A stretch of 64,000 nucleotides of DNA from Phormidesmis sp. (GTDB lineage: Bacteria; Cyanobacteriota; Cyanobacteriia; Leptolyngbyales; Leptolyngbyaceae): NCBI GenBank assembly GCA_965248535.1, contig CBDFJR010000005.1:2272001-2336000 (forward strand). Reading direction: 5' to 3'. The notes beneath the pieces were generated by a model, which did no database searches, was not told the DNA's origin, and saw only the letters and a program-made list of their open reading frames with translations. Numbering within the stretch: the stretch's first letter is position 1; every line of letters starts with the position of its first letter. Shown in pieces: positions 1 through 64,000 of this stretch. A program made the translations under genes and the position numbers.

Positions 1-1
1 A

Positions 2-865
2 GACCTCGAAATCGATATAAGCCTGGTCTACAGTTTATTGGCAGACCAGCTTCCCGATCTGATGCATCTACCAATTCGTAGGGTTGATGCGGGTTGGGAT
101 AATGTCATGTTTCGGCTGGGTGACGAGCTTTCTGTACGACTTCCACGCCGAAAAGTAGCAGCGACACTGATCGAAAATGAGCAAACTTGGCTGCCGCTCC
201 TCGCCGATCATCTGTTGATCTCTGTGCCCACTCCTTACAGATTCGGCCAACCAGCGCTAGGTTACCCCTGGCGCTGGAGTGTATTACCATGGCTGGCGGG
301 CATGCCTGCTGATCAAGATGAACCTCATGTAAATCAAGCCAAACGCTTTGCGTTATTTCTACGGTCATTGCATGTACCTGCACCATTCAATGCACCTCTC
401 AATGCAGTGCGCGGCGTACCGTTGATTCAACGGGCGGCTTCCGTAGAAGAGCGAATGCAACGACTGGATACAAAAACGAGTCTGATCACGCCAACGATCA
501 AAAACATTTGGGATATAGCGTTGAACACGCCCATTGATGTTGAGGCAAAATGGCTGCATGGTGACCTTCACCCACGCAATATCCTGGTCGAAAAGGGTGT
601 AATTACAGCCGTCATTGATTGGGGCGACATTACATCAGGCGATATTGCAACAGACCTTGCTTCGATCTGGATGCTCTTTCCCAATCAAGATATACGCCGA
701 CAAGCGATCGCAGAATACGGCAATGTTTCTAACGCAACTCTACAACGCGCTAAAGGATGGGCAATACTTTTTGGTGTCATGCTGCTGGATACAGGACTAG
801 TTGATCAGCCAAGGCACGCGATCATCGGAGAAAGGACATTACGTCGTGTTCTTGAGGATGGATAA
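2..865 (+). CDS. Aminoglycoside phosphotransferase (APH/choline-kinase-like) family protein, 5' end outside window
   Basis: GWDN, HGDLHPRN and IDWGD motifs; frame open from position 2 (DLEIDISLVYSLLADQ...). Confidence 0.85.
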   Translation, partial: DLEIDISLVYSLLADQLPDLMHLPIRRVDAGWDNVMFRLGDELSVRLPRRKVAATLIENEQTWLPLLADHLLISVPTPYRFGQPALGYPWRWSVLPWLAGMPADQDEPHVNQAKRFALFLRSLHVPAPFNAPLNAVRGVPLIQRAASVEERMQRLDTKTSLITPTIKNIWDIALNTPIDVEAKWLHGDLHPRNILVEKGVITAVIDWGDITSGDIATDLASIWMLFPNQDIRRQAIAEYGNVSNATLQRAKGWAILFGVMLLDTGLVDQPRHAIIGERTLRRVLEDG

Positions 866-948
866 CAGACTAGGCGAACGTTTCTCCTGCTCACTGGCAA
901 TTAACCTTCCGTATACAGGATTCTCTCTAGAGAAATATCCTTCTGCTT

Positions 949-2328
949 ATGCAAATGAATTCCTTACGACAAATCCCCCTGTTCTCAAACCTCAGTGATG
1001 ATCAGCTACAGTGCATTGCGGGACTGGGAACCGAAATCAAGCTCGACTCTGGCACTCAAATTGCCAACCAGGGTGATCCGCCGGATGGGTTCTACATTAT
1101 TCTGCAAGGTCAAACCGAATGGACTCGCAACATCGGTGGAGAAGTCGTTCCGGCAGTGACATTAGGCGCGGGAGAGGTGTTTTCTGAACTAATTTTGCTG
1201 TTGGATGAGCCATATCCCACCAGTGGCAAGGCGGTCACTGAGGTGCAATTGTATAAGCTCACACCGGATGACTTTTGGAAAATGCTGTCACTGTGTCCTG
1301 GTGTAATGCGGCGCATTCTTAAAATTGCCGTGCAGCGATCGCAAATCCATGAAACTGTCACCCAACAGCAGGCAAAGTTAATCTCCCTCGGCACGTTATC
1401 GGCGGGTCTTGCCCACGAGTTAAACAACCCTGCCGCCGCCGTCCGCAGCAACGTCAACAACCTAGAAGCCGCTTTGCAAACTTTGCCTTCGCTGGCACTC
1501 AAACTGCACCAACAGCCAATGACCGAGGAGCAGATTACTTTTCTGAGCGACTTGTATCAAAGAGCGACGACGGCTGCGCTCAATGCCACACCACTGGATG
1601 CGATCGCTCAAAGTGAAGCCGAAGATACGATCGCCGACTGGCTCGAAGCCCATGAGGTGGCGAATGCCTGGAAGCTTGCACCCATGCTGGTGACAGCCGG
1701 ACTGGACACAGTGCAGTTGGATGATCTGACCACCCATGTTACCTTCGATTGTTTAAGCTGTGTGTTGACCTGGCTGGAAACCACTCTCACAGGCATCAAG
1801 CTATTAGAAGACATCAAGCTTGGCTCTACGCGGATTTCAGAACTCATTACCGCGATGAAAAACTACTCCTACATGGATCAAGCCTCACTGCAAGAAATCG
1901 ATGTACACGAAGGCATTGAGAACACGCTGATCATCCTAAAGCACAAGCTGAAGTATGGCATGGTAGTGGAGCGCGAATACGGTAAGTTACCTCGCATCTG
2001 TGCCTACGGGCCACAACTCAATCAGGTATGGACAAATTTAATTGACAATGCCGTTGATGCTACTAACGGCAAAGGACATTTGTGGATTCGGACATCCCTA
2101 GAAGCGGAGTATATTCTAGTAGAAATTGCTGATGATGGGGCTGGGATTCCGGCTGGGGTACGATCGCGCATCTTCGATCAGTTCTTCACGACTAAAGACG
2201 TGGGCAAAGGCACTGGTTTAGGACTCGACATCGCCCGTCGCATTGTGGTTGGACAGCACAAGGGTAAGATCAGCGTTGAATCCCAACCGGGCGATACTCG
2301 CTTTCAAGTGCGGCTGCCCATCAATTGA
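949..2328 (+). CDS. Sensor histidine kinase with N-terminal cNMP-binding domain
   Basis: N-terminal LRQIPLFSNL..QGDPPDGFYIIL; H-box LAHELNNP; N-box NLIDNAVDA; G-box GKGTGLGL. Confidence 0.9.
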   Translation: MQMNSLRQIPLFSNLSDDQLQCIAGLGTEIKLDSGTQIANQGDPPDGFYIILQGQTEWTRNIGGEVVPAVTLGAGEVFSELILLLDEPYPTSGKAVTEVQLYKLTPDDFWKMLSLCPGVMRRILKIAVQRSQIHETVTQQQAKLISLGTLSAGLAHELNNPAAAVRSNVNNLEAALQTLPSLALKLHQQPMTEEQITFLSDLYQRATTAALNATPLDAIAQSEAEDTIADWLEAHEVANAWKLAPMLVTAGLDTVQLDDLTTHVTFDCLSCVLTWLETTLTGIKLLEDIKLGSTRISELITAMKNYSYMDQASLQEIDVHEGIENTLIILKHKLKYGMVVEREYGKLPRICAYGPQLNQVWTNLIDNAVDATNGKGHLWIRTSLEAEYILVEIADDGAGIPAGVRSRIFDQFFTTKDVGKGTGLGLDIARRIVVGQHKGKISVESQPGDTRFQVRLPIN

Positions 2329-2351
2329 TCGAGCAAAACTTTGTCGTTTGT

Positions 2352-2775
2352 GAGACGTGTTGTGAAATAAAATGCTTTTGTGAACAGGGTTTGCTTCCCT
2401 TTCCCTCTGGTTAAGCAGCCATGAGGTGGAAGTTCCATAACCCAGTCGCCGTGAGCATCAGATGGCCATCGAAATCAGTCAGGCGATTCTTGTAAATCGC
2501 ACTCACTGCCCCGTAGCGCTTGACTGTTGAATCGGACGTTTCGTGTCGTCAATCATCACCCGCTTCACGCCTAGAAATCGTGCCACAAACTGCTCAACGC
2601 TCTCTAACTTGCGCTCTGGCAGGGCGAGTTGCTTGCCCAATGCCGTCTCTAAAAGCGGTTGTAAGCGATGCAACCAGCGATTGGCTTAGGAGCGGTCGAG
2701 GTCAAACAGAATCCCAGCTAAGTCAAAGGTGAGATAGCACTTGAAATAGAACAACACAAAAAACAACTGATGGTC
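2352..2775 (-). pseudogene. Degenerate, internally deleted IS5-like (HTH_Tnp_4/DDE_Tnp_4-type) transposase with one probable IS end
   Basis: Minus strand reads QLFFVLFYFKCYLTFDLAGILFDLDRS*ANRWLHRLQPLLETALG...VKRVMIDDTKRPIQ, then in another frame VKRYGAVSAIYKNRLTDFDGHLMLTATGLWNFHLMAA* (2524-2411); IS-end-like GAGACGTGTTGTGAAATAA near 2352. Confidence 0.7.
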
Positions 2776-2820
2776 AATTCCTGTGGGTAGAAAATTCACA
2801 TTGGGTTGGTGCGGTAATCC

Positions 2821-3228
2821 TCAAAAGTTGCCTTCTTGCAAATACCCTTCCAATTCTTGAATCTGTTGCTTGGTTAGTCTCGCCATGCAATTGCTGTAGA
2901 CCATCGGCGCGATCGACCCGCCTGCAAATCGACTCCTGGAAAATGCACAGCTAGCATCTCGGTATTTGATCCAGGCTTCTTCTGCGTTAACCAACTGCAA
3001 GTCTAGTTGCGTTCCTCGATTCTTTCGGAGTCGCTGGTAGACCTGATTTAATTGTCGATCAGCCTCTCCAGCGCTGAGAGATGCACATTGATTCAGTTCC
3101 AGTTGAGTCTGCGCCTTTTGGCAGTTTAATGGTTGGGCCACTGCATCTGACGGGCTAAACCCTATCATTACAGTGATACCTACCATTCCACCTGCTAAAG
3201 CTGAATTTGTGAACCACTGGCGTTTCAT
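2821..3228 (-). CDS. Secreted lysozyme-inhibitor LprI (DUF1311) family protein
   Basis: Signal peptide, C..AQTQLELNQCA, AWIKYRDASC and C-terminal Cys; AAGGAG RBS before ATG at 3228. Confidence 0.85.
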   Translation of the reverse strand: MKRQWFTNSALAGGMVGITVMIGFSPSDAVAQPLNCQKAQTQLELNQCASLSAGEADRQLNQVYQRLRKNRGTQLDLQLVNAEEAWIKYRDASCAFSRSRFAGGSIAPMVYSNCMARLTKQQIQELEGYLQEGNF

Positions 3229-3422
3229 AAGTGTCTCCTTGAGATCAAAAGCTTTTGAAGCCTGATTTGAATGAGCCTTTGCTGTTGACTCTATCACCTT
3301 AGTTGTTGCGGGTAAAATAGGTTTGTCTGAGTCGATCAAGAAAGGTCTAAATCTAGACACTGAGCGATCGCCACTGCCACGACTAAATACACGCAATCAT
3401 GAATCGAGTACCATCAATTCCT

Positions 3423-3510
3423 ATGCATGACAGTTCTCAAACCATTCAACTTCTGGCAATTTCAGGTAGCCTGCGTCAGGTTTCCTCTAAATACTGCCCT
3501 GCTGCAACTT
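3423..3510 (+). pseudogene. N-terminal remnant of NADPH-dependent FMN reductase
   Basis: IQLLAISGSLRQVSS, then NTALLQ after a 1-nt frameshift; similarity is lost afterwards. Confidence 0.65.
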
Positions 3511-3754
3511 ACCCCTCGAAGACGATCGAGTACAGTGTCACAGCGGCTCAAACTCCGAAACTGCGGACTTGCTGGCATGAGGTCAGTCAACGGCCCAGCA
3601 TCCAGAAAGTCTGTGCCTAGGGTCTGGGCATCTCTCTAAAGGCTAAAGACAAAGTGACATCAATTGAATCACACTGATGTTCAAGCCATTCGGTGATGAT
3701 TCAGTACTTCGTAGTACTTTCCATGTAGGTTTCAGAATAGTTTCAAGGATTGTT

Positions 3755-4561
3755 ATGCAACGACGAGATTTACTATTAGCCGGAACAGGTTTGCTAGGAA
3801 CGTTGGCTGTGCAAGGGGTCGCAATGGCTAAACCCCGTGGACAGACGGTGCAGTTGGGCAACAAGGCCCAATCTCTGCAAGCTTATTACGTGGCTCCGGT
3901 AGGAACCAAAAAGGCTCCAGCGATCGTGGTCTTCATGGAAGCCTTTGGCTTAAATGAGAATATCAAGGGCTTTTGCGATCGGTTAGCAGATCAGGGCTAT
4001 GTCGCGATCGCGCCGGATATCTATCACGGTCAGGTCTTTCCCTATTCCGATCTCCAGGGAGCGATCGCCAAGCTGAAAACCCTAAACGATGATGCCGTGA
4101 TGCAGGAGTTTGGTCAGAGCTTAGAGTTTCTGCAAACTCGCCCAGAAGTGCGCTCTGGCGGCATCGGAGTCACAGGTTTTTGCATGGGAGGTCGCTACAC
4201 TTTTTTGGCGAATGAGGTGTATGCGACGCAGATTAAGGCGGCGGTGTCGTTTTATGGCGGGGGCATTGCGTCAACCAACGATATAGCGGGTCGCCAGAGT
4301 CTGTTAAGTCGGGTTTCAGCAATGGAGGCACCCTTGATGCTGATGTATGGCAGCGAGGACACTTATATTGTGGCAGACGAGCATCAGCGCATTGCGAAGG
4401 CGTTATCTGTTGCCAAGAAACGCTACAGCATGAACGTTTTTGCTGGGGCGGGTCATGGCTTTATGAGCGATCGACGGGATAGCTACAATCCAGCGGCTGC
4501 GGCAGAGGCTGCCGCAATGATGATGGCATTCTTCGATCGGCATCTGACTAAACAGAGCTAG
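3755..4561 (+). CDS. Dienelactone hydrolase family protein with twin-arginine signal
   Basis: EAFGLN, GFCMGG nucleophile and AGHGF motifs; N-terminal MQRRDLLL...AMA. Confidence 0.88.
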   Translation: MQRRDLLLAGTGLLGTLAVQGVAMAKPRGQTVQLGNKAQSLQAYYVAPVGTKKAPAIVVFMEAFGLNENIKGFCDRLADQGYVAIAPDIYHGQVFPYSDLQGAIAKLKTLNDDAVMQEFGQSLEFLQTRPEVRSGGIGVTGFCMGGRYTFLANEVYATQIKAAVSFYGGGIASTNDIAGRQSLLSRVSAMEAPLMLMYGSEDTYIVADEHQRIAKALSVAKKRYSMNVFAGAGHGFMSDRRDSYNPAAAAEAAAMMMAFFDRHLTKQS

Positions 4562-4616
4562 TCAGTTGAGAGCGTTGTCATACCCTTTAGACTTCTAAAC
4601 TTATAGATTTGCACCC

Positions 4617-5681
4617 ATGCCACATTTATTTGAGCCATTTGAACAACGTGGTGTTATCTATCGGAACCGCGTTGTCGTTTCTCCCATGTGTCAATATTCT
4701 AGCGAAGACGGATTTGCGAACGATTGGCATCTGGTTCATCTCGTTAGCCGAGCCGTCGGAGGAGCCGGACTTGTGATGACCGAGGCGGCGGCCGTCATGC
4801 CAGAAGGACGAATCACGCCGCAGGATCTGGGCATCTGGCAAGATGCTCACATTGAGAGGTTGGCGCAAATTGTTGAGTTGCTTCATCGCAATGGGGCGGT
4901 GGCTGGAATTCAACTGGCTCACGCCGGACGAAAAGCCAGTACGTCTCCCCCTTGGGAGGGCGGAGCGGTGATTTCTAACTCGCAGGGAGGATGGACAACG
5001 ATCGCACCCAGCGTTGTTCCGTTTGAGCCAGATAGCCCTGCCCCGATCGCCCTCAGCATCGAAGCTATTCAAACGCTGACAACCTCTTTTGTGAAGGCGG
5101 CTCAACGCTCACTAGAAGCTGGGTTTGACGTGATCGAGATTCATGCGGCTCATGGCTATCTCTTGCATGAATTTCTGTCACCTCTCAGCAATCATCGCAC
5201 CGATGACTATGGCGGTAGTTTTGACCATCGCATCCGATTCTTATGTGAAGTTGTGCAAGCGGTGCGGAGTGTTCTGCCTGATCAAATGCCGCTGTGGGTT
5301 CGCATTTCTGCCACTGATTGGCTTCCTGATGGTTGGAATATTGAACAAAGTGTTGCACTGAGCGATAAATTAAAGTTGCTAGGTGTTGATCTGATCGATT
5401 GCTCGTCGGGCGCGATCGCGCCGGGTGAAAAGATTCCGGTGGGGGCAGGCTACCAGACTCCTTTTGCCGATCGCATTCGCCGCGATGTGAACATTGCGAC
5501 TGGAGCGGTGGGTATGATTACTGTACCTGCTCAGGCTGACCATATCATTCGCACAGGTCAAGCAGATATGGTGTTGCTCGCCAGAGAAATGCTGCGCGAT
5601 CCCTACTGGGCAATGCGGGCGGCAAAACAACTGCGGCAGTCGGTGCCCGTGCCCATTCAATACGATCGCGCTTGGCGTTAA
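4617..5681 (+). CDS. namA: NADH:flavin oxidoreductase (Old Yellow Enzyme, YqjM/NamA type)
   Basis: SPMCQYS, EIHAAHGYL, NHRTDDYGGS and C-terminal QYDRAW motifs. Confidence 0.9.
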   Translation: MPHLFEPFEQRGVIYRNRVVVSPMCQYSSEDGFANDWHLVHLVSRAVGGAGLVMTEAAAVMPEGRITPQDLGIWQDAHIERLAQIVELLHRNGAVAGIQLAHAGRKASTSPPWEGGAVISNSQGGWTTIAPSVVPFEPDSPAPIALSIEAIQTLTTSFVKAAQRSLEAGFDVIEIHAAHGYLLHEFLSPLSNHRTDDYGGSFDHRIRFLCEVVQAVRSVLPDQMPLWVRISATDWLPDGWNIEQSVALSDKLKLLGVDLIDCSSGAIAPGEKIPVGAGYQTPFADRIRRDVNIATGAVGMITVPAQADHIIRTGQADMVLLAREMLRDPYWAMRAAKQLRQSVPVPIQYDRAWR

Positions 5682-5948
5682 TAGACCTGCTGCACAAATC
5701 CGGGAACGACCTCTTGTTTTAGAGCAAGCGGGAGCAGGCGTGATCGCCGCTGCGATCGCAGGCAGTTTCCCAAAAATTGAGATTGGGAACCTTGGCAAAT
5801 GGTTTCCCGATCCCATCCAGAAACTCTCAACTTCGGCAATCAAGCCGACTCCAACAGCGATCGCCCTAAATAATCCTCTTTTTTCACCACTCCAGGCAGC
5901 GCAAAGAAAAATCCACCCCCGATCGGTTTGATGTATTCTTCTAACGGC

Positions 5949-6197
5949 TCACCATTCAACCGCTCTTGCACTGTCATAAAGCCTTAGGGTCAGGTCGGCG
6001 GGTTCGCATCCTCGATCGGTCACTAAGACAGTGGTTTTAGCAGGTTCTGTTTGAGTAGCGCTGGCGTTTTGAGTTGAGTTTGAAGCATCACTGCTGGCTT
6101 TCGGCGGCGTTCCACAAGCTCCTAGAGAAACTGCGATCGCACTAACTATCAGCGAGGCTGAAACTCTTCTCCTTGTTCGTTGTGAATGAAGTGGCAT
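5949..6197 (-). pseudogene. efeO: Truncated EfeO iron-uptake lipoprotein (N-terminus only)
   Basis: Lipobox LGAC, then VTDRGCEP..SARAVEW of the EfeO cupredoxin domain with an internal deletion and a stop; lies directly downstream of the efeU remnant. Confidence 0.7.
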
Positions 6198-6225
6198 AAT
6201 AAACTCTCAAAATTTGAAGTAACTA

Positions 6226-6600
6226 CTATCGGGTGGCAGGTTGATGCTTGACCTTCCTACCGACAAAGAACAAAAACATCGTTGGGATCAGATAACCAAA
6301 GTAAGCGAGAACTTCGCTCACCCTGGGAGCATCGTTGTAGCCCAGCATTCCGGCTAAGATTGAGCCTGCCAAACTATGAACGGGCAGCACGTCGCTAGCA
6401 TCAAACACCGTCGCTTGAAAAACGTCCCACACTCCCGCTTCATGGGCAGCCCGGACTGCGCTGGCAAGCAATCCGCTGCGCCAAAATAATAAATGCGCCT
6501 GTCCAGTGAAAGAAGCGACTGAGATTAATCCGAATTCCACCCCGATAGATGCCCACACCAACCGCGATCGCGGCAGCCTATCCCAGCAATGCTCCTAGGG
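6226..6600 (-). pseudogene. efeU: C-terminal remnant of EfeU/FTR1 iron permease
   Basis: PLGALLG*AAAIAV, frameshifted GIYRGGIRINLSRFFHWTGAFII, then GLLASAVRAAHEAG...LGYNDAP; no N-terminal half. Confidence 0.78.
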
Positions 6601-6872
6601 GAGAGGGATTGAGGGGGCTGAAGCTGACTGAAACGGAGCCATCAACGACTTGTGACCACACAGTAGCTTCTAAAAGCCAGGCAAAAGGAACAATTTGAGA
6701 CGGTTGTGAATCCCGCGATCGGAGATTACCACTTGACATTACTCTAACTAATTCTACTCTCTATAAGAGGCACAGCTTATCATTGCAGCGATCGGGTCAG
6801 TAGCAAGGTGTTGGATCTATAAAACACCTATTGCGAACGTTTTAGACTAAACAAGAGTTTTGGAGCATAGTC

Positions 6873-7574
6873 ATGTTTGAAGTCCTATTTCGGATGCCAA
6901 TTACAGGTCAAATTCTCGTTGGCATCACCCTTTTGCTGATGGTGGCAGCAACCGCTTGCATTGCTGAACGGATTCAGTTTTGGTGGCGCGTCACTCGACA
7001 ACAGCCGATCTTTGCCAAGGAGATTGTTAAGCTCTATCAGCATCAACCTGAGCTTGTCGCCGAAAAGATTAGGCGCAATATTGATCTACCGATCGCGCGA
7101 ATTTTTGCAGCAGCGCTAGAACTAGACAGTCCAACCCCAGAAGAGTTTCGTTTAGCAATGGAGAGTGAACTGCAAGCAGAAATCCCAATAGTGAAGCGAT
7201 TTAGCGGACTCTTAGAACTGGTCGTTGGGTTAGCGCCAATGCTGGGACTGATCGGAACCATTAACGGATTGATCACAGCGTTTAGTTCCTTAAATATTGG
7301 TGATATTGGTGGCACAAAAACGGCAGGAGTATCTTCGGGGATCAGCGAAGCACTGATTACAACAGCAGTTGGCTTGGTCGTGGCAGCGACTTGTTTAGTG
7401 TTTGCGACCATGTTTAGAAATCTCTACAACCGTCAGATGGCGCTGATTCAAGAATATGGTGGACAGATAGAGCTAGTGTATCGTCGTCAACACGATCGAA
7501 GCAATTCGCAATCGATGATTCTATCTGAGTTGTCCGATGCGATTCGGCAGTTGGCAGCAAAGAATAAGTTTTAA
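6873..7574 (+). CDS. exbB: MotA/TolQ/ExbB proton channel protein
   Basis: APMLGLIGT..G and GISEALITTAVGL motifs; followed by exbD. Confidence 0.9.
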   Translation: MFEVLFRMPITGQILVGITLLLMVAATACIAERIQFWWRVTRQQPIFAKEIVKLYQHQPELVAEKIRRNIDLPIARIFAAALELDSPTPEEFRLAMESELQAEIPIVKRFSGLLELVVGLAPMLGLIGTINGLITAFSSLNIGDIGGTKTAGVSSGISEALITTAVGLVVAATCLVFATMFRNLYNRQMALIQEYGGQIELVYRRQHDRSNSQSMILSELSDAIRQLAAKNKF

Positions 7575-7595
7575 GCTTGAGTAGAGGAAAAAGCC

Positions 7596-7997
7596 ATGCG
7601 CGCCCCCCAAGAACCCGAATCTTCATTAGAGATGAACATTGTCCCAATGCTGGACGTGGTGTTTTCGATTTTGACGTTTTTTATCATCTCCACGCTGTTT
7701 TTGACTCGATCGGAAGGGTTGCCCGTAAACCTCCCCCAAGCTGCCACCGCCAAGCAACAGCAACAAACCAAAATTGCAGTCACGATCAAACCCGACGGAC
7801 AGCTTGCACTCAATCAGCAGCCCATTCAGCTAAACCAATTAGAAACGGGAGTGCGATCGCTGGTGCAAGCCAACCAGCAGCCAGTTGTTGTCATTCACGC
7901 AGATGAAAAGGTCGAGCATCGATTTGTGGTGTCAGCTATGGATCAGATCAGAAAAATTAATGGGATGAAGATAGCGATTGCTACCAAAAAGCAATAG
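7596..7997 (+). CDS. exbD: Biopolymer transporter ExbD
   Basis: MNIVPMLDVVF TM motif; VNLPQA and IHADEKV motifs. Confidence 0.9.
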   Translation: MRAPQEPESSLEMNIVPMLDVVFSILTFFIISTLFLTRSEGLPVNLPQAATAKQQQQTKIAVTIKPDGQLALNQQPIQLNQLETGVRSLVQANQQPVVVIHADEKVEHRFVVSAMDQIRKINGMKIAIATKKQ

Positions 7998-8090
7998 TGA
8001 AGTCCCAATGTTCTTATAAGTCATTTGTACTACTTTACAGGAAAAGAGAAGGTTGTCAAGCTAAAAATGCTGACGGTAATTTTCAAATCG

Positions 8091-8363
8091 CTATCTGAAC
8101 CGCCAACAACGCTCTAGCCAGTCAACTAGCTCTATCCGAGAAGTGGATATCTGTTTGACCACACTCCACAGTTGAAAAGCTGCGATCGCGCTATTCAACT
8201 CAATGGTCAACGGCTGATGAGCAGCGCATCGGCACGGAATCTCAAGTTCACACAGACGATGATAAATCTGCCAACGTTGTGATGCCGCTTCACTTCCGGG
8301 AGTGTGGGAATAGTGCACTGCGATCGTAATGACGGTTGGGGAAGACGCTGAATCTAAAGTCAT
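8091..8363 (-). CDS. Asr1405/Asl0597 family small cyanobacterial protein
   Basis: RWQIYHRLCELEIPCRC...QLWSVVKQ...LVDWLERCW pattern. Confidence 0.8.
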   Translation of the reverse strand: MTLDSASSPTVITIAVHYSHTPGSEAASQRWQIYHRLCELEIPCRCAAHQPLTIELNSAIAAFQLWSVVKQISTSRIELVDWLERCWRFR

Positions 8364-8376
8364 GTTAAACCTGCTA

Positions 8377-8754
8377 TTAACAAATTTTGCAGTAAGTCTT
8401 GGGCTGATTTTCTAGAGGCTGAATTAACTGCACAGTTTTGTAAGGACATAAATGATTTGGGCATCGCAGATCGTCATGCTCATCAGGTTCTGACGTTTCG
8501 TCGGCTTCTGTCTCAGCTTGGTTAACCCAGTTGATGATCGTGTTGTGGCTGACCCCGGTTGCCCGCTCGATCGCTCGAAATCCAAGCCCGTCACGAACCA
8601 TTTTTAGGCAGATTTGTTTAGCATCATTCGAGTAGCCTTTAACAGAGTGGAATTCAAGAAATTGACGACCACAGCTTTTGCATCGATAGTTTTGTTTTCC
8701 GCGACAGTGCCCATTTTTATTAACTTCAGTAGAATCACACTTAGGACATTTCAT
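8377..8754 (-). CDS. IS1 InsA-like zinc-ribbon/HTH protein without InsB
   Basis: CPKC..KNG..GKQNYRCKSC zinc ribbon; GLGFRAIERATGVSHNTIINWV HTH. Confidence 0.8.
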   Translation of the reverse strand: MKCPKCDSTEVNKNGHCRGKQNYRCKSCGRQFLEFHSVKGYSNDAKQICLKMVRDGLGFRAIERATGVSHNTIINWVNQAETEADETSEPDEHDDLRCPNHLCPYKTVQLIQPLENQPKTYCKIC

Positions 8755-9022
8755 TACTCAGTTGTGCAGCGACTTTTCGAGAGATTAATGTTAGATAAAT
8801 AAATAATTTTGCAAGGATAGGCAAGTAAGAAAAGTTCTCAGTTAGTATGCGAAGTAAATTCAAGAAACCCAGATTTAAGCTTGCTTTGTGGCTAGAAATA
8901 TGGGTCAATTCTAAATGTACGCTAGGTGAGTAGACTCTGCTTTTTACAGCAAGAAATGAGTTAAGGCAGCAGTCTTAAAGCGACTGTCTCACCTAGCTAG
9001 ATCTAATAATGGGGAAACCACA

Positions 9023-9553
9023 ATGTCTGAAACTCAAGTTTTAATTCGTGAATTTGGTCAAATTTCTAGCAACCCAGTTTTGCTTGAACACTCGACCACT
9101 GAGCCTATCTGTGAAGGATTAAATTCACTTTTGGCTAGTTTTCAAGCGTTATACCTGCAATATCAAAAGCATCATTTTGTGGTAGAAGGTGCTGAATTTT
9201 ACTCGCTTCATGAGTTTTTTCAAGAAAGTTACGATTCGGTTCAAGAACACGTTCATGAGATTGGTGAACGTCTAGAAGGACTGGGTGGAGTACCCGTTGC
9301 TAGCTTCTCTAAGTTGGCAGAATTGTGTTGCTTTACACCAGAACCAGACGGCGCTTATACCTGTCGATCGATGTTAGAGCACGACTTAACTGGCGAACAA
9401 GCCGTAATCGGACTGCTGCGTCGTCAAGCGTCTCTAGCTGAGAGTGTTGGCGATCGTGCAACTCGCTACCTACTCGAAAAAATCTTGCTCGAAACCGAGG
9501 ATAGAGCGTTTCACATTGCCCACTTTTTAGCGCCCGATAGTCTGAAAATGTAA
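9023..9553 (+). CDS. dps: Dps family mini-ferritin / DNA protection protein
   Basis: [18 protein letters not shown] and HEIGERL ferroxidase region typical of cyanobacterial DpsA. Confidence 0.92.
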
Positions 9554-9655
9554 CGGTAAGTTTGACTTAAATTCTGATCACGCCACTCCTTCTTGGCTGT
9601 TGGTCATAGTGTCATAGCCGCCATCGCCTTCAAAAAGGGATGCAAATCAACTTCG

Positions 9656-9696
9656 GTTTCAATCCCCACGTCGAGATTCTGAGTAACTCTGGCAAC
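9656..9696. repeat. Single CRISPR-repeat-like sequence (orphan, no array)
   Basis: GTTTCAATCCCCACGTCGAGATTCTGAGTAACTCTGGCAAC; GTTTCAATCCC...AAC termini resemble cyanobacterial CRISPR repeats, but only one copy is seen. Confidence 0.3.
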
Positions 9697-10187
9697 GCCA
9701 AAACTTGGAATATGAGTGGGGATTGTTTTAATTTGAACGGATGAAATTTTTACTATTGAAAGTATTTCCTAATAAGAAAGATAGAGTACTTGAGAGTAAA
9801 CGTCAAGTTTAATTTGAAAAAATCTGCATCACAGATCCATAAAAGTAGAGCGTTAGAAGCTTATAAGCTTTGCAGCTAAAAGATTGAGGCACCAACTTTG
9901 TAATTGAATGACCTGATATCTAGGCGGTAGGTGCTTTCAATAGTTAAGTTATGCTGTGGAGCTTTTTGAGAATTACTTTAGTTTTAGTTTTATCGGTACG
10001 ATCGTAGATCTGAGAGACTTCGTTGCAGTGATAAAATTGCAAGGTAAATCAACGCTTCTGAAAGTTCTCAGGCAGTTCCCCAAAATTGAGATTAGCGGGT
10101 TATCTATCTCAAACTCGTCCTAAACTAGTAAGTGAGCAACATCTGCCCTCAATCTGGTAGGCTCAAGACCTTCTATTGGCAACCCGG

Positions 10188-10502
10188 ATGACTGCACAGA
10201 CTTCCCTGAAAGAACTACGCAAACCGCAGAAACATAAACTCAAAGCAGCCGCCAAACAGAGGTTTGGTGGAGCCTGTGCCTATTGTGGGTGCGTTCCTCG
10301 GTTTTTGACCTTGGATCATATTGTGGCTCAATCGAAAGGCGGATTAGATGTGCAGTCTAATCTAGCCGCAGTTTGCCAACGCTGTAATAGAAGTAAAGGA
10401 AGCCGTGCGCTTTGGGAGTGGTGGCAAGCAGATCCCTGCTGGGATGAAGAGCGGGCCATCCAATTTGCCACGATCGTTCTCGTGTGCAAACTTAGAGTAT
10501 GA
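10188..10502 (+). CDS. Small HNH endonuclease
   Basis: CAYCG..LTLDHIVAQSKGG..NLAAVCQRCNRSKG. Confidence 0.88.
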   Translation: MTAQTSLKELRKPQKHKLKAAAKQRFGGACAYCGCVPRFLTLDHIVAQSKGGLDVQSNLAAVCQRCNRSKGSRALWEWWQADPCWDEERAIQFATIVLVCKLRV

Positions 10503-10609
10503 GCCAAAAGCAGGGTTAATATCATGCCAAGATAGGGTTCGATCGGATAGGTTTCCGATCTTTGTTGTCTCTGAGGTTTATTGTCTCTGAGGTTTGTAGT
10601 TTGACTAGC

Positions 10610-10905
10610 TCAGACTGTTGAGGCAACAACACCACATTAACAGTTACTAAAACTCAAGCGATCGGGGATGTGAACAACGGAACCCATCCAGTGGGTCTGA
10701 GTGTTGCCGCCGTGATTCCGAAAGATGTAGACGTGCCAGTAGTATTCAACTATATAATTCTCAACAACGGGCATGGAGATCATGCCACTATTCAGCATGG
10801 TTTTGAAACCCATTGTCGGCGCTTGGTGTCAACGTGGCTAAGGCAGCAACAACGGCCATAGGGGGAGCGATCGGCGCTGTGCTCGGCGCGGAGCTTGGTA
10901 CTTAG
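10610..10905 (+). pseudogene. Probable internal gene fragment of unknown family
   Basis: Protein-like GNNPTLTVTKTQAIGDVNNGTHPVGL..VVFNYIILNNGH, then in another frame KAATTAIGGAIGAVLGAELGT; no credible start. Confidence 0.4.
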
Positions 10906-11116
10906 CCTAAATTCTACGAAATTCACTCCCTGTCTTTGTCGTTGCCTTCAGCGTTCACCCGCTCTGAAATTCCTTCAGGGTGGGGCAACATTGAAGCACA
11001 ATAAATATCAAAGACTCCTCAGATAGTCTCTAAGTATTATTTAACTAACCGCGACATGAATTTCCACGATCGCGGTTTTTGTGCGATCGTGCCCGTCTAG
11101 CTTTGTTCAAACATAG

Positions 11117-11415
11117 GAGAGCTAAGAAGATCGTCAGTGGTAACGGAATCAGGAATGTAACTAATAAAACTCGTCAACGAAAATGGGGGTCAAACTAAAT
11201 CATAAACTGAATTTCTGATAAACGTTTGTAGCTAAAACTTACAATAGACAGTAGATAATTTTATGAGAAGCGGTATAAGACAAGTGATATCGTAAAGAAA
11301 CATTACTCTAGACTCTCTAGAGAGATGTTGACTATCACGCTCAAGCCTTGTTGTGTCTAGTTTCTAGAATCCTCTTCACCCAAGTAGGTGAGTTTACCTT
11401 AGCAGGTTGCTCCCT
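11117..11415 (+). repeat. Copy 1 of ~300-bp non-coding direct repeat (upstream region of hybrid kinase)
   Basis: Collinear with 32436-32735; 11252-11318 matches 32572-32638 at 66/67 nt. Confidence 0.92.
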
Positions 11416-11499
11416 TATTCTAGAGGGGGTGATCGAGCGTCAAAGCGTCGGTTCCGCATCCACTGTCTAACCGTGCTGTTTGATACAAGGAGTCTGTAG

Positions 11500-14400
11500 A
11501 TGCGTTCATTAAACCGCCAGTTATTAAAGCTTGCTAGAAGTGTGCCGTTGCGTCACATTTTGATAGTCCCTTTTATCCTGCAAATTTCGTTGGCGGTGGG
11601 TTTAACTGGGTGGCTCTCTATTCGCAATGGGCAACAAGCTGTTAACAATGTTGCAGGACAACTGCGAATAGAGAGCACGGCTCGAATTCAGCAATATCTG
11701 CAAACCTATGTCGAAACGCCTCACAAAATTAATGAACTCAATGCCGATTCGATTCGGTTAGGTGAGCTTGATGTGCAAGATCTGGCGGCTTTAGAACGAC
11801 ACCTCTGGTATCAACTTGAGACGTTTGATACTGTGACAGCAATTTATGTCGGGTCAGAGTTTCAAGAACACGTTGCGGTCGAACGTGATGATGAGGGCCA
11901 CTTTCAAGTGAAAGTTTCGGGAAAGTCTACTGACCATGAAATCCGCATCTATGCTGCTGATCGTCCAGGGCATCGCACCAAGCTCCTAAGGGCCAGACCT
12001 CACTACAATCCGCAGACTCGCCCCTGGTATCGATCGGCGGTCAAGTCTGGCACCGCAAGCTGGGGCGGCATCTATCGATTGTTTGCCACCCCCAGGTATG
12101 TGCTGAATGCTAGCTTGCCGATCTATGACGATCGCCGCAATTTGTTAGGGGTTGCTGCCGTTGATTTCTCACTCACGGGAATCAGTCAGTTTCTTCGCAG
12201 TTTAAAGATTGGACGATCGGGCGAAACGTTTATTGTTGAACGTCAAACGGGTCTGTTGGTGGGCAGTTCTGCGACTCAGCAACCCTACGTGATTCAAAAC
12301 CCTGCTGCGCCCATTGCAGAACAAAATCCGATGCGAGTCAAAGCAACTGAGAGCCACGACTCCTTGACCCGCCGCACGGCTGAATATTTGCAGCAACGGT
12401 TTGGAAAGGTCGATCAGATTGCTCAACCTCAACAACTCGACTTTGATATTGAGGGGCAACGACAATTTTTGCAAGTGGTGCCGCTCAAAACGGTTCAGGG
12501 GCTAGATTGGCTGATCATTGTGGTCGTTCCAGAAAGCGATTTTATGGATCAAATTCATGCCAACACTCGCACCACGATCGTGCTTTGTCTGAGCGCCTTT
12601 GCGCTGGCAACTGCTTTAGGCATTTTAACCGCCCGCTGGATTTCTCAACCGATTCTCAAGTTAGGCAGCGCGGCAAAAGCGATCGCAGCAGGAAACTTGG
12701 ATCAAACGGTCTCTGTGAGCAGCACCACTGAGCTAAATGGGTTGGCCCAATCGTTTAACCAAATGGCGCAGCAGTTGCGCGAATCTTTCTCAGCGTTGGC
12801 CCGCACGAATGAAGAATTAGAAAGCAGAGTCGAGCAGCGAACGATCGAACTTGGTGAACGAAACATTCAGCTTCAGCAAGAAGTGCGCGATCGTCAAATC
12901 GCAGAAGCCGCGCTCAAAACTTCTGAGGCAGAACTTCGATTAATGTTTGCAGCTATGACCGATGTGGTGGTGGTGTTTGATGCAGAAGGGCGCTATCTCA
13001 AAGATATGAAAACGCAGTCTTTTATCGATGAATCTGACATTGATCGGGTAGGCAAAACGGTTCATGACGTGTTGCCTGCTCCCGTTGCTAATCTGATTGC
13101 TGATGCGATTCGTCAAGCATTAGAGCTTCGCAGACAGCCTGCTCACTCAGATAGCACTCGCAAAAATATTTTTGTGGAATATCGCTCGACAATCCACGAT
13201 CGAGAAACCTGGTTTTTAGCGAGTGTCTCTCCGTTGTCTGATCAGGCAGTGCTGTGGGTTGCTCGTGATATTAGCAAGCTCAAAAAAACCGAAGTTGCGC
13301 TCCAGCAGGCGAAGGAATCCGCAGATGCTGCAAACTTGGCTAAGAGCCAGTTTCTCTCAAACATGAGTCATGAACTTCGGACTCCTCTCAACATTATTTT
13401 GGGGTTTACTCAACTGTTATTGCGAAACCGCGCCCTCAATCCTCAGCAGCAAGACTATCTAGACACCATCAATCGCAGTGGAGAAGATCTGCTGACCCTG
13501 ATCAACGATGTATTAGAAATGTCGAAAATCGAAGCGGGTCGAGTCACCCTCAACGAAACCGATTTTGACCTCTATGGACTGCTCGATCGCCTTCAGCAAA
13601 TGTTTGATCTCAAAGCCAAATCAAAAGGCTTAGAGCTTGTTTTTGAGCGATCGAGCGATGTGCCCCACTACATTCATGCAGATGAGAGCAAGTTGCGTCA
13701 GATTCTCGTCAATTTGATTGGCAACGCGATTAAATTTACGCAGGTAGGAAGTGTGACCCTGCAAGTCAGAACTGAGAGCCAGCCTGCCGATTTAGTCAGA
13801 CTTTGCTTTAGAGTCGAAGATACTGGGTGCGGCATTGCTTCCTCTGATCTCGTTTCTCAAGATGGGTCTCAAACGCCGCGTCTGTTTGAGCCATTTGTGC
13901 AGACAGAAGCGGGTCAAAAGGCTCAAGAGGGCACCGGACTGGGATTGCCCATCAGCGATCGGTTTGTGCGACTCATGGGCGGCAATCTGACCGTTGATAG
14001 CCAGTTAGGCAAAGGCTCGACCTTTAGGTTTGAGATTAGTGCTCATGCTGTGAGACTGGATACCCTACCAGTGCCAACACCGAGTCGAGACGTGATCGGG
14101 TCAGAGCCAGGACAACCCACTTACCGAATTTTGATTGTTGAGGACAAACTTGAAAATCGACGGCTGCTAGTTGAGTTGTTGACCCCGATCGGGTTTGACG
14201 TGAGAGAAGCAGAAGACGGACAAGCGGCGATCGCGCTTTGGCAAAGTTGGTCGCCCGATCTAATCTGGATGGATCTGCGGATGCCGATCATGAACGGGTT
14301 TGAGGCAACTCAACAGATCAAATCGGCTGCTGACCAAGCTCCCGTCATTATTGCGCTAACCGGAAGTGCCTTTGAGGAAGACCGTCTCACGGCGCTCTCG

Positions 14401-14772
14401 GTGGGCTTTGATGATTTTGTGCGAAAGCCCTTTCGGACAACGGTGATCTTTGAAAAGATGGCAGAGCACTTGGGCATTCGCTATCAGTATGCAGACGAGC
14501 AAGAATCTAGGTTATTGCCCTCTTATCCACTCAAGGTTGATGACTTAAACGAGATGTCGAGCGAGTGGATTGAGCAACTCTATCAAGCAGCCCTCCGCAT
14601 CAATGCTAAAAAAATTCTCAAGTTGATTGAGCAGATTCCTGAGACCCATGATCCTCTAATCAAAGCGCTCACAGATCTCACTGAACACCTTTGTTTTGAA
14701 GAAATTATTGCTCTCACCCAGCAATCACAGACCGATCGATTAAAACCTTTTCAGATGCCACGAGAGAATTAG
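11500..14772 (+). CDS. Membrane hybrid sensor kinase (Cache-HAMP-PAS-HisKA-HATPase-REC)
   Basis: Two TM segments, RPWY Cache motif, MSHELRTPL, NAIKFT, GTGLGL, receiver DLIWMDLRMP. Confidence 0.93.
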   Translation: MRSLNRQLLKLARSVPLRHILIVPFILQISLAVGLTGWLSIRNGQQAVNNVAGQLRIESTARIQQYLQTYVETPHKINELNADSIRLGELDVQDLAALERHLWYQLETFDTVTAIYVGSEFQEHVAVERDDEGHFQVKVSGKSTDHEIRIYAADRPGHRTKLLRARPHYNPQTRPWYRSAVKSGTASWGGIYRLFATPRYVLNASLPIYDDRRNLLGVAAVDFSLTGISQFLRSLKIGRSGETFIVERQTGLLVGSSATQQPYVIQNPAAPIAEQNPMRVKATESHDSLTRRTAEYLQQRFGKVDQIAQPQQLDFDIEGQRQFLQVVPLKTVQGLDWLIIVVVPESDFMDQIHANTRTTIVLCLSAFALATALGILTARWISQPILKLGSAAKAIAAGNLDQTVSVSSTTELNGLAQSFNQMAQQLRESFSALARTNEELESRVEQRTIELGERNIQLQQEVRDRQIAEAALKTSEAELRLMFAAMTDVVVVFDAEGRYLKDMKTQSFIDESDIDRVGKTVHDVLPAPVANLIADAIRQALELRRQPAHSDSTRKNIFVEYRSTIHDRETWFLASVSPLSDQAVLWVARDISKLKKTEVALQQAKESADAANLAKSQFLSNMSHELRTPLNIILGFTQLLLRNRALNPQQQDYLDTINRSGEDLLTLINDVLEMSKIEAGRVTLNETDFDLYGLLDRLQQMFDLKAKSKGLELVFERSSDVPHYIHADESKLRQILVNLIGNAIKFTQVGSVTLQVRTESQPADLVRLCFRVEDTGCGIASSDLVSQDGSQTPRLFEPFVQTEAGQKAQEGTGLGLPISDRFVRLMGGNLTVDSQLGKGSTFRFEISAHAVRLDTLPVPTPSRDVIGSEPGQPTYRILIVEDKLENRRLLVELLTPIGFDVREAEDGQAAIALWQSWSPDLIWMDLRMPIMNGFEATQQIKSAADQAPVIIALTGSAFEEDRLTALSVGFDDFVRKPFRTTVIFEKMAEHLGIRYQYADEQESRLLPSYPLKVDDLNEMSSEWIEQLYQAALRINAKKILKLIEQIPETHDPLIKALTDLTEHLCFEEIIALTQQSQTDRLKPFQMPREN

Positions 14773-15230
14773 AAAGAGACACACGATCGCTCATCAACTC
14801 GCAGCACAGACTCTTGTCGAAATGTCTGTTTATAGGCTTGCCAAATCTGTTCAATCTGTTCGTTGCTTTCACCATTAGCGGGGTAGAGCACTATCAGCAG
14901 CCGCGATCGCTCTACAACAATTTTACCCCTTGAGTTTTTGAATTGACCGTTCGCCGTTAGCACTGTCAAACCATCTGGAAACAGGGGAGTCACCACAGTA
15001 TCAATAAATCCTTGAAATTCTTCGTCTGTTGTCTGTAAATTGATCGGTTCTGATAAACCAAAAAACAGTTCGGTTTTGCCAAAGTCATCACGAGACTGAT
15101 TTTGGCAAAAGTCAAGCTGAGAAGACTCGATTTCAGGTTGAGTCGAGAGATCAAAGGCTGATATGCTCGTTAGCATGACTCCTGTTGCTAACGAGATACC
15201 TACGATCGTAGGATGTATTCTGACTTTCAC
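14769..15230 (-). CDS. DUF3574 family secreted protein
   Basis: TELFFGL, VTPLFPDGLTV and F.QESVLRVD..CVSF motifs. Confidence 0.85.
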   Translation of the reverse strand: MKVRIHPTIVGISLATGVMLTSISAFDLSTQPEIESSQLDFCQNQSRDDFGKTELFFGLSEPINLQTTDEEFQGFIDTVVTPLFPDGLTVLTANGQFKNSRGKIVVERSRLLIVLYPANGESNEQIEQIWQAYKQTFRQESVLRVDERSCVSF

Positions 15231-15262
15231 GAATTGAACCCTGAATAATTAGTAATTAGATG

Positions 15263-15296
15263 GAGGGATGAATTGCAATGATGAGATTCATCCCTC
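15263..15296 (-). terminator. Stem-loop downstream of VOC-like gene
   Basis: GAGGGATGAAT / ATTCATCCCTC 11-bp inverted repeat. Confidence 0.5.
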
Positions 15297-15309
15297 GTTC
15301 TTAACTCAA

Positions 15310-15834
15310 CTACTGACCCGCTTTAAGCATTTCGTTCACCTGATCGGGGTTTGCTGATAAAAACTTTTGGAGCGATCGGGGGTGCATGAAGTCAAGATAT
15401 TGGGCCGCAAGGGTTGGCGGCAAAAACTCCAGCAATTGTTGATTTTCAACCCAAACTTCAATCACGCTAAAGTAGCCTCGACGATCGCGTTGGGCGACCT
15501 GCCACCCTGCTCTCTCAGCGATCTCATGAACCTGTGCTTCAGAGGTCGGCACCGAGATTGCCGCATGAAAGGGACTATAGCCAGAAGACGCTGAGTTTTT
15601 TGACCAAGTAGTTTCATTGTCGTGTCTGGGTATAAACTCAGTGCCCCGTGGAATCACTTCAATCATGGTGCCGTGAGGGTCAAGCGCGAGCGTCACATAA
15701 CAGTCTGGATGAAAGGGAAACGGAGCAGATTGTCCTTGGCAAATTTCAGCTAAAACTTGAGCAACACGCATCGGCTGATCAGCCGCGATCGAGATATGGT
15801 GAATCATGATAATTTCAGAGAGAGTGGTTGCCAT
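15310..15834 (-). CDS. Conserved hypothetical protein, glyoxalase/VOC-like fold
   Basis: IHHISIAA..VAQVLAE, GTMIEV, HAAISV and VIEVWVEN..LEFL pattern. Confidence 0.7.
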   Translation of the reverse strand: MATTLSEIIMIHHISIAADQPMRVAQVLAEICQGQSAPFPFHPDCYVTLALDPHGTMIEVIPRGTEFIPRHDNETTWSKNSASSGYSPFHAAISVPTSEAQVHEIAERAGWQVAQRDRRGYFSVIEVWVENQQLLEFLPPTLAAQYLDFMHPRSLQKFLSANPDQVNEMLKAGQ

Positions 15835-15847
15835 GCTAGGGGTTTTT

Positions 15848-16132
15848 TCAACAATAGAGGGTAACATCTTCACCACAGTGATCGGCTAGATAAGAGAGAG
15901 ATTTAAACCGAATCTCAACAATTTGATCATAGAAAGGATTCAATTTGCAGAGCGGTGGAATGTGAATAATCGGGCGATCAAAAAGTTTGATTTCTCGCTC
16001 AAAGGGGCACTGAGCAGGAATGATTTTACAGAGCGATCGAGCAATAGCAGGGTGATGAATTTCTATAGACTCAAGCCAGTGCTGAATGACAGAAATCAGA
16101 TAGATTTTGTGAATTAAACTTGAACATTTCAT
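15848..16132 (-). CDS. Mo-dependent nitrogenase C-terminal-domain family small protein
   Basis: CKIIPAQCPFEREI..IPPLCKLNPFYDQIV..RFKSLSYLAD.CGEDV..YC. Confidence 0.88.
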   Translation of the reverse strand: MKCSSLIHKIYLISVIQHWLESIEIHHPAIARSLCKIIPAQCPFEREIKLFDRPIIHIPPLCKLNPFYDQIVEIRFKSLSYLADHCGEDVTLYC

Positions 16133-16266
16133 CGATTTATCCTCAATTAGAATAACTTGATCATAGAAATTCTAGAGAGGGTAAACGTCTGAAAAATGTC
16201 ATAGATTGACCTCAACGAATGGGTGATGTTCTGGATGATTTCGCTACTCTAATTGGATAGTTCTCT

Positions 16267-16280
16267 ATGACTTTTGTCAT
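16267..16280. promoter_or_regulatory. Palindrome ATGAC-N4-GTCAT, candidate response-regulator site
   Basis: ATGACTTTTGTCAT; related sites at 16189-16202, 30489-30502 and 30512-30525. Confidence 0.5.
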
Positions 16281-16360
16281 GTCTATTCGCTAAACATCTG
16301 CCTACGATCGAGAAACCAATGATCGATTCTAGATAGGGTCAATTTGGTAACAACCTCTTG

Positions 16361-19285
16361 TTAAAGCTGTTGTCGTGCCATCAGTTGAGCAAACAATCCC
16401 GTTTGATTGGCGAGTTGATTAAAACTGCCCTCCTGCACCACGCGACCACTTTGAAAAACATAAATGCGATCGGCGTTGCGAATCGTGCTGAGACGGTGAG
16501 CGATCGCGATTCGGGTCACCTTTAGACGCTCTAGGCTTTGGCTGACGATCGCTTGAGTGCGATTATCTAAAGCACTAGTCGCCTCGTCAAACAGTAGGAT
16601 TTTGGGTTTTAAGACGAGCGATCGGGCAATCAATAATCGCTGTCGCTGCCCTCCCGAAAGGTTTGTTCCGCCTTCGCTAATCACCGTGTGCATCCCCATG
16701 GGCATCGACTCGATATCCTCAGCAAAGCCAGCCATCCGAGCCGCTTCCCAGGCTTCATCCATCGTGATCAGGGCACCACTAGCGATATTCTCAAACAGCG
16801 AGGCAGAGGTTAGGCGGCTATTTTGCATCACCACGCCTAACTGCCGTCGCACGGCATAAACATCTAGCCCCGCTAAGTCTTGCCCGTCGTAATAGATCGT
16901 GCCAGATTCAGGAACATCAAACCCCAAGAGCAATCGAAATAGGGTTGATTTGCCACTCCCCGAAGCGCCCACAAAGGCGATGAATTCGCCCGGTTCGGCG
17001 CGGATGCTGACATCATCTAAGGTTAAAGGGCCATCGTCACGATATCGAAAAATGGCGTGATCAACGACGACTCGACCCGAAAGCCGACCCGGATCAGCCT
17101 TTTCAGAATTGACTTCGGGCTGGGCTTCTAAAATCGGTTGTGCTCGTTCCCACAGGGGGACAATGTTGAGAACATCGACGATCGTGCTACTTAAACTGGT
17201 CGCTCCACTAATAAAAGTACCAAATGCTGCATTGAATGCTAGAAAGACACCCGTTGATAAACTACCTTGCTGGGATTGTGATTGCTGAAGAAAGCTGGCT
17301 GCAAACCAAAAAATTGCTGCTGTAGTGAATGCAGGCAGAATTTTGTTAATCACCGCCAGAGCATCTTCGATGCCTTGGGTGCTCAACATCCATTTAATTT
17401 GCTGACTATATTGTTTGCCCCAAAATGCAAAGGCGCGAGCTTCGGCCCCAGCAACTCGAAGTTTAGTTACTCCGTTAATTAGTTGTACCATGACTCCAAA
17501 AAGCTGCCCCTGCAATTCTAATAACGGCCGAACTTTACGAAGACTAGAGATTCCTGATATAAGGGTTACGACAATATTAATGAGCGCAACAACGGTTGCG
17601 ATTAACGCGAGTGAAGGACTGTAGTAGAAGAGTAATCCTAGATTTAGAAATGCAAACAAGCTAGTAAAAATACTTCTGAGAACTGTGCTACTCAGCTTTT
17701 GGCGGATTTGACTGATCGCGCTGACTCGTGAGTTGAGATCCCCGATCGAGTATTGCCGAAAGAAAGACGCTTTGAGATTCAACAACCGATCCCAGACGGC
17801 CGATTGAGTCGAAGCATCGGCAAAGGTTTCGACCCGCATAATCGCAAACCCTTGAGCAAGCTGAAACAGCGTGCTGCCAAAAGCAGTTGCCAACAGAGCT
17901 AAGGCAATTTGAACCAATAAGCCACGATTGGCATCCGGGATGGCACTGTCGATTAAAATAGCGGTGGCTTGCGGCGCGATCATGCCCAGCAGCGTGGTCG
18001 CCATGCCTGCCACTAAGACAACTATTAACTCTTTGTAGTGTCCTCGCAGGGCAAATTTTAGCAAGTCGATCGTGGTCAAAACTTTATCAGGCAACGGACG
18101 ATAAAACGTATAGCCTGTTGGGGTGAGCGTCGCGGCACTTTTGGCAGTGACAGGGGTACGAGTTTGCTTGATCGGGTCAACGATCTCATAGTGCGTATCC
18201 GAGACAGGCAGCACCGCAACGGGATGAGTATCGGCCATCGTGTAAGCGAGCATGGCACCACAATCTTTTTTCCACCACTGACCTTGTAGCCCGATCGAGC
18301 GCGTTCGCAGTCGAGATGCCCGTGCGATCGCCTGTAGGGGATCATGGACTCGATTTAGGTCTTCAGACTTGGCAGGCGGGCGAATCGTCACGCCTAACAC
18401 GCGCCCAACGGCACCCGCTGCGATTAACAAGGACTGATCAGGATCGCTGGCTCCTGCTTGAGCCATAACCAACTGCGGAGATTGCAGCAGCGAGGCCAAC
18501 TCGCCCAGCGTTTCCTCCATGACCTGATGATTCAGGTGCTGTCGTTCGTGAAATCGCTGTAATTCTGCGTGAGTTTCTTGCTGGTCTAAAAAATAAAGGC
18601 TTTGCAGCACATAGATCTGAAGTTGAAAAATTCCTAGCAGCAGCGTGTTGGGGTCATCAATCTCAGACGTTGTTAAGCAAGAAAGCTCGATCGTGTCTTC
18701 GGCTTGAAACCACAGATCGGCACTTAAGGGCAACAGTCCCGATTGTGGTGTAAGCAATAGTTCATCAAATCCCATCCAAATCCCACGGCCGCGCTGAATT
18801 TCCACCCAGGACACCAGATCTCGCTGAGGTTGAAAAATCTGTCCATTCGTGAGGGAAAAGTAGCGCACGCCCTCTTCTTGAAACGGCAACGCCGGAGGCG
18901 CGATCGAGGACAGTGTCAATCCAAGTTGCTCAATCCAGCCATCTGCTAATATCAGGGCTTCGCCATTGCCCTCTGCCAAGAAGTCGCGAAAATCGTCGAT
19001 CGAGACTTTTAGCAAATCGGTGTCTGCGATCGCGACTGCAAACAGTTGATAAGGCATCGCTGCAAACTCGCTGCCGATCCCAAATAGTGCTTGTCTCGAT
19101 CGGGTTGTAAATAAGTAGCGACGAGTTCCTTCGGCAACGCCTTCTTTAATAGGAATCGCAAACACGGCTAGGGAACCCGACTTAACGATCCACACCGTTT
19201 GAGTGTCATCGAGAACAATCGATTCGTTGCCTTTTAGCTGACGATACTCTCCGGTTAATCGGATGCTCTGAATTTGATCCAACAT
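16361..19285 (-). CDS. NHLP-type bacteriocin export ABC transporter, permease/ATPase subunit (no peptidase)
   Basis: TM domain, GASGSGKS, LSGGQRQR, FDEATSALD; long N-terminal extension; WWKKDCGAMLA motif. Confidence 0.9.
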   Translation of the reverse strand: MLDQIQSIRLTGEYRQLKGNESIVLDDTQTVWIVKSGSLAVFAIPIKEGVAEGTRRYLFTTRSRQALFGIGSEFAAMPYQLFAVAIADTDLLKVSIDDFRDFLAEGNGEALILADGWIEQLGLTLSSIAPPALPFQEEGVRYFSLTNGQIFQPQRDLVSWVEIQRGRGIWMGFDELLLTPQSGLLPLSADLWFQAEDTIELSCLTTSEIDDPNTLLLGIFQLQIYVLQSLYFLDQQETHAELQRFHERQHLNHQVMEETLGELASLLQSPQLVMAQAGASDPDQSLLIAAGAVGRVLGVTIRPPAKSEDLNRVHDPLQAIARASRLRTRSIGLQGQWWKKDCGAMLAYTMADTHPVAVLPVSDTHYEIVDPIKQTRTPVTAKSAATLTPTGYTFYRPLPDKVLTTIDLLKFALRGHYKELIVVLVAGMATTLLGMIAPQATAILIDSAIPDANRGLLVQIALALLATAFGSTLFQLAQGFAIMRVETFADASTQSAVWDRLLNLKASFFRQYSIGDLNSRVSAISQIRQKLSSTVLRSIFTSLFAFLNLGLLFYYSPSLALIATVVALINIVVTLISGISSLRKVRPLLELQGQLFGVMVQLINGVTKLRVAGAEARAFAFWGKQYSQQIKWMLSTQGIEDALAVINKILPAFTTAAIFWFAASFLQQSQSQQGSLSTGVFLAFNAAFGTFISGATSLSSTIVDVLNIVPLWERAQPILEAQPEVNSEKADPGRLSGRVVVDHAIFRYRDDGPLTLDDVSIRAEPGEFIAFVGASGSGKSTLFRLLLGFDVPESGTIYYDGQDLAGLDVYAVRRQLGVVMQNSRLTSASLFENIASGALITMDEAWEAARMAGFAEDIESMPMGMHTVISEGGTNLSGGQRQRLLIARSLVLKPKILLFDEATSALDNRTQAIVSQSLERLKVTRIAIAHRLSTIRNADRIYVFQSGRVVQEGSFNQLANQTGLFAQLMARQQL

Positions 19286-19287
19286 GA

Positions 19288-21561
19288 TTAGGTCTCCTGA
19301 AGGGCTTCGCCCTCGCTGCGAATCAGTTGCAAATATTTGCCTTCGATCTGCTGTAGCTCGTCATGGGTGCCTCGCTGCACAACCTTGCCCCGATCGAAGA
19401 CAATAATTTCGTCACAATCTCGAATAGTGCTTAATCGATGCGCCACAATAACACAGGTACAGCCTCGTTCTCGCAGCTTCTGATCGACGAGTTTCTCCGT
19501 TTCAGAATCGAGAGCACTAGTCGCTTCATCCATCACGAGAATGGTCGGATTGTTGACTAAAGCACGGGCAATTTCTAATCGTTGTCGTTGCCCACCGCTT
19601 AAATTAGTGGCTCCTTCTGCGAGGTCAGCGCTATAGCCTCCCGGCATCGACAGCACGACATCCTGAATGGCAGCATCTTTGCAAGCGCGCACCAAATTGC
19701 TAAACGGAACGGTGGAATCCCACAGGGTGAGATTGTCTCGCACACTGCCTGCAAACAGCGAGATATCTTGCTCAATCAGGGCCATTGAATAGGTGATCTG
19801 CGATCGGGGAATCTGAGATCTCAGTTGACCATCGAACAGGATCTCTCCTGCCCACGGCTCATACAATCCACAAATCAGTTTGGCAACTGTTGATTTGCCC
19901 GACCCACTTCCGCCTACCAATGCGACTCGCTGACCCGGCTTGAGCGACAAACTCAAGTCTTCAATCAACGGAGGCGCAGAGCGGTTATAGCCAAAGGTGA
20001 GGTGACGCAGATCGATATAGCCTTGCAGTCGCACCGTTGCAGCCGAGAGTTCATGAATCGGTGGAGCACTGATTTCTGTCTCAACAACGGGGTCGATCGA
20101 GTTCCGCAACACGTCATCTAATCGACCGAGATTGCCTTCCATTTCCTGAAGTTCACCCGCCAGACCCACAAGGTTATTCACAGGCTCTAAAAATCGCTGC
20201 ATCAATGCTTGAAAGGCAATCAGCATTCCAATACTCAGAACGCCATCCATCACGCGCAGTCCGCCGACAACCAGTAATAGCATCGACGTAATCGCGGTCA
20301 AAAATGACGGCAATACTCCTAAGGTTTGATTGGTTGTATCCATTTCTTGCCGAGCATTGATCGCTTTGGCATAGTAGCCTGCCCAGCGCGAGAAGAATTC
20401 TGACTCTAACCCCGATGCCTTCAGCGTTTCCATACTCTGAAGTCCTGAAATAGACACGCCGCTGACTTTGCCTTGTTCTTGCATCAGCCGCAGATTGGCA
20501 TCTACGCGCTGCCGTGACACCCATCGCCAGACAGAGACATTGACGATCACAAAGGCAATCCCGATCGAGGTCAGCACGACATCGTATTGCAACATCACAA
20601 TGGCATAGAAAACCACCGTGACGGCAGAAATCACCGTTGTTGCTAATCGCCCTGAGAGCAAGCTTGCTAGGCTGTCATTCAGCCGCACTCGACTGCTGAT
20701 TTCTCCTGCAAATCGCTGGTCATAAAAGCTGACAGGCAGCCGTAAAATATGCCAGAGAAATCGGCTAGACATTCCAACTGCTAACTTAATTCTCATGCGG
20801 CGCAGAAATTTAAGCTGAAGCAGCGTTAAAAATCCGCTTAACACTGCGGTGAAAATGATGCCGAGAATTAAGGGACGCAGCCAATCGTCTCGTCCTTCGA
20901 TTAAAACATTATCAATAAACGCTTGGGAGAATGCTGGCATAGCTAACCCAGGAATCACTAACAGCAATCCTGCGATCACACAATATATTAATGCCCCGAT
21001 CGAACTCTGCAATCGATCCCACAACGCAAGCGTCAGGCTCGGTTTACGTCCTCCAGGTTGAAACTCTAACCCCGGCTCACCGACCAACACCACCCCTGTA
21101 AACGACTGATCGAATTCTGCTTGGGTGACGGTGCGCGGGCCAGTTGCCGGATCATTGAGATAAACACTATCTTTGTGAAACCCTTCAACCACCAAGAAGT
21201 GATTAAAGTTCCAGAAAACAATATAGGGACACTCTAATTTGCGTAACCCATCTAAATCGACCTTAAAGCCCTTTGCCTGCAATCCATAGCTGCGAGCCGC
21301 GTTGAGAATGTTAGACGCTTTGCTGCCGTCGCGAGAAACGCCGCAGGCTTGACGCAATTCGGCGAGGGGAACAATCCGATTGTGGTATCCCAGCACAATG
21401 CCCAATGCTGCTGCACCACATTCGACGGCCTCCATTTGCAAGAGAGTCGGAGTTTTACGGCGACGATTACTCCGAAGGGGGAACTGTTTTGCAACGGGGC
21501 GACTCACCCTCTGTTGAAGGTGTCTCAAGCTCCGCCCAATATAGCCTTGAAGTTGCTGCAT
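19288..21561 (-). CDS. NHLP-type C39 peptidase/permease/ATPase (PCAT)
   Basis: QMEAVECGAAAL catalytic Cys, WNFNHFLVV His, GGSGSGKS, LSGGQRQR. Confidence 0.93.
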   Translation of the reverse strand: MQQLQGYIGRSLRHLQQRVSRPVAKQFPLRSNRRRKTPTLLQMEAVECGAAALGIVLGYHNRIVPLAELRQACGVSRDGSKASNILNAARSYGLQAKGFKVDLDGLRKLECPYIVFWNFNHFLVVEGFHKDSVYLNDPATGPRTVTQAEFDQSFTGVVLVGEPGLEFQPGGRKPSLTLALWDRLQSSIGALIYCVIAGLLLVIPGLAMPAFSQAFIDNVLIEGRDDWLRPLILGIIFTAVLSGFLTLLQLKFLRRMRIKLAVGMSSRFLWHILRLPVSFYDQRFAGEISSRVRLNDSLASLLSGRLATTVISAVTVVFYAIVMLQYDVVLTSIGIAFVIVNVSVWRWVSRQRVDANLRLMQEQGKVSGVSISGLQSMETLKASGLESEFFSRWAGYYAKAINARQEMDTTNQTLGVLPSFLTAITSMLLLVVGGLRVMDGVLSIGMLIAFQALMQRFLEPVNNLVGLAGELQEMEGNLGRLDDVLRNSIDPVVETEISAPPIHELSAATVRLQGYIDLRHLTFGYNRSAPPLIEDLSLSLKPGQRVALVGGSGSGKSTVAKLICGLYEPWAGEILFDGQLRSQIPRSQITYSMALIEQDISLFAGSVRDNLTLWDSTVPFSNLVRACKDAAIQDVVLSMPGGYSADLAEGATNLSGGQRQRLEIARALVNNPTILVMDEATSALDSETEKLVDQKLRERGCTCVIVAHRLSTIRDCDEIIVFDRGKVVQRGTHDELQQIEGKYLQLIRSEGEALQET

Positions 21562-21563
21562 GA

Positions 21564-23006
21564 TTAGTAGACTCCACTCCACGATCGCAGAATTGGCAAC
21601 ACAAACGAAATCGGCGATTGTTCAGAGACTTTGACCCGCACTGAGGTCGTCGTGCCGGAGGTGATTTCGGTGTCAGGGCCCTTTGACGACGACCAGCGAA
21701 ACTGGCTTTTGGTCGTGGGGTCTGGCTGAAGCTCTGCAAATACTTGAATCTGTGCATCTTTAGTAGTCAACCCCTGCAAAACTTCAGCACCGCCTACAAC
21801 ACTCGATGCACCCTCTTTGGTCACTGGAAAGGCAGACACGTTGGTCACGGTGGCCACAATGCCCCCAAAGCGTTCTCGCTTGACCGTGGAGGGCGTAACT
21901 TGCAGTTCCATCCCTTTCTGGATTTTTTTGCCCTCACTGACGGGGAAAAACATCACCCCAACTAGCTTGCTATTAGCATCTTGAGCCTCAATTGTGCCCA
22001 TGCGTCCACCCTCTTGCAAGGTTTGTCCTGGCACGACGACAACTTCTAATACTCGCCCATCAAAGCTACTGGTGACTTGACTATTGCCTTTGAGTTGCGA
22101 TTGCAATTGCACGATCGCGCGTTCGGTCTCTTGAATTTCTTTTTGACGATTCGTTGCAATGGCTGAATCTTGTTCGGCTTGCCCTGCTGATCTTGTATCC
22201 AAAGTCGATAATTGAGCCTGTAAATCTTTACCCGCATTGACGTTTTCTAGAAACTGTCGCTGGGCATCGGTTTCTTTAACATTCAACTGTTTCAGTTCCG
22301 ATTCAATTTCACCGATTTTAGACTTGCTATTGAGAAATTCTTGCTGTGCCTGAAGCACGGTGTCGCTCGAAACCGCGCCCTCTCGACGCAACTGCTGCCG
22401 CAGTTCAAACCGTTGTTGAAAGGTGGGCACTAATTCTCGCGTCGTCTGCAATTGTTGCAGCAAGGTTTGCCGCTCTTGCCGAATCGAGTCTAATCCTTTC
22501 TCCCTCAAAATCGGCGCGATCGCTTGCGTTGTCTCTAAGCTTTGCAGCAGTGCTTGCCGCTGTTGTTGAAGAGCACCTTTATCTAAAACCGTTCGCTGAA
22601 ATTGCAGCGAGGTGGCTGTGCGATCTTGCTCTTGCAGTTGACTGAGTTTTCCCCGCGCCAAATTCAGCTTTTCTTGCAGATCAGTTTGGTCGATCGTGGC
22701 GATTATCTGCCCTTTTGTGACCCGATCGCCTGGATGAATAGTCAAACTCAAAATCTTCCCAGAACTAGGAGACTGAAATGCGGCAACTTTGCTTGGAAAC
22801 ACGAGCACTCCCTGCCCTGCAATGGTAATGGGAATGCGACCGAAAACACTCCAGATCAAGCCAACAGCAATCAAAGATCCCATCGCAGCTAACGGAATCC
22901 ATTTCTTAGGCTGAACGACCTGCATCAGTTGATCAAGCCGCTCTGGAGACGATAAGCGATCGAGCGCTTCTTTTCGGAACAGGTTGCTTTTGGGAGTCGT
23001 GACCAT
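21564..23006 (-). CDS. NHLP bacteriocin system secretion protein (HlyD-like membrane fusion protein)
   Basis: LFRKEALDRLSSPERLDQLM N-terminus, TM, long coiled coil, WSSSKGP..PISFVLP C-terminus. Confidence 0.93.
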   Translation of the reverse strand: MVTTPKSNLFRKEALDRLSSPERLDQLMQVVQPKKWIPLAAMGSLIAVGLIWSVFGRIPITIAGQGVLVFPSKVAAFQSPSSGKILSLTIHPGDRVTKGQIIATIDQTDLQEKLNLARGKLSQLQEQDRTATSLQFQRTVLDKGALQQQRQALLQSLETTQAIAPILREKGLDSIRQERQTLLQQLQTTRELVPTFQQRFELRQQLRREGAVSSDTVLQAQQEFLNSKSKIGEIESELKQLNVKETDAQRQFLENVNAGKDLQAQLSTLDTRSAGQAEQDSAIATNRQKEIQETERAIVQLQSQLKGNSQVTSSFDGRVLEVVVVPGQTLQEGGRMGTIEAQDANSKLVGVMFFPVSEGKKIQKGMELQVTPSTVKRERFGGIVATVTNVSAFPVTKEGASSVVGGAEVLQGLTTKDAQIQVFAELQPDPTTKSQFRWSSSKGPDTEITSGTTTSVRVKVSEQSPISFVLPILRSWSGVY

Positions 23007-23070
23007 GATTCCATTCCAATAACTGAATTTTATAGTTAGCAATTAAGTCAACGTGATTTCCAGTGTTAAC

Positions 23071-24168
23071 TCAATTGCCTCGAATCTGCTTGAGCATCCA
23101 ATCAAATCGAGTGCCCGCTAGCGTTACCTGAGCCAAAAACCCAGAACTCAACTCATCCTCATAGGTGAAGCGCTCATCTAAGGATTGACCCGCGCTATAG
23201 GTGATTCTGCCGTAGCCCAGCCGATTGATAATGCCCTGCTGTTTGTCCGCCAACAAAATCGCCAACACCCGATAAAATCGAGCCGCAAACCCCTGATCGT
23301 GCAGCAGCTTTGCAGCTAGGTGCCAGCGTGGAATTGACAGCACTGTGGCATCGTCGATCGCGCGAATCGTCATCGCCGGAGGACTCGCTTCCACAAAGGG
23401 CGTTTCGCCTACCATGTCACCCCGCGATAACTTGGCAAACTCTCGCTCGACTTGATCAGTGTTTTCCAAACTCGAAAACGCACGCATGAGCGGATTGCTG
23501 ACATCCTCCGCGATCGCTGCTGCCATTTTGCCATCTAGCAGAATGTGCAGTGCATCAACAGGTCTTCCAGCATGAACTAAGACCGATCCCGCCGGAATTC
23601 TTGTAGCAGTGCCCGCAGCAATCATCCAACCGATATCACTATCGTTTAATTCTGCAAACGTAAAGAGAATTTCTCGAAGTTGAGGCTGACACAAAACCAC
23701 TGTGCTGTGACCGATTTGGCTCACCATCTGCTCTAATCGGTGGGCTAACAGCACCGCGATCGCCCGATAGAAATGAGCCGCAAACGGGATGTCAGTCTGC
23801 ATTTTCTCGATCAACTGCTGCTGCGGAACCACCAAGACCAGCGACTTTCTGACGGCTTTAACGGTAGTAGATGATTGATGAGAGGCTAAGAACGGCATCT
23901 CACCCACGACTTCTCCGCTGGCGAGTCTGGCGATTTCCCGCCCCGACAGTTCACCCCCTTCGAGGGCAGCAAACGCTCGCCCGATCGGGTTATCGTCAGC
24001 CTGAGCTACTGAAACGGTCAAGGCACCATCCAACAAAATATAGAGAGCATTCACGGGCATTCCTTGGCGGATCAGAGTGGTGCCAGCCGCAATTTCTTCT
24101 CTCCGGCCCGTTGCTAAGATCCAGTCAATATCGCAATTACTCAATTCCTTCAATAGAACTTCTGTCAT
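23071..24168 (-). CDS. Protein of two tandem cNMP-binding domains
   Basis: Repeated ELSNCDIDW / ELNDSDIGW..ALYILLDG / ALHILLDG..GEVVGEMPF / GDMVGETPF..FAAHFYR / FAARFYR. Confidence 0.88.
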   Translation of the reverse strand: MTEVLLKELSNCDIDWILATGRREEIAAGTTLIRQGMPVNALYILLDGALTVSVAQADDNPIGRAFAALEGGELSGREIARLASGEVVGEMPFLASHQSSTTVKAVRKSLVLVVPQQQLIEKMQTDIPFAAHFYRAIAVLLAHRLEQMVSQIGHSTVVLCQPQLREILFTFAELNDSDIGWMIAAGTATRIPAGSVLVHAGRPVDALHILLDGKMAAAIAEDVSNPLMRAFSSLENTDQVEREFAKLSRGDMVGETPFVEASPPAMTIRAIDDATVLSIPRWHLAAKLLHDQGFAARFYRVLAILLADKQQGIINRLGYGRITYSAGQSLDERFTYEDELSSGFLAQVTLAGTRFDWMLKQIRGN

Positions 24169-24373
24169 AGTTTGATGTCCTCTTGGGTTGCGAACGGGCG
24201 AAGAATGGGAACAACTCATTTGAATCATTTGAACAGTAGGCACCCCCAGCAATCTCGATCAGTTCTTGAACCCACGCTATGGATTAATCGCACGGTGTGG
24301 TTTCCATTAGCATGGTGTGTTCTGGTTAGGTTGTTTGCTTGGTTCAATCAATCTGATCAATTAATCTGATCAA

Positions 24374-24673
24374 TTAATCTGAACCTTCGATCGCGGCTGC
24401 ATTTCCCAGCAATCCGCCCAGAAATTCCAGATCCTCCGCACTCGCATCTGTAATGACGATTTGCAGCCCTGCCGACTCTATGGTTTCTGCCGAAAACGCA
24501 GATTTTGAAGAGCCACACCCTGCCCCGCCAGTCTCTTGAGAAAGCGAGACATTGGACTGCCGAAAAAAGGCTGCGTTTAACCGCAGATTAAGACCGCCTG
24601 ATACATCATCTAGCTCCTGATCGGATAGCTCGGCAAACGTCGGATCGGTGGGCTTTATTTCGTGGTCTGACAT
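24374..24673 (-). CDS. Double-glycine-leader precursor peptide 4 (72-aa core; cyanobacterial tandem bacteriocin-like)
   Basis: Leader ELSDQELDDVSGG; AAGGAG RBS; adjacent to PCAT operon. Confidence 0.85.
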   Translation of the reverse strand: MSDHEIKPTDPTFAELSDQELDDVSGGLNLRLNAAFFRQSNVSLSQETGGAGCGSSKSAFSAETIESAGLQIVITDASAEDLEFLGGLLGNAAAIEGSD

Positions 24674-24732
24674 AGTTGCTCCTTTAAGTCGTTTGGTAAG
24701 GGCACAGCCGAGCCATGCCCCCTCGAAATCGA

Positions 24733-24951
24733 TTATTTACCCGTTTCTTCTTCTTCAAAGATTGAGGCGCTAAAGTCGTCTGTCGATTGGAATAGAGTGC
24801 TGCGAACTCCATTGCGATTGGCTTCAAGCGTGCTGATCTGCACATCTTGTAACTCTGTGGTAGAAGCCGCTGCTCTACGATGTGCGCCGCCCGCAACAAT
24901 ATCGAGTTCTTCAGAAGTCATTTCCATGACGATGTGGGATTCTGTATTCAT
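24733..24951 (-). CDS. Double-glycine-leader precursor peptide 3 (50-aa core)
   Basis: Leader EMTSEELDIVAGG; AGGAG RBS; paralogous to neighbours. Confidence 0.88.
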   Translation of the reverse strand: MNTESHIVMEMTSEELDIVAGGAHRRAAASTTELQDVQISTLEANRNGVRSTLFQSTDDFSASIFEEEETGK

Positions 24952-25018
24952 TGAGATCTCCTAGGATAATGGGTAGATAGTTGAGTCAGTTTCAGTGAAT
25001 TTAGAGCACAGGCAGACC

Positions 25019-25231
25019 TTAGTGGCCCGTTTCGGTAAACTCAACGATCGCAGCTTTAAAGTCGTCGGTTTGTTGAATGTTGGTGCTGTGAACTCCGTCG
25101 CGATTGGAACTGAGGTTGCTCAGTTGCACATCAACCAGTTCTTGGGTTGCAGCCGCTGCTGCTCGTCTTGCACCGCCTGCAATGATATCGAGATCTTCAG
25201 CAGACAATTCTACGGGCTTGTTGTTAGACAT
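25019..25231 (-). CDS. Double-glycine-leader precursor peptide 2 (50-aa core)
   Basis: Leader ELSAEDLDIIAGG; AAGGAG RBS. Confidence 0.9.
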   Translation of the reverse strand: MSNNKPVELSAEDLDIIAGGARRAAAAATQELVDVQLSNLSSNRDGVHSTNIQQTDDFKAAIVEFTETGH

Positions 25232-25283
25232 GATGGTTCTCCTTAAGTGTTGTTGGATTGCAAAGAGTAATGAGAGTTCAGAG

Positions 25284-25314
25284 AGAGGGGATTGATCCTA
25301 AAATAATCCCCTCT
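25284..25314 (-). other. Intercistronic stem-loop between precursors 1 and 2
   Basis: AGAGGGGATT / AATCCCCTCT perfect 10-bp stem, 11-nt loop. Confidence 0.6.
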
Positions 25315-25340
25315 ATAAATAGATGACCCAGACAGTAGAA

Positions 25341-25556
25341 CTATTTGCCTGTCTCGGTAAACTCAACGATCGTGGCTTTAAAGTCGTCGGTTTGTTGAAT
25401 GTTGGTGCTGTGAACTCCGTCGCGATTGGAACTAAGATCACTCAGTTGCACATCAACCAATTCTTGGGTTGCAGCCGCTGCTGCTCGTCTTGCACCACCT
25501 GCAACGATATCAAGTTCGTCAGCAGACATTTCCATGGGCTTGTTATTATCAGACAT
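25341..25556 (-). CDS. Double-glycine-leader precursor peptide 1 (50-aa core)
   Basis: Start at MSDNNK after AAGGAG; leader EMSADELDIVAGG; core 47/50 identical to peptide 2. Confidence 0.9.
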   Translation of the reverse strand: MSDNNKPMEMSADELDIVAGGARRAAAAATQELVDVQLSDLSSNRDGVHSTNIQQTDDFKATIVEFTETGK

Positions 25557-25734
25557 GATGGTTCTCCTTATTGTGTGTGTTGCTGTGTGTAATGGCTCAA
25601 GTAGAAATGTTTTGGTGAACTGGTTTGTTCCGTTCCTGCTTGATGTCCTAAGAATACGAATATGAACCCGCAATCCACATCTGAAAAACGTCTAGGATTC
25701 CTTCTAAGCGAAGTAAGTAGATGCCCTCTAACTT

Positions 25735-25786
25735 TCGTTGCTCTCCTAGAAGAGCGACTGAGACTTTCGCCATAGGTGAGCAACGA
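25735..25786. promoter_or_regulatory. Long imperfect hairpin upstream of precursor array
   Basis: TCGTTGCTCTCCTA / TAGGTGAGCAACGA 14-bp stem (1 mismatch) enclosing a GCGA/TCGC inner stem. Confidence 0.45.
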
Positions 25787-25949
25787 TCGTCCCCTCTAAA
25801 GTGATGGATCGGTGCTTAAAACAGTGCATTCAGTCCAGAGTGCTGTATGAATAGACAATGAAAGCTGTAATCAGAAATCAGTGCCGCTTTAATGATTCAT
25901 GATCATTCAACTATTCTCAACAATGTTGTCTATATAGACAGGAACAGCA

Positions 25950-27014
25950 ATGTTAAATCGATTTAAACTTGCAACCAAATTCACCCTATTGCTATCGCTG
26001 GTGTTTGTCGGTGCGATCGTGGTTAGTGGGGTCGCGTTCTCTCACGTCCTAGAACAGAAAGCCGAATCTGAAATTAGCTACCGTAGCCAAATTTTAGTAG
26101 AAACTATGAACTCGGTGAGAGCCTTCACAAACAAAAATATTAGCCCACTGCTCATGCCGATGGTAGAGACTCAACCGACCTTTGTTCCTGAAACGATTCC
26201 CAGTTTTGCAGTCAGAGAGGTGTTTGAAAATCTTCGCAAAAATGAAGACTATAAAGACTTTTTCTATAAAGATGCGCTGCTGAATCCAACCAATTTAAGA
26301 GATAAAGCAGATGAGTTTGAAGCCAGTCTCACTAAGCGATTTCAGAGCGAACCAGACCTTAAAAATATCTCTGGTTTTCGAGATTCTGTGGGTGAAAAAC
26401 TATTCTATAGCGCTCGTCCATTTTCAGTCAAAAATGCAACGTGTTTGCGCTGCCACAGCACACCAGGCGTAGCTCCAAAAAGTCATGTTGCCAGCTATGG
26501 GTCAGAAAATGGCTTTGGGTGGAAGCTGCACGAAGTTTTAGGTAGCCAGGTGATTTATGTTCCTGCGAGTCAAGTATTTAATGATGCCAATCGAGCATCT
26601 TTGTTAATCATGACGATCTTCGTTGGCATTTTTGCACTCGTCATTTTGTTGATTAACTATTTGCTCAAGCGAAATGTGCTGCAACCGATTAAACCGATGG
26701 CACAACTCGCCCAAAAAATTAGTATGGGTGAGGTTAGCGCTGAAGAAGCGGCAGAGTTTGAACATGAAAAGCTAGCCCCGATCGTCAAACGCAATGATGA
26801 ATTAGGTCAATTGGCACGAGTGTTTCAACGGATGGTGCATGAAATATATGCCCGTGAGCAACAACTCAAACAACAATTGCAAAAACTGCGTCTTGAAATT
26901 GACGATAACAAGCGAGCGCGTCAAGTCGCTGAGATTGCCGAATCAGAATCGTTTCAAAAGCTCCAAGAAGAAGCAAAAGCCATGAGACATAAACGCGATG
27001 CTGACCACGAATAA
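25950..27014 (+). CDS. DUF3365 (Tll0287-like haem c) sensor with HAMP and coiled-coil tail
   Basis: Two TM, LNPTNLRDKADEFE, CLRCH haem-binding motif, DELGQLARVFQRM HAMP; no catalytic output domain. Confidence 0.85.
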   Translation: MLNRFKLATKFTLLLSLVFVGAIVVSGVAFSHVLEQKAESEISYRSQILVETMNSVRAFTNKNISPLLMPMVETQPTFVPETIPSFAVREVFENLRKNEDYKDFFYKDALLNPTNLRDKADEFEASLTKRFQSEPDLKNISGFRDSVGEKLFYSARPFSVKNATCLRCHSTPGVAPKSHVASYGSENGFGWKLHEVLGSQVIYVPASQVFNDANRASLLIMTIFVGIFALVILLINYLLKRNVLQPIKPMAQLAQKISMGEVSAEEAAEFEHEKLAPIVKRNDELGQLARVFQRMVHEIYAREQQLKQQLQKLRLEIDDNKRARQVAEIAESESFQKLQEEAKAMRHKRDADHE

Positions 27015-27079
27015 GCACGATTTCTAATCATCCTTTTTTGAGTTAGTTCCACTAGTTGTTTTACCCTTGAGGATTCACC

Positions 27080-27889
27080 GTGTCTGAAATTATCTCGATC
27101 CATTCATTTCGTGGCGGAACAGGTAAGTCAAACGTAACGAGCAATCTTGCTACTCTCCTCGCTCGCTCTGGAAAACGAGTTGGCGTGGTCGATACCGACA
27201 TTCAATCACCCGGAATTCACGTCTTATTTGGTCTTGAAGAAGATCGCATTCGCTACACGCTGAATGATTATTTATGGGGTCGTTGCACTATTGAGGAAGC
27301 CGTTTATGAGGTCACTCCTACTCTCAAGCAGAAACCATCTTTTTTTGGTCGCCAAGGTAGTGTTCATCTGATTCCTTCTAGCATTAAGATGAGCGATATC
27401 TCTCGCATTCTGCGCGAAGGCTATGATGCTCGGTTGCTCAATGATGGACTGCGTGATCTCGTGCGTCGCTTAAAGTTAGATTATCTTCTGATCGATACTC
27501 ATCCCGGTATTAACGAAGAGACACTATTGTCGATTATTCTCTCAGATACCTTTATCTTGATTCTGCGACCAGACAAACAAGACTATCAGGGAACAGCCGT
27601 CGCGATCGACGTTGCCCGTAAGTTAGAAGTGCCTAAGATGCTGCTGGTTATCAACAAAGCATTGCCCTCTCTAGACTTTAAAGAATTAAAGCTGCGAGTC
27701 CAAAACACCTACGAAGCTCCGGTTGCAGGGATTCTTCCAGTCTGTGAAGAGATGTTTGATCTGGGGAGCAGCGGGATCTTCTGTCTGCGCTATCCCGATC
27801 ATCCCTGGACGCGAGCAGTTAACGAAATCGTGCAGCAAATCACAGGTTCCAGTTCACTTAAACAATCGAACGGGTTTTTGTTGAAGTAA
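27080..27889 (+). CDS. MinD/ParA family ATPase
   Basis: IISIHSFRGGTGKSN deviant Walker A, VDTDIQSPG, LIDTHPG. Confidence 0.88.
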   Translation: MSEIISIHSFRGGTGKSNVTSNLATLLARSGKRVGVVDTDIQSPGIHVLFGLEEDRIRYTLNDYLWGRCTIEEAVYEVTPTLKQKPSFFGRQGSVHLIPSSIKMSDISRILREGYDARLLNDGLRDLVRRLKLDYLLIDTHPGINEETLLSIILSDTFILILRPDKQDYQGTAVAIDVARKLEVPKMLLVINKALPSLDFKELKLRVQNTYEAPVAGILPVCEEMFDLGSSGIFCLRYPDHPWTRAVNEIVQQITGSSSLKQSNGFLLK

Positions 27890-28783
27890 CGTCACCGTCT
27901 CCCGCGTATCGCCTGGGAAAATGGCTCTCACCCGCTCGACTACAGAAATCATGTAGGTGTAGTCTGCAACAGGCGCATTGGTCACAAACTCCGCTTCTTG
28001 AGCAACTACAGACGGCGTTTCGCTTAAAATCTTGCGAATCGATTCTTGAGCCTTACTCTCGATCGTAGGACTGATCAACACCGCCCCAGTCGGCACTGTG
28101 TGAACATCCGTCAACACAATCCGCAAATTAAGGGGAGTAACTTGACTTTTGTAGGTCTCAAATTCTTCTAGCGACACGGCACCAACGGCTGCTTTGCCTT
28201 GAGAAACCGCTTCTAAAATCGCCTTGGGCGTGGGAGGAAAGATCAGTTCAGCCAGCGTTAACCCATACAAATTAAAAATCGGAAGGTAATATCCTGTGGC
28301 TGAACCTGGCTTTCCAAGCGCGACTGACTTACCCGCGATCGCGCCAATCTCTCGAATCGGGCTATCATCTCGCACGACCAGCACTGAGCGCAACTCCTGC
28401 ACCCCAATCATCGGAAAGAGAGGCCTATATTGATGGTGCGCGATCGCGATTGCGGCTAACCCTGGCGGTGCAAAAACCAGCGACCACTCCTGACGTTGAA
28501 TTCTCTCTAAAGCCCTGCCTTCGTTGAGAGCAGGTTCTAACTCTACCAGCGACTGAGTTTTTTCACTGAGATAGTGTTTGAAGCGATCGTATCGATCAAG
28601 AGATTGACGGCCCTCTTCATAGCTGACGGTTCCTACCACCAGCGATCGCCGTTGCGGCGAAGGAAGTGTCGCTTGGCAGGAAGACAACAACAATAAACCG
28701 AGAAACCCACGACGAGAAAGCCTGAGAGGTAAGCCTGAACTCAACAATCTAATTGCTCTGTGGGCAGTTGCGTTAGTCATCAT
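27854..28783 (-). CDS. PhnD/phosphonate-type substrate-binding lipoprotein, orphan
   Basis: SRRGFL..LSSC Tat-like/lipobox; SVLVVRDDSPI and GSATGYYLP motifs. Confidence 0.8.
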   Translation of the reverse strand: MMTNATAHRAIRLLSSGLPLRLSRRGFLGLLLLSSCQATLPSPQRRSLVVGTVSYEEGRQSLDRYDRFKHYLSEKTQSLVELEPALNEGRALERIQRQEWSLVFAPPGLAAIAIAHHQYRPLFPMIGVQELRSVLVVRDDSPIREIGAIAGKSVALGKPGSATGYYLPIFNLYGLTLAELIFPPTPKAILEAVSQGKAAVGAVSLEEFETYKSQVTPLNLRIVLTDVHTVPTGAVLISPTIESKAQESIRKILSETPSVVAQEAEFVTNAPVADYTYMISVVERVRAIFPGDTRETVTLLQQKPVRLFK

Positions 28784-29062
28784 GTCTTTACTCTGCTAGT
28801 TGCCGATCTAAAAGAATGTCTGAGAAGTCTTTCATCGTTATTCCGCCTCAATAGTGCCCCGCCCGAAATCTACTTTAGGGAGAGCTAGCAGCAAAGAGGC
28901 ATTAAGCGTTTTGTGGCGTTGCTAAATCACGGGATGAATGGTTCCATAAATCCCCCAATGCTGAGGTTCAAAGTTCCCCAGAGTGAGGGACTGAGGGGGC
29001 GAGAGGATTAACAACTTGCACAGATTCATCGGTTTTTCAAGCGCTAAAAGCCCCAGTTAACC

Positions 29063-29171
29063 AGACCTCCTGCATCAATAAAATGCTGACAGAAATTCCC
29101 CAATTCTAGGGGAACCGGAGTTCAAAATTCTCCAGAATTGGGGAGCATGTCCAGATTCGCGCAGGAGGGTT
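29063..29171. mobile_element. MITE-like element with imperfect AGACCTCCTGCA terminal repeats
   Basis: Left AGACCTCCTGCATCAAT, right ATTCGCGCAGGAGGGT; related ends at ~5683, ~39706, 45222-45249 (27/28 nt match) and ~62285. Confidence 0.6.
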
Positions 29172-29184
29172 ATTCTGGCGATGA

Positions 29185-29889
29185 TCAGTCAGTTATTCCT
29201 AGCCTAGTGGTGAGAGTCTGTTTTTCGCTTGACGTTGCATTCGCATAAATGGCAAGCTGCGATCGGTTTTTCAAATTAAGGCGGTTGAGAATACTCGTGA
29301 CGTGAGTTTTAACAGTGCCTTCTGTAATGTATAGCTGTTGAGCAATTTCACGATTGGTCGCACCTACAGCTAGCAGGCGCAATACTTCTTGTTCTCGTGC
29401 AGTCAAGTCTGATGATTTGAGAGAAGAAGAGCTTTGATGGGGTGAGTCTGCGGGCGCGTCAGTTGATAGAAGTTTGTCAAACAACCCGGGCCCAAACTGA
29501 GTATAGCCATAATATCCAAAGCGGATGGCATCGGCTAATTCTTTTGAGGGCATATCTTTGAGTAAATAGCCTTTTGCCCCTGCCCGCATTGCGCCTGCTA
29601 GATAAGAATCATCATCAAAGGTGCTTAAGATCAGAACTTTGATATTAGGAAAGTTTTGCATAATATGTTTTGTAGCAGTTCGTCCGTCCATTTCGGGCAT
29701 CCGAATATCCATAAGCACCACATCGGGTTGCAGGGCGGCGACTAGTTCTAGAGCGACTTTGCCATTCTCAGCATCGCCCACCACTTCTAAGTCAGATTCT
29801 TGTTCTAGCATGGCTTTGAGTCCCTGACGAATCAGGCTTTGGTCATCAACAATCAACAGACGAATGGTGGGGGAGTCATCGCTTTTCAT
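29185..29889 (-). CDS. NarL/LuxR family response regulator
   Basis: VDDQ..DVVLMDIRMP receiver; LTAREQEVL..TVKTHV HTH. Confidence 0.93.
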   Translation of the reverse strand: MKSDDSPTIRLLIVDDQSLIRQGLKAMLEQESDLEVVGDAENGKVALELVAALQPDVVLMDIRMPEMDGRTATKHIMQNFPNIKVLILSTFDDDSYLAGAMRAGAKGYLLKDMPSKELADAIRFGYYGYTQFGPGLFDKLLSTDAPADSPHQSSSSLKSSDLTAREQEVLRLLAVGATNREIAQQLYITEGTVKTHVTSILNRLNLKNRSQLAIYANATSSEKQTLTTRLGITD

Positions 29890-29934
29890 GAGAGCACCTT
29901 GTTTAGTCGGAATTCACGATCGAGCGCACTTCAA

Positions 29935-30348
29935 TCAAGCTTCAATAAGTTGAGCGATGCCGTGCAGCGATCGGGTTTGATAAGCTTCAACTTGTCCATC
30001 AACTCGGCGCACTCCGCTTTGTTGTGGCAATCGTCGAGTAGTCGTAATGATCTCCGCTTGGATGGCTTGCTCCATCACACCAGCGGGTAGATAGACTGTG
30101 GGCAACAGCAGGGTCAACATAATTTCGTTTTTTTGGTCGAGGTCAAACACGAGGGTGACGGTGACGAGTCTACCGATCTCCGTTGCCAAGAGATGAATGT
30201 CGTCACCGCTAAACTGGTAGAGGCGATCGAGACAGGTTGTTTGATAATCTAGTTCAGGAATTCCAGTTTGGCGGTTGATCGAATACTTAATATGGGTGTC
30301 GTTGTCGTGAAGATTAAACTCATTAGGTTCAAAAACTGGGTGACTCAT
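29935..30348 (-). CDS. Hypothetical protein, paralogue of 45359-45757
   Basis: Shared F.GD.I....EIG.LVTVTL, LLP.V.L, GQ.E.Y....L.GIAQL pattern. Confidence 0.75.
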   Translation of the reverse strand: MSHPVFEPNEFNLHDNDTHIKYSINRQTGIPELDYQTTCLDRLYQFSGDDIHLLATEIGRLVTVTLVFDLDQKNEIMLTLLLPTVYLPAGVMEQAIQAEIITTTRRLPQQSGVRRVDGQVEAYQTRSLHGIAQLIEA

Positions 30349-30663
30349 AACAAATTCGATCAGGAGACTTGCTTGAGGATATTTGGCAAATTAGTTTAGA
30401 TTTCACCTCGCCCACTGGTTGAGTTGTGGGAGTTAAATCGCTCTAATTTGACAGTCTTAGTGTACCGAAGTTAAAGGGTTGTCCACATCTCATAAATGTC
30501 ACGGCTCAATAATGACATTTGTCACGCGATCGCCCGCTTGCCCCCTAGAACTCTATCCCAAACTGGGAGAGGGAAGCAGGAATCTGGTTCAAAAGAGAGT
30601 AGGGGGGTCTTCTACCCGCGTCGCAAGGAGGGTGAAGATCTCAGCATTCATCAATCTACACCC

Positions 30664-31332
30664 CTAAGCCTTGTCTAACCAGTCGCGACAGGAATTGGCC
30701 AAGATCGCGGCTTGCGTGCGATCGCGCACATCTAGCTTGGTCAAAACATGGGAGATGTGATTTCTCACAGTGCCTTCAGATAGGTGAAGGGTTTGGGCAA
30801 TTTCTCGATTGCTGGCCCCGATGGCAATCGATCGTAAAACCTCTCGCTCTCGGTCTGTCAGGTTTGTTAGCCCTGGGGAAAGGGTCGGCGTGGGCGGTGT
30901 TGCGGGTGTGTCTGCAATCATTTTCTCGACGATTCCAGGCCCAAATTGGGTATAACCTTGATGGATCGATCGAATCGCCTTTGCTAGTTCATCAGTTGAG
31001 GTGTCTTTTAACAAATAGCCTTTTGCTCCATAGCGCAGAGCCTCTGCAACATAGGACGTATCGTTAAATGTGGTCAGCACTAAAACTTTGATGTCTGGAA
31101 ATTGGCGACAAATCAGTTGAGTGGCTTCTACGCCATCCATCCCCGGCATTCGGATATCCATCACTACAACGGTGGGGAGTTGAGCCATCTTTTCTAGAGC
31201 GATGAGTTGCTCGATAGCGTGGCGACCATTGACGGCCTCGCCAACAATTTGAACATCGGGCTTTGCCTCTAGCAGCATTTTTAGACCCCGCCGGACAATC
31301 TCTTGATCGTCTACAATCAGCACTTTAATCAT
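30664..31332 (-). CDS. NarL/LuxR family response regulator
   Basis: Receiver plus LTDREREVL HTH; ATGA overlap with upstream kinase stop. Confidence 0.93.
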   Translation of the reverse strand: MIKVLIVDDQEIVRRGLKMLLEAKPDVQIVGEAVNGRHAIEQLIALEKMAQLPTVVVMDIRMPGMDGVEATQLICRQFPDIKVLVLTTFNDTSYVAEALRYGAKGYLLKDTSTDELAKAIRSIHQGYTQFGPGIVEKMIADTPATPPTPTLSPGLTNLTDREREVLRSIAIGASNREIAQTLHLSEGTVRNHISHVLTKLDVRDRTQAAILANSCRDWLDKA

Positions 31333-32426
31333 GGGGTGGTGCCTCTCGGAAAGTGGGCCACAATACGACAACCTGCGCCCGGTTCACTGATAATTTCTAA
31401 CTGCCCGCCGATCGTGGTCGCTCGCTCATACATGCCTCTCAGCCCATACCCTGTGACGAGTTGATCGGGGTGAAAGCCATTGCCGTTGTCTTGCAGCGTC
31501 AGCGATAGTCCTGCGTCAGTGGTGTGGATTTGAATCTGCACGATCGTCGCATCAGCATGTTTACAAATATTGGTCAGTCCCTCTTGAATGATGCGATAGA
31601 CGGCTTGATTGACTGCATTAGGGAGCGGGTAGGACAAATCGAGTTGACACTCTAACAACACCTCAGTTAAGTGATGAAACTCTTCTACGAGGGTGGCGAT
31701 CGCGCCTTCGAGCAATTCTCCTTGGAGGGGATCTGAGCGAATCGCAGACACCGATTGCCGCACCGCTTGCAGGGCTTCAGAGCCGAGTTGCTTGGCTTCG
31801 ACTAGCGTTGAGTGGGCCCGATCGGCATCGACGTGCCAAAGAGTGAGTGCAGCTTCCATTTGAATGTTGAGAGCCACAAGCGAATGTCCGAGTGAGTCGT
31901 GAATATCGCGGGCGATGCGATTGCGTTCTTCGAGTGCCACCATTGTTTCGATGCGCTGATTGAGGGCCCGTTCTTGGTCGAGCGATCGCCGCAGATCGGC
32001 TTCGGTTTGTTGCAGACGGCGATTTTGCACTTGGAGTTGTTGCTGGAGTCGGCAAAGGTTAAGCTGGTGCTCAATGCGGGCCAGCACTTCCTCAATTTGA
32101 AACGGTTTGTGAATAAAGTCAACACCTCCGACAGAGAAGGCTTTTACCTTATCAATTGCCTCATTTAAGGCACTGATAAAAATAACCGGAATCTCCTGAA
32201 TGAGAGGAGTAGACTTGAGAGATTGACACACTTCATAGCCGTTCATTCCTGGCATGTTGATGTCAAGCAACACTAGGTCAGGCGGTTGAGCCTGCATTCC
32301 AATTAGCGCGATCGCTCCATTGGTGACGCTCCTCACCTCATAGCCTTGGGCCGTTAACATCGCTGACAACAGCCGTAGGTTATCTAGCGTATCGTCAACA
32401 ATTAGAATGTCTCCTTTAGGTTCCAT
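31329..32426 (-). CDS. Receiver + HisKA_3 histidine kinase
   Basis: N-terminal REC; ERNRIARDIHDSLGH; EGLTNICKHA; GYGLRGM. Confidence 0.92.
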   Translation of the reverse strand: MEPKGDILIVDDTLDNLRLLSAMLTAQGYEVRSVTNGAIALIGMQAQPPDLVLLDINMPGMNGYEVCQSLKSTPLIQEIPVIFISALNEAIDKVKAFSVGGVDFIHKPFQIEEVLARIEHQLNLCRLQQQLQVQNRRLQQTEADLRRSLDQERALNQRIETMVALEERNRIARDIHDSLGHSLVALNIQMEAALTLWHVDADRAHSTLVEAKQLGSEALQAVRQSVSAIRSDPLQGELLEGAIATLVEEFHHLTEVLLECQLDLSYPLPNAVNQAVYRIIQEGLTNICKHADATIVQIQIHTTDAGLSLTLQDNGNGFHPDQLVTGYGLRGMYERATTIGGQLEIISEPGAGCRIVAHFPRGTTP

Positions 32427-32435
32427 GTCTTATGA

Positions 32436-32735
32436 GAGGGCTAAGAATATCGCCAGTGGTGACAGGATCAGGAATGTAACCGATAAAACTCGTCAACGAA
32501 AATAAGAGCGAAATTAGATCATAAGCTGAATTTCTGATGAACGTTCGTATCTAAAACTCACAATGGTACGTTAGATAATTTTATGAGAAGCGGTATAAGA
32601 CAAGCGATATCGTAAAGAAACATTACTCTAGACTCTCTGAGAAAACTCTGACGATCGCGCTCAAGCTCTGTTGTGTCTGGCTTCTAGCATTCTCTTCACC
32701 CAAATAGGTGAGGTCACCTGAGCGGATTGCTCCCT
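32436..32735 (+). repeat. Copy 2 of ~300-bp non-coding direct repeat
   Basis: Collinear with 11117-11415. Confidence 0.92.
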
Positions 32736-32741
32736 GATCTA

Positions 32742-32792
32742 TTTTGGACAATGGTGATCTTTGAACCGATGGCAGAGCACTTGGGTGTTCGC
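32742..32792 (+). pseudogene. 51-bp remnant of a second copy of the hybrid kinase gene
   Basis: 45/51 nt identical to 14431-14481 (FRTTVIFEKMAEHLGIR). Confidence 0.85.
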
Positions 32793-32906
32793 GTCGGTTC
32801 AAGAACGTGTTGTTGCTGACGTTATGGGTCTTCGATCCCCTAGATCTCCTTTTTTAAGAGGGACTGGCGGGGATCTCTTGATGATTTAATACGGTGCAAC
32901 CATTCT

Positions 32907-33338
32907 CTACGATCGCTTAAATCGATATTGAGCAAAATAGTTTTGACGAGCACTATTATCGGTAAACTGCGTAAAGCTTTGCAGCGAAATCTGATTATTG
33001 TTCGCTCCTCCCAATGCAAACGTTAGAATGTCATTGGCAAAGCTTTGGCGATAGACGGCCGTCCCTTGTTTGTGGTTTGCGTCTTGAACGCTGTTGCCAT
33101 AGGTGATCAGTTGGGTCGTTCCAAAGGCACAGTCAGTAGGGTGGCACTTTCCAAAAGCTTGAACCTTTAAGGTGTTGGGCTGCGGAGCCGTGACGACAAG
33201 GCGAGTAATGCCGCGGGTATTGCTATCAACGTTGACCCAAGTTCCGACAAAATCTTGAGGAGCCGCTAATGCAGGGGCAATCAAGCCCGCAGCAAAGAGC
33301 GTCCCACAGGTGGCGATCGTGATTGAGCGCTTCAACAT
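32907..33338 (-). CDS. Secreted beta-rich hypothetical protein
   Basis: Signal peptide ending ALA; GTWVNVDSNTRGITRL..FGKCHPTDC; GGAG RBS. Confidence 0.8.
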   Translation of the reverse strand: MLKRSITIATCGTLFAAGLIAPALAAPQDFVGTWVNVDSNTRGITRLVVTAPQPNTLKVQAFGKCHPTDCAFGTTQLITYGNSVQDANHKQGTAVYRQSFANDILTFALGGANNNQISLQSFTQFTDNSARQNYFAQYRFKRS

Positions 33339-33539
33339 TTCAGAAACTCCAATAGTTAACAAGTGAGGGTCATAATCAACGCCGATCCTTCAAACTCTAG
33401 AGCGGTAGCGTTAATCATGGATAAGTCCATCTTGCTCGATAATATAAGCATTTCAGAGTACCCCAGTGGGTACTCTTTAGGAACCGAGACCTCGTTTGAG
33501 GATTGAAGATTTGTCGAGTGTAAAGACGACCTAGAGGAC

Positions 33540-34015
33540 TCACGCAATCGCCTTGCTTGCCTTCACATCCCACCCGGCTTTCACGATCGTATCGGGTGAC
33601 CCATCTGCCTTTTGAGGTGTGAATTCGTACACGATCTTTGCATAGCTGAGGGAGAGATGCTCGATCGGGAGTTGATCTGTCTCGGTGCTGCTAGTAGCTT
33701 CAAATGAAACCACCTGCACATCTGATAGGGTGATTTTTAAGAAGTCTTGCAGTTGCTGCTCAGACCGCCGACCAGTGAGCGTTGCTGTCTTGAGATGTTG
33801 CCCAGAGGCTCCGGCAAGAAAAAGCTTTGGGCTGGCTTTGCTCGTGTATGAGGTGAACTGGAAGGGTTGCAGAGTCACTTTGCCTGCCCCTACGCCCCCT
33901 CCTACATTCGATGTTCCTGATTGACTCTCGCTCCAAGACCATGACTGCACCTCAATTTCGCCTTTGTGCTGCTCATCCTGACTGTCGCCCTTAGAAAATA
34001 TTCTACTTGGCTCAT
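33540..34015 (-). pseudogene. hcp: Type VI secretion tube protein Hcp, frameshifted near N-terminus
   Basis: MSQVEYFL | GDSQDEQHKGEIEVQSWSW..KASPKLF..GQHL..EHLSLSYAKI..AGWDVK; span is 476 nt (not a multiple of 3) and the KIDGIK-type segment is missing. Confidence 0.85.
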
Positions 34016-34030
34016 GCTGTTGACACTCCG

Positions 34031-34250
34031 GTGAACTACCCCCACTGACTTCCTACGCGCTACGCGCTTCGGTCGTTGAGTGGGGGCTTCCAATTTCAAC
34101 GGGAAGAGCCTCAGATACGGATGACTTACGCCGTCCAACCTTCGGACTTACCTTCCCTCCATTGGCAGTAGCGCTAGTTCCTAACGCCAAGATTCGTAGA
34201 CCTTCATCTCGAATATTGATAGCAGCATTCACGTCTCGGTCATGCTTCGT
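34031..34250 (-). ncRNA. Predicted TnpB omegaRNA (reRNA) scaffold; 5' boundary approximate
   Basis: Established position overlapping the tnpB 3' end and element right end; terminal hairpin visible. Confidence 0.55.
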
Positions 34251-35267
34251 AGCGCAGTTTTGACACTGCCATGACCGGATCTCCAGTGCGAGGCTACCCA
34301 CTCGATTGAGGCAGACTGAGCAGGTCTTTGAGGACGGGAAAAATCGGTCAACTTCTTGATAGATCTTTCCATCCTGCCCTGCTTTATAACTAAGCATTCT
34401 GGTGAACTCCGACCAACTGGCATCGCTGATTGCTTTGGCTAAGTTGTGATTTTTCACCATGTTCTTGACTGCCAGATTCTCAACGCAGATCACTTGGTTT
34501 TCGTTGACCATTTTGCGCGAGAGTTTATGCAGAAAGTCTTTTCTCACGTTTGCAATTCTTTCGTGAACCCGTGCCACAAGGCGACGTGCCTTTTTCCGGT
34601 TGCTTGACCCCTTTTGTTTGCGAGAAAGTTTTTGCTGTTTGCGTTTGAGGTTGCGAGAATGCTTCTTTAACACCCTCGGATTGTCAAACTTAGAGCCGTC
34701 GGATGTAATCGCAAAATGGGTTAGACCTAAATCAATCCCGACTGCTTTGCCTACTCCAGATCCCTCAATCTCTGGCAGTCCATCATCAAACAGCAATGAT
34801 GCAAAATACTTGCCAGAGGTCGTGAGAGAAACCGTTACAGTTTTCAGCTTCCCTTCAAACACGCGATGAATTTTAGCCTTGATCACTCCCAGCTTCGGAA
34901 GTTTCAACCCTTCATCCGTCATCTTGACGCTCTGAGGATACTGAATCGATTGCTTGCCGTGCTTCGATTTGAAGTTAGGGAATTGAGCCCGCCCGTCAAA
35001 GAAGTTGATAAACGCTCTTGATAGGTTTAGAGACACGCTTTGCAGCACTTGGCTATAAGGCTCTGTCAACCATTCAAACTCTTTCTTGAGTGCAGGTAGC
35101 CGACTGTTCATCCCAACTTGAGATAAGCCTTTTCCCGCTTCTTTGTAGAGTCGATTCGTCTCAGCTAACGAGTTATTCCAAAACCAACGGGCACAACCAA
35201 ACGCCTTTGAAAGCGCCTCTTTCTGCTCGTCAGTGGGATAAATTCGTACCTTGACCGCGTGTTTCAT
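34053..35267 (-). CDS. tnpB: RNA-guided endonuclease TnpB
   Basis: HTH N-terminus; RuvC GIDLG, VENL and DRDVNAAINI; CSVC..CQNC zinc finger. Confidence 0.95.
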   Translation of the reverse strand: MKHAVKVRIYPTDEQKEALSKAFGCARWFWNNSLAETNRLYKEAGKGLSQVGMNSRLPALKKEFEWLTEPYSQVLQSVSLNLSRAFINFFDGRAQFPNFKSKHGKQSIQYPQSVKMTDEGLKLPKLGVIKAKIHRVFEGKLKTVTVSLTTSGKYFASLLFDDGLPEIEGSGVGKAVGIDLGLTHFAITSDGSKFDNPRVLKKHSRNLKRKQQKLSRKQKGSSNRKKARRLVARVHERIANVRKDFLHKLSRKMVNENQVICVENLAVKNMVKNHNLAKAISDASWSEFTRMLSYKAGQDGKIYQEVDRFFPSSKTCSVCLNRVGSLALEIRSWQCQNCATKHDRDVNAAINIRDEGLRILALGTSATANGGKVSPKVGRRKSSVSEALPVEIGSPHSTTEARSA

Positions 35268-35566
35268 TCCTCTACTTTACTGCAAACTAGCACTGCAAAC
35301 TAGCAACAATAGTAAGGAGCGTTGATAAATCTTTTGGGTTGAGGTCTAAGACATTGGCGATTCCGCTTCGCTACATCGCCCTGGCTTTCATCCCCCACCT
35401 TTTCCATTCCGCACCTCGCTTCGCTGTTGCTCCATTACAAGAGGCGGGGGAATTCCCGCCGACTCCGTTAAATGGGGGTGATGGCACCAACACGATCGAG
35501 CGGTCTGATTTCCTTTAGCGCTCACAAAAATTCACAAGGTTACTTTAGCTCACATCATTGCACCCA

Positions 35567-38500
35567 TCATGGGTAGTCACAAAACTCGTCGTCATTTCTG
35601 CCCATCATGGTCACGATTGTCCTAATCAATTCATCTGGCTCAACGGGCTTAGTAAGATGCCCTTGAAATCCGGCTGCCAAGGCTTGCCGCTGATTCATCT
35701 CTCCCGCATAGGCAGTGAGAGCAATCGCAGTAAACCCTCCCAGTTCACTAGAAATCTGAGAAATTTGACGCATTAGCTCATAGCCATCCATCTCTGGCAT
35801 TCCAATGTCACTGAGAAGCAGATCGAAGGGGGTAGTTGAGAGTTGTTGAAGGGCCTCGATCGCTGAATTCACGGCACTGACTTTGGCTCCTGCTTGTTCT
35901 ACAACAAATGCCACAAACTCACGGGAATCACGGTCATCATCAACAATCAGCACCCGCAGATTTGCCAGGGGACGTGGGTCTGATCGAACCCAGATCGGGT
36001 CGGTCACTGTTTCGGCCGGAGTCACGGTCTGCAAGAACGGCAACTCAACCGTGAAGGTTGCTCCCTGTCCTTCACCCAGGCTTTCGACCCAAATTCTGCC
36101 GCCGTGCAGTTCGACAATTTGGCGTGCGATCGCCAGCCCCAATCCCAACCCGCCAAACTTGCGCGTGGTGGCTCCATCTTCCTGCCGAAAATGCTCAAAG
36201 ACATGGGGCAAAAACTCTGAGCGGATGCCTTTGCCTGTATCGATCACTTGCAGTCGAGCTTGGTGATTGACTTGTGTCAGCCGAACGTCAACCTTGCCCT
36301 TAAGGGGCGTAAATTTCACGGCATTTGATAGAAGGTTCCACACGACCTGCTGGAGTCGTCCCGCATCTCCATAAACCTGTCCAATATTGGGTTCAAGATA
36401 AACTTCAATATCCATCCCTTTGGCCTCTGCTGCTAGACGCACGGTTTCGATCGCCGACGAAATCACAAACGCTAAACTTACCGGAGTTGCATTCAGCGTC
36501 AGTTTGCCTTGCATGATGCGGGAAATATCAAGCAGGTCGTCGATCAGTTGGGACTGAAGTTTGGCGTTGCGCTCGATCGTGGCCAGAGCTTCGGCCGCTC
36601 TAGCGGGATCTAACTTGCCGCCACGCAACAATTTTGCCCAGCCTAAGATCGGGTTAAGGGGCGATCGCAGTTCATGCGACAGCACAGCCAAGAATTCATC
36701 TTTGACTCGATTGGCTTGTTCAGCAGATTCTCGCGCCAATTGTTCTTGTTGCAAAAGCTGCTCTCGTTCTTGCTCGGCTTGCAGGCGCTCGGTGATGTCT
36801 GTGTTGGTGCCAAACCAGCGCAAAATGTGTCCTGCTGCGTCTCTGATAGGGATGGCGCGAGACAGAAACCAGCGGTAGGTGCCATCTTTGCCCCGCAGCG
36901 GAAAGGTGTCTTCCCAGGGTTGGCCTGTTTTAAGGCAATGGCGAAAATGCTCAACCACGCGATCGACGTGTTCTGGATGATGCACCTGTTGCCAACCCCA
37001 GCCCTGCATCACTTCAAGCGTGGTGCCTGTATACTCAAACCAGCGGCGGTTATACCAAAAGAGCCAGCCGTTTGGGTCTGCCATCCAAGCAAATTGAGAC
37101 ATGTGATCAGCCAGAGTCCGAAAGCGTTCCTCACTCTCCCGCAGGGCTGCGTCTGCCTGTTTGCGATCGGTAATATCTCGACAGGTAATCACGCCGCCTG
37201 TAATCTCATGATTCATATCTCTGACCGGAAAGCCGCTGATGCTGACCCACCTCCCTTGGGCAGACGGGTCACGGCGCACAAAGACTTCGACATCGTTCGC
37301 GTCTTCTCCTTTTATCGCCCGATAGAGCGGCAGTTGCTGATCGGGAAAGAGCGTTTGTTGATCGGGTAAAAAGAGTCCATAAGTTCTTGACCATTCCTCA
37401 CACGAGCGTTCATTTGTGAGCGAACCGAAGATGTGCTCGGCCGCTTGATTCACCAGCACGAACTCACCTTGTGGATTCGCCATGAGCAAACCATCGCCGA
37501 TACTTTCAACGATCAGTCGCATTAACTTAGTTTGCTCTTGCAAAGCTGCTTGGACTTGGATTTGCTCGGTAACATTCCTGAAATAAACGGCGATGCCATT
37601 TGGGGCGGGATAGGTGCGAACTTCATACCAGCGATCGTGGTCGGGGTAAAACGCCGTCAAGGACGCAGCCACGCGATCGCGCATTGCGCTCCGATAAACC
37701 GACTCCAACTCATTGCCCCTCAGTCCTGGATATTCTTCCCATAGATTCTTGCCAATTAAGTCTTGTGAAGTGCGATCGAGCAAGATTCCAGCAGCTTGAT
37801 TCACATAAGTAAACCGCCAGTGTCGATCGATTGCAAAGAAGCCATCATTGACGCTTTCTAGAATGGTTCGGCTCTGCTCTTCGCTTTGGCGCAACAGTTG
37901 TTCTGTCCGGGCGCGTTCTAGTTTTGTCCAGACGCGGCTTGCCAATTCTCGCATCAGTTCAATCTCGTCTTCGCGCCAGTTATAGGGCACTGGATGAAAT
38001 ACCGTCAGCGAAAACGTCCATTTGCCGTCTCTGATGAGCGGAATGTGGAGTTCTGCACCAATCTTGAGCGCGTCATATCGCTGGGGGTGGGCAATGTGCG
38101 AGTCAACGGCGACATCTCGAATGACGATCGCCTGTTCCGCTTGAGCCGCTTGCAAAAATTCATCTGTGACAAACTCTAGGAGTGAATAACTCCCGACTAA
38201 GCTCGGTCTATCAGCTTGATGCCAGCAATGATTGATCACGGCTTGATGTGCTTCCTCACTGATTTCAACAAACGCGCAGATTGAGGTATCGAGATAACGG
38301 TTGAGTTGTTCGCCGATCGTCTGCACAATCTCAGCGACACTGCCTATGCCAACGAGATCCTGGCTCACCGTAGATAGAAAGGCCGCGTTTAACTCGGTTC
38401 GTTTGCGATCGGTAATATCCATCACTACGCCCAACAGTCGAGTCGGCGTGCCTTCAGAGTCACAGTAAACACTGCTGCGTGCCCAGATCCAATGGATGCT

Positions 38501-39268
38501 GTGATCTGCGTGAATAATGCGACATTCAAAGTTCCAATCGGTGCGGGCTGAGACGGTTTGTTGAAACCTCTCATTCACAGCAGCGTGATCGTCGGGGTGA
38601 ACGTGATCTAAAAAAATCTCGTAGCTCCATTCTGGCAGCAGCGAGTCATATCCAAAAATTTGGTCATGTCTCAGAGAGCGATGCGCCGTGTGGGGTTGCG
38701 TCGTTAGATCGAGATCCCACTCGCCGATCTGAGTGGAGTCCAACATAAACCGCAGTCGGGCTTCACTGGCTCTCAGATCGGCTTCGATTTGTTTACGTTC
38801 GCTAATATCGCGTGAAATTACTAGCAACTGCTTCGGCTTGCCTAAACTATCTAGGATCGGTGCCACCACTACATCCCACCATTTAGGGGTTCCCTTTAAT
38901 GTTGGGCAAAACCCGCTAAAGCGACTGGTTCCCCCTGCTTTAGCGGTTTGTATCGCTTGATGAGCAGTGGGGCGATCGCCGTCTTGCCAAAACTCAACCC
39001 AAGCGGTCCCCACTAAAGGGGTGCAGTCTTCAACCTCCATCAGACAGCGCCCCGGCGCGTTCATCGAGACTAGGCAACCGTTGAGATCGAGCACTTTAAT
39101 GCAGTCAGCACTACTCTCAAAAATATGGCGGTTAAACGCTTCGCTTTCCTGCAAATCTTCCTCTACTTGTCTACATTGGGTGATATCAGTGTCAGTCGTC
39201 ATCTGAGGGCAACGGTGAAGTAAATCATGCTCTGAAGAGACAGAGTGAGTCTGATGGGGGTCGGTCAT
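35567..39268 (-). CDS. Cytoplasmic multi-PAS/GAF hybrid histidine kinase
   Basis: Several PAS/PAC repeats, GAF, LSHELRSPL, NAVKFT, GLGLGL, C-terminal receiver. Confidence 0.93.
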   Translation of the reverse strand: MTDPHQTHSVSSEHDLLHRCPQMTTDTDITQCRQVEEDLQESEAFNRHIFESSADCIKVLDLNGCLVSMNAPGRCLMEVEDCTPLVGTAWVEFWQDGDRPTAHQAIQTAKAGGTSRFSGFCPTLKGTPKWWDVVVAPILDSLGKPKQLLVISRDISERKQIEADLRASEARLRFMLDSTQIGEWDLDLTTQPHTAHRSLRHDQIFGYDSLLPEWSYEIFLDHVHPDDHAAVNERFQQTVSARTDWNFECRIIHADHSIHWIWARSSVYCDSEGTPTRLLGVVMDITDRKRTELNAAFLSTVSQDLVGIGSVAEIVQTIGEQLNRYLDTSICAFVEISEEAHQAVINHCWHQADRPSLVGSYSLLEFVTDEFLQAAQAEQAIVIRDVAVDSHIAHPQRYDALKIGAELHIPLIRDGKWTFSLTVFHPVPYNWREDEIELMRELASRVWTKLERARTEQLLRQSEEQSRTILESVNDGFFAIDRHWRFTYVNQAAGILLDRTSQDLIGKNLWEEYPGLRGNELESVYRSAMRDRVAASLTAFYPDHDRWYEVRTYPAPNGIAVYFRNVTEQIQVQAALQEQTKLMRLIVESIGDGLLMANPQGEFVLVNQAAEHIFGSLTNERSCEEWSRTYGLFLPDQQTLFPDQQLPLYRAIKGEDANDVEVFVRRDPSAQGRWVSISGFPVRDMNHEITGGVITCRDITDRKQADAALRESEERFRTLADHMSQFAWMADPNGWLFWYNRRWFEYTGTTLEVMQGWGWQQVHHPEHVDRVVEHFRHCLKTGQPWEDTFPLRGKDGTYRWFLSRAIPIRDAAGHILRWFGTNTDITERLQAEQEREQLLQQEQLARESAEQANRVKDEFLAVLSHELRSPLNPILGWAKLLRGGKLDPARAAEALATIERNAKLQSQLIDDLLDISRIMQGKLTLNATPVSLAFVISSAIETVRLAAEAKGMDIEVYLEPNIGQVYGDAGRLQQVVWNLLSNAVKFTPLKGKVDVRLTQVNHQARLQVIDTGKGIRSEFLPHVFEHFRQEDGATTRKFGGLGLGLAIARQIVELHGGRIWVESLGEGQGATFTVELPFLQTVTPAETVTDPIWVRSDPRPLANLRVLIVDDDRDSREFVAFVVEQAGAKVSAVNSAIEALQQLSTTPFDLLLSDIGMPEMDGYELMRQISQISSELGGFTAIALTAYAGEMNQRQALAAGFQGHLTKPVEPDELIRTIVTMMGRNDDEFCDYP

Positions 39269-39281
39269 CTTGCCTCTGCCC

Positions 39282-39515
39282 CTACGCTGAAAAATACTTG
39301 GCTAATAGATCTTGTCCACGATCGCCCATTTGCAGCAGCACTAATTCAATTTGCCTCAAGGCAATGGGCAAGGGCTGAGTCCGCCCGTTTTCCCAGCGAT
39401 TCACGCTTTGAAATGAAACGCCTAACTTGGCGGCAAACTCAACCTGTGAGAGGGCAAGCCGTCGCCGAGTTTCTCGCACGAGATCTATCAGATCGGATTG
39501 TTCGATCGTAGGCAT
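39282..39515 (-). CDS. XRE-family helix-turn-helix regulator
   Basis: LSQVEFAAKLGVSFQSVNRWENGR. Confidence 0.85.
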   Translation of the reverse strand: MPTIEQSDLIDLVRETRRRLALSQVEFAAKLGVSFQSVNRWENGRTQPLPIALRQIELVLLQMGDRGQDLLAKYFSA

Positions 39516-39824
39516 AGAGTCAGAACCATTCAATTGCATTTAGTACATATACCATGTGGTATATCCGCGCTCCGTCCATCGAAAGGCGTAGAAGCCAAAG
39601 AAGTGATCTCTGCTCGTTTCCAAGCTTCTTCAAGAAAGTGGGGATTTAGGGGCACCAGCCGACCTCAACACAGCGCCAGATCAGAGCACTTTATCTCTAG
39701 AATTCTATTCATGCAGGAAGTCGAATATGCAATAAATAACGCTGCAAAAGCTTCAGCAGTGACCACCGAAGCCGAAGATCCTCTGAAACGTTTCTAAAAT
39801 CTTCCCGATCACGTATGCTGAGTT

Positions 39825-39998
39825 CACGACTCGGTTCTGACGGGGAGCAGCCGTCAGAGGAAACAGGGAAAGTGTAGTAAAAATCTACCGCTGTCCCGCA
39901 ACTGTGAAGGAAATGAAGAATTAGAAATGAAAAATTTGTAGGATGTGTGATTCTTACCATTTTTAATTTTGCATTCTCCAAGTCAGAACGCCTGCCGA
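39825..39998 (+). ncRNA. Cobalamin riboswitch
   Basis: GGTTC..AACAGGGAAAG..GTAAAAATC..CGCTGTCCCGCAACTGT..AAGTCAGAACGCCTGCC (B12 box); directly upstream of cbtB. Confidence 0.92.
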
Positions 39999-40035
39999 AT
40001 CGCTTAACAACATCGTCTTCTTTACGAGGTACAAA

Positions 40036-40227
40036 ATGACGACTCAAACTCATTCTTCAGTTCAGCAAAAACTTGCACGTCGCACGCTATCGGTTCCTGT
40101 GCAATCGGCGCTCTACATCTCACTCAGCGCGTTAACTCTCTGGACAATTTATTTCACGACTTATCCCGCGATCCACGACAAGGTGCACACATTTCGTCAT
40201 CACACTGCGCTCGTCAGTTGCCATTAA
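40036..40227 (+). CDS. cbtB: CbtB-domain cobalt transporter subunit
   Basis: One TM plus HDKVHTFRHH...CH C-terminus; riboswitch context. Confidence 0.85.
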   Translation: MTTQTHSSVQQKLARRTLSVPVQSALYISLSALTLWTIYFTTYPAIHDKVHTFRHHTALVSCH

Positions 40228-40241
40228 AGATTAGGCAAGCT

Positions 40242-40275
40242 GATAGGCTATCTGATTTCAGTCAGATAGCCTATC
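40242..40275 (+). other. Perfect 14-bp stem-loop after cbtB
   Basis: GATAGGCTATCTGA-TTTCAG-TCAGATAGCCTATC. Confidence 0.7.
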
Positions 40276-40354
40276 TGAGCATGTTCTGGTTTCTTTGTGT
40301 CATCTAGATGTGCAGCAGCTTACAGGCGAGATGTAACCATTTAGAATTAAACTA

Positions 40355-41569
40355 ATGCCTAAAAGAGTCTATGTATTTATCAGCACCCTTTGTCTGGTGA
40401 GTGCCCTTTTCTGGAGTTGGGTTGGGGTTTCACAGTCGCCTCAGCCCTCGGTGAGACTGACAACAAATCCATCTATTACTCAAATTCGCCCCCTCGAAGC
40501 TGAAGCTACTGAGGCGATGGGGTCAGGCAGCTATAAGCCACCTGTGCAACTGTCTCTACAGGCGATCGATGCTCAGGGACAGGCGTTAAAAAATGCCAAA
40601 ATTCATCTACAAATCTTCACCCGTCCGAAAAATCCCTGGTTCACAACCGATTTTCCAATTGTAGAAGGGACAAAGCTACTGGATATCGAGGGTAATGCTC
40701 CCACAGGTCAGTTAAGAATTCAGCAAACCTTACCTATTCGAGGAAACTATCAACTGTTGGTGAACGTGACCCCGATCGTTCCTAATACTTTCGCACCCAT
40801 TCAGCAGACGCTGACTCTATTAGTGCCAGAAAATGGAGCCAAATATCGTAATCTTGGCGTTCTAGCAGCTATTTTGCTGGCAGCAGGGTTAGGTGGGGGC
40901 TGGGTCATTGGCAGTAGACAGTCGCTTCAGCCAGGAGAGATTGCGCCTCAGCGAGTCCGACTGTTGTTGAGTGGGGCGATCGTGGTGGCGATCGTGGCCC
41001 TCCTCTACGTCAACATCAGTGCTGAATTTGCCCAATCTCACATGTCGATGGCAATGTCGCATGAGACGGAAGAGGTGCCCAAATCTGACAAACCCTCAAA
41101 GCTGCAATCTCAGGGGCTAGAGATGCAATTGTCGGGTGATACCAGCGCTACGGTAGGTCAGCCTGCTAACCTACAGGTTAGTGTCGTCGATACTAAAACT
41201 CGGCAGCCCATAACGGATGTAGTTTTGAAAGTGACAACGACGCAACTCGAAAATAACTGGGTGGCGTTTGCCTACGAGGGCACTCCAGACAGCACCGGGA
41301 AATTAGCGTGGCAGCAGGAATTCTTTGATGGTGCACCGCACAATGTTGAGGTCGAAGTTTCACCTCAGTCAAGCTCTGCACGGAGATTTAAGCCATTCCA
41401 AGTTGCACAATCTATATCTGTAGAAGGCGTTGCTCCCCCGCTGCTGGTTCGATTGATTTCGCTGGCTTACTTCACAGGAGTTGTGGCAGTTGGTCTGCTG
41501 TTAGGACTGTGGCTACAACGGCGACGGAATCAGCCGTCAGCACCCGCTTGGAAGCGTAATGTTTCTTAG
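40355..41569 (+). CDS. Uncharacterised membrane protein, two extracytoplasmic beta domains, His/Met linker
   Basis: Signal/TM, two central TMs, SHMSMAMSHE, C-terminal TM; downstream of cbtB. Confidence 0.8.
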   Translation: MPKRVYVFISTLCLVSALFWSWVGVSQSPQPSVRLTTNPSITQIRPLEAEATEAMGSGSYKPPVQLSLQAIDAQGQALKNAKIHLQIFTRPKNPWFTTDFPIVEGTKLLDIEGNAPTGQLRIQQTLPIRGNYQLLVNVTPIVPNTFAPIQQTLTLLVPENGAKYRNLGVLAAILLAAGLGGGWVIGSRQSLQPGEIAPQRVRLLLSGAIVVAIVALLYVNISAEFAQSHMSMAMSHETEEVPKSDKPSKLQSQGLEMQLSGDTSATVGQPANLQVSVVDTKTRQPITDVVLKVTTTQLENNWVAFAYEGTPDSTGKLAWQQEFFDGAPHNVEVEVSPQSSSARRFKPFQVAQSISVEGVAPPLLVRLISLAYFTGVVAVGLLLGLWLQRRRNQPSAPAWKRNVS

Positions 41570-41640
41570 TTAGGGTCAAGCCAGTAGTGTTATCCCCAGT
41601 GATTGTGGACACGTTTATTTCGAGAGATCAGTCTATCCCA

Positions 41641-41677
41641 AGCCAATTTCGGCTGTCCTCGATCGCCGAAATTGGCT
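41641..41677 (+). terminator. Stem-loop after cbtB-linked operon
   Basis: AGCCAATTTCGGC / GCCGAAATTGGCT 13-bp stem. Confidence 0.55.
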
Positions 41678-41712
41678 CATCAAGTGCCTGCGCCAGAAAT
41701 GTCTCTACAGTA

Positions 41713-41747
41713 TTTTAGGGGATTTTTTAGGGGATTTTTTAGGGGAT
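41713..41747. repeat. Short tandem repeat (TTTTAGGGGATT) x3
   Basis: Seen directly upstream of padR. Confidence 0.8.
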
Positions 41748-41824
41748 AGCCTCAATTCAATTTAAGTTACCGATATATCGCGATATATTTTTATATGGCC
41801 TATACTGGAGACAGTTGTTTGGTA

Positions 41825-42436
41825 ATGAAGCTAATGTTTAGACACTTTCGCCCTCACTTTCACACCCCTGCTTGGGCAGGAGAAAGCTCCGATGAACTCT
41901 TTTCCCGTCCCTGGTTTCAGCATGGCAGAGGCGCTCACGGCAAGCACTTCATTGAAGAGATGTTTGGTTTTGGCAGCGAAGATGAACCTCGCACTCGCCG
42001 GGGAGACATCAAATTTCTGCTGCTAGAATTGCTATCTGAGCAACCCAGCCACGGCTACGACTTAATCAAGCGCATGGAAGCTCGCTATGGAGGCTCGCGT
42101 CGCCTCAGTCCTGGTTCTGTTTATCCCACGCTGCAACTGCTCGAAGATGGCGGCTATGTGATCGGTGAAACCACTGGGGGCAAGCGAGTTTATACCATTA
42201 CAGATACGGGCAGACAGTTCCTGGCTGAACACGTTCAGCAAGCGCCCCCTAGCGCTCCTTGGGAGGCATTCAAAAATAAACCCCAAGAGTTCAATCAATT
42301 GCGGCAGGCGGCGACGGAGTTAGCGGGTGCAGTCATGCAGTCGGCTCGAAGTGGCAACTCCGATCGCATGAATCGCGTCAAGGAACTGCTAGAACGAACG
42401 AAGCGAGAAATCTATGCCATTTTAGCGGAGGAATAG
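41825..42436 (+). CDS. PadR family transcriptional regulator
   Basis: RRGDIKFLLL..HGYDLI..SPGSVYPTLQLLED..KRVYTITDTG. Confidence 0.9.
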   Translation: MKLMFRHFRPHFHTPAWAGESSDELFSRPWFQHGRGAHGKHFIEEMFGFGSEDEPRTRRGDIKFLLLELLSEQPSHGYDLIKRMEARYGGSRRLSPGSVYPTLQLLEDGGYVIGETTGGKRVYTITDTGRQFLAEHVQQAPPSAPWEAFKNKPQEFNQLRQAATELAGAVMQSARSGNSDRMNRVKELLERTKREIYAILAEE

Positions 42437-42577
42437 GTTGCAACAGACCAGTGAAGCTGTAGTTTCTCTGGTCTGACGCATCAATTTTTTTGCCAGACTC
42501 CTAGTTTGATAGGGTACGCAACGGTGTAGCCCCAACTGTGAGATGACCATGAATCTAAGCTTGTCTTTTGAGAGTAA

Positions 42578-42713
42578 TACCAATTTCGGATGCAATTGCG
42601 ACTGATCGTTCAATCCGACGGGGCACGGCATGCCATGCCCCTACGCTTTTTGTACGGGCATGGCACTGCCGTGCCCTCATGCGGATCTGTCGCATTCACA
42701 AATCAAATTGGTA
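42578..42713. mobile_element. MITE with 9-bp TIRs, TAA flanks and internal REP-like palindromes
   Basis: TAA|TACCAATTT...AAATTGGTA|TAA; internal GGGGCACGGCATGCCATGCCCCTAC; second copy at 62330-62442. Confidence 0.8.
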
Positions 42714-42831
42714 TAAATCGAGCTTGAGAGTCAAACTGCAACGGATTATCTACTGCGGAAACAATCAAGTTTGAGGACTCTGAGGCACGATCGTTTGGGA
42801 ACTGAGATAGCGAGCGTGACAGAAATCAAGG

Positions 42832-43842
42832 TCAATCGGGAGGAGAAACCTCAAAATAGCGAGCCAGCACATCTGCTGTCATCTGGGGGTCTGTGATCCA
42901 ATAACTCAGCGGGAACTCATCGGCACGGCTAAATCTCCCTGGCAGCATCACTAAGTTGAGATGTTGTCGGTCAAGGCTCGTTAGATTTTTCGAGATGGCT
43001 AGCAGATCTCCTAGCGATAGATTGCTGTCTACATTTTCTTGCACAACGTGAACCAGTTGCGGCAATTTAGCTAACATCTTAGGCTGAACTAGCTTTTGTA
43101 GAATCAGTTTGACCACTTCTTGCTGCCTTTGCACCCGTCCAATATCTCCCAAATTGTCATGGCGATACCGAACATATTCTTGCAAGTGTTGACCACTGAG
43201 CGTCTGTTTTCCGGGCGCTAGATGAATGGTTAAGTGTTGAGTCTGATCGATGTAGTTCATCGGTTTGGGAACAGTGACTTCTAACCCATCGATCGCATCG
43301 ACTAAACGCACAAACCCTTCTGTGTCAACGCGGATATATCGATCAATTGCCATGTTTCCTAAGAGTTGACTCACCGTTTGAGCAGCCAAGGTCGCCCCAC
43401 CTTTGACATTCGCGCTATTGATCTTGTCAAGTCCAATTCCTGGAATTTGCACTCTACTATCTCTGGGAATGGACAAAATAGTAACCTGATGCTGACTCGG
43501 ATCTAAGCGAACCAAGAGCAGGGTGTCGCTGTTGCCAGAGAGCGCCTCCGCAGGAGTAACGTGATCTGCGTGGGGATGCCCAGAATTGTCAATTCCCAGG
43601 ATCAGAATGTTAAGGGGACGAGTCAACGGCTCTGAAATGAGCGATGTCAGGCTGTCGGTATATCGCGACAGTTGAGCTTTAGAACCCGCACGACTTAGCG
43701 GTGAAAAACACAGCGCGACAACCATCGCCATCCCTGCAAATCCTGACATGCAGGATAATGCGGTCAATAAATCACGAGACTGTGACGATCGTTGAGAAGG
43801 CTTGCTGCAAATTCTTGAACGGAATTTTGTTTTTTTAACCAC
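42832..43842 (-). CDS. LCP (LytR-CpsA-Psr) family protein
   Basis: NILILGID, SDTLLL, LSIPRD, YVRYRHD.LGDIGRVQRQ. Confidence 0.92.
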   Translation of the reverse strand: MVKKTKFRSRICSKPSQRSSQSRDLLTALSCMSGFAGMAMVVALCFSPLSRAGSKAQLSRYTDSLTSLISEPLTRPLNILILGIDNSGHPHADHVTPAEALSGNSDTLLLVRLDPSQHQVTILSIPRDSRVQIPGIGLDKINSANVKGGATLAAQTVSQLLGNMAIDRYIRVDTEGFVRLVDAIDGLEVTVPKPMNYIDQTQHLTIHLAPGKQTLSGQHLQEYVRYRHDNLGDIGRVQRQQEVVKLILQKLVQPKMLAKLPQLVHVVQENVDSNLSLGDLLAISKNLTSLDRQHLNLVMLPGRFSRADEFPLSYWITDPQMTADVLARYFEVSPPD

Positions 43843-43992
43843 AAGTTTCTAGGCAACTCCGCACGCCTTGCAGACCCTACGGTTTAGCTTCAGAGACTAT
43901 TATGCCACTATTCAGGCGATCGTATACTGCTGAGTCAGAGTCCTGATGAAAAATGGATGACCTGTCCCTCAGCTTTCAGGAGCAATTTCGAG

Positions 43993-44496
43993 TTACTTGA
44001 TGCCCAGCACACAGGCTCCAGAGAACTGAATAGAGGCAGGGCAATTTTCTACTCGCACTTCACGAAACTCAGTATCGACAAGCAACTGTGCGACTTCATT
44101 GCTGTCATATAGGGTAAACAAATCGGGCGGTGGAACGGGAGGCTTTTGTTGCTTGATCCAGGTAGCTTTAGGTAAGAGTGTGATGGCTAACAATCCACCT
44201 GGTTTTAAGGTGCGACGGATTTCCTGCAAGCCAGCGATCGCGTTGGCCCAAAAGTAAATGCAGTGGATTGTCATAGCTTTGTCAAAGGATTCATCTTCAT
44301 AAGGCAATGACGCAACCTCGCCGTGTTTGAGATCGACTCGTCCAGCTTTGATTGCATTCGCATTGCGGTGACTAGCAGCCTGCACCATTGTTTCAGACGC
44401 ATCAATGCCAGCAACAAGACCTACGATCGCTGTCTGCGCGGCGTACTCAATTCCCAAATCACGGGTTGAACGTGTAGTCATGCTGTGGGGCTTCAC
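43993..44496 (-). pseudogene. Class I SAM methyltransferase, probably N-terminally truncated
   Basis: GIDASETMV, LPYEDESFD and LKPGG present, but the glycine-rich motif I is absent. Confidence 0.6.
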
Positions 44497-44514
44497 TCTT
44501 GTATAGGGCTACCT

Positions 44515-45132
44515 TTATTTTGCCTTTGTTGCCACACCTTGATAAAAATAGGCGATCATTTTAGGAAGATTTTCAGCGTAAAACTCTTCTACCGTTAGAG
44601 TATCAAACTGGGTTTCAACCAGTTGCCGAATAGGGCGATCGAGATGACAACCATCGGCAATCACTTTCTGGATTGGGGTCAATCGATGTTGCCAAACTTG
44701 AGTTCCAGCCTCGTTGCTCAACCCGTGCTCCACAAAAAAGAATCGCCCGCCAGGTTTCAACACTCGATAGATTTCTTTGAGGGCTTGCTCAACATTCATA
44801 ATACTGCATAGGGTAAAGGTGCTTACAACACTATCAAACGTCCCTTCTGCCATGGACAAACATTCTCCATTTAAGAGGTGATGATCGACTGCGATCGCAG
44901 AGGTCTGAATGCGTTTTTGAGCCAGTTTATGAGTGCCTGGATTGACATCCACCGTAACGATTTTATGAATCTCTTGGGGATAGTAAGAAAGATTTAGACC
45001 CGTGCCAAACCCAATTTCTAAAACGTCTCCTTTCACATTCTCTAGAGTTTTCTGGCGATACTTTCCAAAATTGGCACTAGACATTGACCAATCCAGCAGG
45101 TACGGAAAAATTCTTTGTGCATAAAATCCCAT
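44515..45132 (-). CDS. Class I SAM-dependent methyltransferase
   Basis: VLEIGFGTGLN, FDSVVSTFTLCS, LKPGG..EHG, GCHLDR. Confidence 0.9.
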   Translation of the reverse strand: MGFYAQRIFPYLLDWSMSSANFGKYRQKTLENVKGDVLEIGFGTGLNLSYYPQEIHKIVTVDVNPGTHKLAQKRIQTSAIAVDHHLLNGECLSMAEGTFDSVVSTFTLCSIMNVEQALKEIYRVLKPGGRFFFVEHGLSNEAGTQVWQHRLTPIQKVIADGCHLDRPIRQLVETQFDTLTVEEFYAENLPKMIAYFYQGVATKAK

Positions 45133-45358
45133 TGAGTTCTCCTTCTCGTTTGTTGTCAAAGTTAATAGATTTCGTCGTTTTTGATGCTTTGGCTAAAAGC
45201 GAGATCTGAGAGTGATCTATATCAGCATTTTATTCATGCAGGAGGTCTGTTGAAAGGTAGACACGCGATCGAGTCTAACAAAGTACCCAGAAGGGGACTG
45301 TCGATCGTCTCTCGCGTTTTTCACAATGAAGTGACTCACTCATAAAAGGATACCTCTA

Positions 45359-45757
45359 ATGATTGCCCCTACTGTCACCCATCCTAACCTCTATCAACTT
45401 CAAGGACATCAATTACACGTTCTATATGCTGCATCGGGCATTGACGGTCAGCCTCATTTTGACTATCAAGATGCTCATCAATCTCTGCACTTCAAAGGTG
45501 ATCAAATTCGCACAGTCGAGTTAGAAATTGGCACTCTTGTTACTGTGACCCTTCGGCTCACGGTTGATGCTGGCTCCACATCCTTTAGCGTGCTCTTACC
45601 CCAAGTTAACCTCGACCAGACCAAGCAGGCACGGATCGCGACTGAAGGAATTATAACGGTGCACCGTTTCTCACTAGTTCCTCAGTTTAACCTAGGACAA
45701 ACCGAGCTTTACACTGTCACCCATCTCACGGGCATTGCTCAACTTGTAGCGTTCTAA
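45359..45757 (+). CDS. Hypothetical protein, paralogue of 29935-30348
   Basis: Shared motif pattern; AAGGA RBS. Confidence 0.78.
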   Translation: MIAPTVTHPNLYQLQGHQLHVLYAASGIDGQPHFDYQDAHQSLHFKGDQIRTVELEIGTLVTVTLRLTVDAGSTSFSVLLPQVNLDQTKQARIATEGIITVHRFSLVPQFNLGQTELYTVTHLTGIAQLVAF

Positions 45758-46041
45758 ATCGTCTGCCAGGGCTGGTGAGAGCCGATTTGGGCGATCGCTG
45801 GCTCAATGACTTTAAACCTGACGCTTAACGTCATGCTGAACTCTCGCACAAGAAATCTTACCCCAAGCCGGGAATCAAAGGTGAAAGGACAAATCTACAC
45901 TGTTTATAATTGAAAGGCCTGCTCTAAAAATAGCGCATGAAGTGTCAAGAACTTAGAAAGACTAGCTGATTTTACGGTTCTTTTCGACTTCTTGACGTTT
46001 ATTGAGTACAGTACGATCGTCCTTTCAATGCACGCTTAAAA

Positions 46042-46719
46042 ATGCAAAGTCTGATTCGCTTTTGGGTTCACCGGGTCAATCCACAGCTTGCAACACTGAT
46101 TGCAGCCGTTGGCACGATCGGGCTATTGAGTTGTTTAGTGATTCTCCTAGGCTTGAGTTGGCTGTTTCAAGAAGTTTTAGAAAAAGAAGCCTTTGGATTT
46201 GATACAACGGTGCTGCTGGCAGTACATCAGTGGTCAAATCCGAGTCTAGATCAAGTCATGTTGAGCTTAACTCGGTTAGGTGATCCTGAATTTGTGGTGG
46301 TGGTCATTATTCTAAGTTTGGGACTGTTGTTATGGAGACGACAGCGAACAGAGGCGAAAATGTTGGCGATCGCGTGTCTGGGCGCGCTGATTCTCAATCA
46401 GGGTTTAAAGCTCTTTTTTGCGAAACCCCGTCCTCAGCTTTGGACTCCTCTGATTGTTGAAACGTCGTTTAGCTTTCCCAGTGGTCATGCCTTGGGTTCG
46501 CTAGTGCTCTATGGATTTCTGGCCTATCTTTTAGCCGTTAACTATCCCAGACTATCTCACTGGATTTATAGTGTTGCTGTCTTCTTAGTGATGGCGATCG
46601 GGGTCAGTCGCTTATATTTAGGTGTTCATTGGGTCACGGATGTCGCGGCGGGTTATGCCGTTGGGTTCCTTTGGCTGATGGTTTGCATCACTATGCTGAG
46701 ACTGCAAACAAAAAGGTAA
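46042..46719 (+). CDS. PAP2 family phosphatase
   Basis: KLFFAKPRP, FPSGHA, SRLYLGVHWVTDV. Confidence 0.92.
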   Translation: MQSLIRFWVHRVNPQLATLIAAVGTIGLLSCLVILLGLSWLFQEVLEKEAFGFDTTVLLAVHQWSNPSLDQVMLSLTRLGDPEFVVVVIILSLGLLLWRRQRTEAKMLAIACLGALILNQGLKLFFAKPRPQLWTPLIVETSFSFPSGHALGSLVLYGFLAYLLAVNYPRLSHWIYSVAVFLVMAIGVSRLYLGVHWVTDVAAGYAVGFLWLMVCITMLRLQTKR

Positions 46720-46736
46720 TTAGATATATTTAGTCG

Positions 46737-48653
46737 TCAATTTTTGAGGAGTCTTAACCCACTGAGGGTAACTAGCACGGTCGAACCCTCGTGTCCCACT
46801 ACCCCCAACGGTAACGTGATGTGACTAAAAAAGGTTGCCATCAACAACAGCCCAATGAAACTGAGCGCGAACGCAATGTTTTGTTTAACAACCCGCTGAG
46901 AGCGGCGGCCGAGACGAATTGCTGTGACTAATCGTTCGAGTTGATCTGCCATTAAGATAATGTCTGCGGTTTCGAGCGCCACATCACTTCCGGCAGTTCC
47001 CATTGCGATTCCCACAGTTGCTTGAGCCAGTGCAGGTGCATCGTTGATGCCATCACCCACCATTGCAACGGTTTTGTACTGTTGTTGAAGCGATCGCACT
47101 ACGTCTACTTTGTGTTCGGGCAGCAGTTCAGAATACACTTGATCAATTCCAAGTTCCTTGGCAATACTGCGAGCCGTGCGATCGTTGTCTCCGGTTAGCA
47201 TGACGATTTCTTGAATACCCATTCGCTTTAATCGAGCGATCGTTCGAGCGGCTTCGGGTCGGACGGTATCGGCGATCGCAATTACGCCGAGCGGTTTTCC
47301 GGCATAGGCAACCCACACCACGGTTTTTCCGGTTTCTTCCAACTGATGGGCTGATGCAATTAGAGTATCTGACCAACCGCTAATCTGTTTCTGAACAAAG
47401 GCGGCTTTCCCAACGATCGCCCATTGCTGATCGAGTTCTCCCGTGATTCCCTGTCCAGTATGGGCTTGAACATTTGTGGCTTGCCTCCATTCAATCTGCT
47501 GATTTTGGGCAAATCTCACGATGGCTTCCCCGATCGGATGTTCAGATAAGCTTTCTAGAGCAGTCGCGACTTGGAGTAATTGCGTTTTAGTCTGACCAAC
47601 CGCAATAATTTGAACAACTTGGGGCTTCCCGACTGTGAGCGTTCCGGTTTTGTCGAATGCGATCGCTCGAACTCGTCCAATCTGTTCCAACTGAGCGCCA
47701 TTTTTGAACAAAATTCCCTGCCGTGCCCCATTCGCAATGCCCGATAAGAGCGTAGGCATTGTTGCCGCCATTAGCGCGCATGGAGACGCGACAACGAGAA
47801 AAATTAAGGCTCGATAGATCGTCGTCTCCCAACTCCAGCCCCACAACGGCGGCACAATTATCAGCAAGATTCCGGCAATCACAATGACTCTGGCGTAACT
47901 GCGCTCAAATCGTTCGATAAACTGCTGTGACGGGGGTGTTTCGGTTTGGGCTTGCTCGACCAGCCGGATTACACGCTGAATCAAACTGCTTTCGGGCGGC
48001 TGATGAATTTTGAGCTTCAAAGCACCGTTGCCGTTAATCGTTCCGGCAAAGACTTCATCCCCGATCGTTTTCTCAACAGGCATCGATTCTCCCGTAATCG
48101 ATGCTTGGTTGAGGGCACTGAATCCTTCCACAATCAAGCCATCTGTTGGCACCAGTTCGCCGGGTTTGACAATTACTTCGTTGCCTATTTTAAGCGTTGA
48201 AATGGCAACTTCTTCCTCTCGTCCGTCTCGCCAAACTCGTGCGGTATCTGAAGTCAAATTCATCAAGCTGCGGATACTGCGCGCAGTGTGCTGCATTGCA
48301 TACCCTTCAAGCGCGCCACTGATTGAGAAGATCAAGATCAGAATCGCGCCATCCACAATGAAGGAATAATCCCGCTGCCACAATCCCAGTCCTGCTGCTC
48401 CCAAAGCCGCCACAATCATCAGGAGATCGACATCTAGTTCTTTGTCTTCAAACAGGGTAGTTAACCCTTCACGGGCGCTTTCATAGCCCCCAATTACGTA
48501 GGCCGCAGGGAGAATCAGCAGTGCAAGTCCGAGCCAGCCTGATTGCAGCGTGAGCCAGCCCAGGAAAACCAGAATGCCGCAGACGATCGCCGCAACTGCA
48601 TCGGGCTGCTCCTTTAGAAGAGTAGAAAAGCTAGGAATAGTTGGTGAAGACAT
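46737..48653 (-). CDS. coaT: P1B-4 heavy-metal ATPase, cobalt exporter CoaT-like
   Basis: SPC and HEGST TM motifs, [13 protein letters not shown]; divergent from coaR. Confidence 0.88.
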   Translation of the reverse strand: MSSPTIPSFSTLLKEQPDAVAAIVCGILVFLGWLTLQSGWLGLALLILPAAYVIGGYESAREGLTTLFEDKELDVDLLMIVAALGAAGLGLWQRDYSFIVDGAILILIFSISGALEGYAMQHTARSIRSLMNLTSDTARVWRDGREEEVAISTLKIGNEVIVKPGELVPTDGLIVEGFSALNQASITGESMPVEKTIGDEVFAGTINGNGALKLKIHQPPESSLIQRVIRLVEQAQTETPPSQQFIERFERSYARVIVIAGILLIIVPPLWGWSWETTIYRALIFLVVASPCALMAATMPTLLSGIANGARQGILFKNGAQLEQIGRVRAIAFDKTGTLTVGKPQVVQIIAVGQTKTQLLQVATALESLSEHPIGEAIVRFAQNQQIEWRQATNVQAHTGQGITGELDQQWAIVGKAAFVQKQISGWSDTLIASAHQLEETGKTVVWVAYAGKPLGVIAIADTVRPEAARTIARLKRMGIQEIVMLTGDNDRTARSIAKELGIDQVYSELLPEHKVDVVRSLQQQYKTVAMVGDGINDAPALAQATVGIAMGTAGSDVALETADIILMADQLERLVTAIRLGRRSQRVVKQNIAFALSFIGLLLMATFFSHITLPLGVVGHEGSTVLVTLSGLRLLKN

Positions 48654-48684
48654 AAACAGTTAGTAGAGAAAAAATCACTCCTCT

Positions 48685-48716
48685 ACTCTAAACCTTGACA
48701 TTAGTGTCAATGTCAA
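48685..48716 (-). promoter_or_regulatory. MerR-type promoter/operator for coaT
   Basis: -35 TTGACA, 20-nt spacer containing TTGACA-N4-TGTCAA, -10 TAGAGT. Confidence 0.78.
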
Positions 48717-48738
48717 CCTTCTCGTTTACGATTAAGGG

Positions 48739-49878
48739 ATGAAAACGCAGAACTTGACGATTAAAGAACTGACCGAGGCAGTAGGCGGAGGCATCACGCC
48801 GCGAATGGTACGGCATTACCACACGCTGGGTTTGTTGCCTCAACCGCAACGGTCAGCCAGCAACTATCGCCTCTATGGTCAGCGAGAGGTGCAGCAACTT
48901 AAGCAGATTGTTGCCCTAAAACAGCAGGGATTTCAGCTTTCTCATGTTCAGCAGTTACTCAGAAATGATGTAGGAACAGATGTTGAGCAAACGGTGATTA
49001 CACAACTCCAACGGCACTATCACACGGTTATTCAACAGTTGGCGCGACTTCGGCAGACTGCTGCTGCATTAGAAGGAGTCTTGGGACGCGGTTGCTTCGC
49101 AGTTCCCCAAAGGGGTAATCGTAATTGTCAAACAATTCAGGCAGAAGCCCTGGCTCAACTGAGGCTATTAGAAGTCGAAACCCAAGACGGATTGGGAGAC
49201 TTAGAAAAACTTTGGCATCGCTTAGATGCAGAAACCACTGCCCATCCAGAAGCCTTTCAAGAATCGTTGCAGCGGCTGCTGCCTGATCTTTCTGACCGTT
49301 CTGAAATTGAAGTTGATTTGCTGTCTCAGCTTGTGTTGGCGTGCGGCGATGTCAGTCTAGTGCAGTTTGTGCGACGGAGTAAGGACGCGATTTCTGCTGC
49401 TCGTGATGCGCTCAAAGCTGGGTGTCAAATCGTGGGCGACGCTGCACCTGTGGTTTCTGCCCTAGATCAAACTCGCCTAGCTCATCTCAAGTGTCCGGTT
49501 GAGACTCTGATTGCTGATTTGCACATCACAGGCGCAGCCGATGCAGAGCAAGCTTTTTGGAACAATGAGCAATGGCAAGACCGATTAGAGCAGCTTCCGG
49601 TTGGCTGCATTTTGGTCATTGGCTATGCGCCTTCAGTTTTGATAACTGCCTGTACCTTGATTGAAAAAGGTCAATTGCAGCCTGCGTTGGTGATTGCGAT
49701 GCCGATCGGGTTTAGTCATGCGCCTGCGGCAAAGCGACGGCTGATGAGATTGGGCGTTCCCTACATCACGATCGAGGGAACTTTGGGCGGTGGATTATTG
49801 GCAGCCGTGGCACTCAATGCGCTTGTAGAATCTCTGATTGAGAAGCCAGACTGTCACTGTTATCTATCCGCTTTGTGA
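48739..49878 (+). CDS. coaR: Cobalt-sensing MerR regulator fused to precorrin isomerase (CobH/CbiC)-like domain
   Basis: MerR HTH (RMVRHYH..SNYRLY), IGYAPS..MPIGF CbiC-like domain, C-terminal CHC. Confidence 0.9.
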   Translation: MKTQNLTIKELTEAVGGGITPRMVRHYHTLGLLPQPQRSASNYRLYGQREVQQLKQIVALKQQGFQLSHVQQLLRNDVGTDVEQTVITQLQRHYHTVIQQLARLRQTAAALEGVLGRGCFAVPQRGNRNCQTIQAEALAQLRLLEVETQDGLGDLEKLWHRLDAETTAHPEAFQESLQRLLPDLSDRSEIEVDLLSQLVLACGDVSLVQFVRRSKDAISAARDALKAGCQIVGDAAPVVSALDQTRLAHLKCPVETLIADLHITGAADAEQAFWNNEQWQDRLEQLPVGCILVIGYAPSVLITACTLIEKGQLQPALVIAMPIGFSHAPAAKRRLMRLGVPYITIEGTLGGGLLAAVALNALVESLIEKPDCHCYLSAL

Positions 49879-50448
49879 CTAATCTCGCTGTGCAACAAGA
49901 TTTTGAGCCGTCGATTTTGAAGGCTCTGTTACCTGCACTTCAATTACGCCGTGAAACATATTCATGCCACAGGTGAATGGATAGTCTCCAGGTTGGGTGG
50001 GCGTGAACTCGATCGCCGTGACTTGATTGAGCGGCAAATCTTTTGCAATGTGAAAATCAGGGATTCGCACCGCGTCGAGACAGCTAGACGGATCACGGCG
50101 ATCGAAGCTTAATCGCACAGGCTGCCCAACACTGACCACAATGCGATCGGGTTCATAGCCACCATCAACCGTAATGGTCGCTTCCTGAATTCCTTGATTA
50201 GTGTCGGCTTTGCGAGACTTAGATTTGCTCAACAAAAACCACCAGAGTTCTGCTCCGATTAATCCAATTCCACCTGCTGTCACCGCGCTTTTGAGCCAAA
50301 TTGGTTGCTCAATGCGTTGAAATTGAGTGACTAGTTCAGTTCCAGATGGTTGCATTTGATCGTGCGGCATTTGGGCAACTGCTCTGCCTGAAATGCCTAG
50401 CATCAGCCCAAAAGCCAAGCTTCCGATAATCCAGTATTTTTGTGTCAT
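49879..50448 (-). CDS. Cupredoxin-domain membrane protein
   Basis: VDGGYEP..SSCL..FTCGMNMFHG. Confidence 0.88.
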   Translation of the reverse strand: MTQKYWIIGSLAFGLMLGISGRAVAQMPHDQMQPSGTELVTQFQRIEQPIWLKSAVTAGGIGLIGAELWWFLLSKSKSRKADTNQGIQEATITVDGGYEPDRIVVSVGQPVRLSFDRRDPSSCLDAVRIPDFHIAKDLPLNQVTAIEFTPTQPGDYPFTCGMNMFHGVIEVQVTEPSKSTAQNLVAQRD

Positions 50449-50457
50449 TGTTTCTCC

Positions 50458-52762
50458 CTAGATTGCTTTGGGCTTAAAGTTCCGCAACCGCAGCGCATTC
50501 GTGAGGACAGACACTGAGCTAAACGCCATTGCACCCCCGGCGATGATTGGATTTAACAACCAGCCAAAGATTGGAAAGAGAATGCCTGCTGCAATTGGAA
50601 TGCCTAACGTATTGTAAATAAACGCAAAGAACAGATTTTGACGAATATTGTTCATAGTGGCGCGACTAAGTTGAATCGCTGTAACAATGCTTTGCAGATC
50701 GCCAGAGATTAACGTAATATCACTCGCCGCGATCGCCACATCGGTTCCGGTTCCGATCGCAATCCCGACATCCGCTTGAGCCAACGCAGGCGCGTCGTTA
50801 ATGCCGTCTCCGACCATCGCCACGATCGTGGACTGAGTGTGGCGAGATTTTGTCTGAGTTGTGGATTGTTTGCCCAGCTTGCCGCTCTGAATCGATGCAA
50901 TCACGGCAGCTTTTTGATCAGGGTCGAACTTCTGCAATCACCGTTTGAATGCCAACTTCACGAGCAATTGCATCTGCTGTTTGCTGATTATCTCCGGTCA
51001 GCATCATCACTTCAAGCCCCATACGCTGTAGCGCCCGAACTGCTTGAACAGACGACGGCTTGAGTGCGTCAGAAATCGCCATCATTCCTTGCAGTTGACG
51101 ATCGACTGCGATCAGAATCACTGTTTTCCCCAATGCTTCGAGTCGCGCTTTCTCAGTTTGAACCGAGGTGATATCAATCCCCAGTTCGTTTAACCAGCGC
51201 TGTGTTCCAATTTGGATGAGTTGGTTAGAAACCGTTCCCTCAACGCCGCTACCCGCAACCGCTTCAAAGTTCTGTACATCGTCTAAAGTGACTTCTTGAG
51301 ACTGAGCATATCGCACGACAGCTTCGGCTAATGGATGCTCAGAGTTGCGCTCGATCGAGGCGGCTAACTTCAACAGTTTGAGTTCATTGGCAGAGCCAAC
51401 TGTGCTGATAAAGTCTGTGACCGTCGGTTTGCCCTCGGTCAGGGTTCCGGTTTTATCAAGCACGATCGTTTGAATTTGGTGCGCGAGTTCTAAGCTTTCT
51501 GCCCCTTTGATCAAGATGCCGTTTTCTGCGCCTTTTCCAGTCCCCACCATGACAGAAGTTGGGGTCGCCAATCCTAACGCACACGGACACGCAATGATCA
51601 ACACGCCAATAGTGGTCACTAACGCTAACGTCACGTTGCCCATGAGATTGAACCAAATTAGAAAGGTAGCGATCGCGATCGCAATCACCACAGGCACAAA
51701 CCAACCCGTCACTTGATCGGCTAATCGCTGTATGGGAGCTTTTGATCCTTGAGCTTGTTGGACAAGTTGCACAATCTGCGCCAAAACCGTGTCTTTGCCC
51801 ACGCGAGTCGCTCTAAATCGAAAGCTTCCGGTCTTGTTGATGGTTGCGCCGATGACTTGATCTCCAGGCTGTTTTTGGGTCGGCATACTCTCGCCTGTGA
51901 CCATTGATTCATCGATCGTGGAAGTTCCCTCCACGACTTCACCATCGACCGGAATCTTTTCACCGGGACGCACGATCACCACATCGCCAATTTGCACCTG
52001 TTGAATGGGAACTTCTAGTTCTTGTCCGTTCCGAATGATGTGGGCATCACGAGCTTGTAAGCCGATGAGTTTCCGAATTGCGTCTGACGTTTGTCCTCTT
52101 GCTCTTGTTTCCAACAACCGACCCAGCAAAATCAGCGTGATAATCACATTTGCTGCTTCATAATAGACATCGGCGTTGAGTCCTTGAGCAATGAAAAAGC
52201 TAGGAATCATGGTCGCCACGATCGAGTAGAGATAAGCAGATCCCGTACCCAGCGCAACTAGCGTGTCCATCGTTGCAGTGTGACGCTTCAGGGCTTTCCA
52301 AGCGTTAACAAAGAACTCTCTGCCTGCCCAAACTAATACAGGGGTTGAAAGAATAAGCTGTAGCCAGGGATTGTGAAACCATGCAGGAATGAATGGAATT
52401 GATAATCCCACCATCATCGGTAGCGACCCTACTATTAAGACGATACTGATTACGCCCGCAATCATGATCTTGTTGCGTAAATGGCGAAACTCTCGCAGTC
52501 GGGCTGTCTTTTCTACGTCAGTTTCGTCAGTGATAAACTCCTGGTCTTGCAGTGAGTAAGAACTGTATCCGGCATCGACGATCGCCTGTTGAATCTGCTC
52601 TAAACTTGTGCGGTTGGAATCGTATTCAAGGGTAGCTTGCTCGGCTCCAAAGTTGACGCTGACCTCAGCCACACCGGGAACCGATCGCATCGCCTCTTCG
52701 ACGCTGCGGGCGCACGAAGCGCAACTCATGCCCCGTAGCTTCAGTATATTAGTTTTCATCAT
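50458..52762 (-). pseudogene. Copper-translocating P1B-1 ATPase (PacS/CopA-like) split by a single-base frameshift
   Basis: GMSCASC, CPC, DKTGT, YN and MAFSS motifs; AEVRP|DQKAA broken by one extra base in the GGG at 50921-50923. Confidence 0.88.
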
Positions 52763-52788
52763 TCTCAAGAGAAATAAAGGGCAGGAAA

Positions 52789-52983
52789 TCAGGCAACGGT
52801 ATATCCTGCCGTAGTAATCGCCTGCTTTATTTCTGCCTCCGCAGCTTGCGTCTCAATGCTGACTACTTTTGTTTTGAGATCAGCGTTGACTTTGGCGTTG
52901 GAATCGATGATTTGAACTGCCTGGGTAATCGTGTCGCTGCAAGCCGAGCAAGCCATATTGGGAACGGTCATCTGTAGGGTCAT
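52789..52983 (-). CDS. copZ: Copper chaperone (CopZ/Atx1, HMA domain)
   Basis: MACSAC..AGY; directly upstream of the Cu ATPase. Confidence 0.88.
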
Positions 52984-53024
52984 GGGAAAAAGCTTCCTTT
53001 AAGCAAGAGCCTTGTTACTGCTTC

Positions 53025-53056
53025 ATTGTGAACCTTCTAGTCGGCTGGAGAGTCAA
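53025..53056 (-). promoter_or_regulatory. MerR/CueR-type promoter for chaperone-ATPase operon
   Basis: TTGACT-CTCCAGCCGACTAGAAGGTT(20 nt)-CACAAT. Confidence 0.72.
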
Positions 53057-53148
53057 GCGATCGGGTTAAAACTTTTCTAAAGACAGAGAAGAGGCTGTCT
53101 CTCGGTCAGAGAACCAGCCTCATTCACACTAAACCTTCTTTGGCTCGA

Positions 53149-53502
53149 TTAAGGCATTGCCATCGCCATTTGACGGCAAGATTCTGCACATCGCTGGCAA
53201 GATTCTGCACATCGCTGGCAGTGGTCGTGGTCATGTTTTGCACACTCAGCCGCACAGCGATCGCACGCCTCGGCACAAACACCGCACAGTTGAGCGTGAA
53301 GATCGGAATTGCGAGCCATGAATCGGGCACAAATATCACAAGTATCTGCACAGTCACGACAGGTTTTGATGCACTGAGCCATCATCTGCACCATATCGCT
53401 ATCGAGGCAAGCAGTCGCGCAGTTTTCACACTCACGTAGACAGTCAAGACACGCTTTGATGCAAACGTCGAGTTGAGATTGATGAGCTTGAGTCGCGATC
53501 AT
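53149..53502 (-). CDS. Cys-rich four-helix-bundle copper-binding protein (Csp/DUF326-like)
   Basis: Repeated CxxxCxxC units; AGGAG RBS; internal 21-bp duplication (CQRCAES x2). Confidence 0.88.
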   Translation of the reverse strand: MIATQAHQSQLDVCIKACLDCLRECENCATACLDSDMVQMMAQCIKTCRDCADTCDICARFMARNSDLHAQLCGVCAEACDRCAAECAKHDHDHCQRCAESCQRCAESCRQMAMAMP

Positions 53503-53640
53503 CACTGATCTCCTAAAAAAACAACAATGGAACTGAGCTACAGTTCACAGGCTTTACATTAGAAAGTTAATTGAGCGATCGCCTCTAACCCTTGAGGTAC
53601 AAACTCGTTAAAGAAGTTTAATGCTATTGATAGAGCGCCA

Positions 53641-53657
53641 TTTCATCCTAATTTCAT
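53641..53657 (+). promoter_or_regulatory. Candidate CopR-type direct repeat upstream of copM
   Basis: TTTCAT-CCTAA-TTTCAT. Confidence 0.5.
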
Positions 53658-53737
53658 CTTTTTATGCAGTCTTGAACCGATGGACAATTGACGTTACACC
53701 AGAGTTGGGGATCTACCCAAAGGATGGCTGTCTGCAT

Positions 53738-53769
53738 TTGACTCTCCACTCAACTGGACAGTCCAAAAT
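53738..53769 (+). promoter_or_regulatory. MerR/CueR-type promoter for copM
   Basis: TTGACT-CTCCACTCAACTGGACAGTC(20 nt)-CAAAAT; same architecture as 53025-53056. Confidence 0.68.
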
Positions 53770-53801
53770 AAAAGACGTAAGCAAAGTTTGTAGGTATAAG
53801 T

Positions 53802-54497
53802 ATGACTCACTCACTGTTCAAAACAGGGTTTCTTGGACTCTCGATCGGGGCTGCGATTGTGGTGAGCGGGTTGACCGCTTGCTCCAACTCTGCCCAAACG
53901 TCAACCTCTAATCAAAGCCCCGCCGCAACGGGTTCACCCATGGCAGCCATGCCCGGAATGGATCACAGCACTATGAATGGCGGCATGATGAACATGGATT
54001 TGGGCCCGGCTGACGCAAACTTTGATTTACGCTTTATGGATGCCATGATTCCCCATCACCAGGGAGCCGTCAAAATGGCGCAAGAAGCACTCCAAAAATC
54101 AAAGCGTCCTGAGATCAAGAAATTGGCGCAATCAATTATTGCTGACCAAGATAAAGAAATTGCTCAAATGCAGCAGTGGCGCAAGTCTTGGTATGCAAAT
54201 GCAGCCAGCACTCCAATGGCATGGGATAGCGGCACAAAGGGCATGATGCCCATGGCACAGGATCAGATGAAGGGCATGATGATGAATATGAATTTGGGCG
54301 CAGCAGACGATCAGTTTGACTTGCGGTTTATCAATGCGATGACCCCGCACCACGAAAGCGCGATCGTCATGGCAAATAATGTCCTGCAAAAATCAAAACG
54401 TCCTGAAATTCAAAAACTTGCGACAGCGATCGTATCCTCGCAGCAGGCCGAAATTGCTCAGATGAAACAGTGGCGCAAAGGCTGGTATCGCCAATAG
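53802..54497 (+). CDS. copM: DUF305 (CopM-like) Met-rich copper-binding lipoprotein
   Basis: Lipobox LTAC; two FDLRF..AM.PHH..A..MA repeats. Confidence 0.85.
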   Translation: MTHSLFKTGFLGLSIGAAIVVSGLTACSNSAQTSTSNQSPAATGSPMAAMPGMDHSTMNGGMMNMDLGPADANFDLRFMDAMIPHHQGAVKMAQEALQKSKRPEIKKLAQSIIADQDKEIAQMQQWRKSWYANAASTPMAWDSGTKGMMPMAQDQMKGMMMNMNLGAADDQFDLRFINAMTPHHESAIVMANNVLQKSKRPEIQKLATAIVSSQQAEIAQMKQWRKGWYRQ

Positions 54498-54506
54498 TCC
54501 ATTTCA

Positions 54507-54557
54507 ATTTCATGCTCATTTCATGCTCATTTCATGCTCATTTCATGCTCATTTCAT
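54507..54557. repeat. Tandem repeat (ATTTCATGCTC) x4 plus partial copy
   Basis: Seen directly. Confidence 0.9.
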
Positions 54558-54560
54558 AGT

Positions 54561-54610
54561 CGGCTAGCACACTTGGCATCAAAACGACGGGGCAAATTGA
54601 GACCCTGGCC
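54561..54610 (+). pseudogene. Tiny remnant resembling RND periplasmic adaptor (CopB/CusB-like)
   Basis: RLA / LGIKTTGQIETL, recalled as typical of cyanobacterial heavy-metal RND adaptors; short, so uncertain. Confidence 0.45.
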
Positions 54611-54752
54611 CATCGCCCAATCCGGCAAACCATCGGTTGAGATTTTGATTACAGAATGTATTGCGGCTGACCAAACTGCCCCCAACTAACGAGATTGGGT
54701 TGATAATAGTTCATATCAGTTCATCTCAGACAATCTTTACCTAGGAGCAGCT

Positions 54753-54851
54753 ATGTCAAAAGAGAAAAAGAGCAACAAAGAAGTCAAAAAACCAAAAGCA
54801 CAATCGGATGAAACAAAAAAACAAAAGAAAGACCCCAAGAGATACGATTAG
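54753..54851 (+). CDS. 32-aa lysine-rich small protein (not in ORF track)
   Basis: AGGAG RBS; MSKEKKSNKEVKKPKAQSDETKKQKKDPKRYD. Confidence 0.65.
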   Translation: MSKEKKSNKEVKKPKAQSDETKKQKKDPKRYD

Positions 54852-54926
54852 CTAGCTGTTTAGTCTAAACCCGTCACAATAGGGGATGAGCCAATAACTC
54901 TGAGATCATCAAGATTACCCATCCCC

Positions 54927-56132
54927 ATGCAGATCGCCCCCCTCAACTGGACAGAACTCGCCGCCCTCACGAACTTTCAAATCGATTTCGTCAACGGTGG
55001 CACTAACGCCCAAGCCCGATTACGCCTTTTTGGTCAGCCCGAAACCGATGTGCGGGTCACCCTCTACCGCGACAACCACGCCTGGTGCCCCTATTGTCAA
55101 AAGGTCTGGCTCTGGCTAGAAGAGAAACAAATCCCCTACCGCGTCGAAAAAGTAACGATGTTTTGCTACGGGGAGAAAGAGACTTGGTATAAGCGCAAAG
55201 TGCCTTCAGGGATGCTGCCCGCGATCGAGCTAGACGGTCACATCATCACCGAAAGCGATGACATTTTGATCGCTCTAGAGCAGGCTTTTGGCTCCCTAGG
55301 CGCAGGCATGAAAGACTCCGCTGTTCTCCCCCTGCGATGGCTAGAGCGGTTGCTCTTTAGGGCTTGGTGTGCATGGCTGTGCCGTCAAGCCAAGTCGTCT
55401 TCAGAAGAGCAGCGCAACCGCGAACAGTTCATCAGCGCGGTCGCCAAGGTCGAAGAGGCGCTCAGTCAGACTCCGGGTGCTTACTTCCTCAAAGAGTTTG
55501 GCACTGCCGATGTTGTTTTCACGCCCTATGTTGAACGCATGAATGCCAGTCTTTACTACTACAAAGGCTATTCTCTGCGAGAAGACAACCCTGGCTTGGG
55601 TGCCTGGTTTGCGGCCATGGAAAGCCGACTCACTTATCGAGGCACCCAGAGCGACTTTCATACCCATGTCCACGATTTGCCGCCGCAGATGGGTGGCTGC
55701 TGGGAAAACGGGGAACCGCAGGCGCGACTCAACCAAGAGAAAGTAGATCACGGCCCTTGGCTTGGGCTACCCGATGTGACCTATCCAGAGCCGGAAACCT
55801 CCTGTGCTGAGGCGCTTCAGCAGGTGCTCAAGCACCGCGCCAACCTGATTAAAGTTAACCCGGCAGATGACCAATTGATGGATGAGGCTTTGCGGTGTGC
55901 CTTGACGACTCTGATCACGGGGAAAGCCTGTATGCCGCCGCTAGGGGCTGATCTTGCCTTGCGCTATCTGCGCGATCGCGTCAATGTGCCCCGCGATATG
56001 TCTATCTATGCAGCCAAGCGCCTGCGAGAAGCGTTAGAAAAAACGGCAGATCTGGTGGGCGATCGCCAGAGTCCGCTGCTGCCAACCCACCATCGGCGTG
56101 ACCAAAACCCGGCGGATTTTGCCCGGCGTTAG
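54927..56132 (+). CDS. Glutathione S-transferase family protein (Cys-GST)
   Basis: [26 protein letters not shown]. Confidence 0.88.
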
Positions 56133-56237
56133 AGCATTTAGGAGATTTCTATTTTAGAAACGGCGGGCGATTTGATCGGTGCTGTTGCGGGTCTGGGTGA
56201 TCTTTGGACTAAACCCCAACAGCAGGGAAAATATCCC

Positions 56238-57086
56238 TCACCGCGCAAACTCATAGTTAATCTCTGTAGTTCTTCCTTTGAAATAGAGCCGAGTGCCTTC
56301 TGGGTATTCCCATCCCACTTCGCCTTCTAAAGGAATCAGCATCCCATCACAAACTGAATATCCCCAAAATCTGCCGCCCTAGGGCATTGCAGTTAGCTTG
56401 TCTCGATAACGAGCCTCAGCCCTAAACGTAGCGATCGTTCCTTCAGCATTAAACTGAAACACAACGGACACAGTGGTTGCACCATCGGTCAGAGTCGCAC
56501 GAGCGCAGGTGTCATTGATCGCTTTCCAGTCTACACCCTGACTGGGTAACAAGGTAGTAGAATACCAAGCTGCCTCAGACAAGAATCGCAACAATTCACC
56601 TTGGTTCAATTCGGGCGTACTGTGCATGTTTACAAGGGTGAAAAGACCGAGTAATGATGCGTGTAAATTGCTTTCTCCTAACAGATAGGTATCATGGACA
56701 AAAGCATTCAGTCTTGGAGCCATCTGGATGCGGGCATCCCAATCAAAACCGAGGCGTTGAGTCATCACAAGTTGGGTGGCAGTAAACGGACTCCATTTAG
56801 ATTCCGTCTCGCTCATGTTGAACTGTCCCTGCTGAGAGAGTTTGACCCCTGCTACGATCGCTTGTCCATCCTTGAGTACTGTCTTGAAAAAACGCTGCAC
56901 TGGATCTGGTAAGCCTTCGATCTCTTTTTGGTTATAGATTTCTGGCTCAATTGTTCGCCGTCCATTTGTTAGTTTGGCTCGTAAGTTATTAGTGTTTGAC
57001 TGCCAGCGATAGCTACCATAGATCGCAGCAAGTCCGAGGCAGACTATGATCAAAACACCCATCATTACAATCCATTTCATACACAT
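56238..57086 (-). pseudogene. DUF6544/DUF6920-like membrane-anchored protein with in-frame TAG at 56379-56381
   Basis: LPDPVQRFF, GFDWDA, GELLRFLSEAAW; frame continues past the stop as GGRFWGY..IPLEGEVGW..YFKGR. Confidence 0.78.
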
Positions 57087-57165
57087 GATACTGACCTCTG
57101 TTTGTTAATGCAGAATTTGATAGATGGTGATGATAAGAACGATCGCGAAAATAGTTGTATAAATT

Positions 57166-57746
57166 CTAAGTACAGGACAAAAGTTTTAGAATCTGAACAT
57201 ACTGCTCGTTGCAGCTATCGAGATTGAGCAGAATCTGACGGAGATAATCCAAGCCTGTGCGAAAGATGCTCTTGGTTTTGCGTCCATGCTTTTTGACGGG
57301 GATGGGCTGATGTTCCACGACCCACTCGCCGACCCGATGCGCCCAACAGAATGCCAAGGTTAAGAGCGCTAGGAGCTTTTTGAGCCGTTCGGGGTCTTTG
57401 AGGTGGGTTGCCTCCAGGCAAAAGCCCCGAGTTTTCAAGCAGCCAAACAAGGTTTCAATGCCCCAGCGATGGGCATAGTCAGAAATGGCAGTGGCGGGCG
57501 CATGGGTTGTGGCAATCACGAGCAGCGACCCGTCATCAAGCTGTAATCCTGCCAAGTAAAGCCAATGTCCCCAAAGTCGTCGTTTCCCCGTTGCTTGCAG
57601 TACCCCGAAGGGGTAATAGCACCTTCGATTGATGAGGCTGTAAATCCTGAAAGGCGATGCTAAAACGCCAGTGCAGCAAAGGTTTCAGCCGTTTTAGCTA
57701 AAAGCTTTGATGGGAGGGCCTTTCAGTCTTTTTGTCCTGTACTTAG
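57166..57746 (-). mobile_element. Internally deleted IS4-family element (581 bp) with both TIRs
   Basis: 17-bp perfect TIR CTAAGTACAGGACAAAA; transposase C-terminus YAHRWGIETLFGCLKTRGF (YREK-type motif) ending inside the TIR. Confidence 0.88.
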
Positions 57747-57826
57747 GTGAAAAATACACAGCTACCTCACAAGACCCTCACACCTTACAGTCTATGATCG
57801 TCGAGAACACTGCATACTCAACGAAC

Positions 57827-59041
57827 TTAACCAATCAGTTGAGAGACTCGAAAGGCAGATGTGATGGCTCCTTCATGCAAGCCATCTCCTAGATAGGCTC
57901 CTGCATGGTAGGTGTTGTTCTCTCCATTGGTAGCAACGACCTCATCTCGGTATCGAAAGGATTCGGTGTTGTACAACGGGGTGCGATGTTCCTGAACGTG
58001 AATGATTTGATCTTTGGCAATCAACTCCTCTAGTTGAAACGATAGGAAGTAATCTTGCGGGGAAGAGATACCGCTCAGTTGATTCAGATGGCTGTTATAA
58101 CCCCATCGAATATTTGTCTGAAAGAAATCAAATTCTGAGGGATGCTGAATACTATGATGGCTATACATAGACGCATCTTTATGAACTGTAGTCATTGCGT
58201 AATTAGCTTTCCAATCTGAGAAGCGTTTGGTTTCGGCATCGGTTGGGTCAGCTAACAGCGCCATCACTTGGTCGGGCGGCGTGGCAAACACGACTTTATC
58301 AAACTCCTGCATTTCGCCGTTCGATCGCTCGACTTTCACAACATCTGAGCGTCTGGAAATATTGGCAATCTCTGCGTTGAGCAAGACTTCACCTTTGAAG
58401 CGCTCCAAAATTTTCTCAATGTAGGAGTATACACCGCCTTCAACCCTGAGCCATTGCACCGCAACATAGTCACGTAATACCGGAACTGCTAATTCTGCGG
58501 GAAAGTTGTCAATGAGTTCAAATGGCATTGAGTAGCTATACATTGTCAGCAACTTAAGCCAGATATTGCTGATACTCTGGTTCTTCACATAGTGGGACAA
58601 GGGCTGGTTATATAAATCTTTCATCTCAGCAAATCGCGTTTCTAACCATAGCCCAATAGAACGGGCATGAAGAGTATCAAACCGCAAATATTCAATCAGG
58701 CGGTGGATACCTGTGAAGTTCTTCTCAATCATTACCCCCGATAAAAAGTGACGGCCATCTTTAGGAAACAGCGCTGAACCGATCTGGACGGGCTTGAGTT
58801 CTACTCCTAGCTCTTGCATGAGAGCGATAAAGTTGTGAAATATAGTAGGGAACTCTAGCACTCCACTTTCCAACATCTCACTGCAATCGGATTGGTTAGG
58901 CTTCACGTTTTTGTTCAGTGTCCGAATATGTCCTCCCAGTATGGGCTGCCGTTCAAACACGGTGACATGGTGCCCTTGCTTGTCTAACAAGTAAGCTGTG
59001 GCCATTCCGCTAGCTCCCCCTCCGACGATCGCAATTCTCAT
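57827..59041 (-). CDS. FAD-dependent oxidoreductase (amine-oxidase-like)
   Basis: IAIVGGGASG..FERQPILGGH; GAYLGDGLHEGAITSA. Confidence 0.85.
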   Translation of the reverse strand: MRIAIVGGGASGMATAYLLDKQGHHVTVFERQPILGGHIRTLNKNVKPNQSDCSEMLESGVLEFPTIFHNFIALMQELGVELKPVQIGSALFPKDGRHFLSGVMIEKNFTGIHRLIEYLRFDTLHARSIGLWLETRFAEMKDLYNQPLSHYVKNQSISNIWLKLLTMYSYSMPFELIDNFPAELAVPVLRDYVAVQWLRVEGGVYSYIEKILERFKGEVLLNAEIANISRRSDVVKVERSNGEMQEFDKVVFATPPDQVMALLADPTDAETKRFSDWKANYAMTTVHKDASMYSHHSIQHPSEFDFFQTNIRWGYNSHLNQLSGISSPQDYFLSFQLEELIAKDQIIHVQEHRTPLYNTESFRYRDEVVATNGENNTYHAGAYLGDGLHEGAITSAFRVSQLIG

Positions 59042-59077
59042 AGCTGACCTCTCAGTTGATGGTATGAAGGATGACTG

Positions 59078-60616
59078 TTAGCTGTTGCTCAAAAGCACAT
59101 CGCCAGATAATCGCTGATAGAGTAGTGTCCCTGTCCAAAATGTGGGGGCAAAGCCCGGATAACCGGATGAGGCATTGCAGAAATAGAACTGGTTAAGTGA
59201 GGTTTCGTGATTCAACCGTCCCAGCCCCATGTTGCGCGGCGTGAGACTAGAGCCGTAGGAGTTTCCGCTGGGGCACCAGCAAAAGCGCTCATTGGTCGTG
59301 GGGCTGCCCGTAATATTAAAGACCATGTGCTTTCTAAAATTCGGCACGTAGTGTTGTTCTACAACATCCAGAATGGCATCTAAGATTTCTTGTTTTTTCT
59401 GTCTATAGGCTTTGCGATTGCTCTCCCGCAGTTGCTTAAAATAGTCGTAATTAGCAACGGTCAGAAACTCAACAATTTGGCAGTCTTCTGGGCAATCGTG
59501 TCGTGCTCCTGTGAGTAAGGTGGGCGTTGTGATGGCAAAACTAGGATTAGAAAAGTCATTGTGCTCATACATTTGAGCAAACGCTTCATTCAGATCATGA
59601 TGACCTGTATGGAAGAGATTCCAGTTGCCAAATCCATAGTCTCGGAGGTCAAGATCTTTGACAACACAGTAGACCATGTAGTTAGATGCAGAATACTCAT
59701 AGTTGAGTTTTTGCTGCACTTTTTTAGAGAACTTTTCCTCACCAATCATTTTGGCGGCTCTTTGGGGATCGATGTTGCAAATCACGGTGTTGCCCATAAA
59801 GTCATGGGTTTGATGGGTGATTAGATCCGTCGTTTCAACTCCCGTGACTGTTTTGTCTGTGACTCTAAAATTCGTGACTTCATGGTTGAGCAACACCTGT
59901 CCGCCGTTTGTTTCAATCACGTTAACGAGCGAATTGATCACCTGCTCAAAATGCTGGGTGGGGTAAAATGCGCCTGCTTGATAGCCCCGGAACAATACAA
60001 CCCAGGCATAGAACGAGAGTTGGTTTGGAGGCAGTAAAAAATCAGGCCATTGCAGCGCTAATAGGGTTTGGGCGGACTGCGGTAGCTGAAACTTATCGAA
60101 TACATCCTGAAGGGTGCTGTTGAGATGGTGGGCAGCACAGAACACCTCATCGGCATGTTTGAGTAGTTCAATGGGCTGAATGGGAGGAGCCAGTTTCTTC
60201 AACCCTGCGCCAGTTTTTTCAACTTCGTTAACAAATTGAGCAATGCGATCGCCATGGGCCGGAAACAGCGCTGATAGTCGCTGGATCAGTTCCTGCGGCT
60301 CTGAGGGAATCTCTAACCTATGTCCCGGCATTCGCATATGGTCAAAGCCTTGGGGATCATATTGCTCAAAGGTCACGTCCTGATCTAAGCCCAGTTTCTT
60401 GAGCACCCGGTTGACCAGTTGCCCTTCACCACAATCCCAAACATAGTGAAATTGAGCATTAAACGTGTATTTTTTAGCCATTGTAAACGTATGGCCAAAG
60501 CCTCCTGGATGCTCATGGGCTTCAAGGACTTGCACAGTCTTGCCGGAGTTTGCCATCAAAGCACCAAAGACCAGCGCGGATAAACCACTGCCAACAATTA
60601 GGTAATCTGGTTTCAT
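59078..60616 (-). CDS. Phytoene desaturase/CrtISO-like FAD oxidoreductase
   Basis: LIVGSGLSAL..LEAHEHPGG; GSPTTNERF..GNSYG. Confidence 0.8.
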   Translation of the reverse strand: MKPDYLIVGSGLSALVFGALMANSGKTVQVLEAHEHPGGFGHTFTMAKKYTFNAQFHYVWDCGEGQLVNRVLKKLGLDQDVTFEQYDPQGFDHMRMPGHRLEIPSEPQELIQRLSALFPAHGDRIAQFVNEVEKTGAGLKKLAPPIQPIELLKHADEVFCAAHHLNSTLQDVFDKFQLPQSAQTLLALQWPDFLLPPNQLSFYAWVVLFRGYQAGAFYPTQHFEQVINSLVNVIETNGGQVLLNHEVTNFRVTDKTVTGVETTDLITHQTHDFMGNTVICNIDPQRAAKMIGEEKFSKKVQQKLNYEYSASNYMVYCVVKDLDLRDYGFGNWNLFHTGHHDLNEAFAQMYEHNDFSNPSFAITTPTLLTGARHDCPEDCQIVEFLTVANYDYFKQLRESNRKAYRQKKQEILDAILDVVEQHYVPNFRKHMVFNITGSPTTNERFCWCPSGNSYGSSLTPRNMGLGRLNHETSLNQFYFCNASSGYPGFAPTFWTGTLLYQRLSGDVLLSNS

Positions 60617-61128
60617 AAAAGGGTGCCTCTGAAAGCGATCGACATTAAATTGCTCATTTTTTAGTTCCTGTTCTAACTAGATAGGCTTATGATTCAACAC
60701 TAGGGAATGTGGATTTATTAAGGTGCAACTTCTCGCTTTCTCCCTAAATGGCTACGGTATTTTATGAGTAGATAAAGATGCCTTACAACTGCTTAAAAGG
60801 GGATGATTAAATGAGTTGAAAATAGTACGGCGATCGCAAGAACCAACCCAGTCATCAATCAAGCTGCGATCGCGGCTCAAGGTAAAGAATTGGCGGCACT
60901 CATAACCCGTCACACCAATGACAGGGTTCTTCCTAATGGATTGATGGATTGTGATCATCTCATGCTTAAATCCTACAAGAGCAGTGCTGGCATCACTACA
61001 AGGAGTGCTAAAAGCAAAAATAATTCTGCCAGTATGACAATCAGTATCTACAGCATTCACTAATAGAAACAATGGACATATAACGATTATGATAAAATCT
61101 TATTAACGCTCATTAGGTTCGATAAATA

Positions 61129-62259
61129 ATGGCAACTCCAACACAAATTAAACGGTTCTTAGAAAACTGGCAAGACGAGATTGAAAGTGCCTATCTTTAT
61201 CGCTCGCTCGCCAAGGCAGAGCCTCAACCATCGCTTGCCGAGGTATATCGTCGTCTAGCCCAGACCGAAGAAGATCATGCTCACATTTGGGAAGATAAGT
61301 TGACCGAAGCTGGGCACTCTGTTCCTAAGCGCAAGATTGGATGGCGCACTCGGATGTTAGTCATTCTTGCGAGACAATTTGGCGCTCAGTTTGTTCTACC
61401 AACCGTTAATGCCATGGAGCAAGTAGATAGCCATGCTTACGATCAACAGCCAGAGGCACAAAACACATCTCTAGCCAGTGAAGAACGATCCCATGCGCGA
61501 CTATTACAAACCATCACTAATGCCTCAAATACTGGGTTAGAAGGAAGCGTCGTCGCTCAAATGGAGGGGCGGCACCGGAGCGCAGGCGGAAATACACTAC
61601 GAGCCGCCGTTTTAGGTGCAAACGATGGATTACTCTCAAATCTAAGTTTAATCATGGGAGTAGCTGGAGCAAACATCTCTGAGCGATCGATCCTGCTGAC
61701 AGGCTTTGCGGGTCTGATAGCTGGAGCCTGTTCGATGGCACTAGGAGAATGGCTATCGGTGCAGAGTGCGCGGGAGTTGTTTGAGCGACAAATTAAAATC
61801 GAGCGACAAGAGTTAGAGGATGCACCAGAGGCAGAAGAAGAAGAACTAGCGCTAATCTATGAAGCAAAGGGACTGCCCGCTGATCAAGCCCGATCGCTAG
61901 CGGCTCGGATCATCAGCAATCCTAAAACTGCCCTTGACACCTTGGCGCGAGAAGAACTTGGTATTGACCCAGAAGAACTGGGTGGTTCAGCATGGGTGGC
62001 TGCCATTACGTCGTTTTGCTTGTTTGCAGTCGGTGCCATTGTTCCAGTGATCCCTTTTTTGGTTTTACGAGGATGGAATGCTGTGGGCGGCAGCTTATTG
62101 TTGAGTGCGATCGCGCTGTTTCTGATCGGAGCAGGGATTACGTTGCTAACCGGGCGCAGCGTCCTTTACTCTGGTGTTCGGCAAATCGTTTTTGGACTTG
62201 GAGCAGCAGCGATTACCTATGGGGTTGGGCGACTCATAGGGGTATCGATCTCTGGCTAG
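61129..62259 (+). CDS. VIT1/CCC1 iron/manganese exporter with N-terminal ferritin/rubrerythrin-like domain
   Basis: E..S..LY..LA..EEDH and EERSH; LRAAVLGANDGL, SMALGEWLSV. Confidence 0.9.
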   Translation: MATPTQIKRFLENWQDEIESAYLYRSLAKAEPQPSLAEVYRRLAQTEEDHAHIWEDKLTEAGHSVPKRKIGWRTRMLVILARQFGAQFVLPTVNAMEQVDSHAYDQQPEAQNTSLASEERSHARLLQTITNASNTGLEGSVVAQMEGRHRSAGGNTLRAAVLGANDGLLSNLSLIMGVAGANISERSILLTGFAGLIAGACSMALGEWLSVQSARELFERQIKIERQELEDAPEAEEEELALIYEAKGLPADQARSLAARIISNPKTALDTLAREELGIDPEELGGSAWVAAITSFCLFAVGAIVPVIPFLVLRGWNAVGGSLLLSAIALFLIGAGITLLTGRSVLYSGVRQIVFGLGAAAITYGVGRLIGVSISG

Positions 62260-62329
62260 GGCGGTGAGAGCATTTCTAGATGCTAGACCTCCTGCACGAA
62301 TCCTAGAATGCCCCTTGTATCTTAAGAGA

Positions 62330-62442
62330 GCAATTGCGACTGATCGTTCAATCCGACGGGGCACGGCATGCCATGCCCCTACGCTTTTTGTACGGTGCCG
62401 TGCCCTCGTGCGGATCTGTCGCATTCACAAATCAAATTGGTA
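62330..62442. repeat. Second, left-truncated copy of the 42578-42713 MITE
   Basis: Near-identical sequence with a short internal deletion; right TIR present. Confidence 0.85.
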
Positions 62443-62525
62443 TGAGTATCCCGTAGGACGCAAGGTAGAGGAACCTCTGAGACTCCTGCCATCCCCTTCA
62501 TAATATTGGGAGTTGTCTAAGCGTT

Positions 62526-62625
62526 GTGAAGGTGGAATTACGCTTGTCGGCGCAGCGAACGATTCAAATTATGATCCAAGTGTGTGCGGGGTTGCAGTTG
62601 GCGCATAGGGGTGTGATTATTCGGG
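62526..62625 (+). pseudogene. Possible Ser/Thr kinase fragment
   Basis: LSAQRTIQIMIQVCAGLQLAHRGVII resembles the helix before the catalytic loop; next to an FHA gene. Confidence 0.4.
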
Positions 62626-62692
62626 CATCAACTACAAAGGGGCTGATGTTGACTTTTGGGTCATTTGTGTCGATTTGGGTGCCTGAAGGCGA

Positions 62693-63211
62693 TCACACGA
62701 ATTCAACCTTGAGATAAACCAGATGATTTTGACCGAGTTGCACCTCGTCGCCTTGATTGAGGCGATAAGAGGCACCTGGAGTCAATAACTTGCCGTTGAG
62801 ATAACATCCGTTGCGGCTTGTATCGACCAACATATAAGCCGTTTGAGCCTGATCCCAGTAAACGCGAGCATGAGCGCGGGAAACGACAGATTCATTGGGA
62901 ATTCCGGTTAAATCGACATCGGGGGCGGCGCTTCCTCCACCTCGCCCGATCGTAGCGGTTTCCCCAGAGACATAAAACTCTCTGCCGCCCACGAGGGAAA
63001 ATTTCAGCTTCGATCGAAGGGTGTTTTCTCTAACAGGCGACGAGACTGGAGGGGCAGGAATGGGTGTAGGAGGAATGGGTGTAGGAGTGGGTGCAGGGGG
63101 TGGCGGCTCTACTACGGCTCCTAAAACAGTTCCGCACATCGGGCAGACCTTAGCATTGTTGGGCAAGGTTCGATTAAAAAAGGCACAGCTTGGCTCAGGA
63201 CAACGATTCAT
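62693..63211 (-). CDS. FHA domain protein with N-terminal zinc ribbon and Pro-rich linker
   Basis: CPEPSC..CPMC; IGR..VSRAHA..SRNGCYLNG. Confidence 0.88.
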   Translation of the reverse strand: MNRCPEPSCAFFNRTLPNNAKVCPMCGTVLGAVVEPPPPAPTPTPIPPTPIPAPPVSSPVRENTLRSKLKFSLVGGREFYVSGETATIGRGGGSAAPDVDLTGIPNESVVSRAHARVYWDQAQTAYMLVDTSRNGCYLNGKLLTPGASYRLNQGDEVQLGQNHLVYLKVEFV

Positions 63212-63249
63212 TGCGTTTCACCTCAGCGGTTTAGCCAAGGACTAAACCC

Positions 63250-64000
63250 TTAATGGACATCGGGAGACTGGTAGTCAGAAGGAATGGGCTGCAACGGCAC
63301 TAGCCCAGCCTGTTGAAGGAGATATTGCCCTTCCTGAGTCTTGAGCAAGGCAGCAAACCTGGGAGCGGATTTGTTTCCTGGTAGGCTGTTGTTTTTAGGA
63401 TAAGCCACAATCACCGGAGAAACCAAGGGATAGGCACCCGAAACAAATGCTTTGACATAGGGAAGAGGCTTTTTGGCAAGACACAAATCATCGGTGGGTT
63501 TGACCTCAACCAGTTTTCCCTCAGTCGTTTCTCGTAAGCGTGCCTGCACCGGAGCCGCTTGCCCAACCACTAGCGCCAGTGGATAAACTTTACATTGCTC
63601 CCAAGTTTGTACTAACGTTCCAAACCCGATCGTGGCTACTTCGGTTTGCTCACCGGGCGGAATCGCTCGAATGGTGTCTAGGGTCGATCGCTGCGGCACT
63701 TGCTGAAGTTGAGCAATCAGCGCTGGGTCGTCGTGTAAGACTCTATGCTGAAAGAGTTTTAGGGCTTCTGGCTCTGGCGGTCGGTAGGGCTGAATCGCTA
63801 AATCTGGCAGACGAGGATTGATGTCTCGCCAGCGAGTTACTTTACCCGTAAAGATTTTTTGCAGATCTTCTAGGCTAATTTTTCCTTCTAGGATAGCGGG
63901 AAAGTTTTGGGCTTTGTTGGCTGAGACAAACACGAGTAGCCCATCATAGGCCACGATCGCCCGATCGAGGGCTTCGGGTAATGGCTCATCAAGACTCATG
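63250..64000 (-). CDS. C-terminal PstS/PBP-like substrate-binding domain, gene start outside window
   Basis: VAYDGLLVFV, LQKIFTGKVTRW, YPL, EGQYLLQQAGLVPL. Confidence 0.75.
   Translation of the reverse strand, partial: MSLDEPLPEALDRAIVAYDGLLVFVSANKAQNFPAILEGKISLEDLQKIFTGKVTRWRDINPRLPDLAIQPYRPPEPEALKLFQHRVLHDDPALIAQLQQVPQRSTLDTIRAIPPGEQTEVATIGFGTLVQTWEQCKVYPLALVVGQAAPVQARLRETTEGKLVEVKPTDDLCLAKKPLPYVKAFVSGAYPLVSPVIVAYPKNNSLPGNKSAPRFAALLKTQEGQYLLQQAGLVPLQPIPSDYQSPDVH

What the first reader, a model, noticed from the sequence alone, without database searches (positions are those of the whole stretch)
16361..25556. Tandem double-glycine peptide export system with no tailoring or immunity genes
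Seen: one co-oriented run of four GG-leader precursors, a double cNMP-domain protein, an HlyD-like adaptor, a C39 peptidase-ABC (Cys and His intact) and a second peptidase-less ABC. No LanM, YcaO, radical SAM, ATP-grasp or recognisable immunity gene lies anywhere in the window. Known: the NHLP-type three-gene exporter usually accompanies modified RiPPs, and in Synechococcus elongatus GG-leader EbfG proteins, exported with the help of the C39 transporter PteB, build the biofilm matrix. Inference: this locus exports unmodified ~5-7 kDa subunits, and a bacteriocin label is probably a misnomer. It may be a regulated matrix/fibre or signalling secretion system.
Basis: partly seen in the sequence, partly recalled or inferred. 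Interest (0 to 1): 0.85.

Follow-up and report, generated by a model that had tools for sequence, protein, structure and literature searches.

The report
Cyanobacterial exported beta-hairpin peptide array
This is a known type of cyanobacterial peptide-export cluster labelled 'bacteriocin', but its small cargo proteins look like unmodified, acidic, long beta-hairpins in fixed major and minor classes, which fits building blocks of a surface fibre better than an antibiotic; no one has tested this.

Summary
There are four GG-leader genes, a double cNMP-fold protein (TIGR03896), HlyD, an intact C39-ABC and a peptidase-less ABC. The layout is known: a Wang-2011 group V cluster carrying 'CTB family bacteriocins' (NF038167/PF28158). 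The genome gave no LanM, YcaO, SPASM or MvdC match.

The cargo anatomy is what I did not find in print. Across 20 close loci the order is fixed: 2-9 type A genes, one B, one or two C, then the exporter. C is decayed here. All 91 A cores are anionic and lack Cys, Met and Trp. A folds as a 22+22-residue beta-hairpin with no lipid-facing side; B is a hairpin plus a C-terminal helix. A heme-c Cache sensor and a MinD-like ATPase flank 18 of 20 loci.

Best reading (0.5): type I export of unmodified hairpins that polymerise into a surface or matrix beta-filament, with A as major subunit and B as base. Antagonism (0.25) and signalling (0.15) remain open. cAMP control is doubtful, since both cNMP folds lack the phosphate-binding Arg. 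The peptides are not EbfG homologues. No function was tested. The scan's notes held nothing related.

The parts
25341..25556 (-). Type A precursor A1 (71 aa; 21-aa GG leader, 50-aa core, charge -3); predicted beta-hairpin
25019..25231 (-). Type A precursor A2 (70 aa; core 94% identical to A1, dN 0.04, dS 0.23)
24733..24951 (-). Type A precursor A3 (72 aa; core 62% identical to A1, charge -4)
24374..24673 (-). Type B precursor (99 aa; 72-aa core, charge -6); predicted hairpin plus C-terminal helix; single copy in 20 of 20 close loci
24137..24313 (-). Decayed type C GG gene: in-frame stop in the leader region and about 93 nt missing after the GG site; leader remnant at 24242-24271
   Evidence: intact C in 20 of 20 close loci
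23071..24168 (-). Double cNMP-fold protein (TIGR03896, 365 aa); lacks the phosphate-binding Arg in both domains
21564..23006 (-). HlyD-type adaptor (TIGR03794)
19288..21561 (-). C39 peptidase-ABC transporter (TIGR03796), Cys/His/Asp and ATPase motifs intact
16361..19285 (-). Peptidase-less ABC transporter (TIGR03797) with a weak N-terminal cNMP-fold match (20.9 bits, under cut-off)
25950..27014 (+). Divergent Tll0287-like (sCache_heme) plus HAMP membrane sensor with CxxCH at residue 165; in 18 of 20 close loci
27080..27889 (+). MinD/ParA-like ATPase; in 18 of 20 close loci and 15 of 48 other TIGR03896 loci

Best explanation
A type I secretion system (C39-ABC, second ABC, HlyD, and a TolC-like channel encoded elsewhere) removes the GG leader and exports unmodified hairpin peptides. 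Freed of the leader, the 50-65-residue A cores, each a two-stranded ribbon of about 22+22 residues, pair edge to edge into a beta-sheet filament or tube on the cell surface or in the matrix. The single-copy B hairpin, with its C-terminal helix, is the base, nucleator or cap. C is a dispensable accessory, lost here. Tandem A copies raise dosage and vary the surface. The double cNMP-fold protein is a partner of the exporter that probably does not bind cAMP or cGMP in the usual way. Input more likely comes from the divergent heme-c Cache sensor (NO or redox) and MinD-like ATPase. Shown: genes, motifs, gene order, composition, selection. Predicted: folds. From family knowledge: cleavage and export. 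Inferred only: assembly, the A/B/C roles, the regulation.
For: AlphaFold2: A1 core is all hairpin, E2-23/E26-47, pLDDT 88; B is E2-20/E30-48 plus helix 52-69, pLDDT 80. 91 of 91 A cores from 20 loci have charge -2 to -6 and no Cys, Met or Trp, with 41% Q/N/S/T/G; the turn starts at residue 23 in 71 of the 81 where the pattern matched (10 unmatched). No lipid-facing side: best 10-residue single-face hydropathy median 0.48, max 1.33, against shuffled median 1.09. Opposite-charge cross-strand pairs peak at register 0/+1 (3.1%, 3.0%; 0.3-1.7% at other shifts) in 42 non-redundant cores. Fixed order and stoichiometry A(2-9)-B(1)-C(1-2) in 20 of 20 close loci and again in four further relatives, one without C. 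B is strongly conserved (dN 0.125, dS 2.19 against Phormidesmis). 84 of 91 B-like proteins end in an amphipathic helix (moment 0.5 or more, median 0.66; shuffled median 0.48). No conserved small membrane gene. Precedents: GG-exported EbfG1-3 form amyloid-like fibrils (PMC9981879), and the Microcystis CT pilus is a tube of long antiparallel hairpins (PMC12397347).
Against: No experiment, and no structure of any family member. A hairpin monomer model does not show polymerisation, and pTM is low (0.39, 0.44). The register test is weak: related sequences, turn placed by my pattern, and no peak for hydrophobic pairs. The window's own B helix is acidic and weakly amphipathic (0.32), so an anchor role is doubtful for this subtype. 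Patchy presence (B in 2 of 7 other genomes of the genus, 6 of 36 of the family, 7 of 401 in the phylum sample), swapped A alleles and dN/dS of about 0.3-1.06 among close Nostoc A cores fit a conflict system equally well. The nearest, non-significant, structural matches include pore-toxin stems.
Confidence: 0.5

Rival explanations
1. An unmodified multi-component bacteriocin. A and B hairpins oligomerise into a beta-barrel that damages the envelope of competing cells; any fibre is a storage form, as for microcin E492.
For: Family label and exporter type. Top weak fold matches are beta-pore stems (Foldseek E 0.011, TMq 0.46; VIA Z 4.5, rmsd 5.0 over 50 residues). Patchy distribution and variable A alleles. 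Many B-like cores elsewhere are cationic (52 of 87) with an amphipathic tail. MccE492 is both a pore former and an amyloid (PMC4729943 abstract). CTB genes rise under phosphate starvation in Nodularia and were read as allelopathic (PMC9846622 passages).
Against: 0 of 81 A cores have a lipid-facing face. All 91 A and all 20 B cores of the close loci are non-cationic. No conserved immunity-like membrane gene. The fold matches are below significance and also include phage tail, flagellar ring and ENA fibre hairpins.
Confidence: 0.25
2. Secreted signal or kin-recognition ligands, read by the sensors that flank the locus.
For: The heme-Cache/HAMP and MinD pair flanks 18 of 20 close loci, and a NarL-type regulator flanks 10 of 20. 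A distant Scytonema locus keeps those genes and a hybrid kinase 56% identical to the window's. A alleles come in discrete types.
Against: 50-70-residue hairpins in up to 9 near-identical copies are costly for a signal. The conserved sensor has a c-heme motif (20 of 20), and that family is reported to bind NO or do redox work, not peptides (PMC12889525 preprint passages).
Confidence: 0.15
3. The cores are RiPP substrates modified by enzymes encoded elsewhere, as for group V clusters served by a distant LanM in Prochlorococcus MIT9313.
For: That precedent is in Wang 2011. LanM occurs in 21 of 33 TIGR03896 genomes, including 4 of the 7 that hold B. Cores are Ser/Thr rich. The genome has 22 radical SAM domains not classed one by one and a lasso-like RRE, transglutaminase-like and nucleotidyltransferase cluster about 130 kb away.
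Against: No LanM, LanC-like, YcaO, SPASM or over-cut-off MvdC match in this genome. No Cys in 91 of 91 A cores. The leaders are short and not NHLP or Nif11 type.
Confidence: 0.07

Closest known systems
Cyanobacterial 'bacteriocin' cluster group V (Wang, Fewer, Sivonen 2011, PMC3140520) with the three-gene NHLP exporter (Haft et al. 2010, PMC2887384)
   Same: Short C39-ABC, peptidase-less ABC, HlyD, a protein of two CAP_ED domains, arrayed GG precursors, no LanM.
   Different: The cargo is not NHLP or Nif11 type but CTB hairpins in fixed A/B/C classes. The loci with this cargo fall in one TIGR03896 branch (FastTree support 0.86) whose scanned neighbours include no tailoring enzyme; other branches sit beside LanM, radical SAM, YcaO, JmjC or halogenase genes.
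CTB family, 'cyanobacterial tandem bacteriocin' (NF038167, PF28158)
   Same: Two peptides are over cut-off and two just or well under it; homologues carry PF28158.
   Different: The name rests on annotation. The two papers my search found only list the genes, and I found no structure or assay.
EbfG1-4 / PteB of Synechococcus elongatus (PMC4997328, PMC9981879)
   Same: Tandem GG precursors of similar size, a C39 exporter, extracellular products; a structural role is shown there.
   Different: No homology found. NF038167 and TIGR03896 do not ring in S. elongatus (controls), the EbfG amyloid motif is in 0 of 43 A and 0 of 24 B cores, and that genome has group I and III clusters only.
CT pilus (MrpC) of Microcystis (PMC12397347)
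   Same: A cyanobacterial extracellular tube held together by long antiparallel beta-hairpins.
   Different: A different family: signal peptide, two hairpins plus helix-turn-helix, O-glycosylated, and other neighbouring genes. An architectural precedent only.
Microcin E492 (PMC4729943, abstract only)
   Same: A small exported bacteriocin that also forms amyloid, so fibre and toxin are not exclusive.
   Different: It is a proven pore former. It needs an immunity protein (recalled); none is seen here.

Membership tests
Wang group V cluster | Short-type C39-ABC transporter | tested here: met
   TIGR03796 1167 bits; C39, membrane and ATPase domains
Wang group V cluster | Second ABC transporter without peptidase, and HlyD | tested here: met
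   TIGR03797 and TIGR03794 over cut-off
Wang group V cluster | Protein of two CAP_ED/cNMP domains | tested here: met
   TIGR03896 302 bits; PF00027 two stretches
Wang group V cluster | No LanM in the cluster (LanM defines group IV) | tested here: met
CTB family (NF038167) | Score over the curated cut-off, tandem GG precursors in a cyanobacterium | tested here: met
   B 42.3 and A1 33.2 over 32; A2 31.9 and A3 23.6 under, but 94% and 62% identical to the A1 core
Bacteriocin or microcin (functional) | Antimicrobial activity | not testable with these tools
   needs an assay
Bacteriocin or microcin (functional) | Linked immunity gene | tested here: inconclusive
   No conserved small membrane ORF in 20 loci; a soluble or unlinked factor, or B or C itself, is not excluded
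Modified RiPP (lanthipeptide, LAP, SPASM, graspetide) | Cognate tailoring enzyme in the cluster or genome | tested here: not met
   caveat: 22 radical SAM domains not classed singly
NHLP / Nif11 precursors | Long NHase- or Nif11-derived leader | tested here: not met
   Leaders of 20-27 aa, no such hit; the genome's one Nif11 ORF lies elsewhere and shows no GG site by eye
EbfG | Core homology or the A-Phi-N-I-small motif | tested here: not met
   0 of 43 and 0 of 24; indirect, since EbfG sequences could not be fetched
Canonical cAMP/cGMP-binding domain | Arg of the phosphate-binding cassette | tested here: not met
   Ser99 aligns with the Arg of PycTIR and Bd1971; Arg is not among the six commonest residues at position 99 and is absent at 264 in 68 proteins
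Functional amyloid or beta-tube pilin | Self-assembly into filaments | not testable with these tools
   needs EM, dye binding or cryo-EM
CT pilin or beta-pore toxin fold | Significant structural match | tested here: inconclusive
   Best Z 4.5 (A) and 3.5 (B); no Foldseek match at E of 0.001 or less
Transmembrane beta-barrel pore | Alternating hydrophobic face of about 10 residues on both strands | tested here: not met
   0 of 81 A cores reach mean hydropathy 2.0; assumes my turn register

The most novel reading that the evidence does not exclude
CTB 'bacteriocins' are the subunits of an undescribed class of beta-hairpin pilus or tube. It is built outside the cell from peptides that a GG-leader type I system activates by cleavage, with variable major subunits (A), one conserved base or nucleator (B), and expression tied to a heme-c NO/redox sensor. 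This would be a fibre biogenesis route with no usher, sortase or curli channel.
Probability: 0.33. Interest if true: 0.8.

Novelty: new variant of a known kind. Interest (0 to 1): 0.52.

Why it matters
Genome-mining tools count clusters like this as bacteriocin pathways, and CTB genes occur in 37 of 401 sampled genomes of the phylum, mostly in one family (33 of 46). If the cores are fibre subunits, a whole annotated family is misread. Filamentous cyanobacteria would also gain a candidate protein scaffold for mats, crusts or lichen colonisation, and the test is cheap: the cores are about 50 residues, unmodified and easy to synthesise. If they are antagonists, they would be an unusual anionic, immunity-free hairpin class.

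Tried and rejected
Complex prediction of four A copies: no verdict; not used as evidence. Sequencing runs: no RNA holder listed. Contigs of four unlabelled runs were laid; they give no expression data. Two runs of one study carry the decayed C region with 0-1 differences but may be the source sample. One contig of another study joins back by 322 nt, which is either an extra A copy or a repeat artefact.

Fold searches: nothing significant; CT pilin and GvpA were not listed, which excludes nothing. PDB sequence searches with the A and B profiles: one chance hit and none. A profile search of 1.84 billion representatives with A cores gave 8 hits: six CTB-like precursors, one fragment with an A-like C-terminal half, and one repetitive, probably spurious ORF; no multi-repeat fibre protein. 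ESM Atlas for the B core without PF28158: no hit at 0.9 or more.

A promoter/terminator scan was at chance level. The LanC search rang in no control genome, so (21 of 33 positive) serves as the control. EbfG sequences were not in the supplement's text, so no direct alignment was possible. A C-terminal tail motif for the sensor family was tried and was uninformative. Scan notes: one unrelated dnaX note and two blanks. Rejected readings: cAMP/cGMP-gated export in the canonical sense, EbfG membership, lanthipeptide.
Full report
Observation. The minus-strand run from 25556 to 16361 is as described. NCBIfam names every part: TIGR03896, TIGR03794, TIGR03796 and TIGR03797 over cut-off, and the four small genes as NF038167 'CTB family bacteriocin' (two over, two under the cut-off). 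The C39 Cys, His and Asp and both ATPase motif sets are intact. Pfam scans of 46 of the 54 ORFs of 120 aa or more show no RiPP enzyme.

Rest of the genome (99.8% complete). No match was found for LanM (21 of 33 TIGR03896 genomes positive), YcaO or SPASM, and none over cut-off for MvdC. There are 22 radical SAM domains that I did not class singly, and a lasso-like RRE/transglutaminase-like cluster about 130 kb away. A leader profile built from 67 related leaders finds only the four window genes, so they are this exporter's likely cargo. One TolC-like protein lies elsewhere. A second array of three CTB genes with another leader type sits beside a rotamase on contig C2, and a long-type C39-ABC with HlyD lies on C5.

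Comparative anatomy. A scan with the cNMP protein gave 33 loci. Twenty have the window's cargo layout. The others are nine without adjacent GG genes (one truncated), three with B only and one with A and B. In the 20, the order is always A array, one B, one or two C, cNMP protein, HlyD, C39-ABC, second ABC, as far as the contigs reach. A copy number is 2-9 and A sequences come in several allelic types. Four more relatives repeat the order, one without C, as does a Scytonema locus without C. In a tree of 69 TIGR03896 proteins (40 loci were fetched by handle), the CTB-cargo loci share one branch (support 0.86). I scanned 76 of 202 neighbour clusters of 230 aa or more. The 52 chosen from CTB-cargo loci hit no tailoring family; the 24 from other branches include LanM, two radical SAMs, YcaO, two JmjC and a halogenase. 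Some neighbours of CTB loci, and all shorter ones, were not scanned. The system is accessory: B was found in 7 of 401 genomes of the phylum sample and in 2 of 7 other genomes of the genus.

The cargo. All 91 A cores are anionic and lack Cys, Met and Trp; the turn sits at residue 23 in 71 of 81 matched cores. AlphaFold2 gives A1 as one hairpin of two 22-residue strands (pLDDT 88) and B as a hairpin plus helix (pLDDT 80). A bare two-stranded ribbon of this length is unlikely to be stable alone (inference). Its weak structural neighbours are mostly hairpins of ring or tube oligomers: pore stems, phage tail parts, flagellar rings and ENA fibre (Z up to 4.5). The A cores have no lipid-facing side and score below shuffled sequences on that measure, which argues against a membrane barrel. 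Opposite charges are modestly enriched across the predicted register; hydrophobic pairs are not. A cores are under purifying selection over long distances (dN/dS about 0.1-0.4) but near neutral in some close Nostoc pairs (up to 1.06); B is at about 0.06. B-like proteins elsewhere mostly end in an amphipathic, often basic helix (84 of 91), but the window's B helix is weak.

Regulation. Both cNMP folds keep the Gly-Glu but lack the Arg that contacts the cyclic phosphate. This holds against PDB relatives and across 68 homologues; the role of that Arg is textbook knowledge, recalled. The conserved regulatory neighbours are the divergent Tll0287-like/HAMP sensor and a MinD-like ATPase (18 of 20 loci), with CxxCH in 20 of 20 full-length sensors. 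A preprint reports NO binding by a HAMP-linked member of that family (PMC12889525, passages). A link to this operon is inferred from gene order only.

Literature seen. Wang 2011 (PMC3140520, parts 1-3 of 5) defines group V by these genes and notes LanM working in trans in Prochlorococcus. Micallef 2015 (PMC4558948, passages; author name recalled) repeats the definition. Haft 2010 (PMC2887384, passages; author name recalled) describes the three-gene exporter. Parnasa 2016 (PMC4997328, parts 1-2 of 5; supplement searched) and PMC9981879 (passages) cover EbfG export and amyloid. PMC12267927 (passages and section 17) predicts amyloid hotspots in Anabaena GG peptides and says a GG motif does not predict bacteriocin activity. 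PMC12397347 (parts 1-4 of 10) gives the CT pilus. PMC9846622 and PMC9679502 (passages) only list CTB genes. PMC4729943 was seen as abstract only. Searches found no paper on the fold, the A/B/C classes or the function of CTB peptides. The library lacks most subscription papers, and I did not read Wang's precursor table.

Verdict. What appears new is the cargo logic: variable-copy major hairpins, a single conserved minor hairpin with a helix, a dispensable third peptide, degenerate cNMP domains and a linked heme sensor. An extracellular beta-filament is the most economical reading (0.5), but nothing here shows assembly, and patchy, variable cargo fits antagonism too (0.25). Interest 0.52.

Noticed in passing
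L009:9337-11736 (G000 C2 about 2,435,300-2,437,700): Second CTB array: three hairpin-type GG genes with a different leader, a fourth unrelated GG gene and a rotamase. No transporter lies in the 20 kb fetched; the long-type C39-ABC is the likely exporter.
   Followed up: partly
L010:6770-12212 (G000 C5 about 2,201,800-2,207,200): Long-type C39-ABC with HlyD and a 131-aa ORF that looks HetP-like (label recalled; no Pfam hit).
   Followed up: partly
L171:2835-10939 (G000 C5 about 2,420,800-2,428,900): Lasso-like gene set: PqqD/RRE, Transglut_core3, nucleotidyltransferase, HPr-kinase-like, glycosyltransferase, ABC. No precursor or cyclase was identified nearby.
   Followed up: partly
L043-L049, L063, L065-L068, L074: In other TIGR03896 branches a DUF7005 protein (13 loci), the MinD-like ATPase and a dCache protein recur beside the exporter whatever the cargo; possibly a general accessory module.
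   Followed up: partly
L111-L113, L054, L060-L062; P0018-P0105: A B-only variant with an Arg-rich loop and a basic amphipathic tail stands alone before the cNMP gene. A-like arrays lie elsewhere in at least G163, G251 and G267.
   Followed up: partly
window 33540-33950: Stand-alone Hcp-family gene (PF05638); no other type VI genes were seen in the window.
   Followed up: no
window 34053-35267: IS605-family TnpB-like gene.
   Followed up: no
window 46737-54497: Heavy-metal cluster: two P-type ATPases, MerR-CbiC fusion, cupredoxin, DUF305.
   Followed up: no
window 11500-14772, 27854-32426: Hybrid Cache kinase, PhnD-like binding protein and NarL-type regulators; several recur beside related CTB loci (L082-L099, L136).
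   Followed up: partly
L093:7350-8914: A Nostoc locus carries the same A allele type as the window and Phormidesmis although its transporter groups with other Nostoc; suggests cassette exchange (not tested).
   Followed up: no
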